A stretch of DNA of 62,499 bases, counting the filler, from Dugesia japonica (Eukaryota): assembly GCA_001938525.1 (NCBI GenBank). It is 5 parts of 5 records of this genome, joined end to end, with 100 filler letters (N's around TTAATTAATTAA, not from the genome) between each part and the next. Parts side by side here need not be neighbours in the genome. Positions count along the whole stretch, not along the records: positions 21,379 to 30,733 come from MQRL01640909.1; 4 more parts are not named here. One strand, 5' to 3'. Both the position numbers and the translations under genes were made by a program. Shown piece by piece: positions 1 to 62,499 of the stretch. Each line of letters opens with the position of its first letter. Positions within the stretch are counted from its first letter, which is position 1. The notes beneath the pieces are model-generated. The model was not told the DNA's origin, ran no database searches, and saw only the letters and a program-made list of their open reading frames with translations.

Positions 1-300
1 GTTTCTTGACAAATGGTTCATGTTATTTTATAAGTGACATTTTTCTTATTGCATATATTTATACCATCACAAATACATTTTGGACCACAAACATTTTTCT
101 TGGTTTCTGTAATTGGATATCCAAATGTGCTTGCTTTTTGAAATTAGTTCTTAAATTGTGTTTGAGTTCAACAATCTTTTATTTTTCATTCTGTCTCAAG
201 ATAACGATTGATCCATCGAAATATGTTACATTAAAGATTTGTTTTAAATGGCGTTATTTATTTTTTACTTAATAATATTCATACAAATTTTAAGTTATTT
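1..300 (-). mobile_element. Penelope-like retroelement fragment (Cys-rich linker and start of GIY-YIG endonuclease), decayed
   Basis: Minus strand reads ...KNVCGPKCICDGINICNKKNVTYKIT*TICQE, matching the CxxC..C..KNVVYxITCxxC pattern just before YIG in Penelope endonucleases. Contains stops and runs off the window edge. Confidence 0.6.
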
Positions 301-707
301 TTCAAAGTTAAATAACTTTTGTCCTATTTCGAAAGAGAAAGTAATATTTTACAAATATATTATTTTATGGCATACTAACTATATATCGAATTTTTTCAGC
401 ATCCTAGGGAAATAGTTCACGGACTTCTATAGTTAATAATTAGTATATAACATAAAACATAAAGCTTTATCGAATTTATCAATTTTCAATACAAAGTGAT
501 CCATAGATCAAATTACTATTAAATTTCTTTAAATTCACAACCGTAATTTTTCGGGAAAAAATAATAAGAAAAGAATAATTTGATCTTTACTTGTATTGAA
601 AACTGGTCTATAAGAAAAATTTGAAGTCAAAGAGAATAAAACAACGAAACGCATAAAATCAATATTGATAACAGGAGTTTCCACAGTCTATCTATAAACC
701 TTTTTTT

Positions 708-1178
708 GGTACTTGTCTTTTAGTTCAGCCGAATTATTTTAATTATTTTTTCTGAATTATTTTTTGTTTCTACAAATAATAAATTGATAAATAGATTGAT
801 TGTTAATATTAATTTGTTGCAATTATCCGCTGTATGTCATGATAAAATAATTATTCTACAGTTCCTTCAACAACATGGAATTGTGCATGAAATGCGTTGT
901 TGTACAAAAAACCATATAATGACTTTATCGCTGACAGATACATGATGCACATCGACAATTTGATGTGTTTGATTCGATACTCGCTGATATTGTGATTGTT
1001 TGGCTACATGTCTAACCGCTGGTAATTAGTGTTCAAACAGTTAAATATAACTTACTTCATGTTTTGGTATTATTATTAAAATAATCTGTTAAAAATAATT
1101 AATGTATTCATCAATCAATAGTAAGAACTAAAAATAAATCAGAAAAAATAATTCGGGTGAATTAAAAGACAAACGGCC
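708..1178 (+). mobile_element. Non-autonomous TIR DNA transposon, possibly Merlin-derived
   Basis: Inverted ends: ggtacttgtcttttagttcagccgaattatttt... versus ...aaaataattcgggtgaattaaaagacaaacggcc. Internal LQFLQQHGIVHEMRCCTKNHIMTL resembles a Merlin/IS1595-type N-terminus. Confidence 0.55.
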
Positions 1179-2453
1179 CTTTTTATATTAAATAAGCAAC
1201 CAGACTTTTTAAGAAAACTGTTGATTTTAATTTCAATGAACTAAGAAAATTAAATATTGTCGTACACAGATTATAATAAAAAAATACTAATACAAAAAAA
1301 TACAAAATATTAATAAACTAAAAGAGTAAAATGAATAAATCTTAATTAAGTGACTCCTTTGAAATTGAAACATATGTTTAAATATTTTAATATACATTAG
1401 TAAAAAATAGTCAACAAAGATGGTATACAAATTATCTACTAACTTTCACCAGATAACATTTATTTCATTGACTGTATAAATGAAAGTATAAAATGATTAC
1501 TAGATTTCTTTAAAAAATGGTTTTTTTTCTCTAGAAAAAAAGAGAAACATCAGATGAAAATGTATTTATAGAATATTTTTAATGAGAAAATTGTCATTTT
1601 CTAATGAAATTTACAAATCATTAAATAGATTTAAAAGATTTAACAAAAAAAATACAACTTTATTCTCTTTAATTATATTAATTTTAGTTTAATATCATTT
1701 CATTGAGAGTTTTTTTTTAAAAAAAAAATATTTAATGCATGTAAATCAGATCGTGTTTTTACATTAATTTCGTCAATAATACTTTGCAATTCGAATGCAA
1801 ACAATTGTTACTATTTTCAATGACTATTGTATAGCACATTTTATTTTAAACTCATATAATTTATATTCATATATTATGTAGTTTTATCGATTGATTTAGT
1901 TGAATTTTTAGAAGAGCACGTTTGGAATTTTTATATTTATAGACTACTATTAGTCATAAATAAATTTTGTTACTATATAAACCGAGTTTGCCCAAATGAA
2001 TAATAAAACGATAAAATTTTTATTTTACTAGATTTCCGAAAAATTAATTACACAGTTCAATTTAACTAAATTTAATTTAATTCGAAAATAATTAATAGAA
2101 AATAAAATTAATAAAAAAAATTAATATAAAAATTAACGAAATTTTTAGTGAATGTTTTTTATTAATTTATTTGTTTAAGGGATTGCGTAATTGGTTGCAT
2201 AATCAGAATTTCCATAAATAAGAATATTTAAATTGATTACAGAATTATACCTTATGTTGACAGATATTTAGTTGAAATATGTTGTAGTAATAAAATATAT
2301 TTTGAAATGACGTTTAAAACTATTTTTTTAAAGAACATTTTAATGAGAGAAATACCGTAAAATAGATGAATGATTCGATTGTTTGTTTATAAATATGTAT
2401 TTATGTGATATTGAGAAAAATATCTTGGTTTTATTTTTCACATGATATCCAAA

Positions 2454-2455
<2 letters not shown>

Positions 2456-2488
<33 letters not shown>
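2456..2488. repeat. (TA)n microsatellite
   Basis: Direct reading. Confidence 0.95.
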
Positions 2489-2492
<4 letters not shown>

Positions 2493-2817
2493 AGATTTGA
2501 GAAGTAAACATATAGAATCCACTAAGCACTCAATAGAAAACCGACGGATACAATTAGATTTCATGGAAAATTTTATGCAATTTAATCATCAATCTTTAAG
2601 CTATTACAAAATACAAATATTTACAGGAAATTTTGATATTTATTGATTTCCTTTGTATAATTCATAATTTTATTTCTCATATTTTATATTAGTAAAAGAA
2701 AATGGTGATTATATGATGTTTTCTCATTGTAATCAAATAATAAAAAATTATATTTTAATATTTTATTTGGATTAAATACAAAAAAAGAAATGAGCAATAA
2801 TTATGTATATGGTTTAA

Positions 2818-3036
2818 CCCTTATCCGGTCAGGTTCTTTAAGCTACGTAAAAGATTCGCGTGTGTGCAACAGACACAATGTAGAACTTTTCCGTACAAAT
2901 TGCGCATGCGTGTCGGTGAATTTGTGTGTGGATGAATGGGGGAGGTAAAGAAAATAATGAATTAATTAATTACCTCTAAATGAACATTTGCATGTATTTG
3001 AATGTATCCAACGGACACACCTTAGTCGGATAAGGA
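2818..3036. mobile_element. piggyBac-type MITE
   Basis: TTAA at 2814-2817 and 3037-3040. Ends cccttatccggtcagg / ccttagtcggataagga are inverted. Confidence 0.8.
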
Positions 3037-3679
3037 TTAATATGATATTTTAAATTAATATTATGTGTTGTTATATTAACATAGTCGTATTAAAATTTTA
3101 AAAGAATTGATTTCCTAAAAATAATTCGTTTAACTGTGAACTTTCTTTGTGTAAGAAAATATTTTGAATATTAAAGAATAATCAAGACTTAGTTAATTAT
3201 TCAACTATTCTAATTTTAGTTTTTGTAAAAGGCTATTTCTTTCTTAACATAAATAAAATCTTAAATAAATAAATTGTTTTAATTTAAAAATTTAATTTAA
3301 TTATAAACCTGCATTATATATATACACATTACTCACATGTGTAATTCACTAACACGTTACGGCCAATAAAATCGAGGTAATTTTTATTTATTTATAAAAT
3401 TAATAAAAAATCTATTTGGGAGATTTCTTTTTTGAATTACACAACCATCTAATATAAAGAGGTTTCTTCATGATATGTTATAATAACAATACCACGAACT
3501 CCATTAAATTCAGAATATTTTTATGAGTACCGATAATATATTGGGTGGTAAGTTATAGTACCGTACTAAAATATATAGACGTTATCGCTGAAATAATCAC
3601 TATTACCTCCAAGAATATAACGGAATGGTATACTTCTAAAGAAGAGGAAATTTTTCGAGTGAAACTTATTACTCTTTTG

Positions 3680-4065
3680 CGTAAAGTGGTGTTGTGCATT
3701 TGGTGGTGAAAAAGGTGTCGTCTACTACGAATTTCTTCCAAGAAATATAGTCATCACTGCCAAAATCAACTATTGACAAGTTAGTTGCCTTGGAGCTAAA
3801 ACTAAAAGAAAAAACCGGAAAGAAATTTGCAGCAAGTTATTACTCCTACTCACATTGCTAGCATCATAGTTTCTTGGTTGGGTAGTTATTCCACATTTGC
3901 CTTACTTTGCAGATCTTGCTCCATCAGATTTTCATCTCTAGTTAATAATATTCAAGAAATCCTCATTGATGACAGAGTTACACTTCAAAATTGGCTTGAT
4001 AACTTCTTTACTTCCAAACCAAAGGATTTATTTCATTAATCATTTGGTTTAATTGGTATTCATTA
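3680..4065 (+). mobile_element. Decayed mariner transposase fragment, interrupted by the hAT element at 4066
   Basis: LCIWW and (S)xDLAPSDFHL motifs and a WLDNFFTSKPKDLF C-terminal segment, with frameshifts. Confidence 0.75.
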
Positions 4066-5686
4066 TAGGATTGGCAAACCAGTTAAAACCGATTTTCTGG
4101 AAAATTAACCGGGAATTTTTTAAACTGCATTTAAAACGATTTAACATAAATTTTACAAAAGAAGACAAACCACTAATTCTCAATTCTATAATTTTTATAG
4201 GAAATTCTAATGTAATAAATAAGAACTAGTATTGTTTGCAAAATAAGCATACTTTTGAATAAGATCAGTAGGATATAACATTTAAAAAGATTTTTCATTA
4301 TTTTTCATTGTTATTTTGTTATAATAATATTACCTGTTTTACAAGAATTCAAGGTAATTTAATATTGAAAATTAAAACGTTCATTTTTATTAAAAATTTT
4401 AATATATATTCCGTTAGATAAATCATCAAAAGAGTTTCACTTGGAAACCTTTCACAAAAAATTAAAATGAAAAAGCAAATTGCAATATTTGTAATTATTT
4501 ATCATCCAACAATTTTTAAAGCTCATTGATTGCATGAAACAAACACTGAATGATTTACAAAAATTAAATATGCTCGAAGATGTTTCTGAAATAATGCTTA
4601 AAAATATTTGTGATGCTTTGTACAATTAATCACAATTTGTATAATTTGTCCCTTGTGAAATTAGTAGTGGAAGCTCTGGTACAATAGGACGCTACTCTAA
4701 TGGCCGAAACCATAATCATATTTATGTTGAATAAAATTGATTAGCTAAATACGGAAATAGGCAAAAGTTTATTCAATTCATTAAAATAAGAGGGTGCTTA
4801 CACATAAAAATATTAATTTAGCATTTTTGGAAAGATCCAAATTCAAATTCCAAATCACTTACTCAACCAGGAGTTTCTCTGCATTATTCTTCAAAAACGG
4901 AAATGTTAAATTTGAACAAGCGGTCATTAAAAAGATTGTTTCAATAAGNNNNNNNNNNNNNNNNNNNNNNNNNNNNNNNNNNNNNNNNNNNNNNNNNNAT
5001 CATATTTAAGTTGAATAAAATTGATTAGCTAAATACGGAAATAGGCAAAAGTTTATTCAATTTATTAAAATAAGAGGGTGCTTACACATAAAAATATTAA
5101 TTTAGCATTTTTGGAAAGATCCAAACTCAAAATCCAAATCACTCACTCAACCAGGAGTTCTCTGCATTATTCTTCAAAAACGGAAATGTTAAATTTGAAC
5201 AAGCGGTCATTAAAAAGATTGTTTCAATAAGAATCAGATCAGAAAGTTTGTTGAATGGTGAAAATAGTGAGATTAACATAACAAATGTGAATAATGATTT
5301 TGAAATGTCGCTTAATGATGAACTTAACATGGCTATAAAAATAGTGTACGCAAAAATCACAAGAATTCGTTATTGTTAACACGTTTACACGAAATTTAAT
5401 TTTTTCGAAGCCACTCATGGAAGAACAAACAACTTAGAATTGCTTTTCAATGTCTTACTTACAGTAAAACAAACTTCAACGGACTCAGAAAGAAGTATTT
5501 CTGTATCAGGAAATTTTTGCAATAAAATTAGAAGTCGTTTTGGTGATGAGTCGATAAATACTCTATTTAATCGCGTTTTTTAGCAAAGTAATACAATAAG
5601 TGAGATTTTATTATAGATTTAATTTGTTTCTTTAAAAACCCGGTTATAACCGGTTTTACAAGAAAGACGGTTTTTTGCAAACCCTA
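4066..5686 (+). mobile_element. Internally deleted hAT DNA transposon
   Basis: Perfect 8-bp TSD ATTCATTA (4058-4065, 5687-5694). TIR taggattggcaaa / tttgcaaacccta. Dimerization-domain remnant LLTVKQTSTDSERSISVSGNFCNKIRSRF near 5450-5545. Confidence 0.9.
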
Positions 5687-7279
5687 ATTCATTATTAGAT
5701 TAAACTTGCTTACAATAATTTCTTATTAAATAAAAAGTTTTAAGTTTCTCTAATCCCTGAAAAATTAATTATTATTTAAATTATTCACCCATTTCATTTT
5801 AATTAAATTACTCAAAAATTCATGTTAGCACACTTAATTTTTTTACATTATATTTTGTAAATGGTTTAGAATTCACTGAATTTCATTGTCAAATTATTAC
5901 TAGTTTATTTCAAATAAAAATTATTTATTTATTAATAAACAGTCCCATCAATCATCAATTTTACAGTATTTCTGACTGTAATAGATTTCATCCACTCGTA
6001 TTATTTACTATAGAACCATTTTAAATATAGCTAGTATATTTATTTCTCAAAACTGTACATTTTCTACAAATGAATTGCAGACAAGAATAATTATTTAGGT
6101 TTTTAAACATTAACATTGAAAAACCATTATTTCTTCGACTTTACTGAATTTATTTAGTAAATTATTAAAATTAAAATATTAATTCATTTTTTATTTTAAA
6201 CTTTTCTTTTAATGCTATTGTCGGGGATTACACAACACTTGAGCTCTGTTCAAGTTGAATGCAACTATATATCTGACTGAGTTCAATAAGATTCGTCTCT
6301 GTGAATTGACTTATTTAATTTCAATAAATAAATATTACTCTAATTTAGATTGAATCAAAACTCTTCCTTTAATAATCAAAATATATTTGAATTGAAATCA
6401 CAAAATATTTTTCTTTACAATTTTCACAAAACCATAAAATTTTAATTCTTCGGCAAATCTGCAAAATATACATAAAACTGAGCTCGTTTATAAAGTGCTC
6501 AAAATACACACATGCACGTTGTCTTTTACAAAATTTTCATTACTTTTTACATCAACGAATGGTGCTTTAAGCACACCTTGATATGACTTTTACAAATATT
6601 CACCAATAAAATAACTAATCAAATAAAATTCAAGAATGATTTTCCAATCAAATGATTTGGTCACACCGAAATCCCTTTGGCCGCATATCAACCTTTTAAA
6701 GAAGGTTGGGGAACGAATCCCTTTAAATTTTAAAATATTTCATATTTCTCTCAAAATTATTAGCAATCTCTATATTTCTCATGTGTAAAATATTTTATAT
6801 TCAAATTAATTATTTTGTTTAAATTTAATTATTCAAAGTTTTGATAATGTGTTTTTAACCATCTTCTCATCTACAAAAATAATTTCGTATTTATTACGAT
6901 GATTTGTGGTGCTTAGACTTTATTTTAAATTATGTATTTATATTTATAGTCAAATTATGTTCTCTTATAAATACACCCTTATTTTCATGAATCAATTGTT
7001 TGTTTCATTATTCATATTGATTTGTATTTTTACATAATTTATTTTTGCAATTTTATTTACTTTATTATATAGATTTAAATTTTACCATTTTATGTTTTAA
7101 TTTATTTTGAGATTTTGGAATTTCAAATTCATATTTTATTTTCTTTTCTCAACTATTACACTATATATACATATATTATTTTAAAAATCCATAAAATCAT
7201 TAAATCACTTAGTTTAAAAAAAATCTCAAAAATCAGTAAATTTAAACAAAAAAAATTAATACAATAAAACAAAAAATTT

Positions 7280-7577
7280 AAAATCTCTCAATGACATTTT
7301 AATATTAAATCTGCCCGAAGAATTTTAATATTAATCCTGCCCGGATGACAGTTGACATTGACCTAATTAAGATTGTCATGGAAATGTCCGTGACCTACAT
7401 ACATTCGGCATTCAAATATTCTCCCAATCAGAACTGAGTATACTAAATCAATCTGACCTTGAAAAATTTGACCTTGAATTATTTCAGCCAATGAGAATGA
7501 ATTATATTATAACACTGCCTTTTAAAAAATTGGACCTTGACGGGGGGGTTGTTCCAGTGCGCCACTATCTATCTACT
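7280..7577. mobile_element. Right terminus of a Maverick/Polinton-type element (left end not found)
   Basis: Ends in gggggggttgttccagtgcgccactatctatctact, the reverse complement of the AGTAGATAGATAGTGGCGCAC terminus seen at 14636 and 46732. Subterminal tgaccttga repeats. Confidence 0.75.
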
Positions 7578-7815
7578 TACATGGTACCCGGGTCGAGCTA
7601 AATATTTTGTTAAAGAGTCACTAAATGTTCTTTTAAAATGAAAGCCACAAAGTATTTTGGATCCATATAATTTTAATTACACTTGGCTTGATAACTACTT
7701 AACTTCCAAACCAAATAATTTCTTTATTCATGGATTCATATAGTACGAAGTCTATAGGAAAGAATGGTAAATAATGAATGGATAAGTTTCTTGATCCAAG
7801 TTTTTATTAAAATTT

Positions 7816-8613
7816 GGTGTGCCAACACTTAAACACACGACCTTTAAACATACGACATTTAAACACACGGACATATAATTTAAGAATAATTTGTATGTAT
7901 GACTATAATTTTATCGGCAAAATATTGAAATTGGTGTCTGATGGAAAAGGAAGCAAAACAGTTCCATCGTTATCTGCTAGTGCAGCTTTTCTGTGTCTTT
8001 GAAGACTTTGAACAGTTGACGGGAAACTGTTCCTACAACTGCAGCAGATGTTGCAGATGTTTCGCTTATCTTTTCCTTCATTTGAGCGATAGCAAGACGA
8101 GCGAGTGATGTTGAGTAGTTGCCTTAGTGAGAATGTTCTTGATCTTTGTTGCTGACAATCTGATCTTCTAATGTTTTCAAATGAGCTTTACACTTATAAC
8201 TCTGATACATTTTACAACGCCAATAAATTTCTCTATTCTTATTCTCACGAACCTGAACATACTCAAAATTTCTGCATATTAATGTTAAACGTAATTTTGT
8301 TGATTAGCGAAAAGTAACAGTATCTTCTTGTGCTGTCATATCGCCATAATGAATAATATATTTTTATATAAAAAACTTAAAATTTGATATTTTTAAACAA
8401 ATTTTTCAATAATATTCAAACCCGTATCTTTATATATACGCCTGAAACAAAAGCGTCAATCTGTTGCAGTGATAGATAAGTCCGTGTGTTTAAATGTCGT
8501 ATGTTTAAATTTTATGTGTTTAAGTATCCATGTGTCTAAGTGTCTGTGTGTTTAAAAGTCGTGTGTTTAATTGTCGTGGGATTATCTGTCGCGTGTTTAA
8601 TTGTCATTTAACC
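7816..8613 (-). mobile_element. Mutator-like (MULE) deletion derivative with FLYWCH zinc-finger remnant, inserted in a mariner remnant
   Basis: GG...CC ends with arrays of taaacacacgac subrepeats in inverted orientation. Flanking duplication TAAAATTT (7808-7815, 8614-8621). Minus strand reads FEYVQVRENKNREIYWRCKMYQSYKCKAHLKT...EHSH. Confidence 0.85.
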
Positions 8614-8789
8614 TAAAATTTATAATAAATAGCTTAATTAAGGTTTCCTTAGTCACTAAATACTTAATTAAAATACTTACTGTCAAAATAATTAAATTAA
8701 ACTATTCTTAATGTACAGGAGAACAATTACACTTTGATGTGGATTATATGGACGTCTTAATTCACGCGAAACAATTATTATTAACAATC

Positions 8790-9868
8790 GATTATGGTAC
8801 AAAATTTAAATGATTCCCGGGAAACGAGAATATTTCACAGTTATTCCCCGGAATCTCGAGTAAACCGAAAATAAAATTTGCAAATAAAAAAATCAAATAA
8901 AATAATCATTTTTTTAAAATTAAAACAAAGAACTTAATTACTAATATAACAGAAAAAGTTTTAATGAGTTCTGAGACAAACTAGCGCATGAACTAAAATG
9001 TCGTTGAGTCGTGTCCTAATTTCAGGAACAAAAAGGCCAGCAGTCGAAAATATCCTAACATTTTCCACTGAGGTTAGATTAAAACAAAAATAAAAAACCA
9101 TTTTCAATTTGTTTGATAAATTTCCACTAGCCTCAAATAAATTAAATTCTTTAAATATAGTCGTATATTCTTTATCTTCAGAACTTTGTTTTTATTGTGC
9201 TCATATTTATAGCACTTTCGAGCTTTTGTTTTAAAATATTTGTTAGTATTTCTGCTTCAATTTTATCTTACGTATCGGAAATCAATATGCTATATTTATT
9301 TTCAAGTTCAACAGTGTCTTCAGTAATATTAACTGGAAATATGTGGTGTTATAATTCTTTAGAAAATTTAATCATTTCAGATTTCAACGACATTTAAAAA
9401 AAATTATCATATTGTTTAGAATACAATAAATTTTAATTATTTAGTTACTTTACCAATGAAATTAAAATTTTTCCAATCGAGTTATCATGCGTAATTTAAA
9501 ATGTTTTAGTAATTCTCGAGATATTGAATCATCTAAAGTATTTAACGTTTCTTACACAAATGACATAATCTCTCACCTTTTATTAAAATCTATATCACTT
9601 CGACATTATGCTTTGGACGCTAATTTTACTGGAGGTAAACAATCAATTAATACTCTTACTATTTGAACAAGTGATCTTCGTTTTCAAGAAGATGTGAAGC
9701 ACTAATTTCAGATAGACTTTTTTTAATCGGAATTTCAATTTGCTCAAATGTTTCCAACATATCTACCAAGCTATTTCTTATATGAGGACAAGTCTTTATA
9801 ATTATCCCGGGAATTGACTTCTGTTTCCCTGGTAATCGAGAACGAGAAATCCAGGTAGAGAAACCGTA
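8790..9868 (-). mobile_element. Decayed hAT transposon derivative
   Basis: cccgggaa/cgagaa subterminal motifs at both ends. Minus strand reads TSVE..RIFSTAGLFVPEIRTRLND (hAT dimerization motif) at about 9000-9075. Boundaries approximate. Confidence 0.7.
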
Positions 9869-10964
9869 GTTAGCAGCCTAATTATTTCGGAAACCAGTAG
9901 TCTGAAAATTGCATATTGTTTGTAGAAATAAATAATATTCCTAGCTCAGCTTATTTCTGCCCAATCTTTTTACCGTTATTAATGAATAAAATTAACGATT
10001 TCATCAAGAAATTGTGAGAATTGGAAACAACTATTAAGAATGGCATGGTAATAGTATGATTGGGGGTTTTGCAACAGGAATGGAATACTTAACACAACTG
10101 AAAGACATCACGATTAAATTACTTTTCTTTAAACAAGAAATAATTTTAAAAGTAGACAATTTTTATTAGAATTCTAAATTAACTTTCGCTTTCTCTTTAT
10201 GTTTTGTTTTTCTTCAAATACTATATTTTACTAAAACATTATTGTGTTTTAACATTAATGTTTTACATATTTAACTGTTGTAAAATACAACTATAATTTG
10301 TATCTGTATTTCCTGGTTGCAGACACTCAATCATCAGATTTAGGTAAAATAATAGTAACTTTACTATGGGATATGGCTTGAAAAAGAAAATTTGAAATCA
10401 GGAAGCCAAATATTTTCTTAGTAAACTTGATAAATTCACCGTTGCACAAACGTTGCTCCTATGTGTAATAAACAGAGATTAAATAAAAATATTAAATTAT
10501 CATTGTGTGAAAATTAATACAGAAAACTTATACTTTTACTTTTTAACAATTTATTTTAGCAATACAATATAGATTAACTGTTAATAATTAAGCGGTGTTA
10601 CAAATACCATAATACCTACATTTTATTTTTAATTATATTAATCATTGCTTTGACTTATATCTCTATCATAATAATAATTCGATTGAAATTTTTAACCTTG
10701 ATTCTTATATGCTTTTCTTATTTTATTCTATGATGATTCTTCTTTGCTTATTTCGACTGCATATATTAGTCTAGTTTTCTCTTTATGCTTGGTATTTGCC
10801 TACACCTTCCTTGCTTTTGTCGTTAATTCTTTTAAATCTTTATATTCTGCTGCTAATAAAGCTTTTCGAATATAATTATTTGTCCCATTCAGAAATTGAA
10901 ATTCTATTATATGTCCAATATTATCTCCCTTACCAAAAGCTTGCTCTGCTAATTTTGTCAATTC

Positions 10965-11290
10965 ATATATATACGTCAATTAAAAATCGCAGATATTTAA
11001 ATGTAAACGCTCACATCAAGGACGAATTTTGGAGCCTTAGATTAGCTAGAGTTTTTGGTTCACGGCAGGCTGAAAAATGCATTGAGTTAGTTCAAAAAGT
11101 TTTGACGTAGTTTATGCTGAATTACGATGAAGACATTGTTTGCATTACTCCTGGTGGAGCTTTTTTAATGCGGAAAGTAGAACGTTTAAGCAACTGTGAT
11201 CAAGAGTTTTGCATTGTTCATGGCATTCAATTGCGTGTGGAAGACGTTTTGTACAAAAAACCGTCAACGTCTGCCAAAAAAAGCTAGATA
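10965..11290 (+). mobile_element. hAT transposase catalytic-core fragment
   Basis: TSIKNRRYLNVNAH..FWSLRLARVFGS..AEKCIELV...DIVCIT.GGA..M.K....CIVHGIQL.V.DVLYKK. Contains the decayed TDGA position and the CxxH motif of hAT transposases. One stop. Confidence 0.8.
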
Positions 11291-11509
11291 AACAAATTCT
11301 AGATTGGTTTAATTGTACTTGAATACTTTTAAGATAATTTTTTGTTGTAACTTCTTTTTCTACAGTCCCTTCTTTTTTCTTTTAAGTTTTACTAATTTGT
11401 TGAATAAATAAATTATTATTCTTTTGATATGAAATTTCTGAATCTTTTNNNNNNNNNNNNNNNNNNNNNNNNNNNNNNNNNNNNNNNNNNNNNNNNNNNN
11501 NNNNNNNNN

Positions 11510-11935
11510 TAATAATTTCCTGAATCTAAAGTCGTTTTTGAGGTAATTCTATTTAAAAATGAAACTTGAATAGATTTATTTGTGTTTATTCTTTCTAAAA
11601 GATTTACTTCCATTTTAGGAACTAATCTACATTCTGGCATCTGGAGTTCTAGAGTCATTAATTTTAAAGTAGCAGTTGTACCTGCTTCACCATAAAATAT
11701 TAAATTATCATTCATTTGTCGATTACAAGTAAATTCAATCATTGTATTATATAATAATCGATTGTAACATTGTAAAAAACCAAATAAAATTTTCAAAGGA
11801 AAATAACCTTCGAATTTATTTTTTGAATTATAAAATTTCTTTCTTTTAAAAAAACCAGTACTTGCATTCCAACTAGTAACATCTAAATAACCATCATTTG
11901 CATCAGGAATCCATCCAGATAATTCTCCATAAATC
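11510..11935 (-). CDS. Maverick/Polinton double-jelly-roll major capsid protein, internal fragment between two assembly gaps
   Basis: About 140 open codons: ELSGWIPD...NASTGFFKRK...KFEGYFPLKILFGFLQCYNRLLYNTMIEFTCNRQMNDNLIF...LKLMTLELQMPECRL...LLERINTNKSIQVSFLNR. This fits the GF..R / PL..(I/L)FGF...Y / MP / I...F..R pattern recalled for Maverick capsids. Confidence 0.7.
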
Positions 11936-12035
11936 NNNNNNNNNNNNNNNNNNNNNNNNNNNNNNNNNNNNNNNNNNNNTTAATTAATTAANNNNNNNNN
12001 NNNNNNNNNNNNNNNNNNNNNNNNNNNNNNNNNNN

Positions 12036-12084
<49 letters not shown>

Positions 12085-12129
12085 TTAACAATAATAATAA
12101 TAATAATATAATTATGACTGTAAGTATTA

Positions 12130-12392
12130 TTGAATTCATTTAAAATAAAAGCTTCGATCAAAAATTTTTTTTATTGATATTTGATAACAATTGGATATTT
12201 CGACTTTGTCTTCTTCAGGAATTGAAAGGTCAATTCCTGAAGAAGACAAAGTCAAAATATCGAATTGTTATCAAATATCAATAATAAAAAGCAAACAAAA
12301 ATTTTTGACCGAAGTCTTTATTTTAAATTAATTCTGTAAACGGTCAATGGTTAAGTCCAACAATTATTCTCGCAATAGTTGCAATTGTAAAA
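12130..12392. mobile_element. Penelope-like terminal repeat in head-to-head (palindromic) arrangement
   Basis: Near-perfect palindrome centred on 12226-12229 with arms of about 90 bp. It is followed by a tail (gtcaatggttaagtccaacaattattctcgcaata...gcaattgtaaaa) also present at about 20150, 39880 and 55735. Confidence 0.75.
12231..12267 (+). ncRNA. Minimal type I hammerhead ribozyme motif (mirror copy on minus strand at 12188-12224)
   Basis: CAATTC-CTGAAGA-A-GAC-AAA-GTC-(G/A)AAA-TA-TC-GAATTG: 6-bp stem I, CUGANGA core, short stem II, GAAA, minimal helix III and a UC cleavage site. The plus copy has G>A in GAAA. The minus copy keeps GAAA but has one stem-I mismatch. Confidence 0.7.
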
Positions 12393-12914
12393 TATATATT
12401 ATTAATCATTATTTAATTAAATTAATAATAATAATAATTTTTTTAAATATTTAACATAGCAAAATTAACTAATATAAAATCTAATTATTTACATTTATGT
12501 TTTTGCCAATTTAACATTAAACTATAATTTTCTTAATTATTTTAAATTGTTATTAGATCAGTTGAATTCTTTTGAGAATAATATCCAGATGAGAAATGTT
12601 CTTCCATTTCAATTATGCTAAATCGTTATCTGTTTATGACAAAATGATTTTTTTTTAGAAAATTCTCTGCATCTTTTTATTTTTTAACTTCTATTTTATT
12701 TCACATTATAAATAATCACAATTCTAAATTAAAGGTTTCAGAAAATAAAATTTGGACATCTGATTTTTATCGAATCATATTCATTGTGAAATCACAATTT
12801 GAAATGAATATTCAAATTGAAAAATAATTTTTTTTAACAAGTACAATAAAATCATCACATTTTGATTTTGCACAAAAGAAAATACGTTTTTAAATGCCGA
12901 TATTTTTAATAGTA

Positions 12915-12922
12915 AATAATAC

Positions 12923-12975
<53 letters not shown>

Positions 12976-13038
12976 GTAATAATAATAANNNNNNNNNNNN
13001 NNNNNNNNNNNNNNNNNNNNNNNNNNNNNNNNNNNNNN

Positions 13039-13103
<65 letters not shown>

Positions 13104-13105
13104 TT
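12915..13105. repeat. (AAT)n microsatellite containing a gap; similar tracts at 12036-12110, 30660-30733 and 55110-55562
   Basis: Direct reading. Confidence 0.95.
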
Positions 13106-13561
13106 AATCATGTAAAGTAGCCAAATTGCTATTAAATAATTTCAAGGGTTATGTGAGATAATAAATTATGAGAACTGTTTTAGAGATGAAAAATATTCGA
13201 TTCATCTGTTAAATATATGATTATTATTTTAGGAACATCAATTTGTACACCTAGTGTTATTCTGTTATTGATTTCAGAAATAGAGTCTCGTGCTATCTTG
13301 ATAAGAATTTCAATGCCATAGTACATGATTTTTTTAATATTTCTCTAACACAAAACGGAAAGAAGATATGGTACATGAACTCGAGATATTAAAGAAACGT
13401 TTGTTTTTATAGCATTAAAAAATTTTATAAAATGAAGAAATCATGGCAGTACGAAATAAAGAGTTATTTAATAAAAGGAAAAAATTAGATTGATTAATTA
13501 AAAATAAATATATTAATAATTTTTTTTAGATAATTAGTCATTTAATTGATTAATTAAACTA

Positions 13562-14020
13562 TCGGGTATACCTTGAAGTCTCCGTGGTTTTCGAATATGC
13601 CGCATAAATCATAGTATCAAAGTAAACATATTGAAATAAATATGTTTGATGAAAGTTTTTACATGGATTTTATTATAGTGAATCAATTACTGTAATGGTT
13701 TGTCTTTTATATGAATTTCAGCTGCACAAAAATGGTTCTCCAGATTAACCAAATGCAACAGTAAGGGGAAGATGACGAACGCACCAGAAGTCCTTTATTG
13801 ATCTGTAACAATGACTTATAAAATCAATTGAAACAAAGTTTAATTTGTCATGTCAAGATTTGTCAAAGATCTTCAATGTTGTCAAGGAAACATTTCATTA
13901 GCAATTATAACACTAATTATTTTGATGAACAAAATCTTATTTTTTGATTTATATTTTACATTTTATTTGACTTTCCTGATTTGATAAACAAAAACCGCGT
14001 GAACTTTCCGGTTTACCTGA
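13562..14020. mobile_element. Tc1/mariner-type MITE
   Basis: TA on both flanks. Inverted ends tcgggtataccttgaagtctccgtggtttt / aaaaccgcgtgaactttccggtttacctga. Confidence 0.65.
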
Positions 14021-14635
14021 TATACTATAATATTATAGAACAATTTTTTTAACCTTAAATTTTTTTGGTTCACTAAAATACATTGAATTAGGTCCCGTAT
14101 TTATTTCACTGTTAGATTTTAATTACGGTTTTTTATTTTCTGATAACAAGCAACCATAATTATTATAATCATGTGTAATGGCAGTTTTATTAAGTGATGA
14201 AATCATTTCTTGATTAGTAGGAAATAAATTTGAATAAATGTTTTTCTATATTGTATTTGCTTTTCTGTTCAAAAACTTCGCAATTCTAAAAGGAAGTATT
14301 TCAAAAATTGATGAATTGATAGTTTTTTTAAGACTAATTTGTGAATAGTTCAATCGTGTGACTCGTGCTTAATCCAGTTCTGTGTAAATATATGCTAGGT
14401 TTATTTCATACAAACACATTTTCAAATAAATTTACTAGTAACAAACAAGGGCGGATCCACAGTAGGGGCGATGGAGGCGATCGCCCCCTCCTTAACCGAA
14501 TATAGAAAAAGCTATATAACGAAAACAAACGACAGACCCTCACGAATATTAGGATGGTAGTATGATAAAGTAAAAATAATTAATGAAAACAATTTTTTAT
14601 CTAAAAGTCCGATTGAATATCAAAATAATTGCTAA

Positions 14636-15100
14636 AGTAAATAGATAATGGCGCACTAAACCACACCACCGACAACAAAGTGGTTCAGAAATTTGGTTTG
14701 AAATTTTTTTTTGTAATCTAGGATCTATCTAACTAGTGTAAAAAATATTAAATACTAAAAATTATAAATTAAATAAATTTTATAATAAAATTAATCTTAA
14801 ATAAAAATTGTACTTGTTTGTTTTTTATTGCTATTTCTATTCATTTCCTAGGGTATACGTTTTGTCGATTTTTAACCGTGTTATTCTTACTCGGCATAAA
14901 ATCCTCTATCGAATAGATGTGTTTGGCTTTAAGGTTTTTGATGTTACTATTTCTTCGGGGACACTTTCTCTTGATTGTTTTGATTGCTATTCTTCTTTTT
15001 ATTGTTCTTCTTTGAGTTAACATTTTCTATAAAACATCTATATAAACCATTGGGTAATTTTTTCTCTATATAAGGCAACGATTTGTTTTACATCATTTTT
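14636..15100. mobile_element. Left terminus of a Maverick-type element, about 190 bp inside a GC-rich hAT-like end starting near 14446
   Basis: agtaaatagataatggcgcactaaaccacacc matches the family terminus. Upstream caaggggcggatcc... resembles a hAT TIR. Right end not identified. Confidence 0.6.
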
Positions 15101-15496
15101 TCATGTCCACTTTTATAATTATTTTGAATATAATCTTAAGAGTATTCTTGTTATCTTGTTTTAAATTAAAGATCCTGATTAACAAATTCATAACATTTTT
15201 AAATATGAAGATATTATTCTGTGTCAAGAATAATTATAAATATTAGTTTTAATGAGATATATTCTTTATTTCTCTATGTTACAGATTTTGGTTTTCTTTT
15301 TATCTTAATTTCTAAATTTTCTAAATAAAAGAGTGTTCAAAATGTTCGCTGTGTTCACAATAAAGATATTTACAAAACAAATATATTTTTAACACAAATA
15401 AGTCTTTGACGATCTTCTAAATAAATCTAGATTTCCGTGTACTACTCTTAAGAATGGGATGGAAAATATTCTATTATGTTAACTTTCACGTCTCTT

Positions 15497-18400
15497 AGTA
15501 GGTAGATACTAGCACACAGCCTCTGAACACATTCAGTAGCCCCCTCCCCACCTTGACGATTTGAAATTTAATCCTAATGTATTTAGTTGGAAATTTAAAA
15601 ATGAAATCATAAATTGCATCATTAGGTAATATTATGTCAGAGAGGTTGTTTTTTCTCTGTGTATTTAGTTGGGAAAATTTTTTACTCACAAATTATGTTA
15701 TGAGATTAATTTCATCGGTGAAATTTTACGTAATAGGATTAAGAGAGGCTAATTTTTTCTGTGTATTTAGTTGAGAAAAATTTTCAGGCTTTTTAAGCAG
15801 CCATATTTTTTAGGCTTTTTAGTTAGGAATTTCCTCGGTGAGAATGAATAAGGTCAATTTTTGGCTGGTTCAGGTAAATTTAGTCGAATATTTTCTCAGG
15901 ACTGGAAAATATGAGTAATTTTTTATAGGATTTGATCAATTTTTGGTTGGTTTCGGTGAAATTGGTCAAATAATTTTTCTTTTTGATCAGTTTGGGCAAA
16001 CTTGGTCAGCTAAAGGTACGTTTTGGACAATTTGGTTGAATTTTTCCTCAGGATAGGTCAATTTTAGTAATTTTGGATTGGTTTTAGATGGATTTTGTCT
16101 AAATTTTACTCGATAAAGTTGAATGAGGTCATCTTTTGGCTGCTTCAGATAAATTTGGTCCAATATTTGATCGGGATTGCTCGGTTTGGGTAATTTTTGG
16201 GTGAATTGGTCGAAATTTTCCTCGTGATATGTAATTTTTGGGTGATTAAGGTGAAATTTGGTCTACAAATTCCTCAGGATTGATAATTTTTTTGTGATTT
16301 AAAGGAAATTGGTTGAACATTTTTCGGTGAGGTTGAATCTGGGCAAACGCGGTTGGTTTAATGTATTTTTTGGGCAATTTGGTTTAATATTTCCTCAGGA
16401 TAGGTCAATTTGAGTAATTTTTGATTGGTTTTAGGTTGATTTTGTCAAAACTTTACTCAGTGAGGTAGAATGAGGTCAATTTTTGGCTGGTTCAAATAAA
16501 TTCGGTCCAATATTTCCTCGGGATTGCTCGGTTTGGGTAATTTAATGTGACTTGGTTAAATCTTTCCTCATGATTAGTAATTTTTTGGTGATTTAGGTGA
16601 AATTGGTTAAACATTTTTTCGGCGAGGTTGAATCTGGACAAACTTGGTCGTTTAAAGGTTAATTCGATCAAAATCTTCCTCGAGAATGATCAGTTTGGGT
16701 AATTTTTGTGTGATTTAGTCGACATTTTCCTTGGAATGGATAATTTTTGGGTGATTTCTTTGAATTTTTCATCGGTATTAGTCAATTTGGGTCAGTTTTG
16801 GACAATTTGGTCAATTATTTCCTCAGTTATGGTTAATTTGGGTCATGGTAATACTTGATGATAGCGAGAGTTGTGTATGCATTGGTAGCAAGAATTGTGT
16901 ATGTTTGCATACTCTCCCTGAGAATATTGACAGTTAAAATCAAGATGATTTACTAAGTATTTTTATGAATGAATTATTAAGACAAGAATCTTGACCGTAT
17001 TAGAATAACTATTACAGAAAAGATTATGGAAATTTTCAACAGTGAATAAAATGTTTCTGTAAATGTTCAACGGTGATTAAAAAGATTGCGAAAATCTTAA
17101 CCAATTTTAGGAAAGTTCCTGTAAATTTCCAATGCAATTAGGACAGTTCCTGTCATTTTTCAATGACTTCAATAAAGTTAAAGTAAATTTTTGAAATAAT
17201 TTCTCATTCTTTTACACAGGAATTTTGAAAATAAAGATTTGTGTATTTTTCAACGATGATTAAAAAGATTGTGAAAATTTTCACAAGCTTTAAAAAGGTT
17301 CCAGTGAATTTAAACGATTTTGCCGTAAAAGTCTCAGATCTGATATATGTATCTGATATATATCTGAAATATATCTGATATATTTAAAATCTGATATATG
17401 GAACATATTATTTCAAAAGTTTAGATTGTTTACCCAAATTCCCATAAAAAACTCATTTAAAAATTTTTAAATGTTTTTACATTATTTAAACAATTTGCCC
17501 GGATTCCCATAAAAAAATTAATTTTAAAAAACTTGAAAATTTAAAAAAGTTCAACTTTTCACATGAATTTCCATAAAATTCTACCCAAACTATCAAACTT
17601 GGCAAAATTATCATTTAAAATCTCCTAAAACTTACTCTTGTGAGAAAATAATTGACCAAATCGTCCAAACTGATCAAAACAGACTTATATGAGAAAGTTT
17701 TGACCAATATTACCTAAACCAAGAAGATATTTGACAAAGACTTTCAAAACTGACCCAAATTAACCATTACTGAGAAAATAATTGACCAAATTTACGTGAA
17801 AATTAGCCTGTGAGCAAATAATTAACCAAGTTTGTCCATACCGAGTAAATAATTGACCAAGTTGTCCAAAACTGACCCAAATTGACTAATACTGATGAAA
17901 AATTCAAAAAAATCACCCAAAAATTATTCATTCCAAGGAAAATGTCGACTAAATCACACAAAAATTACCCAAACTGATCATTCTCGATGAAGATTTTGAT
18001 CGAATTAACCTTTAAACGACCAAGTTTGTCCAGATTCAACCACGCCGAGAAATGTTTAACCAATTTCGCCTAAATCACCAAGAAATTACTAATCACGAGG
18101 AAAGATTTAACCAAGTCCCCTTAAATTACCCAAACCGAGCAATCCCGAGGAAATATTGGACCGAATTTACTTGAACCAGCCAAAAATTGACCTCATTCTA
18201 ACCCACTGAGTAAAGTTTTGACAAAATCAACCTAAAACCAATCAAAAATTACTCAAATTGACCTATCCTGAGGAAATATTAAACCAAATTACCAAAAATT
18301 ACTTTAAGCCGACCACGTTTACCCAAACAGAAGAAATATTTGACCAATATCACCTAAACCAAACCAATAATTGATCAATTTCTAAAAAAAATTACCCATA

Positions 18401-18913
18401 TTTTCCAGTCCCGAGAAAATATTGGACTAAATTCACCTGAACCAACCCAAAATGGACCTTATTCATTCTCACCGAGGAAATTGTCAACCAAATTCACTTG
18501 AACCAACCAAAAATTTACCTCATTCAACCTCACCGATGAAATTACAAACCAAAAAGATATTGATGCTTAAAAAGCCTGAAAAAGTTTCTCAACTAAAATG
18601 CCTAAAAAATACTGCCGCTTAAAAAGCCTGAAAAATTTTCTCAACTAAATCCACTTGAAAATATAGCCTCTCTTAATCCTTTTACATAAAATTTCACCAA
18701 TGAAATTAATCTCATAACATAATTTGTGTGCAAAAAATTTTCCTGATTAAATACACAGGGAAAAAACAAACTCTCTAACATAATATTACCTAATGACGCA
18801 ATTTATGATTTCATTTTTAAATTTCCAATTAAATGTATTATTATTAAATTTCATTATGTCACGGGGGGTCCTACTGAATGTGTGCAGAGGCTGTACGCTA
18901 GTATCTACCTACT
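15497..18913. mobile_element. Non-autonomous Maverick-type element with inverted arms over 1 kb long (foldback-like)
   Basis: Termini AGTAGGTAGATACTAGC...GCTAGTATCTACCTACT. Arms at about 15497-16845 and 17830-18913 are reverse complements built of short degenerate tandem units. Flanks TCTCTT / TCCTTT (imperfect 6-bp TSD). No coding remnant seen. Confidence 0.85.
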
Positions 18914-19532
18914 TCCTTTGCATTCCGAAAATGTCTCCCACTCAAGTTTCAAGTCATCTAATTGAAGTGGTAATATCTGAAGGTACCCGGTCAGAACTAT
19001 ATATTGAATGTTCATTTTCTTCTAATTCTGTTATTTTATTATTGGTTACCACAACAACGGCATTGCTGTGCTGAAGCAAAACAAGTGTACTACTGACAGA
19101 AGCGTGTATTTTCAATTTCAAGAAATCGATAATATACTATTTATAAATGTTAATTTATAGCATATAACATATTAATATTAAAGAATTTCGTCTAAAAGAT
19201 TATAAAATAACTAAATTTGTTTCGATAAAACATTTTTATTTTTTTTAAAAGCAAAATAAAAAAATGGTTATTTTTCTATTTTCATAGAATGTTCAATATT
19301 TCAGTTATGCCTTTTCAGGAAATAATGTTCAATAAATACTGATTACAAAAAAATGAGATAAAAACACAATTTAAATCAATCTGATTAAAATTAATTTTCA
19401 TTTTTTAATAATTGTAACATTAAATTAATGAGAATATTTTCGGTTAATTAGTGAAAACATTAAAATAAATCGTTTTTTTTAATAAAACTTATAAAATAAC
19501 ATGCATAATTTATAAAGAAACATAAGTGAAAT

Positions 19533-19788
19533 GGTATCAGGACAATATCTCCCCGTAAAATTATTTAATTATATTATTTCTTTTCAATTGCAAGTTATAA
19601 TTATTTGAAATAATTAATTATGATATTAAAACCGAAAAATATTTTTTAATATCATAAATAATTATTTGAAATAGTTTTAACATGCAATTGAAAAGAAATT
19701 ATATAATTAAATAATTTTCCGTGTTTAAATTGTCCTGGGGGAATATTGTCCGGGAATATATTGTCCTCTGGGAACTTGTCTTGGAACC
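19533..19788. mobile_element. MULE-type MITE
   Basis: 9-bp TSD AAGTGAAAT / AAGTGAAAA, GG...CC ends and ggacaat/attgtcc subrepeats. A related left end occurs at about 30996. Confidence 0.8.
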
Positions 19789-21440
19789 AAGTGAAAAAAC
19801 ACAAAACCATCCGAACACTTTCAACACAAAAGTAATATTTCATCAGAACAACATCACATAAGATGGAAAACCCTAGGATCTGGCAACANTTCTACACTTC
19901 GTTGGAAAAAACATGAAGAATTACAAATTAAAGAAGATAATCCTAAAATCAATAATCAATCAATTAAGGAATAATTAACCAATTAGAATTCAGTATAATA
20001 AATTAATTCATAATAATATTTCCATTATTAAAAAAAATCATTGAATAAATCAAAAAAGTAAATTCCTAACAAAAACAAATTCGAAAATTAGAATTATTAT
20101 CATAAACAAAAAACAAATTTGATCGAAGCTTTTATTTTAATGAATTCTGAAAAACGATCAATGCTTAATTCCAACAATTATTTTTGTAATAATTGCAATT
20201 GTAAAAAGTTTTTCTTCAAAGAAATTCAGTTATTTTTAATTTATAGATCAATCGTTTGAATTACAGATTATGCCACGAACGTTTGAGATACCCTAATAAA
20301 ATAATAAAATATTTATGATTTCTTGTTACAATATTCATTTTGTTTCTTAGCAAACCATTCTATTTTAACTTATGAAAAGATAATTGGCAAATACCGTTTA
20401 CTTCAAAAAGTAGTAATTTCGATACCATTCTCTATTTTTTCGAAATACTGCTTGGTTAAAAAGTATAATAACTTTCTTTAAAAAAAGATAAACCTTTTGG
20501 GTTACACTTCTCGTCATTTAATTTTTCGATATTTTTATTATATTATTGTTAAAATACTAGACAAATAAATCAATTTAATAAATTTTGATATATTTGTTTT
20601 AATGAAATATTAATTTTCATTTATGTTTACTAAACAATTGAACATTAAAATTCATTTCAAATACTAAATTTCTATGAGATATGCAAATTGAATTGGGATG
20701 ATTAACTGGTTAAACTGTAATTACTCAGTTTTTTTTAATGTAATTCAAGGATAATCACTGGATAAATTATCATATAAATCATCAAATAGTTCTTGACAAA
20801 ATAAATTATAACAATTTTATTTCTATTAATGATTATATTTTATTAAAATTTTCAGATGAAAACAAAACTATTTTCAAAAATCATTTCTTTAAAATTCGAT
20901 TTCAATTATTTTATTTTGAGTTTTTGTAAATTGTTTTATAAATATTGAAATAATAATAAATTATTTTAAAAATATTAAATCACTAAAATTAAGCTCACAA
21001 CATTTAGATATTTCATGTTTTTAATATTTTCATTTTAATCTAATATTAATAATAAAATAAAAATTTAATAAATATTAAAAATTTAATAAATATTAATAAA
21101 AATTTAGACTACTTCTTATGTTGATACAAATTTTTTATTATTTTGCCAAGAGAAATATTAAAATGTAACAATTCAATAAATAAAATAAAAGCACAAAAAT
21201 TGACAAATCGTACTTGAATTATGCATCATGTTGTTCGCCTTATTTCTTTCATTTAATAACAGAAGATCACCCTGAAATNNNNNNNNNNNNNNNNNNNNNN
21301 NNNNNNNNNNNNNNNNNNNNNNTTAATTAATTAANNNNNNNNNNNNNNNNNNNNNNNNNNNNNNNNNNNNNNNNNNNNAGATTGCACAATTGAAATTATT
21401 CAATAATTTAAACTTTATAAAAAGTTTGTTTTAATATTCT

Positions 21441-21490
21441 TTAATAGCTTGATGATGACGTTTATTCCGTCGAAATTGATCGCAAATTAA
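21441..21490 (+). ncRNA. Degenerate minimal hammerhead ribozyme motif (second Penelope-like family)
   Basis: taatagc-TTGATGA-T-GACG-tttattc-CGTC-GAAA-ttga-TC-gcaaatta. Stem II and GAAA are intact, the first core C is T, and stem I is imperfect. Confidence 0.5.
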
Positions 21491-23282
21491 TATTTTAAAA
21501 AATGGTGTTCAATTATTTATTGTTATAAGTTGATAAATTATTATAAATTATTCTTCTAAATTAATTCTAAAATGAAAATCTATTGCTAACGTTTTTTATA
21601 CTTTTTCAACTGGATTAATCAAATTATTGGCAGATGTATCAAGGTCATTATTTATTTTATTCCTAAACATTTAAAGAACAGTTAAAAATTTGTCGACCAA
21701 AATAGAAAATTTGACAGGAAACGTTTTGCTGAATTTGGTTCAAAGAATGTAACAAATCTATATGAATTGATTCCTATAAAAGAACCTAAAAGATTTCACT
21801 GATATCGCAAGCAACTTCTTTGACAAACTCAAAAAAAGCACGCAGATATTCAAGAAATAAAAACGATAAAACTGTTTTACAGTTGACATGTATTATCTTG
21901 GAGCAGTAATGCTAATTTCAAGCAGAAAATCGGTAAAAATGAATGATGAAAGAATTAAAGCTGTATGAATGTCTTCAAATGAAGAAATGAAATTGATTTA
22001 AATGATTTTAAGAAATATATTCAATAAAAAATTTTATAGACAAGAAGATTAAAATATATTATTAATAAATCATGTGTTTTAATCAATTTACTTTTAATCA
22101 TGATTCATTATTTTCACGCGGACAAATTATGGACAAGAAAATTACTTTTTTAAATGCTTTTAAATATTTTAGAAGAATCGGTAAAATTTTTTTAAATTAC
22201 AATTGTAAAATTTTCAATTTCTGTTAGTAATAAATAGCTTAATGAAATATCAATAATGCCAGATTTATTTAAAATGGATTTTAAAAAAACCAATTTAATT
22301 GAAAATATTTTTAGCTGATTAATCTTTTATATCAAATGAAAATATAGCTTCACATTAAATAGTTTTTCCTTAATAACATTTTAGTGCCAATTTTTATTGA
22401 ATATTATATATTTCAATTTTCTTCAAAGGTAAATACTAATAATATTAGTTTTAGATTTATATTTTTAAAAATTTGAAAAATGAATTAATTAAATATTTAT
22501 CCTATTATAAAGACAAAAGCATATTTTTCTTTCAATTTTAAAGAACAATGATTATCAATGAAGATATTCAATGTAGAATCTGCATTTCATCAAAATTTAC
22601 AAATAAATGTTTTTTACCTCCTAATAAGTTAAGTTTTCAGAATATATTAAGTAGTTGAAAATGTATTGAGCCTTTTTCCCGCTTGTGGACTAAGTGTCNC
22701 GTATCTCGCGTATTATAATTCACAATACGTTATATGGTGATTACTGATTTGTATGAAAATTTATGGTTAGATGAAAACTAAAAAGTAAAATAGAACTCGT
22801 ATCCTAAAATGCTTCCTTCCGATCGAAAAATGGGAACAAAGAAGATTGATATATTGAAGACAGAGTGAAGTAGAAACATGATCTCACGCCAAATTTGTTT
22901 TTGAAAGACGCTGAATTACATGACGGGTAAATTGATAGATGAGACAATTTCAGGTGACATTATTATAAAAGTTATTAAACAAAGAAACGTTCAAAGTAAG
23001 ATATAGCCGCTATTTTTTAATTTTTATTCTTGTACAATTTAATAAAGAAATAAAACTACCCATACATTATATTAATCAATAGTATCCAAAAATTGTTTGT
23101 TTCGATACAATTTAGTCAGCAAAAATTAAATGTATAACACAGAAACTTTTTTTATTTTTATTTAAATTCCAGATGTTTTTTACATAAGGAAATAAAGAAA
23201 AACAATTTAAAAACTAAAATTAATTTAATAACAATAACTAAAACTATTTTAAAAACTCTAATATGAGTTCCTTCATAAGCGT

Positions 23283-23546
23283 TTATGAACACGAATCGTC
23301 ACCATTTTCGGTTGCTGAATATAACTTGTTATCAAAAAAGAATAATCCATCCTCAATATCAAAGTATTTCGTTCTTAAAACATAGTTCCAATAATCATCT
23401 TGTCCGAATCGTTTTGATTTACTTTCTAATTTTGGATACATGTCATTTATTATTTTTATTGCAAGATCTAAAAATAAATTAAAACAATATTAATGAAAAC
23501 ATTATTTACCATGTTCACTTATTTCTTCTCCATTTTTTAAAAGCAT
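23283..23546 (-). CDS. Small two-exon orphan gene (73 aa) inside the Maverick arms
   Basis: Exons 23546-23510 and 23467-23283 with a 42-bp GTAAAT...TTTTAG intron. The spliced frame is open from ATG to TAA: MLLKNGEEISEHDLAIKIINDMYPKLESKSKRFGQDDYWNYVLRTKYFDIEDGLFFFDNKLYSATENGDDSCS. TATATAAA at 23587-23580. Confidence 0.6.
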
Positions 23547-25347
23547 TTTAAAATCGTATTTTAACGGAAAATAAATTACTTTATATACAAATTTAATGTA
23601 ACACTACCTGACCAATTAAATTCAACAAATCAACAGTTAGAAATGCTTTGTTTAACTTGAAGTGGCTTGTATTGCACTTATAATGTTTAACCAAGGAAAT
23701 ACCAATCAAAACATGCTAATAATCAAAAGTAACACATTTTGAATTAATAAAATCAATACATAGAAACTATACTTAGTATAAAAGCAACAACATTTAATAA
23801 ATTTTCATTATTTAAATATGCAAATTAATTTAAATATGCAAATTAGGTAGATACGTAAGCACTGGAACACTTGAATTTGTCTGGTCCGGGGGGGGGGTTC
23901 TTGTTCTTTAATATTTTGTTGTTCAATTTTTGTTCTTACAAATTTTTGCTCTTCAATTTTTTTGTGGTTCAATTTTTTGTAGTTCAGATTTTTTGTGGTT
24001 CAAATTTTTGTACTTCAAAGTTTTGGGTGAATTGGTTCAATATTTCCTCAGGGTTGGTAACTTTTAGGTAATTTAGATAAAATTGGTTGAAAATTTCCTC
24101 GATTCGGGTAATTTTTGGGTGATTTAGAAGAAATTAGTTTAAATTTTTCTCGGAGAGGTTAAATTAACAAAAAATAGGACCATCTCTGTGGATTACGGAA
24201 TGCCTACGGAATTTCATGGAATCCAAAAGAAATTCCTGAACAGATCAATACTATATATGTTTCAAGTAATTAAATACAAGTACTTTTTATTTATTTTGTT
24301 ATTTAATATTTTCATTTAGGAACCTGTGAAGATACAACGATCTACTTATAGTTCGCTGATATCCAATATTGGTTCCAAAGACATGAATACTTTGAATTTA
24401 TTATTTTAAAGAATTGAACCAACGATTACAATAAAGGATACAGTTTTCATCAATTACAATGATTCAAAAAGGACTGTTTTCGAAAAGTCCCAAAAATATA
24501 TGATCCAGGTGGAAATACAAGGATTCAAGAAAAATGGATACAACATTAACTCAATTAATATAAAAGTTAATTCTCCAATTTTAAAAATCCGAGACATTTT
24601 ATAAATGTTGTTATTATAATAAATGTTATTTATTTATTTATTTGTCTTTTAACTAATTCTATTTAAATCGTAATATTTAAAAAGATTTACTTATCAAATT
24701 AACTAAATAAAAATCTTATCTCTAAATTATAACTATAAAAATATTCATAAACTTTATTTCAAATAATGAAAAACTGTATGTCAAATAAATTACTTAAAAA
24801 CTCTATTAAATAAGAAAAACTTTACGATAAATATATAACAAAGTAACCAAATAAAATAAACAAGAATCAATTTTAATAACAAAACTTTATTTATTGAAAT
24901 GAATTAGCTTCTCAAGGAGCATATATGTACATATGTAACACTCTCAATGGAACGTAGATATAGCTCCTTATAATATCTAATACTTTTTCATAGTCTTCTT
25001 TTTTCAGGACCATTTTCTTTCTCAATAGAAATATCGCAATAATATCTGAAAATAAAAATGATAAATTATGAATATTTAAAAAATTTAATATTACCCTTTT
25101 CATTAATCAGATCCTAATGGCCATCTGATTCTGCTGATTCATTATATGTTTTTCGAACCTCCTCTATTTGAATATGATACATTTATTTTTAGAATTACCA
25201 CTAATTAAAATTAAAAACGTAATGTGTTATATATAGAATTCTCTGTTTAACACAAATCGACTAATGAAAAACAAGTAATTATCAAACAAGTAAATGCCTT
25301 GTTATAATTGCATTCATATTTCATAACTGTGTATTTATGTTGTAAAA

Positions 25348-25791
25348 TTAAACAATTAAATTATATAAATCGAAAATTATATTATCTATATATCCTTGAT
25401 AGTGTAAATTCTTTATATCAAGTATTAAAATGTTTTCTGATGAAAATACGTTTACACATACAGGATCATACTTTGTAAGTCGTATTGCGGAATAGAATTC
25501 TGGTTCAAACCAACACTTTGTTATTTTTGCTAATTTAAACAAATTAATAACTTGTCCTAAGTTGATTACAATTGTTAATGATTGCCAACAAATATGTTCA
25601 ATATTATACTGTAACTTTTCCATTTTCAACGGTCTTTTACATCCCATTATTTGAGCATTTCCTGATTTAAAGAATATCAATGTATGTTTCTTACTTTTGT
25701 CAACAAATTTAGAAGGTTTACCGATAGGAAACTTCATTTTGCCGGATACATCATGCAATACTTTACCTTTGTAATTAATATTAACTAACAT
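25348..25791 (-). CDS. Element-encoded, intronless TBP-like (TATA-binding protein fold) protein, 147 aa
   Basis: Two TBP half-repeat signatures. TLIFFKSGNAQIMGCK corresponds to TALIFSSGKMVCTGAK. QSLTIVINLGQVINLFKLAK..CWFEPEFYSAIRLTKYDPVCVNVFSSENILIL corresponds to QNMVGSCDVKFPIRLEGL..SYEPELFPGLIYRM..P.IVLLIFVSGKVVLTG. Intact ORF. Confidence 0.85.
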   Translation of the reverse strand: MLVNINYKGKVLHDVSGKMKFPIGKPSKFVDKSKKHTLIFFKSGNAQIMGCKRPLKMEKLQYNIEHICWQSLTIVINLGQVINLFKLAKITKCWFEPEFYSAIRLTKYDPVCVNVFSSENILILDIKNLHYQGYIDNIIFDLYNLIV

Positions 25792-25900
25792 TATTAATGA
25801 TTATTATTAAATGTGAGTGTATATATATGTATTTTAAAGAAATATAATTAATTGATTCATTTAAATCAAGACAAATAAACAATGCATTAAACTTAATATT

Positions 25901-26530
25901 TACAAAATAGAGTTAAAAAATGATGCTGTTTATCAAATTGTAGGTCCAAGCGGTAGTGGAAAAACATTGTTCTTATGCAAGTTACTAAAATTAAATTGAT
26001 TTAAATCAAAGTTTAACAAAATATATTGGCACAGAAATGCAGATGAAGCACACGGGCTGACACAATCAGAATTTTGCAACATAAAAATGAAAATTATATA
26101 TGGATTTGATAATAATTGGAGCAAGAGATTGAAACCGGGAGATGTTATTGTAGTAGATGATCTGTATCAGGAGGCTAATAAAGAAAAAGACTTTAATAAT
26201 TTATTCACAAAAATAAGCAGACATTGTAATGTGACTGTGATACTCATTACACATAATTTATTCCATCAAGTAGGAAGTCATAGAACACGCAATTTAAATG
26301 TACAATACTTGGTTCTATTTATAAATTCAAGCGATCAAACAGTTGTCAATTTTCTAGCAAGACAGGCATATCCTAATAATATACAATTTCTTATTGAATC
26401 ATTTCAAGATGCAACAATAAATCCTCATGGTTATATTTTTCTCGACTTTACACAACAATGTCCAGACAAANTGAGGATGAGAACCAATATTTTNAATAAT
26501 GGTAAGGTAAACGAACAAAAAGCGTATTGA
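25901..26530 (+). pseudogene. Maverick/Polinton DNA-packaging ATPase (A32/FtsK-HerA-like) with one in-frame stop
   Basis: Walker A GPSGSGKT at 25943 is in frame with ORF 26087-26530, separated by TGA at 25997. Walker B VIVVDD, then FTKISRH.N.TVILITHNLF, RT.NLN.QY.VLF, LARQ.YP, F.DAT..PHGYIFLD and R.RTNI, all typical of Maverick ATPases. Confidence 0.92.
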
Positions 26531-26659
26531 AAAAAGAAAAAGGGTGAAAAGAGGAAACAAAGTAAACAATTGAACATTTTTAACTTTTGAAATTCTATGG
26601 TAGGAAAATATCGAACGTAAACGGAAAATTGAAGTTATATAAACAAATACGGGTAAGTT

Positions 26660-26977
26660 ATATTGAAATATAAAAATTACAACGAAGCATTCCATTTTAT
26701 ACATCATTAATTAAATCTCCAAAATTGGTGAGACTGCAAATTTTGAAATCATTTCCAACGTTTGTTATGGATGATTTAATTGAAACTATTACAAATATTG
26801 TTCGCGGAAATGTAAATGTGAGCAACGCTAGAAAGGAAGTATTGAAGAAACAATAAAAAAACATTATTACCACTTGTAAATACAAAAAATAGGAAATTGA
26901 TTAGGCGATTAATACGAGATAATCAAGGAGGTAGCTTTTTAGTAGCATTACTACCAATTGCATTAGCAGCATTATAA
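26660..26977 (+). pseudogene. Maverick conserved small basic protein ending in QGGxFL-hydrophobic tail (putative protease-processed core/membrane-active protein)
   Basis: LIETITNIVRGNVNVSNARKEVLKKQ*...RKLIRRLIRDNQGGSFLVALLPIALAAL*. Matches the E...N...GN.......K..L...K...QxGGFL..LL pattern of the gene usually found after the Maverick ATPase. Has a stop and a frameshift. Confidence 0.7.
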
Positions 26978-27109
26978 TTAACTCATTTCAAATAAACAAT
27001 GTTTGCTTTTATATCAACAGTACTAATATAAACTCATTCCAAATAAAAAATTGGTGATTTAAAATCATTACCTAATTTTGATTTCAAATTTTCATCTAAT
27101 TGTTGTAAT

Positions 27110-27275
27110 GGGTAAGCTGAAGAAAATATAAGCGGACCGAGAAAATCCCGCAGGTTTTCGTGGCGTAGAAAAATTGATGAAACCAGGACATAAAACGAAA
27201 TCAAAAACCATAAATTGTTATGGGGTCAACCAGCGTACAGTTTGAATAAAAAGTATGTTGAAAAGATTTCCAACA
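27110..27275 (+). pseudogene. N-terminus of Maverick retroviral-like integrase, truncated
   Basis: D.ENPAGFRGVEKL...LWGQPAYSLNKK...KRF, compared with the recalled Maverick integrase start YYDPxxPxSFGGVxKL...WLxxQxxYTLHKP..KRF. Frameshifted; catalytic core not visible. Confidence 0.7.
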
Positions 27276-30200
27276 AGAGCGTACATTCATTGTTAAGCTT
27301 GCATCACAAATGCATTATTAGCAAAGAAGAATTCAGGTGCAANNNNNNNNNNNNNNNNNNNNNNNNNNNNNNNNNNNNNNNNNNNNNNNNNNNNNNNNNN
27401 NNNNNNNNNNNNNNNNNNNNNNNNNNNNNNNNNNNNNNNNNNNNNNNNNNNNNNNNNNNNNNNNNNNNNNNNNTTTCCTTTTATTATTAATAATAATGAA
27501 TTTAGATTCAATTATAGACGGCTTTAAAGAAATGGTTAAAATTAATTATTCAGACAAAAATCGAGAAATACTAGTACCAAGTAATCAAAGTAATAATTAC
27601 TTGCGTAAGTGTAATATTTGTTACATAAAATATAAAATACAAGATTTATTAAACAAATTTATTAACTAATATTTATTAACTAACATTTAAACATCAAATT
27701 TCATTTTAGTCATTCGATATTTTGTGATACTTTTAATATTTTGTATTTTCTAAATATTTAAATTAAATATTGGTTAATAAAAATAAAAGTATTACCACCA
27801 GTTTTGTTTTTCTTTCAATCTGACATATGTGTGGTTTTCCAAACGCAAATGATAGTGATTGTAATTGTATATCAAGCTTGATTTCGTTTATTTGTTAAGG
27901 ACATTTATATTGTAAGTCAGAATTTAAACCATTTGCAACTTTTACTTTATCTTTTCCAACTAGCTGGTTTGCTAGAGTTGGCGGATAAATATTGTACAAT
28001 TTTACCAAATTAAGCATTAGGAAACTTATGTTTTTTAATGAATCCATTTTGAAATCTAGTTTTTTGACGCTTTCATCTTTTCTTAACAATACCAAACTAT
28101 TTAAAAAGTGAATTTACATTAATGCGTGTAAACCAGTATCTAGTATATTCTCCAACCGATGTCAATAGAGTAATATATCATTATTCTAAATTTCTGCAAA
28201 TGCATCCATGAACAAATCGAGATTGTAAACATTCTTCAGAGTTTCTGCTTTGTTGGCTTTACAATCGCTTAAGAAATCTATATGATTCAAGCTTATGTAT
28301 TTGTTTATCGCATTTGCATTTAATGATGAAAGAATTTTCGGGATTTTGGATTGAGTCATTTCTTTCTTAAATTATTCTTCAATCTCTTCATTTTCACGAG
28401 AACAAATATCGATATTTTTAATCATTTCTTCTTGTTTTAGTTATAATGCATTTATTTTGGTCACATTTTAAAAATAATAATTTATTTCGAAAACCATGAA
28501 TTTATATACATTTCGGTGTGTACCCATGAATGCATGTAATAATAATAATTTGATCTGACTGGTTAATAATTAAAATAATTTTGATTGAGTGTTAAAACCT
28601 ATTTATTCAAAATATAATTTAACTAAAATCATTTATTTTTAAAATGTGATACAAAATAATTGAAAAATTAATAGATGTTAAAAACGTTATTCAAAATGAA
28701 GCAGTTGAGCCAAATTTAGAAAATTATGAAAAAGAATGGCCTACAATAGCAGATGAGGAGAAAAATACTTTGAAGCAACGAGTAATAAATTTTTTAATAA
28801 TTTAATATTTTAAAATGAATGATTTAGAAAATTTTGAATCTGATGTACAAATAATCGAAGAACTAGAGTTGACGAAAAAAATATTCAAATACAAAAAAAA
28901 GTTTGATTTAATTTAATTTTAATTATATTATTTTGTTTTAGATTTGTTCATAGAATTACTTGGACTGCTTTATCAATGCCTTGGAGATGATATACTTTAT
29001 TGTGCACCAGAATTGATTTAGTACAAAATAAAACAGATGACCGGAGTTGATATCAAAAAGGGTATGAACATATTCAACGAATATCATAAAGAAGATATTT
29101 ATTGTGAATACTGTTCTCGAAAGATGAAAGATTTGAAGAAAAAAATTAATGAGTCTAATAAAAGACAATNNNNNNNNNNNNNNNNNNNNNNNNNNNGTTT
29201 GTTATTAAATAAATGTTAATTTAAACTTTATTAGTTTATTAAAAATACTTTAAATAAAAAAAATTTCTGTGTTATACTTTTTATTTTTGCTGATTAAATT
29301 GTATCGAAACAAACAACTTTTTGACATTAGTCGTTATTGTAATGTGTATTTACTTTTTAATTATTTATAAAATAATACAAGAATCCAATTTAAAAATTAA
29401 AAAATAGTGGATGTATCTTACTTTTAAAATTTCTTTGTTCAGAAACTTTTTATGACGATTTCACCTGAGATTTTTTCATGTAATTGCGCGTCTTTCCAAA
29501 TCAAATTCAGCGCGATATCATGTTTCTACTTGACTCTGTCTTCAAAAAACTAAATTCCTTTGTTCCGATTTTTCAACCGAAAGGAAGCATTTTAAGATAC
29601 GAGATTATGATATATTCCTATCTTACTTTTTAATTTTACGTCTAACCATAAATTTTCATCTAAATCGGTAATTACCAGTTCTGACCTGGAGCTTTTTTCA
29701 ATAAAAGTAGTTTAGGCAATGTATAGGTAGTTTTTAGTTTTAGGAAGAATGGCATAATTTCGAGATGATATCTTTCAAAATGGTGGTGGTTCCGATTTTA
29801 AATCTTTAATAACTTTTTAAGGATGTACCAAACATGCATTACATTCACTTTGCGCGTCTAATGATACCAAATTTGGTTTGATCTCATAAGAATTACGGGC
29901 AATACGATCGAAAAACTTCAAAATTTTTGAAAATTCTCTATCCAATGTTATTCATGACCTTGAATGACCTACGAAAATAAATATTTTTTCGATGACCTTA
30001 AAAAAATCGAAAAAAAATCGAACGGAAATTTTTTTTATCTTACCACCACTCCGGGTGGGTCACTGAGGCTGGTTGAATGCTGACATGTACCACTATTTAT
30101 GGGATTTAGAAATTCACCCAATATAAGTTAAAATAAAAATAATTTCTTTTAATCAATAGGAATAATATTAGTAATATTTCCATTCCATTTTGTATCATAT

Positions 30201-31146
30201 TTCTGATTGCCAAAAGAGTAGTTATAGAGAAAATACTATAGATATTTTTAACTATCAAAACTTAATTAAAACAAAGATCTTTGATTAATTAAACAGCATT
30301 TCATTTATTTGTAGAAAAATGATAAATTTAAGTTTTTCAGCAAATAAATGAGTTTATGTCATGCTTTGTATTTTATCTTCAATTCATCATGAATTTTAGA
30401 TTGAAAAAACAAAACCAGTAAGATTTATAATTAATTCTGCCAAAGTAGAATTTTTCTTTGATTGAATGACAATTCAGCTATAAATTGAAATTGTCAAAAT
30501 AATTTATGTTTATTTTTTTGTATATTCTCTTTATAATTTACTATAATTGATTTTTCTTATCCCGAAATTTGAATCTTTCTATGTAATTTTCATTCAAATT
30601 TGCTCTAATTGTGAAATATAGATTTTATTAAAAACAAATTTTTAAGAAAAATGTTAACAAATTATTATTATTTATAATAATAATAATGATAATAATAATA
30701 ATAATAATAATTATTATTATAATAATAATTATANNNNNNNNNNNNNNNNNNNNNNNNNNNNNNNNNNNNNNNNNNNNTTAATTAATTAANNNNNNNNNNN
30801 NNNNNNNNNNNNNNNNNNNNNNNNNNNNNNNNNAATTACAATTATTTTAGAAGAATAAATGTGTAAAATACCGCAAAAAGTATAAAGGATATTTAAATGT
30901 TAAATGGTTTCTTACAAAATTATGATTGTTTAACGTATAATATTTTTCTAAAGCTAATATCTAACAAAAATGAGTTGATTAGCTACTATTGTATAGGGTA
31001 TCATGACAAAATCCCCCTGGACAATATTCCTCATATTGAATGCTCTTCTCGATTTTGCACTTGGTTTCGTTTCTTCCCCGTTTTCTGTTAATTCGTTTAA
31101 TCTTCTGCTAATCTTTATGCTTGATTTTATAGAGAAGCAGGTTTAA

Positions 31147-33240
31147 CATTAGAACTACCGATGTTAAATATATACCTAGTTTTACCGCACCCGTCAAATT
31201 GACAGATTTTTGATTATGACTTTTATTGTAACTTGTGACTTAGTTTAAGTAAATAAAAGAATATAATTTAGCAATAACAAAATTTAATGTAATAATTTAT
31301 TAATTATTAATAAAAAACAAACAAAAACAGTTTTTATTTTAATTAATATTATAGCAAATTTGACATATATGAAACAACTATGAGGCACATATTTTACATA
31401 TACATGTTATCTTAGATGAACACTTGCCACAAACGTATTTTTTGCATGCATTACAAGTATAAATCGCTCTGTTTTTGTTGCGCAAACGAATTTGGCAAGA
31501 TTTGCGTTCATAAGGATTATTTTTTGAGTTTTCTGGAGTACAGTCCATTGCTTGTTTTTGTTTTTGGGAGGAGGTTTCTTTTCTGAAACGACTATATTCA
31601 CTGGAGAGTTCTTCGGATAATTGAAACAAAAATTGTTTTCTAGTTATATNNNNNNNNNNNNNNNNNNNNNNNNNNNNNNNNNNNNNNNNNNNNNNNNNNA
31701 AAATCCACGCATTGATTGCTGCCAAGTCCAAAATATTATAAAATGCCTGCAAAGTTCATCTACGTGAGCCTGCCTTTACGCTATATTTTGCGGGCCATTT
31801 GGTCGACTACATCTACTCCAAACTTAGTTTTATTGTAAAAAGATACAGTTTAAGGAATTTGTTTTCGATTAGAAGCAATCTTTATCGATTTATGTTTAGT
31901 GNNAAGAAGTAGTACTTTTTTGCGAGACTTACTTTTGTTAATTGCTAGTACAATATCATTTGATTTGTAGAGCTTTGTGGAGAAAAGAGGTATGTTATCT
32001 TTTCTAACTTCAGCTATTTTCGGTAATTCTCTTTTATTTCCCCGCATAGTTCCAACAAGACTTGTTTTTTTGGCCAGTAGCTTCTTTGCAAGTTGTACAC
32101 TTGTAAATAAATTGTCTNNNNNNNNNNNNNNNNNNNNNNNNNNNNNNNNNNNNNNNNNNNNNNNNNNTTGTTTTTTTGGCCAGTAGCTTCTTTGCAAGTT
32201 GTACACTTGTAAATAAATTGTCTGTTGTTATGTTTCTTCCATAATTTACATAGCTGTCTACAAGATTCAAAACTACAAATTCACTTAAAGGTACTCCTGA
32301 TGGTCTAGTTTCATCTTTGCCAAAGTAGGGAAAGCCATTTATAAGATATTTACTTCGCACATCTGTAGCTAACCAAAACTTAATTCCGAATTTGTCCGGT
32401 TTATTGGGCATATACTGCAGAAATCTGCATCTTGCCTTTGTGGGAAACAGTTGTTTAACTACACTTATATTCTGAATCTTCCCTTTGATATTCATCTTCT
32501 CCACTTTGTTCAATGTCTTTCACTTTAATTTCATCTGAAGATTCTTCAGAATCTAAAAATTCAGTTTTATTTTCCACGCAAGATATGTCCAAATCATTAT
32601 TATCTGAATTAGTGTCCAAACAGTCTTCATTTATATTAGTGAGTTCTTTGAATTCTTCAAACAACTTTTTGCTTACTGGAAGTCGTTTCATTGTTGCTTA
32701 GGGTTTACGAGAATAGACTTTTCACAGATTACACACAGATCACACTTTTTGACAAGAACATTATCAGATTAGAAGTACAGCTGATAATGATTTCGTCCTA
32801 AATACATTTACCAGTTAGAGCGTTCAGTTCTAAACTAACGGTGTTATAACGGCTTTCGAACACTTTGGATCATTCAATACAAATTTCTGGAAGCGATGTA
32901 ATGAATGTATTGATGTATTGATGTCCATCACTGCATAGATGATACATAAATTATTATAAACTTTGAAACTGCTAAAGTAGTCATTTTGGCGGGTCTTGGT
33001 ATAAAAAGGTATAGGTCATACTGATTATGGAAATTAAAGTCGGTGAAGGGAAANNNNNNNNNNNNNNNNNNNNNNNNNNNNNNNNNNNNNNNNNNNNNNN
33101 NNNTTGAATAGTAATAATTAACTGTTCTTATATTTTATTAAAAGTCGTAATAGAATTCTAGAACAATTACATAAATTTTATCAAACTTTTCAGTATGAAA
33201 TTTGAAAATTGTCAAAATGACGGTCTTGGTAGTTCTAGTG
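31147..33240 (-). mobile_element. piggyBac element with internally deleted, decayed transposase
   Basis: TTAA at 31143-31146 and 33241-33244. TIR cattagaactacc / ggtagttctagtg. Motifs QYMPNKPDKFGIKFW, ITTDNLFTS, LVGTMRGNKRELP, YNKTKFGVDVVD, acidic N-terminus and C-terminal Cys-rich domain. Confidence 0.95.
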
Positions 33241-33627
33241 TTAAGAATACCATTGGATGAAAAGAAAACTAAATTTTCTAACATTAGAACTTCACATTCA
33301 AGAATGGAAATTAAACCCTACAACATGTTATATCTAGAAAGTTAATATATAGAAAGCATGTTTTCTGGAAAACGTATAACATTTTCTTATCTAAATAAAA
33401 TAACATCAACAACCAGATTTGATAGTGGAATACATTATTATTTCAAAATTAATGATCTGATATATAAATCAAAGACATAATTTTAAAGATCCAACTACTG
33501 CTTATAAAAAGAATTATAATTTCTTCAGTCAAATAAAAGAAGTAATTTTAATAAAACTATTTAAGTACGACAAAACGATACATAATAGAATGAAATTTGA
33601 TATTAGTAGAAATGAAATTACACAAAC

Positions 33628-33806
33628 CTATTTAGTATACGTAAAATGTTATTATGACTTTGTGCAAANATTACAGTGAAGTCTTGTAGATTATAAAAAC
33701 TTGAATCCCATAAACCGTATCTAACTAATAAAGATATCTCTTTATGAAATTGACTTCTTAGAAACAATTTTTGAAATTCAATTTGTATTTTTGAATTCAA
33801 CGATTT
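33628..33806 (-). CDS. Candidate further plexin exon (end of Sema domain)
   Basis: AG/GT-bounded open frame KSLNSKIQIEFQKL...FTVxFAQSHNNILRILN. Its phase-0 start is compatible with exon 42526-42335. Sequence similarity to plexin is weak. Confidence 0.35.
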
Positions 33807-34615
33807 CTATTTTTTTCGTCAATATTAAACATTTTAAGATTAAACAAGAAAATAATTTCAATTTTTATTTTTATTTTTTAAATATACATTGTTATTATAC
33901 ACCATTTCTCTATCTCTCGTTCGAAAGTACCCATTAAATAATTTCTTTACTTCAGGTTTTAAGTTAGAGCTGAAATATTTTTTTATATTATTATTGTTAT
34001 TTTATTTTAATTTCGGTTAAATCATTATACATCTTATTGGGGGAATGTATACTCATTTAATTCACTACCTTATCCAAAGAGGTTTGAGATAAGTATAATA
34101 AACGGAAACGTATAGGTTATAAAATAATGTTGTTCAGTAAAAATCAAGGGTGTAGTCTTATAAGCTCCTATAAAAATATTTGGTAAATCCTCATAATATA
34201 CTTAAATATTTACACGATTTACATTGTTGAAGTAATTACTAATACCGATCAAGTTACACAATCAATAACCACCTATAAATTATTTATATATTTAATTATA
34301 TTTGAACTTCATCCCATCAACCGTTTATATATAAATTTTTCACCTTCAGGATCTGGTCAATCCATTTTTCATGAAGGAAGTTGAATGGTTCCATTTTAAT
34401 AAAGACTTTTTACAGACATCTGCAATAGTGATTTACCACTATTTTACTACTTTCGTTTGATATTTTGCTTTGATAATACTTTTTGATCATTTTTTTGTTT
34501 TTATATATTATTTATTGATTAATTTTTAATTATTTATTTATATTTACATTCTTATTATTGATATATTTAATTTAATTTATTATTTGTTTGTATTTGTTTT
34601 TTACAATTTATTTAG

Positions 34616-37600
34616 TTTGAAAGATTACAAAATTAAATTTGATTTCTGTAATTCAACAAAAAGTACGGAGTCTATTGAAGGTAGTTTTGTTTCAGAATCA
34701 CAGTTCTTCGTTTTCACTGGAGTACTTACCCTGTTGTACTCAGTTTTTATGTGTATTTTTTATTTGTTTTATCATGAGAAAATTTTGGAAAACGATAAAT
34801 TAATTCTATCAGTTATTTGTTATTATTGAAAGAATATTTTTTATTGATTTTAATCTCTAGGATTTCGTTTTCACTTGTATCTTGGCTTTCTTTTGGTTTT
34901 TGGGATCATCAGTTTGGGCAAATGCAGTTATTAAAATTAAATTCTTAACAAGTAATGAACAGATTCTTCATTTAAATATATGTAACAAGCCAAATTTGTG
35001 CAAAATAACCGATCCTGCTTTATTTGGAACATTAGATGCATCAATAGTATGATTATTGATTTATAATAATTGATTTTAAATAATTATTAATATAAATTTG
35101 TTGATGAGCAAAAGCAATGAAGAAGAAACTTCAAAATGGCATTTTCTTTGCTTTTTGCTCAGCTCGTGCGGTACACAATCATTTTCATTTTTCCAATTTG
35201 ATTTAAATTCTGATTATCAAGAAGGAGCTTAATCTAGAAGNNAATGTTGTAGCAGTTAAAATGAAAAAGAAGAATTATGCAAAAACTGCTAAATTTAATG
35301 GTTTTCAACTAGATAGTCCAGTCACATTTAAAAGGGATAATTTAGTGTTAAACAACAGAAAACGATTTTCTAATTCCAGAAGATTTGTTAATTCAAATAC
35401 ACCCATCAATTATTTCAATGGAAGAGGATTTAAGAAAATAATTTTCCAGAAGGATCTAAACGATGTTTGACATGCAAAAAAGGACATGCTAGAGCTAATT
35501 GTCCGAATGTAAAATGTTTCCAGTGTAACAGACCCAGAAACTTCAAACATTAATGCTATGAGATACAGGGTATTAAAAGATTATTATCGTCAATTCAATA
35601 TTTTTGCGTATGATGAAGATTCAGATAATTTTACAACACATGATGACAGAACTATAACAGATCAATTCCCAAAATCCAAAGCCCTCTCAAGAGAGGAAGT
35701 TGTAAGATTTGATTTGAGCAATAATGGTATAATTAATAATGATTTTAAATTTATATATGATAATGAATTGATTGAAAAGAATTTTTGTGATTATGTATTT
35801 TTGTATGATGATGTTATGCTTGATATAATTGCTGATAGTAAAAGTAACTTTATAAGTAATAATAATAATTATAGTGGTAATGATAGTTATGACAATAATG
35901 ATTATTTATCTATTATTAATAATTTGGATTAAGAAATTTATGAAAACTATTATAGTCGATCTATGATGAATATAAAATTAATAATATGGTTACATCATGT
36001 TTAATTGATACTGGAGCTAAAATAAGTGTTATTAACTATGAATTATTAAAAATAATAGAAAAGTTTTCAATAATTGATTCTGAGTTAAATGCCAAACAGG
36101 CGAATAATGGTTCTTCAAAAATTGTTGGGAAAGTATATTTAGATTTCAAGCTTAATGAAAAAACGGAGAATATTTGTTTTTATCTTGCTAAAAAAAGCCT
36201 GTTATTTGTGGAATAACTCTATTGAATAAATTTCATGTAAAACTTACCATTAACAAATAAAGATTGGACAGATAAAATCCTAGAAAGTACATTAAAATTG
36301 AGCCCAACGGAAATTGTTTTTGGAAAGAAAATTTCACAATGAAAATTCATGAAACTGTCGAAGAGAAACATGGAAATAGAATAGAAAATCTCATTGATCA
36401 AGATAAAATTAGTCATAACATGTATAAAATAACGAAAAGACATTTTAAATATAGAATAAATAATTTGTTAATGTAATTAAATTTAAATCCAAAGCATTAG
36501 AAATTGAAAATATTAAAGATGAAATGATATTGATGATTTTAAAAAAGTATGAAAGCAATTTAACGAAACATAAATGGGAAAAACTAATTTTGTAAAACAT
36601 GAAATAATAACAAATAGTAAACCAATTGTAATTAATTCTAGGCGCCTACCTTATTATTTAATATATAAGATTTAGCAAAATATTAAAGAAAATGGAAATA
36701 AATAGCATTATAAGTAAATGTGTCTCCCTTGGAATGCTCNTTTGGTTTGCGAAAAAAACGAGACAATGATGAAATACGACTTTGCTTAGATTATATATTG
36801 TTAAATGAAGTTACAGAGAAACCAATTTTTTCTATTCCAAACACTGCGGAAATGATGAAGATTTTGTATGGAGCCAATTTTTTACTAGTATAGATTTGGG
36901 TAATGCATACTATCAAGTAGAATTAACAGATGACTTAAAATTTAAAACTGCGTTTTCGACAAAAAGTGCAAAATCTTGTTTTAATAGAATGCCATTTGGA
37001 ATAGCAGCAGAAATTGATAAATAGAGTTTAAGGTTCCTTAAATTTGAAAGAAGAAGTAGTTTACTTAGATGATATTTTAATTTTTTTCGAAATTATTAAA
37101 GAACACTATAAGAAAATTGATAATGTTTTGAAACGTATAAAATAGATCAGTTTAAAAATAAGTTCATCCAAATGTCATTTCATGAAAAACGAGATAAAAT
37201 TTCTGGGCCATATTATTAATTCAAAATGAATTCATACTGGTAACGAAAGAATTGAAGCAATTTTTAATTTTCAAACCCCAAAATGTGTTAAAATGTTGAT
37301 AAGTTTTTTTATGTCTCATATTATTTTAAGAATTTTATAAAGGATTACACAAAGTATTCAAAATATTTAGAAAATCTATGTGGTAGTAACCAGAAGAAAT
37401 ATGCTGGACAGATGAATGTGAAATATCTTTTAAAAATTTGTAAGCTGAATTAATGAAAGGTTTAGTTTTAGCATTTCCGAATTTTTCTAAAAAAATGTAT
37501 ATTGTATACTGATGCCAGCTTTGATAGAATAGGTGCAGTTTTAATTTACTTCGATAACNNNNNNNNNNNNNNNNNNNNNNNNNNNNNNNNNNNNNNNNNN

Positions 37601-40311
37601 NNNNNNNNNNNNNNNNNNNNNNNNNNNNNNNNNNNNNNNNNNNNNNCGATTGTTTGTTTCACAGAACATTTTGAACATTATTTGTAGGGACAAAGATTCC
37701 AATTAAGAGCCGATAATAAAGCAACAAAATTTATGCGGAAGACTAAAAGACTCATAACAGCAAAATTTCAGACTTGAATCAACCATCTTAGCAGTTCTGA
37801 TATTAAAATGAAATACAGAAAAGGTGAATAACAGATGAGTACAGATGCTCTCTCAGTTAGTGAAGTGTATGTCAAATGCCAGACTATAAATTTGACTGTG
37901 GGTTCAAATATGTAGTATGTTGCATAAAAGGTCATTGTGTCTTTTCTGATTGAGCTAAGTTGATTGCTCAAATAATAATAATAATTATATATATATTTTT
38001 CCTTTTATAGAGTTTTATTAATAAACAATAAAACAGTTTTCTAACAGCAACAATATTGTGTTTTTTAGGTATAAACACAGAATTTATATTAGATATGACA
38101 GCCAGTTTCGATACAAATGGAATGGTATTGGCCACTGATAGATATAGAAAGAAGATAAATGGTTGTTGCATATAGATTGCAATCAATGGATAATTGTGAA
38201 AGGGGTTATTTCATCCCAAGGGTTATTGGCTGTTTATTACTTCTGTGTGCATTTCAAACATTACTTTTACGGTAGAAAATTTACTCTTAGAACACATTAT
38301 ANNNNNNNNNNNNNNNNNNNNNNNNNNNNNNNNNNNNNNNNNNNNNNNNNNNNNNNNNNNNNNAATTACCTCAGTAGTTTGGACTAGTTATTATAATATA
38401 ATTTAAATAATGCTACACTTCATGAGAGAAAGACAACAGATTGAGCAGTCCTATTACTAGAAATATAATAGAAAGAGCCTAATTGATATCGTATTTCTAA
38501 AGAAAATTAGCCGTAAAAAATTGTACGAGTCATAAGTTTCAGAAAGAATTAAAGAAAAAATTTCAGAAGTAACTACTGATAGATAATTCAAAGTAGAAGA
38601 TTATGTCCTTATCAAGGTAGAAACAAGAACTAAACATCAAGACAGATATGAAAGGTCTTATCGAATAATTGAAAAAAGTCACGAAATATACTGTACAAGG
38701 AGAAAATGGAAAGCGATTGAAGAGAAATGTGGAAAAGCTTAAGAAATTTTTAAGATGGAGTATATAAGAAAGTTATAAGAATTTCAACCAATAAAAATTG
38801 ATTAAAATAATTAGCAATATGTATTTGGTTCTATTTGCCATATATTTATTTAATTATTTATCTTTGTTACTAGTGAATAAAAATTATTCTCAAATTAATA
38901 ATTCTGAATGCGAAAATAAATTATCTTTTGAAGATTTATCTAACAGGCTTAAGTATTCATTGCATTTGAAATGTCATTAAATTAAAAGCTTCAATCAAAA
39001 CGATATTTTTAAAAAAAAAATTTATTTGGAAAATATTTTGATGAAAATGAATTTATTTTGAAAAATCTTAATCAATAAAAACTGGTTAAACCTATTTTTA
39101 TTAAAAGATCGATTCTATTTATATTATTTTATAAAAGTTATCCTTGAATTTTGTTAAATAAAATGTCTGAAACTAAAGCGTTTGATACTGAAAGTAAATT
39201 GTCTTCGGATTTTTACCCAAAAATCAGTAAGATTAAACGTTAAACTACAGTGAAAATATGAAAGGGCAATATCTGAAGAATATTTCTGGTGAAGTAGAAC
39301 TTCCAATTTTAGTGCCATTAAGGTTTCCAGGGTTCTTAATGCCACATAAGGCCTGGCATTGTCGCGTTATATTGTCGTTTCTCAACGAACTGCTTCGATT
39401 GTTACATCTGAACTTCCGCAGTGATAGTCTGACATAGTTTTAATAGTTCATTATACAAAATGCAAAATGTTATCTAAAGATTTATGACATTATCTCAATA
39501 CAAAAATATTAGAATATTGGTTTCGGTAAAAAAAAAGTCGAAAATATATATTCAGATCATATTATGTAAATATATTAAAACTAATTTAATTTCTTTTAGC
39601 GTTGTATAAAGATTTATAAGAGGATCTTATTCCTTACTTACTGTGTTAAATTATTTATTGAAATCTTAATTTTTTAATATTTTTATGTAAAATATAAAGT
39701 GTTTGCTCACTAAAAATATTCAAATCAAAAGACAGGCTTAAATCAAAAGATTTATAAAACAATGGAATTTATTAATGTTCTAAATAAATTTCATTAAAAT
39801 AAGATAAAACTTCGATCAAAACAAAAAATTTTGTTTTGATCGAAGCTTTATCTTATTTTAATGAAATCTCAAATGCGATCAATGGTTAAGTCCAACAATT
39901 ATTCTCACAATAATTGTAATTATAAAATACTAAATAAAGTAACAAATTTGTGCTTTAGCTTACTATAAAATTATAATTATAAAAGGATGTAAGCAATATA
40001 CAGAAAATAGTGAACATTAATGTTTGTTACACCATATTACTCATCCTATTGTTTACCGTCGCAAAATGGGTTTATATAATTTACACAAGTATATAGATAT
40101 GAATGGGGGTTGTGCAACACTGGTATAAATAATTATTTTTGGATTTTAAGTAATTTCTTTACTTTAAAATTATGTATTAATTTTATTCTAGCTGGCTGGG
40201 TTTACTTGTTTCGTTTTATGGATTAGCAATATATGGTTCTTGAGAAGGGATACACCTTGCTTACGTCACAGATATGCAGTGGAGGTTGAACCAATATTAC
40301 CTCATTCGTAA
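34616..40311 (+). CDS. Synaptophysin/synaptoporin-family (MARVEL) gene, 3' exons 34616-34811, 34861-35046 and 40192-40311
   Basis: Spliced in frame across GT-AG introns: EGSFVSESQFFVFTGVLTLLYS...|DFVFTCILAFFWFLGSSVWANAV...C.....C......FGTLDASI|LAGFTCFVLWISNIWFLRRDT. Matches the synaptophysin SSAEFFV / SSSAWA / LNTSV.FGFLN..LW.GNLWFVFKET pattern. 5' exons not found. Confidence 0.88.
35240..38765 (+). mobile_element. Decayed Gypsy/Ty3 LTR retrotransposon, composite at its 3' end, inside the last synaptophysin intron
   Basis: In order: two gag zinc knuckles (~35465-35555), protease CLIDTGAKISVI, RT (IDLGNAYYQV, RMPFG, VYLDDIL), RNase H YTDASFDRIGAVL, integrase C-terminal remnant and a purine tract near 38750. 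Many stops. Confidence 0.9.
39154..39470 (-). mobile_element. mariner transposase fragment
   Basis: DNARPYVA...LEVLLHQKYSSDIALSYFH, a decayed HDNARPH / YSPDLAPSD. Confidence 0.75.
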
Positions 40312-42334
40312 TTTAAATTTGATATTGATTTCTAAAATTATTTTTTAATATTTATTCCAATGATTTTAATACAATAAAAGTTTTTTCAATTGAATTCATG
40401 AAATTATTTATTGAATCAAATTAGAAAAATAAATATTCTTATTTATGTGCTCAATATTTTCAAAAGTCAATTACTTGATTTATGTTTATCTTGAATTTGA
40501 TTAGGCGAGTTTTATAATATAATTAATTTAAAATTTGATTTGTTGGTCCGATTAGGATGATTTTAGTTGTTAATATTTCCATGTATTTCTTGCGTTTCTC
40601 TTAATTAACCTATCGAACTTTTTCTGCTTTGGTGGTGGTATTAAAATGTGACCTTTCTGCATTAGCTCTCCTCGCTGATAACATATCTTGAGTATACGGT
40701 GATGATATCATTAAGTATAGTTACATCATGGCTACGTTATAGTTATGTAATCATAAGTATTATACAAAAAGCATCATGGTTACGTAATAGTTATACAGCA
40801 GTTCAAAAATTAAAATTATGTCGCAATCACTCATTTATTACGTAATAACTCGGCCACTTTCATTTTTTCACGGAAAATTGGCGGAAAGCTTATTTGTTTA
40901 AATGAAAAAAAATTACAATTTTTTAACACATGATTATTTTTACACCAATCGACTAAGAATGACTAAGAATGTTTTCGAAAAAATAAGAAGTCTCTCAAAA
41001 TTTAACGAAGTATCAGTCATTAGAACGTTTAATGTTAAGTCAGAATAACATATTTAAAAATCGTCAATCTTTATCCCGAGGAAATAAATGGAAAAAACCA
41101 TAATTTATTTTTTGTTCTCAAATTCGATCATCAAATCATATATTTGATAGAGACTTTTCTGCTGAGTAAGAATATTATCATTTAAAATCGCTATACCTTA
41201 TCATTGATTAAATAAATTGAAAAACCTAAACTTTTGAAAATAAACAAGTACGCACACATATTAGTGACTCCCCGGTGAATATCAATATTATCATAATTAA
41301 AATAACAAGCAAGTAACAAAATAATAATAATGCAATCATATTTTAAAAAATTTCTTCAATAAAAAGTCTTAGTTCTTTGTAGACTCGTTGTTTGCTTTCA
41401 TCTTCATTTCTATCACCAATTTGACTTACTTATAACGACAAGTGTAACATTTATTGCTGCCACATTTTAAACGATCTTCGTAAAAATCATAAAATTCCAA
41501 CAGTATTTCTTCCATGTTCAAGTTTGTTAGAGTACCCACAGTCTCCCAATATTTAACTTCTATCCAAAATTTTGATTTTGCCTCGAAATCAAGGAATATC
41601 TTTTCCAGTACTAGCTAAAAAAAAAATAATATTATTAATAATTACAAAATTTTACCAAAAATGTTATTATTTTCTTCCAAATATTATCGCAATATATTAT
41701 TTTTAACAGTAAATTTCTCTTTTATATGAAACATTTGAAAATTTAACAATCAGTACAAACACTGAATTAAACAAATTTTGTCAACAATTCTAATCGAGTA
41801 GTTAATCAAGGAACACAAAATTTTATCTTGGGATAGATTTCATAGCAAGACGGTGTCATTGATTTACAAGTCAATTCTTTGAAAATGGGAAAAATCATTA
41901 CCACTACAAGCTGAATATAATGAAGTGTTCGCAACTAAAGTAATTAAAATAGACGTAGTTAAAATGCATAATTCCAAAAGATACAGGATTAAAAGCAACA
42001 ATTTAAATATTTTAAAGCATAACGATAAACTAACGGAAAAGCATAACNNNNNNNNNNNNNNNNNNNNNNNNNNNNNNNNNNNNNNNNNNNNTTAATTAAT
42101 TAANNNNNNNNNNNNNNNNNNNNNNNNNNNNNNNNNNNNNNNNNNNNCAAAAAAAGGGATATTTTTAAATAAACAGAAATATCGAGCTCTTTAATTGACA
42201 GTTACAGCTTCACAGTTATTGACAGATTAGCAAAATATATAAATTGAATTTTAAATTTATTAAATTCTTATTCAATAACTGTTGTTTGGGACCAAATAAT
42301 TTAATTAATTAATTTTGTTTTTAATTAATAATAC

Positions 42335-42526
42335 CTTATATAAATTTCCATCATTGCCACCAACAAGAGCCAGAGTATAGTTTTCATAAATTCGGAATAC
42401 AATTAAACTAGATCCTCTTAAACCATTTTTAGTAATGACTTGATATCCAACAATACTTTCTGAACCATAATGATCTCCAATTATATGATCATTTCTACTT
42501 TTACCACCACAAAAACCTTTTACACT
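42335..42526 (-). CDS. Plexin exon 3 (Sema domain)
   Basis: AG/GT-bounded, 64 codons, phase 0. SVKGFCGG...YENYTLALVGGNDGNLYK corresponds to plexin NFCG...YNGYSVVFVGTKSGKLKK. Confidence 0.85.
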
Positions 42527-43659
42527 CTAAAAATAAAAAAATTAATTTTACTCATATATTAGATACGAATGTTTTCTTTATTTAAATTATTAAAACTAAT
42601 GCATCCTTAGGGTATTAAATTTAATTGAAATTAGAAAATAGTAACAATTAGACTTTGTTTAATAGTCATTAGAAATAATGAAATTATTAAATCGCGTTTC
42701 ATATTATTACTAAGCTTCTAAAATTTGTTTCATCATGCTCAGATATAACAACTTATTTCGATATTTAAGGTAATCAAATTAAAAAAGCACTGAAGACAAA
42801 TCAAATACATACAGTACGAGTAGCATGAATAAATAAATTACAATTGATAATCATGATAAGACTTAATGAATTTAAACGAGCATAACACACCTAGTTAAAT
42901 AATGTTATTGATTAAATAATTTACAACTTAAATGCTAAAAATTAAATCATTAAAACAATAATTGAACTTTTTACACGACATAATTTATGATTATTTTTTA
43001 AAATTTAAAAACAAAATATTTCAATATAAAACCAAATTAAATGTACTTAAAAATGACTTTGTTTTAATTAACGGAAAATGAATAACAGAAATATTTTGAT
43101 ATTATATACTGTAAAATATAGTATTGAAGAAAAGTTTTACGAATTATATTTAATTAAAAATTGTAATTATCAATATTATAAATTATAAAATTAATAAATA
43201 CGACACATCCTGTGTTTATGTATCCTGTTTTAAAAGTATTTCGCCATATTAATTAACGATTAATTAGGCACTTAATTTATAATTTATATTCTTCGCTTTA
43301 AAAAAAGAGTAGCCAAAAACCGAGCTGAAGAGTAATTCAAATTTTAATTTTTTAAATTGATAACTTAATATCTTGTACTTTATAAAATATTCAAATTACG
43401 TTCTCTTCAGAAATAAAATATCGTTTCCACACTATTTTTGTTTAAAATCTCCATAAAAGTTCGAAAAAAATGAAATCAAAAAAATTATAACAGTTTTTAT
43501 TTAAAATTTCTGTTATTTTCATTTGTGTCATAGAATAATTTATTTTTTTAGCAGCAAGATCTCTTTAATTTTAGAAAATTTACCTTTCACTGTTAAAATG
43601 ACACAAACACAAATCTTTTATATATACAATTATGACCGGAAATAAAAATTAGATATATT

Positions 43660-44240
43660 ATAATAAATACAAAGTCTTTGGCAAATCCTGGAGAACCACG
43701 CACATCAAAGTCGAAAAAAGATATTCATGGTCACAAGGTCCTTTTGTCTATTTGGTGGAGATACAAGGAGTTCTGTATTATGAACTATTAAACCCGTTTC
43801 AGACTATCGCTATGGAATTTTACACTCAACAATTGAGGCAGTTGTTTGAGAAAGAGCGATATTACGCGATAAAGCAAAACATGGCAATTCTTCTGTACGA
43901 CTTTACCAGGCCTTATGTGACATTAAGAACCAGAGAAACATTAATGGGAATTTCTACCACACAAGGTATATTCTCCTTCAGATTTTCACTTATTTCGTTC
44001 TATGCCACACAATCTTTCTGATACGTAATACAATATTTAAGAAGTGTAGAAATTTATTAATAACTTTGTTCAATATAGAGCAAAGACTTTTTTCATAGGG
44101 ATATCCATCTTTTGACTGAATGATGGCAAAAAAGTAATAAATATTAGTGGTAAATATTTTGATTAAATTTACTGTTATTTGTAATAATATTAATTTAAAA
44201 AAACGCTTAAAACGATGGAAACTTTTGCATACCCTTAATA
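43660..44240 (+). mobile_element. mariner transposase 3' fragment with right TIR
   Basis: HGHKVLLSIWW, GVLYYELL and LLYDFTRPYV. Ends aaacgatggaaacttttgcatacccttaata. Confidence 0.8.
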
Positions 44241-44306
44241 ATTGTAATAACTTTAAATAATTATAGACATTTTGTTTGAACGTTGATTGTAAATTATATT
44301 AATTAC

Positions 44307-44636
44307 CGATGAATATTCTGTTAAACAAGGACCATCATTTGAATTTTTATCATAGGGTCTTTCATTTATTGATCCGTAACCAAGAAAACATTTTTTTTTA
44401 ACTATATCAAATAATTCCATAATTTCGGCCATTGGAAATGCACACATAACAACAGAATTCAACAGTTCTTTATAATTATCTGTTATTCTAATTACTTTGA
44501 AATTGATATAAAGAATATGATGGAAATCTGCTTCCATTTCGTTTTTAATATCCGGAAACCTTGTATTCTTACGATACCAATTGGCCAAATTTTCACTAAC
44601 ATAAGCCAGATTCCAACTATCAATTTGATAATAGGT
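44307..44636 (-). CDS. Plexin exon 2 (Sema domain)
   Basis: AG/GT-bounded, 110 codons, phase 0 at both ends. ILYINF...SVVMCAFPMAEIMELFDIVKKKCFLGYG corresponds to SALCAFPI..I......CY.G.G. Confidence 0.88.
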
Positions 44637-46731
44637 CTTAAGATAAAGAAATTATTAAGTGTAAAAAATTATTCATTTTAAAGTTATTTAAAATACTGGA
44701 TATTTTTTTCAACACCTTAGTAAAAATTACAAATATAAAATTGTAATAGTTAAAATTTTAAATATTTAAATAGTTTAAATATTTTGAATAGACACTTTTC
44801 AAAAGAACTACTAATATCAAAATTCCTTTTTAAAAAAAGCTATTCTAAGAGTATTTTACACCAAAATTTTAAACTAAATCGACTTCATAATATGTGGCAT
44901 TATATAATCATATGATTCAATATAGCTTAAAATAATGATCTATTTCTTTGTAAATTTTCATCACACAATATGGCTTTATCATCACATAATCTACCATAAA
45001 TTATTTATATCATTCCAAAGTTCATAAATTCCTGTTTTTCGTGAAATTTCCTCAAAGTACAGTTTTTGTGTTACAACGATTACTTTTTAAATTAATTATA
45101 TTCGTTATAATTAACTAGGACAATTCTCAACAAATTAAAATATATAAAAATACAATTGAGGGTTTTGGCACATAGTCAAAACTTATGTTCGCAGTTTCTT
45201 CAAGCTATAGGATAATCTAGATTTTAAAACAAAAATTCCTAAAATATGGTCATTGAAACCCTGGTTCCGTGAAAATATTTCATAGTTACATGGTACGAGT
45301 TAATTTAATTTAATACGAGTAAGATGATGAAAAATAATTTCATGAAACAAGATATCGTGAAATAAATATTTATATTAATTTAATGCTGTGCAGCTCTAAA
45401 CTTTCTTGCAAAAATTAATTTTTTATTTTATATATTATCTAACTTATACATGGATGCTTGAAAATTTTTATTCGATAATTTTATATAATAAAAGTATCTT
45501 AATTAAAGGACCTATAAATAAGATATTTTTATTTGAAAATTAGAAAAAAAATTCAACTTTGAATTCTCTGCAACATTAAAAAGATGCAGATTATGGAGCT
45601 GATATTTGATTGTGTGTGAATTCAAAATGTTTTTATTTACCGAATAGTATTATTTAGTTAAACTTTAACATTCACTATTTCGCAATATTTCCTGAATCAA
45701 AATAATTATAAATTATTGTAAACAAATTTTTATGAATGTACTTTCTTTTTAAATGTAAATATTATCCATCTTGAGTATATTATATTATATTATATTATAA
45801 GAACATGTAATTGAATATCTTAAGACTTGAGTTCTTTTTTAAAATATTATTTTATTAAACAATTAATGAGAGTTAATTTGTTGAAATGTAGGATCTAATA
45901 GGAGGAATGGAATTACAGAAACAGTCTAGATTCCATCTGCTGAGAGAGACTAAATTTGAGAACAATGAAATGTATCTTTGTAATATAGAAGCAAAGTATG
46001 GACGCAGTACAACGGATGAAGAGAGAGTACAGAGAGCAATAAAAATATTGATTAACAAGTCAAACGAGAATTTGGAGAAAGTTATACTGATTTATAAAGG
46101 AATATTCATGGCAGAACAACAAATAATCACAAATGGAGAACCAATAAATACGAAACCATGGAGACAACCAATGCATTTAGAGAATAATATCGATGAAGCC
46201 ATTAAGAATTTGTTTAACAATGGCATTATTAAGAAGTGCAATTCGCAATGGAACACTCCGTTAATATGTATTTGGAAAAAAGAAAGGAAAGACGTTAGAT
46301 TATGTCTAGATTTTAAAAAACTGAATGTAATCGCAGAAAGACAGGAATTTCCGATACCTAATATAGAGGAAATACTTGACAATTTGGGTGGTGCAAGATA
46401 TTTTAGTACTATTGATTTGGGTAATGCATATTATCAAGTTCCGCTACATAAAGATTCACAAGAGAAAACAGCATTTTCGTATTGTTTCACAAGAATGCCT
46501 TTTAGTATAGCTGCAGCACCTGGAACNTTTCAAGAATTAATGACAAAAGTATTAGGAAGATTGAGAGGAACTATAGTATACACGGATGATATATTGATAT
46601 TTTCAGAAAATATAGAGCATCACCATAGAGTTTTAGACAAATTTTTTGAAAGAATTCAAGAATCAGGATTGAGAATTAATCTAGAAAAATGTCAGTTATT
46701 GCGAAAAGAAGTCAAATTTTTAAGGCATGTC

Positions 46732-47335
46732 AGTATATAGATAGTGGCGCACGAGAACAGCACATATTAAGTAACCCCCACCATTGCCGTGACGTAATGA
46801 AATTTAATCCTAATGCACTTAGTTGTGAATTTAAAAATTGCATCATTAATTGCATCATTAGGTAACTATTAGGTTACTGTTTTCGTATTTCCCTGTGTAT
46901 TTAGTTGGGAAAATTTTTTGTACACCATATATGTCATGAGATTAATTTCATCTGTGAAATTTTATGTAATAGGATTATCTGTTTTCGTATATCTCTGTGT
47001 ATTTAGTTGGGGAAATCTTTTAGGCATTTAGTTGGGAATTTATTTGGTGAGGTCGAATGAGGTCAATTTTCGATTGGTTTTATGTTGTTTTTGTCAAAAG
47101 TTTAATCGGTGAGGTCGAATACGGTCGATTTTTGGTTGGTTTAGGTGAATTTGGTTGACAATTTGCTCGGTGAGGTCAAATCTGGGTAAACTTGGTCGGT
47201 TTTAGGTTAATTTGGTCAAATTTTTTCTAGGGAATGGTTAATTTAGGTTTTTTTAAGATTAAATTTCATAACGTCAAGACGGGGGTTAGGGGTTACTGAA
47301 TGAGTGCTGTTCTTGTGCACCACTATCTACCTACT
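46732..47335. mobile_element. 604-bp Maverick-type MITE
   Basis: Ends AGTATATAGATAGTGGCGCACGAGAACAGCAC / GTGCTGTTCTTGTGCACCACTATCTACCTACT. 6-bp TSD CATGTC / CATATC. Interior homologous to the left arm of 15497-18913. Confidence 0.9.
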
Positions 47336-49644
47336 CATATCATAGACAATAATGGAGTTCGAACTGATCCAACAAAAATTGAAGCGATAAAAAATTTCGG
47401 AAGACCTAAATGTGTGAAGAACTTGAGAAGCTTTTTGGGAATATTCAATTACTATAGACGGTTTATCAATAGTTACTCAAAGAAAGCTAGAAGCTTGGAA
47501 GAGTTATGTGGAAGTAATAATAAAAAATTTTAGTGGTCTGAAAATTGTGATAAAGCTTTCAATGAGATGAAAGAGGCATTAACGAAAGCACTGATATTGA
47601 GCTTTCCATATGTCAAAAAGACGTTTGTACTAGATACAGATGCGAGTTTTGATGCCAGTGTTAGAAAATTAGCGCACCAGATCACCCCCTCCCCCTTGTG
47701 TGTAAAAAGTGATCTATGATTTTCCTAGGAAAAAAGTCGGCGGCACACATTTGTGTGGTATTATGTAAGTGATCTTTAATTTTTGTAATGTAAATAGGCG
47801 AGGAACAAGATTTATGTGCGATTTCATAACTTTTGCTCGTAATTTTTGAGTGCCATGTTCGAACTTTTCAAAATTTTTGGATTTTTTTAAATTTCAAATT
47901 TTGCGAAAATTTTTTATTTGAAAATTATTTAAATTTATATAGGGAATTTTCCCTTGTTTAAATATTTCGATTTAATTTATAATAAACATTAATATTTTAA
48001 ATCTTATAAATTCTTTATAAATAGTAAATTATAATTATAAACACAAATTATAAATTAAAATTATAAATAACAAACATAACAAACACAACATATAACACAT
48101 ACATAATTTTAAATACAAAATATTAATAATAATTACAAATACAAAATAATATATAAAAATTTCAATTTAGTATTAAATAAGAATTTTACTCGAATAATTT
48201 TCACTCTATAATTTTTTCTAGGATAATTTTAACTGGGAAATTTTTAGTTAAATTTTAGAGTTTATTTTTCCAGTGGTATTTAATTTTCTAAATATGATTT
48301 TAGTAGTTTATCTTAGAATTTTAAAATAGTATTTTTTAATAGGTTTAGTAGTTAATTTTTAAGTAGTTGATTTTATCAGTTAATTTTTAATAGGTTTATT
48401 TTTAGCAACTGATTTTAAAATTTAATTTTCTAGTAGTTTATTTTAGAATTTTAAGATAGTAATTTTTTTTCACTCTAATTTTTAACAGGTTTTTGTCAGA
48501 ATGCTCTTCTTGTGCATAAAAAACCATTTTCACCTATCGGTGGCAAACTTTATAATATTTTCACGTTTCGGAATAAACATATCATAAGGTAGGCTAAATC
48601 TAAAATTTATCATCTCCTTCTTCCTGTATAATATTTGATGTTTCACCTTCTTCCGGTTCAAAATAGATGATTTCTTCAACGCCATCTTCAATTACAATTA
48701 TTTCGACAGGTTCATCCTTGATTGTTATTTCTTCAACGTTATTTTCAATAACTCAGATTCAAGTATGTGTGTATTTTTTAAAATTTAATTTCAAATTAAT
48801 TTAAAATATTACAGACATATTACGTTGAGGTAATTTAAATTAAATTAATTATTTTTGATAAGAAAACATGTCAAAATAAATAGAATAATAGCAAAATAAC
48901 AGCGTTTTCAAAATAATTTTTAAAAGTATATATTTTGTAAAAATAAAAAGTGAATTTATTTTTAAAAATATGTACTTATTGTATAAAATAAATGACTTTT
49001 ATTGAAATCTTTGTTATTTATTAAAACTAATAAAAATAAAAAAGAACATAATACAAAATAACAACATTTATTTATTTATAAAATTGTACATTTTTGAAGT
49101 TTGGTTGAATCAACGAAATCTCAAAAATGTAGAATTTTATAAATAAATAAATGTTGTTATTTTGTAATATGTTCTTTTTTATGTTTGATATCAGCAATCC
49201 GTTGCCTTTTCTCTTTTCTTATATGATTGCATTGCGTCAGATAGTTATAATATTCGAAATCAAAACTATCGTGATTTTTTGTATCCTAAAGGTAACAACA
49301 GTAATATATAAAATAAAAAATATATAAATTTACCATGCTTGATTGTTCAGTTTGAGTATACTTTTCATTAGAAGAATTCATATTTGCTTATTAGAAAAAG
49401 ATTTAAACTGAAAGCGCGGGTATTTAATTTAATATTAAATACTGCAACGTAATTCTAATTTTATTGATAAATATTTGTAATTATTTTATTTAATATTTGG
49501 TGAGAAATTACAAAACATTGAAGAAATATGTGGTTGGAAAATACGAAACAATCAAGGTTTTCTTTTGGTATTGTATTACTACTTTATTAATTTTATTTAC
49601 TTTAAGAAAATTTCCATAGTACGGTTACATACCACGGTTATGAA

Positions 49645-49983
49645 ATGGCATTTCTCAAAAAACATAAATCATTTCTTCTATCAGATGCAGTCGAGTTGGA
49701 AAAAGTTAAATTTGGTTACCACATATCCAAATTGACAGATAAAAATATACAAATCTTGAATGATGAATTGAGTCAAATTAATGCGGAAATGGAAACAGAA
49801 ATTTCAATGAAAAGATCATTTTACATTCGAGCAACAGATTTTAATTGGTATGATACAACTGGAAATATACATATTCCTACACAAGTTGGTACGGTTAAAA
49901 TAAAGCTTTTACTTCAAGGATACAAAATAAAATATGGAATTAGATTTCCCTTATGGAGATTGTTAGACGTGTTTGATTGGTAA
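49645..49983 (+). CDS. Orphan ORF (112 aa) inside the 6.7-kb element, possibly the last exon of a spliced gene
   Basis: Open frame of protein-like composition in AT-rich DNA. Possible 50-bp intron at about 49557-49606 and AATAAA downstream. No family recognised. Confidence 0.45.
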   Translation: MAFLKKHKSFLLSDAVELEKVKFGYHISKLTDKNIQILNDELSQINAEMETEISMKRSFYIRATDFNWYDTTGNIHIPTQVGTVKIKLLLQGYKIKYGIRFPLWRLLDVFDW

Positions 49984-50113
49984 TTATTTTTAGAACATGT
50001 TGTTAATGTTGTTGATGTTTTACAAATAAAGTATTTTTTATATAATTGTTTTTATTTAACATATTTTTATAATAAAGAAAAAATAAATCCAAAATATTTA
50101 TTAAACAATTAAT

Positions 50114-50347
50114 TTAACAATCATTTGAACAATAATCGCTGTCATCATCATCATCAGCATCACCCTTAACGTTTATCTTTTCATCATCATCATCATCTGT
50201 AACGTTTTTATCATTCACAATGTTTTCTTCAAAATTCATATCATTTTCCTCTTCTTCAGTTGATGCAAGTTTCAGTACTTCGTCAAGTATTAGAGTTGCA
50301 TATTCTTTAATAATGAATAAAATTTGTTTTTCCTCTGCAATATTCAT
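50114..50347 (-). CDS. Small acidic orphan ORF, head-to-head with the second TBP-like gene
   Basis: 77 aa with a helical N-half and a D/E-rich C-half. Confidence 0.45.
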   Translation of the reverse strand: MNIAEEKQILFIIKEYATLILDEVLKLASTEEEENDMNFEENIVNDKNVTDDDDDEKINVKGDADDDDDSDYCSNDC

Positions 50348-50512
50348 GTTTTTAAAGCATTTTCAATCAGTATNNNNNNNNNNNNNNNNNNNNNNNNNNN
50401 NNNNNNNNNNNNNNNNNNNNNNNTTTTTAAAGCATTTTCAATCAGTATATTGATTTTGTTTATGGTCGAAAAAGTATAAATAGACCGAAATAAGTCAGTT
50501 TTTTTTGTAATT

Positions 50513-50973
50513 ATGTTGTTTTCAAATAAAAATTATAAAGGCTATACAACTGAAAATTTGAATAGTCTTTAATTTAGTTATNAACCAAAATAATGTGTAT
50601 TAAAGTATTCCGATTTTATATATTTATATTTTATATTTCNAAATGGAAAATGTAGAATAATGGGTTGTAAAAAACCATTAGAAAACAAAGAACTTCCATT
50701 CAATATGTTACTACTACTATTGTCAAAGAAATACAATCGGTGACGGTGACCGCTTCCTTACAGTTGTCAATAAATTTACAGAAATTGGCTGAAACATCAA
50801 ATTTCCGGTTCATATAACCGGAAATATGTCCAGGTCTTCGATTAATACTATTCGATCCTTTATGTGTTAATGTTTTTCATTCTGGTAAAGTAGTAATAAC
50901 CGGTTTAAAAACTTTAGATTTTTATGACGATGTAAATATTATTAAAAGTTATGTATTAGATTTAAAAAATTAA
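50513..50973 (+). pseudogene. Second element-borne TBP-like gene, decayed (missing from the ORF track)
   Basis: MLFSNKNYKGY...FIFxNGKCRIMGCKKPLE.../..EIQSVTVTASLQLSINLQKLAETSNFRFI*PEICPGLRLILFDPLCVNVFHSGKVVITGLK..LDLKN*. Collinear with 25348-25791 (NYKG, IMGCK.PL, QS.T, INL.KLA, PE, DP.CVNVF). Three stops and one frameshift. TATAAATA at 50475-50482. Confidence 0.88.
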
Positions 50974-52069
50974 ATGTATTAACCTTTTTTGTTATGTCTT
51001 GTTTTATAATTTATAGAATTTATATGTAAATAATTAAGTCATGTAATACATATAAATGCTATATGCAAGTCATATCCAATGTAGATGCAATTTATAGATC
51101 AATATTATTGATTAGGCAAACTTAATATAATTAATTTATAATTTTACAATAATGATGCAAATGGAAGATTTTGAAAATAAAATGGTGGCAGAGGAAAGAG
51201 AAAATATCTTAAAATTATCCAACCAACATCAGCAATAACAACATGATCGAGGAACACAAACAGCCACTGAGTATCCATTCCACCTCAACTCAATTCTCGC
51301 CAATAATATGGATAAATATCTATTTAATAAATAAATAAATATTTAATTTCGGAAAAAATTATTTATGTGATTCCAGAACATAAATACAATCGAAAGAAAT
51401 TCGAGAGATTAAGCAAATGGGAAATATTAGAATACAGATATTTATTAGAAAAGGATATTGAAAGAGGAATTCGTGCTTTAAATCAAGTATGAAAAATAAT
51501 GATAAAAAAATTTTAATATTATTATTTTTACAGGTTCAATTGTTAGAAATGTTGTTACAATTAAGAAAAAACGTTGAGAACCTTAATTTCCATATCGAAT
51601 GGGTACCACATCAAACGTATAAAAAATAGTCGAAGAGTTGGTCATCGTGCTCAAACTTAGAATGCCGACCACACTAATCAGTACAATAGAAAATATGCTG
51701 AAGAAATGTAATGGAGAAAAACCGTACGATCCGCGGGAAACAGTTCAACATAAAAAAATATTTAATCTTCAAATAGTATCGAATGCATTACAATCGGTGA
51801 AAGGATGCGATTTACATCGATATTGAGAAATTGGAAATTTAAATAATAATATTAATAATAATAAACAACTTTAATATTATTTTAGTTTGCCGTTTCAATT
51901 CTCTAACAATTGAAGACTATAGTGAATATCAACAATCACGTTTTTTAATATAAATAAATATTGAAAAATATTTTATTATCTTTTGAAAATTATAATAATT
52001 AAGTTTATTAAAAATAGTTTAATAAAAAATTTTTTTTAAAATAATACAAATTTAAGTGAGTTATCAAAC

Positions 52070-53100
52070 ACCATGTTAAAATAATATTCAAAAAAAATTA
52101 TCAAAATTAAAAAAAAATGTCATATTTCAGAAAATTTTATTTAGATTTCTACTAAATAAAACATTTATAGCCCATTACAAAAATGAGTTTTCAAAAAAGT
52201 ATATTAAAAGTCACTTAAAAAGATGGGAGGACAAACAGATAGGAACTTTGGAACGTTATATCGTCACTATTATTCAAAGGAAAATTTTTAAAAAATATCA
52301 TTAAACTTTACATATTTTTCTTAATTTTTTTAGATTTTAAAGTTTTCAAAAATCTAAAAAAAAATTTTATTTTTTCAGAAAAAATTCAAAAAAATTATCA
52401 AAAATAATTTTACATTTCAAATTTTTTTTATATTTCTACTAAGAAAAATATCTATATCCCATTACAAAAATAAGTTTTCAAAAAAGTATAGTAAAAGTCA
52501 CTTAAAAATATGGGAGGAGTCGAGGACAGAAACTTTGGAACGTTAAATCCTCACTATTATTCAAAATAAAATTTTTTTAAAAATATTCTAACACTCAACA
52601 TATTTTTCTAAATTTTTTCATATTTTAAAAAATCTAAAAAAAATTAATTTTTTCGGAAAAATTTCAAAAAAAATATTTAAAATTTTTTAATTGTTATAAC
52701 AATCAATGGTATTTGTGTGAACACTTGTCGTACAGACAAGTAAATAAATATCCTAACATTAAATCTCATAGTTGTCGAGAAAAATCAATAAACCGTAACT
52801 TTTAACGTTGCCATGGAAAGCGAACTATTTTTTATATTCACGCCGAGAAAAAAATCTATATCCCACTACAAAAATAATTTTTCAAAAAAGTTTAGTAGAA
52901 GTCACTCAAAACTATAGGAGGAGTCGAGGAAAGCAGCTTTAGAACCTTATACCGTCACCACTATTCACACTAAAAAAAATTTTAGAAATAACATTAAACT
53001 CTACATATTTTTTCATATTTTAAAATTTTCAAAAATCCAAAAAAACTATTTTATTTTTTCAGAAAAAATTCAAAAAAAAATATAAAAAATTTCTTGGTTG
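52070..53100 (+). repeat. Three diverged tandem copies of a 290-400 bp unit inside the 6.7-kb element
   Basis: ccca(t/c)tacaaaaat...ttttcaaaaaagt...aagtcact...ggagga recurs at about 52171, 52458 and 52862. Confidence 0.85.
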
Positions 53101-54813
53101 TCATGGCAACAGTTTCTATAGATACGGCTATCTCAGATTCACGTTACGCAATAAGTTTCCGCGCACCAGTGACCTTAGTTATCGCGCAAAATCAATAAAA
53201 TCATTTTCGCGCCCCATCATTTTCGGTTCGCATGACAACGGTTGTGATAACGGTTCTGACAACGTTTTCATGATAACGCTTTTCATTTTTAAGTTATCGC
53301 GAGCCCCTCTAAAAACATCTTGTCCTCGATTCCTCCCTTCCTACTACTGTAGTTGATTTTTACGTAACATAGAAACTAAAAATTATTCATGTTTTATCAC
53401 ATTGTGTAATAGGTCACATGTTGTGTGTATGATTATGTAATATTGATAATTTTATTTAACACTAAGATTCATCTGGTAAACAACTTAATTTACTTAGATT
53501 AACAACTTATGCTGTCATTACCCTCAATACAATCGATATATTTGTATTGTTCAATACAGTTAACATACACTTGATTATTTAAATCAACGCAACAGTATTT
53601 ATCTGATTATTATGAAATACATGAAAATTCATAATAATTCAATAGAAGTATATTAGAATTCATAAAGTTTTACTAGATGTTGAAATAATTTCTCAAATAT
53701 TTACAAGAAAACCTACTAGAAGTATATAAAATTTCTTGAAAATTTACTTGAAGTTGATAAAGTTTTCAAAATCCTATGTAAAATAATGGGAAAATAATTC
53801 AAATATTTACTAGAAGTACATATAAATTAACAAAAAATTACTAGAAGTATATAAAAATTATCAATAAATTACGAAAAGTATATGAACAATAAATATAAGT
53901 ATACACTTAGTCTACATAATTCATTCAATCATTACATAAAAATATGTTATCTCAATACACTATTTTCATTATATATACATAATCCACTTAGTCTATTCAA
54001 TACATTTCATTAGCCAACATAATACTAAATACAGTGAATCAACTCACTCAAAACATTTAATTTCATTTACAACAGAAAATATGATAAACAATATACGCAA
54101 TATTAAACCCAATGATTCAAATACATACCATTTGAACCAATTATAATAAAAAATTCGAACAAGGCACACAAAAAGTACGAGCAAAAGTTATGTAATCGCA
54201 CATAAATTTTGTTCGTTGCCTATTTACATTACAAAAATCATTACATTACATTACAGCACACAAATGTGTGCCGCCGACTTTTTACATTGGATCATAGATC
54301 ACGTTTTACACATAAAGGGGGAGAGGGTGATCCAGTGCCTTCATATTCTACCACTGATGCCATAGGAGCAGTTCTATCGCAAATAGATGAAAGAGGTTTA
54401 CAACAAGTCATTGCAAATGGGTCACAAGCAATGTCAGCTCATGAAAAAGGATATTGTATAACAAGAAAGGAATTATTGTCTATCATTATTATCTACATCT
54501 TTCTTCATAATTTTCTATAATTCATTTGGCAATTAATAATTATTTGCTTCTTGGTTTTTATTTATTTGTTGATATTATTACAACAATGGTGAAATATCGC
54601 AACTATTTGCATTTTCCCGAACTTCTTATTTTTTTTATCCATTTATTATAAATTATGTACTTCTCCCAGTCACTTGAACAATAATTTCTCTTTTTCATCA
54701 AGTTTTGGTAAAATAGCGTTTTTATAGGTTCTTGTTGTTATGTGAAGAATGTTAATTTTCCACTATGAAAATAAAAGTGAAGAAAAAATTATTTAAAGAA
54801 AATGGTTGTTAAT

Positions 54814-55105
54814 TTAACTCCAAATCATTACAATGTACATCCTTGACGTTTTAAAGCATAAACGACATCCATAGTAGTAACAGTTTTTCTTTTGGCATGC
54901 TCTGTATAAGATACAGCATCTGATAACATTTTCAAGAAAAACCTCTAAGACACTTCGTTTTTCTTCATAGATGAGTCCTGAAATTCACTTAAAACCTACT
55001 CTTCTTGCTAGTCTTCTAATTGCAGGTTTTTCCTTGAATGTTATCTCTTAAAACTTTTCTATGACGCTTGGCTCCGCCTTTGCCTAATGCTTTACCTCAT
55101 TTTCC
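54814..55105 (-). pseudogene. H4: Histone H4 pseudogene
   Basis: LGKGGAKRHRKVLRDNIQG..KPAIRRLARR.G...[45 protein letters not shown], with stops and frameshifts. The N-terminus is lost in an (AAT)n tract. Confidence 0.95.
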
Positions 55106-55500
55106 ATTATTAATTATTATTATTATAAATTATTATGATTATTATTATAACTATTATTATTTTTATTATAATGATTATTAATTATTATTATTTATTATCA
55201 TTATTATTATTTAGTTTTATTATTTCCATTATTACTATTTTTATTATTTATTGTTATTATAAATTATTATGCTTTATTAGTATTATCTATTATTATGATT
55301 ATTATTATTTATTATTGTTATAACTATAATTATTTTCATTATTATTNNNNNNNNNNNNNNNNNNNNNNNNNNNNNNNNNNNNNNNNNNNNNNNNNNNNNN
55401 NNNNNNNNNNNNNNNNNNNNNNNNNNNNNNNNNNNNNNNNNNNNNNNNNNNNNNNNNNNNNNNNNNNNNNNNNNNNNNNNNNNNNNNNNNNNNNNNNNNN

Positions 55501-55565
<65 letters not shown>

Positions 55566-55879
55566 CATTAAGTACTTGTCTTTTCTATATAATTTTTTAT
55601 CTATAATGTTTGACGATTTTAGGTTTACACATTCTTACTCACCGTAACATTCTCTATCGAATAGATACTTTAATTCATTTAAAATTAATTTTTTTTGATT
55701 GAAGCTTTTATTTTAAATGAATTTTTATAAACGATCAATGGTTACATCCAACAATTATTTTCGCAATAATTGCAATTGCAAAAAAGATATTTTAATGTTT
55801 AAATTTGAATTAGTTTTTTATTTTTCGGAAAAATTAAATTTATCCGGGAGGGCAGCTATATATCTTTGTTGGAAGCATT

Positions 55880-56625
55880 TTTCCCGAGACGATATTTTAA
55901 CTTTGCATAGTCACTTTTCTTCTTGAGTAAAATAATAGCAAATTTGAGTCGAAGGCAGTTCTATACACACAGAGGTCTGAGCGCTAAAATCTGAGTTTTG
56001 AGATTTTTTCACCACAAAACCTCATTTATTTTAATGAGTATTAACTTTGGCGATTTTAGGTTAACATATTTGGAATTAGCGAAAAAGTCTCTATCGAATA
56101 GAGACTCTCTTGACCTATTTTGAGAAGAAAAAAGTTTTTCGAATAATTCTGTGCAATATACTTGGAAAATCAAAAATGATCGCCGTAAGTCGAAATATGT
56201 AAAATTATCTATATATTATTTTTGTAAATTTTGGATGCTTCAGATTCCTATAAAACATTGATTTAAAAAATTTTAAATGTTCACCTGAATTCCTATAAAA
56301 ATATTTTCCCAACTAAATAGCTTGAAAAAATATTGCTGCTTAAAAAGCCTGAAAAAGTTTTACCAACTAAAAAGCCTCAAATTTGAAAATAATTCGGCAA
56401 ACTTTTCAAAATACGAGCAAAATTTATGTAATGCACAAAAATTTAATTGTCAGAGCCTATTAAAAAATACGAGTAAAGGTTATGTAATACACACAAATTT
56501 ACTTGTCGCCTAAATTCTATACCACTATGTAATAATTACGTAATACACACAAATGTGCGTCGCCGCCTATTTACATTGGAAAAATTATGTAATCATTTTT
56601 TACAAAAGGCTACTATCTATCTACT
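55880..56625. mobile_element. Right-end fragment of a Maverick-type element
   Basis: Ends ctactatctatctact at 56625. Subterminal cacaaatgtgcgtcgccg / gcctatttacatt shared with the TIR of 47657-54355. 55915-56105 recurs inverted at 62315-62499. Confidence 0.75.
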
Positions 56626-57213
56626 AACATTATCTACAAAGAATGAACAGTATTGTTTTACAAGAATGTCTTTCAGTATAGCCACAGCATAGGGAATGTT
56701 TTTAAAATTAATGATCAAATTTTTAGGCTTATATGGATTATATATTTATATTTTCAGAAAGGTTAGAACAGCACTATATAAAATTGGACCAAATATATAG
56801 CATTCAAGGTAAATAGGAAACCTTTAAAGATTCCAATTATCAGCGTTATAAACAGGTGATCATTATAAAATAATTCTATGAAAAGTAATATAATACTATT
56901 GTTTTTATTCATATCCACTATCGTTTAGTATGTTCTTAAATGACTTGTTTTTCCTTTAAGTTTGTTTCTTTTACTACATAACTTTCCTCAAATTATTCTT
57001 CGCTAAAAAACAATAATTTGTGAAAATTGATATTTCCGTGCTATTTTATATTTTTACACACTAATAAAATATTGTATTTATCAGATTTAGTACTTATTCT
57101 AGCAAACTTGGTAAATAAACGCCTTTAAATAATATTCAAGTGAAATTAAATGTTTATTCATGAATATTTTAAATACTCTTCATTATAATATAGGAGTTAC
57201 CAAACATCTAAAC

Positions 57214-58173
57214 CAGTGTTTCTCAAAGTGGTCTGTATGGACACCCTAGGGTCCGTGGAACGATTCCGGGGGTCCGAAGAAAAATTTGTCAGAGAAAGGG
57301 GTTCGTGACTAATAAATAACGTTTTTGTATTCTTGGTACATTTTATAATTAGTCAATTCCGTTTAGCAGATTTAATTACTTATACTTATATAGTAGTCTC
57401 TTTTATGTGCCTTGTTTTTAGAATGATTAAACCTTCTGGCACGACTTAAAAANTTAATTATTTATTTTTAGTTTATATCTTTTTCAGTTTTTAACATATG
57501 AAGTTCATAACTTCTAAAAAGTAATGGTAATAATTTATGATTGTATAAGAAAAATCTTCAATCTTTAGTCTCCTTAATAGTCCTTCAAGTCTGTTATTTG
57601 CTTTTATATTCATGTGTTTATACATCAAAAAGATCAAAAAAAATTACTATAAATTGATTGAAGAAAAGAAAAAGTTCAAAATTTAAAAAAATTGAAAAAA
57701 AGACAATTTCAAAGTACAAAATATAAGATTTTTCTTAATTAATGTCGTTGTTATTACAAAATTTTTATTTTCCGTGCTTTTTTTTTACCTTGAAAACAAT
57801 AAAAAAATCAATATTTTTTAAGATACAAAACAACAACAGCAAAAATGATAAACAAAAGTAGGTTATTATTGTTATAAATAAATTTTTATGTTTTTGATAT
57901 AAAATTCATAACATAATGCACTTATTAAAAAGAAAATGGCAAAGTAATTTAAATGGTGTTTATTAGATTCTTTTTGTTTTTGATAGTAATTTTTTTTAAT
58001 ATATTTTCAAAAACAAAAAATTTAGCTTAATTTTTTAGCCCCAAAAATATATATTAAATATGTATTAAATGCGTATCTTTGGTTGATAAAAGTTACAAAT
58101 ATAATAGTGGGTCCATGAAAGTTTCAAATCTTCAAAAAGGGGTCCATGGTCCAAAAAAGTTTGAGAAACACTG
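57214..58173. mobile_element. hAT (Buster/Charlie-type) MITE in plexin intron 1
   Basis: Perfect 8-bp TSD ATCTAAAC with central TA. TIR CAGTGTTTCTCAAA / TTTGAGAAACACTG. ggtcc subterminal motifs. Confidence 0.95.
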
Positions 58174-58332
58174 ATCTAAACATTGCCGGAGACTCAGTAA
58201 AAATATGTATGAAAGTGATCAAAAAATGATGAATATTTTTGTGAATGTTTTACAAATTTTCAAAGTAATATAATATTATGTCGTATAGTAGTAATTAAAA
58301 TATTATAAATTATATATAAATGAAAATGTTAC

Positions 58333-59220
58333 TCGAGCATCACTATTTTCACAATATAAACCGATATCGATAAATGACGAAAAATCTTCATCCCTTGCAC
58401 AAATTCGAACAAGCCTTGTTTGAAATTTACCATCCTTAGGATCAATTTTATTTTCAGGCTGATTAACCAAAAAGTATATATAGTCTAATGCAGTTACACC
58501 GATTCTGTTATCACGAAAATGAAAGGATCCTTTAAATTCCAAAGGATATATGGTATTCGAACCGGATCCTAACTTAGCAAAATAAGGGTGAAACGTGTCC
58601 GAATCCGAATTTATTAATTTCATATTAGGTAATGTTCGAATAGAAATAGTATTAAAATCAATAAACTGAAAATTTAAGTGGGTATTAATTTCAATTGCAA
58701 CGAAAAGTTTGTTTTGAAAATGCAAAATAGTAGAATGAGATTCGAGATCATGATTGACAATTGAATAACCTTTACCCTTAGGTTTTGAAGAAAATTGAGA
58801 ATTTAAATCTATGGTTTCACAATAACCTTGATACGCATTGTAACAAACGATTAAATCAGAATTTGCTATGATCCATGATTTCACAAAAACATCCGTTGGT
58901 TTCTTTATACATTTCTCTTGAGAATTAGATGCTGGAAGACAATTTGTTATGGAGCATGTATTTGGATCCGTACATAATACAGAATCATTTACTGGACCAA
59001 TTTTTCGAATTGCTAAAGGTTCACTTAAATTTTGTGTGGAAAATTTCAAAATAAAATTTTTTCCCGAAACAATAATATACTGATCTGATTTATCACTATA
59101 ATACAATATTTTGTTGAAATTTACATATTTATATTCAAATATCTTTAAATGTGACTGATATATTTCGGAAATAATCATATTAATTACAATTAAAATGACG
59201 AAACTTTCTATTTTAATCAT
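58333..59220 (-). CDS. Plexin first coding exon (signal peptide and N-terminal Sema domain)
   Basis: Hydrophobic N-terminus, GPVNDSVLC, LIVC...QGYCE, ISIRTL, YIYFL..Q and FQTRLVRICARDEDFSSFIDIGLYC (cf. plexin TSKIVRLCxxDxxFxSYVxLPxxC). GT donor after DAR splices in phase to 44636. Confidence 0.9.
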
Positions 59221-62026
59221 AGAAACGAACAATTATTCTAAAAAGAAACATAAATCAAATAAATTCTTTTATAATAATTTTAAAATGTCGAAACGGTAAT
59301 TAAACTGTATAAGAACTTTAAACTAAATACAATTACAATTAATACCATAATTGCAATTATTAAATAAATAAAAAAATGCTTTCGTATCATTAAAAAAACA
59401 ATAAAGAAAATTCATTAAGATTTAATCAATGCCTGTAAGTACAAATAGTACTTGAAAAAACAATCATTTAAATAATATATTTCCACAAACCTGATTGTCA
59501 TTATTTTTAGCATAATCATATTTTTTAATTGTCTTGAATTTACAGACAGAGTGATTAGATTTCTTATAAAAGTTGACATTAAAATAAGTAATTCAAAATA
59601 AAAAGTTTCAATTCAGAAATATTCCAAATTAAATTAGATTAGATAGTATTTTTTTGTTTAATCATCATGAGAATATTGATTGTGCATAAAACACAAGTGA
59701 AGTTTATTAATCATTGACAGTGGTGACTAGTATTTAATTAACGGCTTCATATAATTTTGTATGCAAAATTTATTAAACCATCATTCGCTACAAGAACAAT
59801 CGATTTGATAGTGAGAAATAAAATTTACAGCAGTAAATTTATAGATAATTCTATTCATAAATAAATTGCTGACTCAAAATAAATTTTACTAAAATTACAC
59901 AATAAAATTTAATAATTTCAAATATCAAATTAATTTTAACGCTAACTTATAAAAAGATTAATTACTAGATTTATCAATAAGTAAATTTATAAAATTGTGA
60001 ATAAAATAGGGCATAATTAAAATAAAATCTAATTTATTAAATATGCACTATATTTTAAGGAAATAATTTATCAGGTAATTATACATTTTTATCGGCCATT
60101 AGACAATAATAAGATTACTATTAGTTAGAGTAATAATAATAAAATTGATAATAATATTAATAATAGTAATAGACCTAATTAAAAAAATTAATATAATTGA
60201 TAACAATAATGAGAACGACATCGTTACACTAGCAAAAATTTTTTAAATTTGGCACTAATTATTTTTTTATTTGGAAATACCACTTAGATTCAGAGGAGTT
60301 ATTTTTTAACTTTATATTTAAGATTTAATTTAACAGCAATTAAAGATAAATATCCAAATTAAAATTATTAAATACAATTTGAATTACTAATATCTTTTAT
60401 AAAATNNNNNNNNNNNNNNNNNNNAACTTACAAGTACATGTGAAATTTAATTATTAACTAAATATAGTTTAAAATATAAAATTTCTACTATAATTGAAAT
60501 TATCATTTTACAAACGATTTTTGAATCATTGAATTGCAAACTTTTATGTTAATAGCAGATTTAAACAAAATGACTTCAAAATTAACTACCTATTTTCATT
60601 AATGAAATTTGAAATTATTTAGAAATTTCTTTTGGGAACTTATTGATTTAGTCAATAATAAATGATTATTAACTAACTTAATAATAATAATAATAATTTG
60701 GACTATTTTAGATTTTTAATGTGACTAGTGAAATGTTTATAATTGACTAAATAAATAAATAAATTGAGTAAAAATTAATATATAAAATTCAGTTATAAAA
60801 TATTTCGTGTTTCATATTTTAATAGGATTTAACAATCAATTAGATTAATTTATTGTTACTTAATTTTGTTAGGTATCGTGGGTAAGAACTATATATTTCT
60901 GAAAATGCTGTCGCCATATAAATTAAAATGCATGTAGGTAATTTTAAATGTTAATAATAATTATAATAAATAACTAAGATAGCCAGTTTATATTTTTGAA
61001 AAATTTTTATTTATAATAACTTTCACAAATTGTATTGATGATAAAAATTAGTGAATAATAAGAGCTGCAAGATGTTTGGTAATAGCGTATATAAAGCTCC
61101 ATATAAATATTAAATCGATAGATTTTAAACCCGGAATTACAATACGGTCCTAATANAAATGAGTGGTGGGACTGAAAGTTTCCTCACAAAACTTTAAATT
61201 CAAGAGTTAATTTTGGCACAGAATTTAATTAGCACTTTCAACAGATAATAATTCAATCCAAAAGAATTATATTAATTATCTAAATCCATTTTTTTATAAA
61301 AAATATAATGGTAAGAATAATTTTAACTGATTTTCAATACCACTAATATTTGTAATAAAAAAATCAAATAAAATTAACTTTTTAAAATGCCAAGCTTAAC
61401 TCAGATTTAAATCATTTAGCTTTTACTACTAGTAAAATTTTTTGTAGATAAAAATTGTGTCTGAGTTAACTGATTTTTACATCAATATTTATAAAATTTA
61501 GGAAAAATCTGTTGGGCATTCTACATAATAAAAATTATAGCATAAAATTTACTTCTAACAAATCATAATCATATTTTAAAACTAGAATTAGAGTATCAAG
61601 GTTTCTAATATTTTTATCTAAATAATTTTTAATAATTAATTCTGAATTATTAATTTTTCTAAACTTAGTAGATGGATAGGTACAAACTGGGCTACCTGTC
61701 AGCGAAATGTATTCTATTATAAATTCTTTGCACACAGAAAAATATGGCAATTAACATATTACATAATCACATTCATTGAATTCAACATTTACATAGAGCA
61801 ACACATATCTGCTACATTACATATTAATGTTATTACTAATATTATTATTGTTATTATTGTGAATAAATCTAAAGAGTCATTTAAATTTTATAAAAACAAC
61901 AGTAAGTATTTCTTTACTTAAATATATATATACATATACATAATTAACAAATAAAAAATTACAAATATATAACATTTATTTCAGCATGTAAATAAAAAAT
62001 CACAATACATTGAGAAATAATCATAG

Positions 62027-62080
62027 TTTCTTCTTCTTCTTCTTCTTCTTCTTCTTCTTCTTTTCTTCTTCTTCTTCTTG
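62027..62080. repeat. (TTC)n microsatellite
   Basis: Direct reading. Confidence 0.95.
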
Positions 62081-62084
62081 TTTA

Positions 62085-62499
62085 CCNAGTTTTTTAAATT
62101 TTCAAATGTTTGGATGATTTAATAAGGAAATTCTTCGAGAATGTTAATTTTGTGGATGATTTTAGGCAAATATATTCTCGGGTTGGTCTGTTTGCTTGAA
62201 GCTTTTGAAAGAAATTCGTGGGAAATAGACGAATTTGTTTAAATAATTCAAATAGTTAAAAATTTTTATGGGAATCCAGGTAAACATCTTCTCAAAATAG
62301 GATAAAAAACTATCTATTCGATAGAGAATCTTTTGCTGATTCCAAATATATTAACCTAAAATCGCCAAAATAATACTTGATTAAATAAATGAAGTATTGT
62401 GGTTAAAAATTTCAAAATTCAGAGTGTAGTGCTCAGATCTTTGTGCGCAGATAACAGCTATCGACTCAAATTTGGTGTTATTTTACTCAGGAGGAAAAA
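62085..62499. mobile_element. Subterminal fragment of the Maverick-type family, inverted relative to 55880-56625; continues beyond the window
   Basis: 62315-62499 is the reverse complement of 55915-56105. ttatgggaatc motifs as in the core of 15497-18913. Confidence 0.65.

What the first reader, a model, noticed from the sequence alone, without database searches (positions are those of the whole stretch)
25348..27275. Maverick/Polinton gene block with its own TATA-binding-protein-like gene
Seen: an intact, intronless 147-aa ORF with both TBP half-repeat signatures lies head-to-head, about 110 bp away, from a run of packaging ATPase, QGGxFL protein and integrase N-terminus, all within Maverick-type ends. 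Established: those three genes are Maverick core genes. TBP is not among the canonical Maverick genes (pPolB, integrase, ATPase, adenoviral-type protease, major and minor capsid), although some large DNA viruses encode TBP-like factors. Inference: this lineage captured a host TBP long ago, trimmed it (no N-terminal tail, shortened first repeat) and uses it to drive its own promoters or compete with host TFIID. I know of no description of this, but could not search. The TBP frame is open while its neighbours carry stops, although SENILILD in place of SGKVVITG may be decay.
Basis: partly seen in the sequence, partly recalled or inferred. Interest (0 to 1): 0.92.

Follow-up and report, generated by a model that had tools for sequence, protein, structure and literature searches.

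The report
Maverick element's own mini TATA-binding protein
The 147-codon reading frame is a true but shortened relative of the TATA-binding protein; it belongs to a widespread, almost undescribed gene family carried by one lineage of Maverick/Polinton virus-like elements, and the copy in this window is a decaying relic inside a gutted element.

Summary
ORF 25348-25791 (-) is open and 147 aa long. By family profile and by predicted structure it is a TATA-binding-protein (TBP) fold with a complete second repeat and a shortened first repeat. It lies about 115 bp head-to-head from a packaging ATPase, followed by a QGG-motif gene and the first ~60 codons of an integrase. All of this sits between inverted repeats of at least 420 bp.

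The gene is not a one-off capture. At least 133 protein clusters (50% identity) of about 150 aa form a family set well apart from cellular TBPs. Every related contig with enough flank carries Maverick genes beside it: ATPase, rve/chromo integrase, adenoviral-type protease, a double jelly-roll capsid protein and a protein-primed polymerase. Intact copies evolve under purifying selection (dN/dS about 0.1).

These elements also share a TATA-like 7-mer, TATAAAC, 32-42 nt upstream of many genes. That fits a self-encoded promoter-recognition factor but does not prove one.

The window's copy is decaying. It departs at 5 of 21 highly conserved columns and has 21 private changes against 3-9 in its relatives. 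Its neighbours are broken, and the element lacks polymerase, capsid and protease genes. The open frame is not significant (P about 0.13).

Prior art is one figure label ("TBP") in Starrett et al. 2021.

The parts
22735..29677 (.). The whole element as bounded by the inverted repeats, about 6.9 kb. It is a deletion derivative of a Maverick/Polinton-type element with no polymerase, capsid or protease gene detectable. An assembly gap lies inside it.
   Evidence: Inverted repeat pairs I1-I4 and their alignment. tblastn with the proteins of seven related loci finds only the TBP-like gene, the ATPase, the QGG gene and the integrase N-terminus.
22735..23157 (+). Left terminal inverted repeat arm. The alignment suggests it runs on to about 23235.
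   Evidence: about 84% complementary to the right arm, with a few indels.
29252..29677 (-). Right terminal inverted repeat arm. Its inner end runs into the N run at 29170-29196.
23810..24152 (.). Tandem repeat arrays (periods 15-18, 31 and 51 nt) in the left inner part of the element.
24143..24598 (.). Remnants similar to two small ORFs (65 and 82 aa) that lie beyond the 3' end of the TBP-like gene in the related contig L002.
   Evidence: tblastn, E 5e-7 and 5e-8.
25348..25791 (-). TBP-like gene, 147 codons plus stop, frame open. It has a shortened first repeat and a complete second repeat. This copy departs from the family at 5 of 21 highly conserved columns.
25792..25906 (.). Divergent intergenic region between the TBP-like and ATPase genes. 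It holds a block conserved with L001, L002 and L004 that contains the ATPase-side TATA-like motif, which is one mismatch off TATAAAC in this copy.
   Evidence: Alignment; motif searches.
25907..26530 (+). Packaging ATPase (A32/FtsK-like), broken by 1 in-frame stop. It stays in one frame, contains two single-N codons, and is 80% identical to the intact 210-aa protein of L001.
   Evidence: Pfam Pox_A32 at 30.4 bits in the L008 homologue.
26638..26644 (+). Exact TATAAAC motif, 33 nt before the start of homology of the QGG-motif gene.
   Evidence: It is one of only two exact matches in the whole 30.8-kb window. The spacing matches the 32-42 nt mode seen in relatives.
26674..26932 (+). QGG-motif small protein gene (homologue of the L001 106-aa protein), broken by at least 1 frameshift and 1 stop.
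27027..27033 (+). Second exact TATAAAC motif, upstream of the integrase remnant.
27108..27284 (+). Integrase N-terminus, only about the first 59 codons, with 2 in-frame stops. The catalytic rve core and the chromodomain seen in relatives were not found.
   Evidence: relatives have rve plus Chromo.
27343..27473 (.). Run of 131 N (assembly gap or mask). It was left as it is, and what it hides is unknown.

Best explanation
The ORF is a decaying copy of a gene that belongs to the normal gene set of one lineage of Maverick/Polinton (adintovirus-like) elements. The gene encodes a minimal TBP paralogue of about 150 aa. It has no N-terminal tail, a first repeat cut down to its beta-strands, and a full second repeat. 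Shown here: the fold, the family, its constant linkage to Maverick core genes, purifying selection on intact copies, and a shared TATA-like 7-mer (TATAAAC) 32-42 nt upstream of many element genes. Inferred: in active elements the protein binds this motif and brings host TFIIB and RNA polymerase II to the element's genes, above all the virion-assembly genes. This would work in the manner of the TBP mimics of herpesviruses and the TBP-like factors of giant viruses. In this window the system is dead. The element has lost its polymerase, capsid and protease genes, its ATPase, QGG gene and integrase are broken, and the TBP-like frame is open by chance while it accumulates changes at conserved positions. 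The confidence given is for the whole statement. The shown parts alone (TBP fold, Maverick-borne family, decaying copy) I put at about 0.85, and the inferred activator mechanism alone at about 0.45.
For: Fold: profile hits in the PDB are TBPs only, best E 3e-22. Pfam TBP matches 46 of 46 members. The AF2 model has pLDDT 93.5, and its Foldseek top 44 PDB hits are all TBP. hhalign against canonical TBPs gives probability 98.9, with family residues 29-147 matching the end of repeat 1 plus all of repeat 2. The two halves of the family align to each other at E 1.4e-6.

Family: 133 clusters at E<=1e-3 and 58 at E<=1e-10, mostly 140-180 aa. A score gap separates them from cellular TBPs.

Linkage: L001, L008, L009, L013, L014, L015 and L016, and the short L005 and L007, all carry Maverick genes beside the TBP-like gene. 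These are a Pox_A32-like ATPase, an rve+Chromo integrase, Peptidase_C5, pPolB PF03175 at 113 bits, and a 412-aa protein whose model (pLDDT 89.6) matches iridovirus, PBCV-1, Sputnik and mavirus major capsid proteins.

Selection: dN/dS is 0.10 between two intact copies, like the ATPase at 0.09-0.11.

Promoter motif: 37 of 54 TATAAAC occurrences lie in sense within 80 nt upstream of a gene, a 43-fold density excess. They peak at 32-42 nt and are present before 4/4 ATPase, 4/4 QGG and 4/4 capsid genes. The only two exact matches in the window sit upstream of the QGG-motif gene and of the integrase remnant; only the first has the family's typical spacing.

Decay of this copy: 5 of 21 conserved columns are changed, against 0 in its four closest relatives. 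It has 21 private changes against 3-9. dN/dS roughly doubles on pairs that include it. Its neighbours carry 5 breaks.
Against: No binding, expression or transcription-start data exist, so the link between this protein and the TATAAAC motif is only co-occurrence. TATAAAC contains the ordinary TATA box, which host TBP could read unaided. The TBP-like gene itself has the exact motif in only 2 of 8 loci. The first repeat has lost its long helix, so the protein may not form the same DNA saddle or make the same partner contacts as TBP. hhalign did not place the first 28 residues. dS values exceed 1 and are saturated. Part of the window copy's excess of private changes could come from its being the outgroup of the five sequences compared. 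The host organism is unknown.
Confidence: 0.55

Rival explanations
1. Host TBP reads the element's TATAAAC promoters, and the element's mini-TBP acts as a competitor or decoy. It would occupy host TATA boxes, or soak up TFIIB or other partners, and so damp host transcription or evade host regulators. In this view it is not the activator of the element's own genes.
For: The motif contains the canonical TATA box. The protein keeps the complete second repeat but has lost the long helix of the first repeat, so some partner surfaces are gone and others remain.
Against: Nothing here separates it from the activator model. The strong conservation of the strands of the concave face in both halves fits DNA binding under either model. 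A pure decoy would not need the element to keep a private, tightly spaced promoter motif.
Confidence: 0.2
2. The protein uses the TBP fold for a job other than transcription, for example binding the AT-rich ends or the origin of the linear genome during replication or packaging.
For: The gene often sits at the end of the morphogenesis block (protease, p170, TBP-like) or beside the packaging ATPase. Foldseek also gives weak matches to a rolling-circle replication initiator (RepDE, rank 45-46, TM 0.44-0.47).
Against: Sequence-level homology is to true TBPs only, at E down to 3e-22, and the conserved repeat-2 motifs are kept. The replication-initiator matches are far weaker. The gene-proximal TATA-like motif gives a ready transcriptional target.
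Confidence: 0.1
3. The ORF in this window is a recent host-TBP retrocopy, or a chance open frame that only looks like TBP and lies next to Maverick debris by accident.
For: Taken alone, the window's protein falls just under Pfam's TBP threshold (22.4 against 22.9 bits) and finds no PDB chain.
Against: It has close homologues at 61-68% identity with the same length and the same head-to-head ATPase neighbour. The family profile and the structure are unambiguous. Cellular TBPs score far below family members.
Confidence: 0.02

Closest known systems
Cellular TATA-binding protein (TBP; Pfam PF00352), archaeal and eukaryotic
   Same: The fold is the same and the sequence homology is clear. The second repeat is complete, and the two phenylalanine columns that align with those of TBP repeat 2 are conserved in the family: one invariant, one in at least 90% of members.
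   Different: The protein is about 150 aa instead of about 180 for the core. The first repeat is cut to about 60 residues and has no long helix. There is no N-terminal tail. The family forms its own cluster with a score gap to all cellular TBPs, and it is encoded inside a mobile virus-like element.
TBP-like proteins of giant viruses (Nucleocytoviricota), e.g. those of Heterosigma akashiwo virus 01 and Terrestrivirus, and the asfarvirus B263R homologue
   Same: These are virus-encoded TBP-fold proteins and are the top matches in the viral structure library (E 6e-8 to 3e-4, TM 0.58-0.75).
   Different: They are larger (190-500 aa) with two full repeats. Those viruses bring their own RNA polymerase, and no polymerase subunit gene was seen in any of the related contigs here, so host polymerase II would have to be used (inference).
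Beta/gamma-herpesvirus TBP mimic (KSHV ORF24, EBV BcRF1, HCMV UL87), which reads TATT-type late promoters (PMC7498053, PMC12529657, PMC4893493)
   Same: It works like what is proposed here: a nuclear DNA virus supplies its own TBP-like factor to steer host RNA polymerase II to a private TATA variant upstream of late, mostly structural, genes. Members appear as weaker fold matches (ranks 21, 25 and 33).
   Different: The herpesvirus proteins are several hundred residues long, carry extra domains and act within a six-protein complex. There is no detectable sequence relation, and fold similarity is low (TM 0.36-0.55). The motif here is TATAAAC, not TATT.
'TBP' gene drawn in maps of midsize eukaryotic linear dsDNA (MELD) viruses with adintovirus-like PolB (Starrett et al. 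2021, PMC8502044, Fig. 5 legend; preprint 10.1101/697771)
   Same: It is a TBP-like gene inside a Polinton-related virus genome. The legend names TRAF and TBP genes in the same figure, and the related contig L008 carries two TRAF/MATH genes plus the TBP-like gene.
   Different: The paper gives only a label. It offers no family, structure, distribution, selection or promoter analysis. I could not see the figure or the sequences, so identity with this family is not established.

Membership tests
TBP family (Pfam PF00352) | Significant match to the family model | tested here: met
   The window protein alone scores 22.4 bits, E 1.1e-4, just under the 22.9-bit cut-off. All 46 aligned family members match, best E 1.2e-24. 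The family profile against the PDB finds TBPs only, best E 3e-22.
TBP family (Pfam PF00352) | Two tandem repeats forming the saddle fold | tested here: inconclusive
   Repeat 2 is complete. Repeat 1 keeps its strands but lacks the long helix and is about 30 residues shorter. The two halves are homologous. Foldseek aligns the model over the whole TBP core at TM 0.64-0.75. The result is a saddle-like model, but not the canonical two full repeats.
TBP family (Pfam PF00352) | Binding and bending of TATA DNA through the concave sheet | not testable with these tools
   There is indirect support only: the phenylalanine columns of repeat 2 and one of repeat 1 are conserved, and a TATA-like motif lies upstream of element genes.
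Maverick/Polinton elements | [quoted passage not shown] | tested here: not met
   None was found in the window's element. It is present next to the TBP-like gene in relative L013 (PF03175, 113 bits). The window's element is therefore a derivative, not a complete member.
Maverick/Polinton elements | Retrovirus-like (rve) integrase | tested here: inconclusive
   The window holds only about the first 59 codons, with 2 stops and no catalytic core. Relatives have intact rve plus Chromo integrases of 345-357 aa. An N gap follows the remnant.
Maverick/Polinton elements | A32/FtsK-type packaging ATPase | tested here: met
   Window 25907-26530 is 80% identical to an intact 210-aa homologue and carries one stop. 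Pfam Pox_A32 scores 19.2 bits for the window fragment and 30.4 bits for L008.
Maverick/Polinton elements | Adenoviral-type cysteine protease and double jelly-roll major capsid protein | tested here: not met
   Both are absent from the window. In relatives, Peptidase_C5 is present, and a 412-aa protein has an AF2 model whose top Foldseek matches are iridovirus, PBCV-1, Sputnik and mavirus capsid proteins at E down to 4e-16.
Maverick/Polinton elements | Long terminal inverted repeats and a short target-site duplication | tested here: inconclusive
Inverted repeats of at least 420 bp are present at about 84% identity. There is no clean duplication, with 3 of 6 flanking bases alike.
Herpesvirus late-gene TBP mimic (ORF24/BcRF1/UL87) | Homology to that protein family | tested here: not met
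   There is only a distant fold resemblance (TM 0.36-0.55, ranks 21-33) and no sequence match. It serves as a functional analogy only.

The most novel reading that the evidence does not exclude
A whole lineage of Maverick/Polinton elements carries a self-contained promoter-recognition system. It would consist of a minimal TBP, stripped of the first-repeat helix, that reads a private TATA variant (TATAAAC) placed 32-42 nt before the start codons of the element's genes. This would let the element command host RNA polymerase II partly outside host control. It would be the smallest known virus-encoded TBP and the first such factor described for this class of elements.
Probability: 0.35. Interest if true: 0.8.

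Novelty: new variant of a known kind. Interest (0 to 1): 0.6.

Why it matters
Mavericks/Polintons are thought to replicate in the nucleus and to depend on the host for transcription, and how their genes are switched on is essentially unknown. A conserved element-encoded TBP, together with a conserved gene-proximal TATA-like motif, gives a concrete and testable model for their gene expression. It extends the list of viruses that bring their own TBP from giant viruses and herpesviruses down to 15-20 kb elements. It also offers a naturally pared-down TBP of about 150 aa that shows which parts of the fold can be dispensed with.

Tried and rejected
- Single-sequence search of the PDB gave nothing; only the family profile worked.
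- A scan of the viral contig collection with the family alignment found no relative.
- P0159, the one mid-scoring hit from NCBI, turned out to be an ordinary archaeal TBP in an archaeal gene neighbourhood, not a bridge to the family.
- An alternative genetic code as the reason for the neighbours' stops was considered and rejected. The stops are of mixed types, one gene also changes frame, and relatives are open under the standard code.
- No tRNA or Rfam family is present in the piece, so these gave no clue to the host.
- Sample accessions gave one clue only: L003 comes from a canid gut metagenome (PMC11909886). Others come from Tara and sediment metagenomes. The host of the window remains unknown. 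Nothing suggests human sequence.
- The capsid-like, p170 and post-integrase families had no Pfam or PDB sequence hits. Only the capsid candidate was taken on to structure prediction.
- A tree against host, TRF2 and viral TBPs was not built. No eukaryotic host TBP set could be fetched, and about 85 alignable residues would not resolve it.
- Slips, stated as required. While reading the sequence early on, I translated the start of the ATPase by eye and saw where a break lies. Later I considered particular substitutions in the TBP-like copy. I also recalled short motifs of cellular TBP from memory.
Full report
**What is in the window**

The piece (21379-30733) is very AT-rich, with about 25% G+C inside the element and 22-24% in the flanks. 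ORF 25348-25791 on the minus strand is open for 147 codons. Its start lies about 115 bp head-to-head from a packaging ATPase at 25907-26530. That ATPase is 80% identical to an intact 210-aa homologue and stays in one frame. Next come a small QGG-motif gene (26674-26932) and the first ~59 codons of an integrase (27108-27284). A run of 131 N follows (27343-27473); I left it as it is.

The block lies between inverted repeats at 22735-23157 and 29252-29677, about 84% complementary. The alignment suggests the arms extend to roughly 23235 and 29197. I did not find the 'AGTAG' ends at the repeat termini, and there is no clean target-site duplication. No tRNA or Rfam family is present.

**Is the ORF a TBP?**

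Taken alone the protein is borderline: Pfam TBP gives 22.4 bits against a 22.9-bit cut-off, and no PDB chain is found. Its relatives settle the question.

- Four proteins of 149-153 aa are 61-68% identical to it.
- An exhaustive search finds 133 clusters at E<=1e-3, mostly 140-180 aa.
- A 46-member profile hits only TBPs in the PDB, best E 3e-22.
- All 46 members hit Pfam TBP.
- The AlphaFold2 model is confident (pLDDT 93.5), and its top 44 PDB matches are all TBP, with TM 0.64-0.75 over the full core.
- Profile-profile alignment to canonical TBPs (probability 98.9) matches family residues 29-147 to the last strands of repeat 1 plus all of repeat 2, with a gap where the long helix of repeat 1 should be. 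The model likewise shows no long helix between the two halves.
- The N- and C-terminal halves of the family align to each other (probability 90.5, E 1.4e-6).

**Whose gene is it?**

Family members score at least 100 bits against the profile. The best cellular TBPs, mostly archaeal, score at most 83 bits. One mid-scoring NCBI protein proved to be an ordinary archaeal TBP.

Every related contig with enough flank shows Maverick genes beside the TBP-like gene (all-against-all clustering):

| Contig | Genes beside the TBP-like gene |
|---|---|
| L001, L016 | ATPase head-to-head with it, then the QGG protein and an rve/chromo integrase |
| L008, L014 | ATPase, QGG protein, integrase, a post-integrase protein, a 110-aa protein, a 412-aa protein, protease, a ~170-aa protein |
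| L009, L015 | the same capsid, protease and p170 block |
| L013 | a protein-primed polymerase (PF03175, 113 bits) |
| L005, L007 (short) | the protease and/or p170 neighbour |

The 412-aa family is a double jelly-roll major capsid protein. Its model has pLDDT 89.6, and the top matches are iridovirus, PBCV-1, Sputnik and mavirus capsid proteins.

Between two intact copies, dN/dS of the TBP-like gene is 0.10, the same as for the ATPase (0.09-0.11). dS is above 1, so these values are rough. The gene is thus an old, selected part of this Maverick lineage and not a recent host retrocopy. The donor, host or virus, cannot be told. Archaeal, microsporidian and other eukaryotic TBPs score alike, and giant-virus TBP-like proteins match the fold equally well.

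**State of the copy in the window**

The element is about 6.9 kb. It has no detectable polymerase, capsid or protease gene. Its neighbours are broken:

- the ATPase by 1 stop;
- the QGG gene by at least 1 frameshift and 1 stop;
- the integrase remnant by 2 stops, and it is truncated.

The stops are of mixed types, so a variant genetic code is not the explanation. Five breaks in 358 aligned codons predict about two in 147 codons, so an unbroken frame has a chance of about 0.13. The open frame is not evidence of selection.

The TBP-like copy departs at 5 of the 21 columns that are at least 90% conserved across the other 45 family members, while its four closest relatives depart at none. It has 21 private changes where those four agree, against 3-9 for each of them. 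Part of that excess could reflect an outgroup position. Pairs that include it show about twice the dN/dS (0.18-0.21). I read it as a relic under relaxed constraint.

**A promoter motif that goes with the family**

The conserved block in the divergent intergenic region led me to the 7-mer TATAAAC.

- Across eight related loci it occurs 54 times on both strands.
- 37 of those lie in sense orientation within 80 nt upstream of a called gene, a 43-fold density excess.
- The nearest-motif distances peak at 32-42 nt before the ATG.
- All four ATPase, four QGG and four capsid genes have it. The TBP-like gene has the exact form in 2 of 8 loci and near variants in the others.

In the whole 30.8-kb window there are only two exact matches. 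Both are inside the element on the coding strand. One lies 33 nt before the QGG gene and the other upstream of the integrase remnant. The ATPase-side copy is one mismatch off. The spacing implies very short leaders if the motif acts as a TATA box; that is inference from the usual ~30-nt distance between a TATA box and the transcription start.

**How it most likely works**

Shown: the fold, the family, the linkage to Maverick genes, the selection and the motif.

Inferred: the mini-TBP binds the TATAAAC motif and recruits host TFIIB and RNA polymerase II to the element's genes. This parallels the herpesvirus TBP mimic at TATT late promoters (PMC7498053, PMC12529657, PMC4893493) and the TBP-like factors of giant viruses. 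Loss of the first-repeat helix may remove surfaces used by host regulators while keeping the second repeat. That last point is speculation from general knowledge of TBP complexes.

There are two main rivals. In one, host TBP reads the motif and the mini-TBP is a competitor or decoy. In the other, the fold serves replication or packaging at the AT-rich ends. Nothing in the sequence decides between the activator and competitor models.

**What is known already**

Full-text searches combining Polinton, Maverick or adintovirus with TBP or TATA terms found only Starrett et al. 2021 (PMC8502044; preprint 10.1101/697771). [quoted passage not shown] TRAF is listed in the same figure, and contig L008 also carries two TRAF/MATH genes. 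The presence of a TBP-like gene in such elements has therefore been noticed once. Its family, structure, distribution, selection and promoter motif have not been described in the library I could search.

**Verdict**

The window holds a dead copy of an interesting and nearly undescribed Maverick gene. Its value lies in the family it points to, not in this locus.

Early in my reading I translated part of the ATPase by eye and saw where a break lies. I considered individual substitutions in the TBP-like copy. I also recalled short cellular TBP motifs from memory. I used none of this in tools, notes or this report.

Noticed in passing
L005:301-753, L007:248-811, L008:14631-15089, L009:4291-4827 and 8749-9291, L014:7335-7841, L015:1740-2300, L016:3978-4643: A protein family of about 150-220 aa sits directly beside the TBP-like gene in seven loci, usually in the order protease, this protein, TBP-like. 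It has a conserved acidic N-terminal block and a Cys/His-rich C-terminus, and no Pfam or PDB sequence match. It may be a partner of the TBP-like protein. No remnant of it was found in the window.
   Followed up: partly
L001:1824-2144 (-), with homologues in L008, L014 and L016; window 26674-26932: The small QGG-motif protein ends in a Gly-Gly site followed by a hydrophobic tail. Because these elements carry an adenoviral-type protease, it could be a protease-processed, membrane-active virion protein like adenovirus protein VI. This is an idea from general knowledge and was not tested.
   Followed up: no
L008:854-1858 and 5476-6447; L009:6231-7730: Related elements carry host-like accessory genes: two TRAF/MATH-domain genes in L008 and a leucine-rich-repeat gene in L009. 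L008 also has about 3.6 kb (1859-5475) with no ORF of 90 aa or more.
   Followed up: partly
L013:1780-4794 (-): The protein-primed polymerase next to the TBP-like gene has a weak Endonuclease_7 match (21.3 bits, below the 23.6-bit cut-off) just ahead of the polymerase domain.
   Followed up: no
L001:205-714 (-), L009:1049-2272, L014:4239-5342, L016:2-949 (-): The gene after the integrase encodes a 316-407-aa protein family with a strongly conserved N-terminal motif. It has no Pfam hit and may be the minor capsid (penton) protein, which was not tested. In L008 this family matches two shorter called ORFs (66 and 131 aa).
   Followed up: no
window 23810-24152: Several tandem repeat arrays (periods 15-18, 31 and 51 nt) lie in the element's left inner part, between the left inverted repeat and the small-ORF remnants. 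Their role is unknown.
   Followed up: no
window 27474-29251: About 1.8 kb between the N gap and the right inverted repeat shows no similarity to any gene of the related loci, apart from one weak 19-residue match to a small L002 ORF (E 8e-4). It may be unrelated filler, heavily decayed element sequence, or a nested insertion.
   Followed up: partly
window 22699, 26471, 26494, 29170-29196: There are single-base Ns, two of them inside the ATPase, and a 27-N run at the inner edge of the right inverted repeat. They were left as they are. They limit what can be said about the ATPase frame and the length of the repeat.
   Followed up: no
L003 (SRR13765889); L009 (Tara sample); L016 (sediment metagenome): Family members come from very different sample types: a canid gut metagenome (PMC11909886), Tara and sediment metagenomes. 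G+C ranges from 26% to 44% across the loci. The lineage therefore probably has several hosts, and none could be named.
   Followed up: partly

Follow-up and report, generated by a model that had tools for sequence, protein, structure and literature searches.

How did an insertion with Maverick-type ends and a TBP-like gene, and with none of the genes that would move it, come to lie in the genome of Dugesia japonica? We analyzed a window of 62,499 nucleotides, joined from five parts of assembly GCA_001938525.1, in which this insertion occupies positions 47657..54355 and a first element with a TBP-like gene occupies 22735..29677. The most likely reading is a Maverick/Polinton whose central block has been lost; the broken TBP-like gene inside it is probably a passenger, and intact relatives are predicted to use their own copies as late-promoter factors.

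Ends, host site and affiliation of the insertion

The insertion opens with AGT at 47657 and closes with ACT at 54355, and is flanked by a 6-bp target-site duplication, GATGCC, at 47651..47656 on the left and 54356..54361 on the right. Its left terminal inverted repeat (47657..47868, plus strand, 212 bp) is 83.6% identical to the right one (54149..54355, minus strand, 207 bp), with 179 matches, 26 mismatches and 9 gap columns in the arm-to-arm alignment (~84% alike; 13% mismatch), and both lengths fall in the 100-1500-bp range of Maverick terminal repeats. This alignment confirmed the element delimited by the first-pass annotation, namely 6.7 kb with a GATGCC duplication, AGT...ACT ends and ~210-bp TIRs, except for its length. 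A 50-N assembly gap at 50374..50423 has the same 25 bases at either side, which makes it a likely overlap artefact and puts the true length at ~6.6 kb; genes hidden inside the gap were rejected because its flanks are duplicated. The left flank (45892..47656, plus strand) is a remnant of a host Gypsy RT/RNase H (RVT_1, E 8.5e-28) that resumes beyond 54361, the frames on the two sides being consecutive portions of one Gypsy RT-RNase H. The empty site is present in reads: 27 RNA reads, from other Gypsy copies, pass from left-flank-like letters directly into 54356.

Within the insertion, neither protein-primed PolB nor integrase was matched by tblastn, relative-built profiles or Pfam, in agreement with the earlier statement that it has no visible transposition genes, and the ATPase, the protease and the clusters c7, c9 and c19 were likewise missing by tblastn and relative-built profiles. 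The TIRs, the 6-bp duplication and the AG...CT ends are common to the insertion and Mavericks/Polintons (adintoviruses), as outlined in PMC8097293, PMC6431247, 10.1101/2023.08.22.554363 and PMC8502044, and its accessory genes recur in contigs with pPolB, rve integrase, A32 ATPase and adenain. It differs in being 6.6 kb long, degraded and devoid of core genes, compared to 13-25 kb for Mavericks/Polintons, and in starting with a single AGT, compared to (AGT)2 in the vertebrate elements described. Since Maverick-type ends and two Maverick-family genes are present but core genes are not, the central block was likely lost; since pPolB and integrase are absent, the insertion is filed as a Maverick derivative and not as an autonomous member. 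As 96% of vertebrate Maverick loci are given as eroded in PMC8097293, decay itself is ordinary.

Alternatively, the ends might be those of a different cut-and-paste family, one that also makes 6-bp duplications and that picked up a piece of a Maverick bearing the SSB and TBP genes. Such a capture would fit the absence of any Maverick core gene inside the insertion, the absence of a Maverick locus with these arms among the loci searched, and an arm-like fragment without Maverick genes at 56462-56604; however, those loci are contig fragments mostly without their ends, and AGT...ACT, the 6-bp duplication and the ~210-bp arms fit the Maverick pattern as set out in PMC8097293 and 10.1101/2023.08.22.554363. 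Nor was a non-Maverick transposase or a remnant of one detected between the arms with Pfam and relative-built profiles, a point that the first-pass annotation had singled out for checking. Capture is thus quite unlikely, and we retain the reading of a Maverick that lost its central block.

The SSB-like and TBP-like genes

The first of the two Maverick-family genes (49606..49983, plus strand) is a conserved accessory gene that is open and encodes 112 aa from Met 49645, with a possible upstream exon. Besides the TBP-like gene, the contents had been described as small orphan ORFs, a hairpin and tandem repeats; the hairpin and the repeats are present, and orphan status was rejected for ORF 49606-49980, which has homologues in 12 of the 72 TBP-like loci (tblastn). 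The 112-aa protein is predicted to be an OB-fold ssDNA-binding protein of the T7 gp2.5/Enc34 type. Its model (pLDDT 88.9) aligned to 1je5 with a Z of 8.1 and an rmsd of 2.9 over 106 residues; the top four Z values in the structure search were 8.1, 8.1, 7.9 and 7.0, the next was 5.3, and the Foldseek E was only 0.009. The modeled OB fold is common to T7 gp2.5, Enc34 and ASFV CP312R, compared to which the protein is smaller, lacks the acidic C-terminal tail and shows 5-13% identity.

The second gene (50513..50973, plus strand) is a broken Maverick mini-TBP gene with three stops (50570, 50591 and 50815), one frame change (between 50714 and 50724) and two Ns (50582 and 50640), which bears out the decay reported earlier. 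Its identity to the first copy in the window is 35% over 137 aa, and the two do differ at most other residues, as had been noted. By contrast, the motifs taken to be private to these two copies vary little or not at all across the 15 rows of the family alignment, and their private status was rejected. RNA reads cover the gene 7-12 deep in one run and ~0 in the other; as they run in both directions and come mostly from diverged copies, they give no evidence on its expression.

The first copy, an open gene at 25351-25800 (minus strand), sits in an element of ~7 kb whose ~440-bp arms are unrelated to those of the insertion. That element also holds an SSB-gene remnant (24173-24601), an A32-type ATPase (25877-26530), and, as far as an N gap at 27343, remnants of core genes and of the integrase; no clean end or target site was found for it.

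Among the 72 related TBP-selected loci, which are contig fragments mostly without their ends, 35 carry Maverick core genes (ATPase, rve integrase, pPolB or adenain), as do 19 of the 21 that are at least 4 kb long. The TBP-like gene is present in three of six loci chosen by the ATPase alone. The gene order of the insertion, SSB-like then TBP-like on one strand, recurs in L004, L006 and L022, which also have the ATPase. The dN/dS values were 0.11-0.34 in six of ten pairs, three pairs were saturated, and one near-identical pair gave 1.25. Scans of IMG/VR with the TBP alignment, a plant TBP, the ATPase alignment and a 22-nt arm core found nothing, and a scan of prokaryote genomes with an archaeal TBP was empty.

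Cellular TBPs (rows without TRF2/TBPL1) lie on one side of a 100* branch both in the LG tree, whose search was not at the optimum and from which L052 was dropped for too few filled columns, and in the mixture-model tree, whose careful search was incomplete. The TBP-like family accordingly lies apart from cellular TBP; the first-pass annotation had wanted the comparison with host TBP. The monophyly of the two window copies, proposed for testing in the same place, fared less well: in both trees the first copy falls in a starred clade that leaves out the second, so that they are sisters in neither, although by an AU test their union remains acceptable (p=0.36).

It is conceivable that each copy is a separately captured and decayed host TBP paralogue, as the long cellular branch attaches beside the 47657..54355 copy in the LG tree, a single quick tree in which this placement is weak (support 83). 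However, the best matches of the 50513-50973 protein are Maverick-locus proteins (47%, E 2e-36) and its identity to cellular TBP is ~25%; it shares the H2 deletion of the family and the neighbouring gene; and the mixture-model tree sets the cellular rows apart at 100*. Separate captures are largely refuted by the identities, the H2 loss and the 100* split, and are highly improbable. The core genes in the related loci, the separation from cellular TBP and the dN/dS values instead support the view that the TBP-like gene has long been kept under selection in a Maverick lineage that has diversified, rather than being captured once from a host, in line with the earlier proposal of an old and stable element component. 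The insertion, a decayed remnant, shows that one genome has been colonised by several divergent Maverick subfamilies that carry the TBP-like gene.

The model built from the first copy with its relatives has a predicted TBP fold (pLDDT 85.7), and the top 39 Foldseek rows listed for it were all TBP (TM ~0.7), pointing to the two-lobed fold of PF00352 in the family. Taken alone, the protein of the first copy scored 22.4 bits against PF00352 (cut-off 22.9), compared to 60-67 bits for the locus proteins, and phmmer gave it no match in the PDB, whereas the profile search did match.

Residues were counted over 160 family proteins taken without genomic context. The stirrup glutamates C.L3.2 and C.L3.4 are kept in 138/160 (plus 9 Asp) and 154/160, respectively; this numbering was mapped by the EPE motif, at what we take to be its position. 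The L5.1 phenylalanines, one in each lobe, are retained in 135/160 and 154/160, the first-lobe intercalating Phe is replaced by Pro in 123/160, and the second Asn is Ser or Thr in 155/160. The mid-H2 columns of the family alignment are mostly gaps, and helix H2 is absent from lobe 1 of the model. The family thereby departs from the canonical eukaryotic TBP, with its lobe-1 H2 and basic patch, four intercalating Phe and two Asn. In the modeled protein, the retention of the TFIIB-contact glutamates and the absence of the regulatory helix suggest a late-gene switch.

Promoter boxes and a predicted late-gene switch

The box YATAAACR stands on the sense strand within 100 nt upstream of the ATPase in 21/23, core in 13/17, integrase in 10/13, c9 in 8/8, c19 in 5/6, c7 in 8/14 and protease in 3/6 cases, counts that are non-independent events because the loci are related. 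It peaks 30-49 nt ahead of the start; the antisense count is 0, and shuffles expect at most 0.5. The genes c9 and c19 are called capsid genes from position and size only, Pfam naming neither. Before the TBP-like gene itself the box occurs in 0/59 cases, and a canonical TATA in 22/59 (6.2 when shuffled). In the four ATPase-selected loci without a close TBP-like gene, three of which are short contigs of a single MAG, no box precedes the ATPase. In the insertion, a canonical TATA-like box (50474..50481, plus strand) lies ~39 nt before the TBP-like start and is followed by TCAGT, which we take to be initiator-like. A YATAAACR box (50457..50464, minus strand) lies ~42 nt before an acidic ORF once the gap artefact is discounted, and the two such boxes in the 6.7 kb are at background level.

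We consider a two-stage scheme reasonably probable. Host TBP would transcribe the mini-TBP gene early through its ordinary TATA box; the mini-TBP would then bind YATAAACR 30-50 nt ahead of the ATPase, core, integrase and probable capsid genes, and would recruit host TFIIB and RNA polymerase II by means of the glutamates retained in its stirrup. Without helix H2 in the first lobe, it would be out of reach of host regulators. In the 47657..54355 copy, the targets on which the mini-TBP would act are gone and its gene is decayed.

The box could also be read by a host factor, either a forkhead protein or host TBP recognising a TATA variant, with the mini-TBP, for example, sequestering TFIIB and dampening host transcription. 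The forkhead consensus is RYAAAYA, which ATAAACA fits; a kept stirrup would suit a decoy as well; and L077 has a TBP-like gene, a distant one, and no YATAAACR box. Yet gene-strand enrichment is seen for ATAAACA (62 vs 15) and not for the other forkhead-type variants GTAAACA (10 vs 6) and GTAAATA (16 vs 21), the box is strand-specific, with its peak 30-49 nt upstream of the start, and the DNA-contact phenylalanines are kept in the family protein. A host reader is therefore rather unlikely, and the comparisons below take the mini-TBP as the reader.

Giant virus and poxvirus TBP-like proteins have the two-lobed fold, the L5.1 Phe and the loss of first-lobe regulatory signatures in common with the predicted Maverick protein (Ravarani et al. 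2020, PMC7221094); Polinton or Maverick is absent from the main text of that paper. There the C.L3.2 acid is reported in ~40%, and the proteins are mostly accompanied by a viral TFIIB, whereas the Maverick family, of ~150 aa, keeps the acid in the far larger share counted above and gave no Pfam match to TFIIB in 67 ORFs of 12 partial loci and no PDB profile match for three neighbour families, searches that a divergent TFIIB could escape. KSHV ORF24, a beta/gammaherpesvirus TBP mimic, is described as guiding host Pol II to late genes that have a variant TATA and would be a functional analogue (PMC12529657). ORF24 is large and multidomain, belongs to a viral complex and is predicted not to bind TFIIB, whereas the Maverick protein consists of the TBP core alone, retains the TFIIB stirrup and is likened to ORF24 by fold only. 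A TBP-like gene has been noted in the MELD viruses, midsize viruses with an adintovirus-like polymerase: it appears as a label in the part of Starrett et al. 2021 that deals with non-animal datasets (PMC8502044, Fig. 5 legend) and in two legends of bioRxiv 10.1101/697771, and the text consulted gives no family, structure or promoter analysis. An early-to-late TBP/box switch in Mavericks was not found worked out in the literature searched. If true, the timing of Maverick particle-gene expression would be testable with one protein and one oligonucleotide, and the mini-TBP would stand as a pared-down counterpart of the herpesvirus TBP mimic and as a naturally occurring TBP whose sequence specificity has changed.

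Order of events and remaining contents

It is very probable that a Maverick integrase inserted this copy and that a single ~9-kb core deletion turned a ~16-kb Maverick into the 6.6-kb unit; in L004, the ATPase-to-polymerase core is a contiguous ~9 kb (3486-12568). As no contig spans the insertion and none of the 72 loci has its arms, both the parent element and the point of deletion are putative.

We lean slightly towards deletion of the core after insertion. The alternative, at somewhat under an even chance, has the same steps in another order and corresponds to the earlier reading of mobilisation in trans: loss of the core would have come first, and a helper would then have supplied both the protein-primed polymerase that copied the unit from its arms and the integrase that inserted it, the unit being one of a non-autonomous Maverick family. 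A single deletion in the inserted copy would account for the anatomy equally well. In favour of the alternative, the insertion retains both arms and its duplication in full, the first element has a similar length of ~7 kb, and no single sharp junction stands out among the best-supported loose ends (best of >2,400). In addition, the summed depth of related contigs is at least 264 in every 146-bp bin of the right half, compared to 26-35 in a unique flank bin; full-length relatives, however, would produce right-arm coverage equally. Against such a family, the matching pieces inside the insertion are shorter than ~330 nt and cover the right half, no second target site with the same deleted structure was seen in these short contigs, none of which spans the insertion, and the first element has unrelated arms and a different deletion. 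Non-autonomous Polintons are reportedly listed in Kapitonov and Jurka 2006 or Repbase; among the papers listed by our literature search, none describes such families. The insertion is a candidate for helper-dependent Maverick units. Only tentatively do we extend this to a widespread Maverick lineage whose ~150-aa TBP, without the host-regulator surface, may run an early-to-late switch through YATAAACR and host TFIIB, and which may have spawned helper-dependent core-less units spreading as defective genomes.

The rest of the insertion consists of small ORFs, for which Pfam was blank or weak, and repeats. Small acidic ORF pieces (48533..48752, minus strand), an acidic 82-aa ORF with 33% D+E and its first Met at 50347 (50117..50362, minus strand), and one or more decayed small ORFs (51139..51823, plus strand) belong to no family that we found. 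ESM Atlas gave no usable match for 51331-51489 or the SSB-like ORF, and the candidate 47-nt GT-AG intron at 51487-51533 had no supporting RNA joint among those listed. Three subterminal tandem units of ~290-400 bp, 78-81% alike, occupy 52087..53104, and 31-bp tandem repeats occupy 53707..53883. A 155-bp internal palindrome (49032..49186, 92%) lies between divergent ORFs; the Maverick loci L019, L054 and L057 likewise have internal palindromes.

A decayed, probably Maverick-derived element within a Gypsy frame

In its host, an AT-rich eukaryote that is probably an invertebrate animal, the element extends from 47657 (AGT start) to 54355 (ACT end) and is flanked on both sides by GATGCC. Its arms of 212 and 207 bp match at 179 aligned positions and mismatch at 26, and the alignment has 9 gap columns. 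It splits a Gypsy RT-RNase H frame that is consecutive across both flanks, the left of which corresponds to RVT_1 of Pfam (E 8.5e-28). In 27 reads of an oligo-dT run, letters resembling the left flank run straight into 54356, as expected of other Gypsy copies whose site is still empty. The ends with their GATGCC copies, the interrupted Gypsy frame and the empty-site reads thus establish the insertion as genuine, and bear out the bounds, the target-site duplication and the AGT...ACT ends described in the first-pass annotation. A 50-N gap inside the element has the same 25 bases on either side and likely hides nothing; at 4715-5231, a 234-bp duplicate on either side of an N gap is likely another assembly overlap artefact. 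The same Gypsy RT holds a second inverted-repeat insertion of ~600 bp (46732-47335), which is 72% related to a large foldback element at 15497-18913 that has long inverted arms (74-95%) and is built of 50-60-bp units.

As far as the available text of PMC8097293, 10.1101/2023.08.22.554363 and PMC6431247 goes, the ends fit the criteria for Mavericks; however, the core genes of an autonomous Maverick are absent from the element, so that it is a derivative rather than an autonomous member. When profiles were built for 120 of the 211 multi-locus clusters of ORFs, taking the largest, they found in the element only the TBP-like gene and the gene at 49606-49980. The locus is best read as a Maverick that has decayed and has no core. 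In one metagenome relative (L004), ATPase through polymerase form one 9-kb core block, and a single deletion from a ~16-kb Maverick, either before or after insertion, would therefore yield the element. Among the openly accessible papers listed, nothing on point was found for non-autonomous Polintons or for a Polinton SSB.

Over the right half of the element, each DNA run gave more than 6,400 contigs at ≥82%. Summed depth, which is not a copy number, was at least 264 in every interior bin and peaked in the TBP-like bin at 70,736 and 142,556; the unique flank bin had 26 and 35. This depth shows many diverged relatives, above all of the TBP-like gene and of the core of the arms. Among the pieces aligned to the right half, no contig spans the element, and the matches listed contain no second target site. 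An isolated fragment at 56462-56604 is 72-76% like the core of the arms, and the reads hold related arm families sharing only that core. Within the element, a small ORF stays in frame across a candidate GT-AG intron of 47 nt (51487-51533). Inspection by eye suggests comparable short introns in the first element and, in the metagenome loci, between clusters 8 and 2; vertebrate Maverick core genes are reported to be intronless.

The TBP-like family and its Maverick neighbours

The TBP-like gene of the element (second copy, 50513-50973) is broken by stops at 50570, 50591 and 50815, has two Ns, and changes frame between 50714 and 50724; read-derived relatives differ from it by small indels inside the gene. 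The first copy (25351-25800, minus strand) is open and encodes 150 aa. It lies in the first element (22735-29677), a Maverick remnant with ~440-bp arms that are 76% alike, for which a clean end and target site were not found. There, the TBP-like gene runs opposite to the SSB and ATPase genes, and the integrase is cut off at a 131-N gap, beyond which neither a polymerase nor a capsid-cluster remnant was found. The two elements derive from different subfamilies, because their arms are unrelated and their gene layouts differ.

Close relatives of the first copy made up 14 of 21 candidates, and a profile built from these matched 2,031 representatives at E ≤0.001 and 319 at ≤1e-10, including some cellular TBPs. 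The predicted structure (pLDDT 85.7, confident) matches TBP structures. With its breaks read as X, the second copy shares 47% identity with the protein of metagenome locus L006, 35% with the first copy and about 25% with cellular TBP aligned at full length. The earlier reading of the element is partly supported: the TBP-like gene belongs to a diversified, Maverick-linked family, but the motifs taken to be private to the two copies are invariant or nearly so in a 15-row family alignment. Among ten pairs of related TBP-like genes, dN/dS was 0.11-0.34 in six; three others were saturated, and a near-identical pair gave 1.25.

In two trees with only 4-5 cellular rows and TRF2 absent, the cellular TBPs form one side of a branch with support 100. 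In both, the first copy groups with P0002-P0009 members in a clade of support 98-99 that does not include the second. In the LG quick tree, which is not optimal, the cellular branch attaches beside the second copy (support 83); the careful search was incomplete. The two copies are not sisters in either tree, although their union was not rejected by the AU test (p=0.36).

A total of 72 loci encoding a TBP-like relative were obtained from 379 metagenome pattern matches. ATPase, integrase, pPolB or protease is present in 35 of them and in 19 of the 21 that reach at least 4 kb, with the whole Maverick core in L004 and L019. When loci were chosen by ATPase instead, three of six carried the TBP-like gene, including one (L073) with the full core. 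These ATPase-selected loci (L073-L078) are Maverick-like contigs within bacterial MAG records, probably through binning contamination.

For the ORF at 49606-49980, tblastn gave homologues in 12 of the 72 loci and clustering in 20, mostly adjoining the TBP-like gene directly upstream, and the first element keeps a remnant of one. When the predicted structure of this ORF (pLDDT 88.9) was compared with 48,161 chains, the four best matches were T7 gp2.5, DUF2815, Enc34 SSB and ASFV CP312R, with middling Z-scores of 8.1-7.0 and the next at 5.3. Accessory genes of TBP-carrying Mavericks (L019:225-722, L013:3975-4316, L047:1665-2168, L055:13315-13914 and L026:1897-3327) comprise a ubiquitin-conjugating enzyme, a dual-specificity phosphatase, RING fingers and an LRR protein. 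Two neighbour families of the TBP-like gene (L027:3336-3857 and L030:1759-2349), which received no name from Pfam, resemble by eye a DEDD-type exonuclease and a second SSB-like protein.

A mini-TBP and a candidate late box

What is of biological interest is the mini-TBP of the family, with its candidate late box, rather than the decayed locus. Protein features were counted in 160 family proteins, most of unknown genomic context. The stirrup glutamates are kept in 138 (plus nine with Asp) and 154 proteins, and the L5.1 phenylalanines in 135 and 154, whereas the intercalating Phe of the first lobe is replaced by Pro in 123. In the 160-row alignment, gaps fill most of the middle part of helix H2 in the first lobe, and the predicted structure lacks a helix there. 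According to the available text of PMC7221094, the stirrup glutamates contact TFIIB, and the H2 basic patch binds TFIIA, TAF1, Mot1 and NC2. The same text puts conservation of the first glutamate at about 40% in viral TBPs, most of which have their own TFIIB, compared to 138/160 in the present family. A search of 67 ORFs from 12 partial loci detected no TFIIB.

The YATAAACR box was counted on the sense strand within 100 nt upstream of the first Met, over distinct upstream sequences from loci related to one another; ORFs were left out if their first 45 residues held no Met or if they lay too close to the end of a contig. It precedes ATPase in 21/23 cases, core in 13/17, integrase in 10/13, PLA2 in 7/8 and protease in 3/6, and, among the clusters of neighbour ORFs, c9 in 8/8, c19 in 5/6 (both probable capsid by position and size), cluster 3 in 9/13 and c7 in 8/14. 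Upstream of these classes, antisense boxes number zero, and shuffles expect ≤0.5. The box is rare before c13, c14, c22 and c24, and was not found before c8 (0/8), c10 (0/8), c17 (0/5) or the TBP-like gene itself (0/59), which is preceded by a canonical TATA in 22 of 59 cases versus 6.2 in shuffles. Forkhead-type variants showed no enrichment. The candidate late box of the mini-TBP family thus holds up in the strand and shuffle tests.

Among the six ATPase-selected loci, both with a close TBP-like gene carry boxes; no box precedes ATPase in three loci without a detected TBP gene or in L077, where the TBP-like gene is a distant one and the YATAAACR pattern is lacking. In the first element, ATAAACA lies ahead of the ATPase, core and integrase remnants. 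The second element has one box about 42 nt upstream of an acidic ORF, and its two boxes in 6.7 kb represent the background level.

By comparison with TBP-DNA structures, the downstream half of the box would be contacted by the first lobe. The missing first-lobe Phe and the non-canonical C coincide in that half, which is suggestive only. As far as its available text shows, KSHV ORF24 (PMC12529657) is a functional analogue of the Maverick mini-TBP. For TBP, TATA-binding, TFIID or TFIIB in Polintons/Mavericks, the only direct mention found in the accessible texts is a legend label in Starrett et al. (PMC8502044, 10.1101/697771); a term search did not find TBP in 10.1101/2023.08.22.554363, PMC8097293, 10.64898/2026.10.13.758929 or 10.1101/2025.02.07.637071.

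Other features of the window

The right arm region of the element contains X-box-like RFX motifs at 53097, 53226 and 53264, the only three matches in the window. A dispersed palindromic MITE-like family occupies 12132-12334, 20054-20207, 39788-39929 and 55687-55796, and another palindrome lies at 19538-19737. Other remnants are a second Gypsy (protease and RT, 35207-37021), a mariner-type transposase (43653-44018) and a weak hAT match (8964-9191). An inverted pair (55915-56128 and 62287-62498, 82%) surrounds a 309-aa ORF at 58306-59232, which has no Pfam match and resembles a semaphorin/plexin Sema exon.
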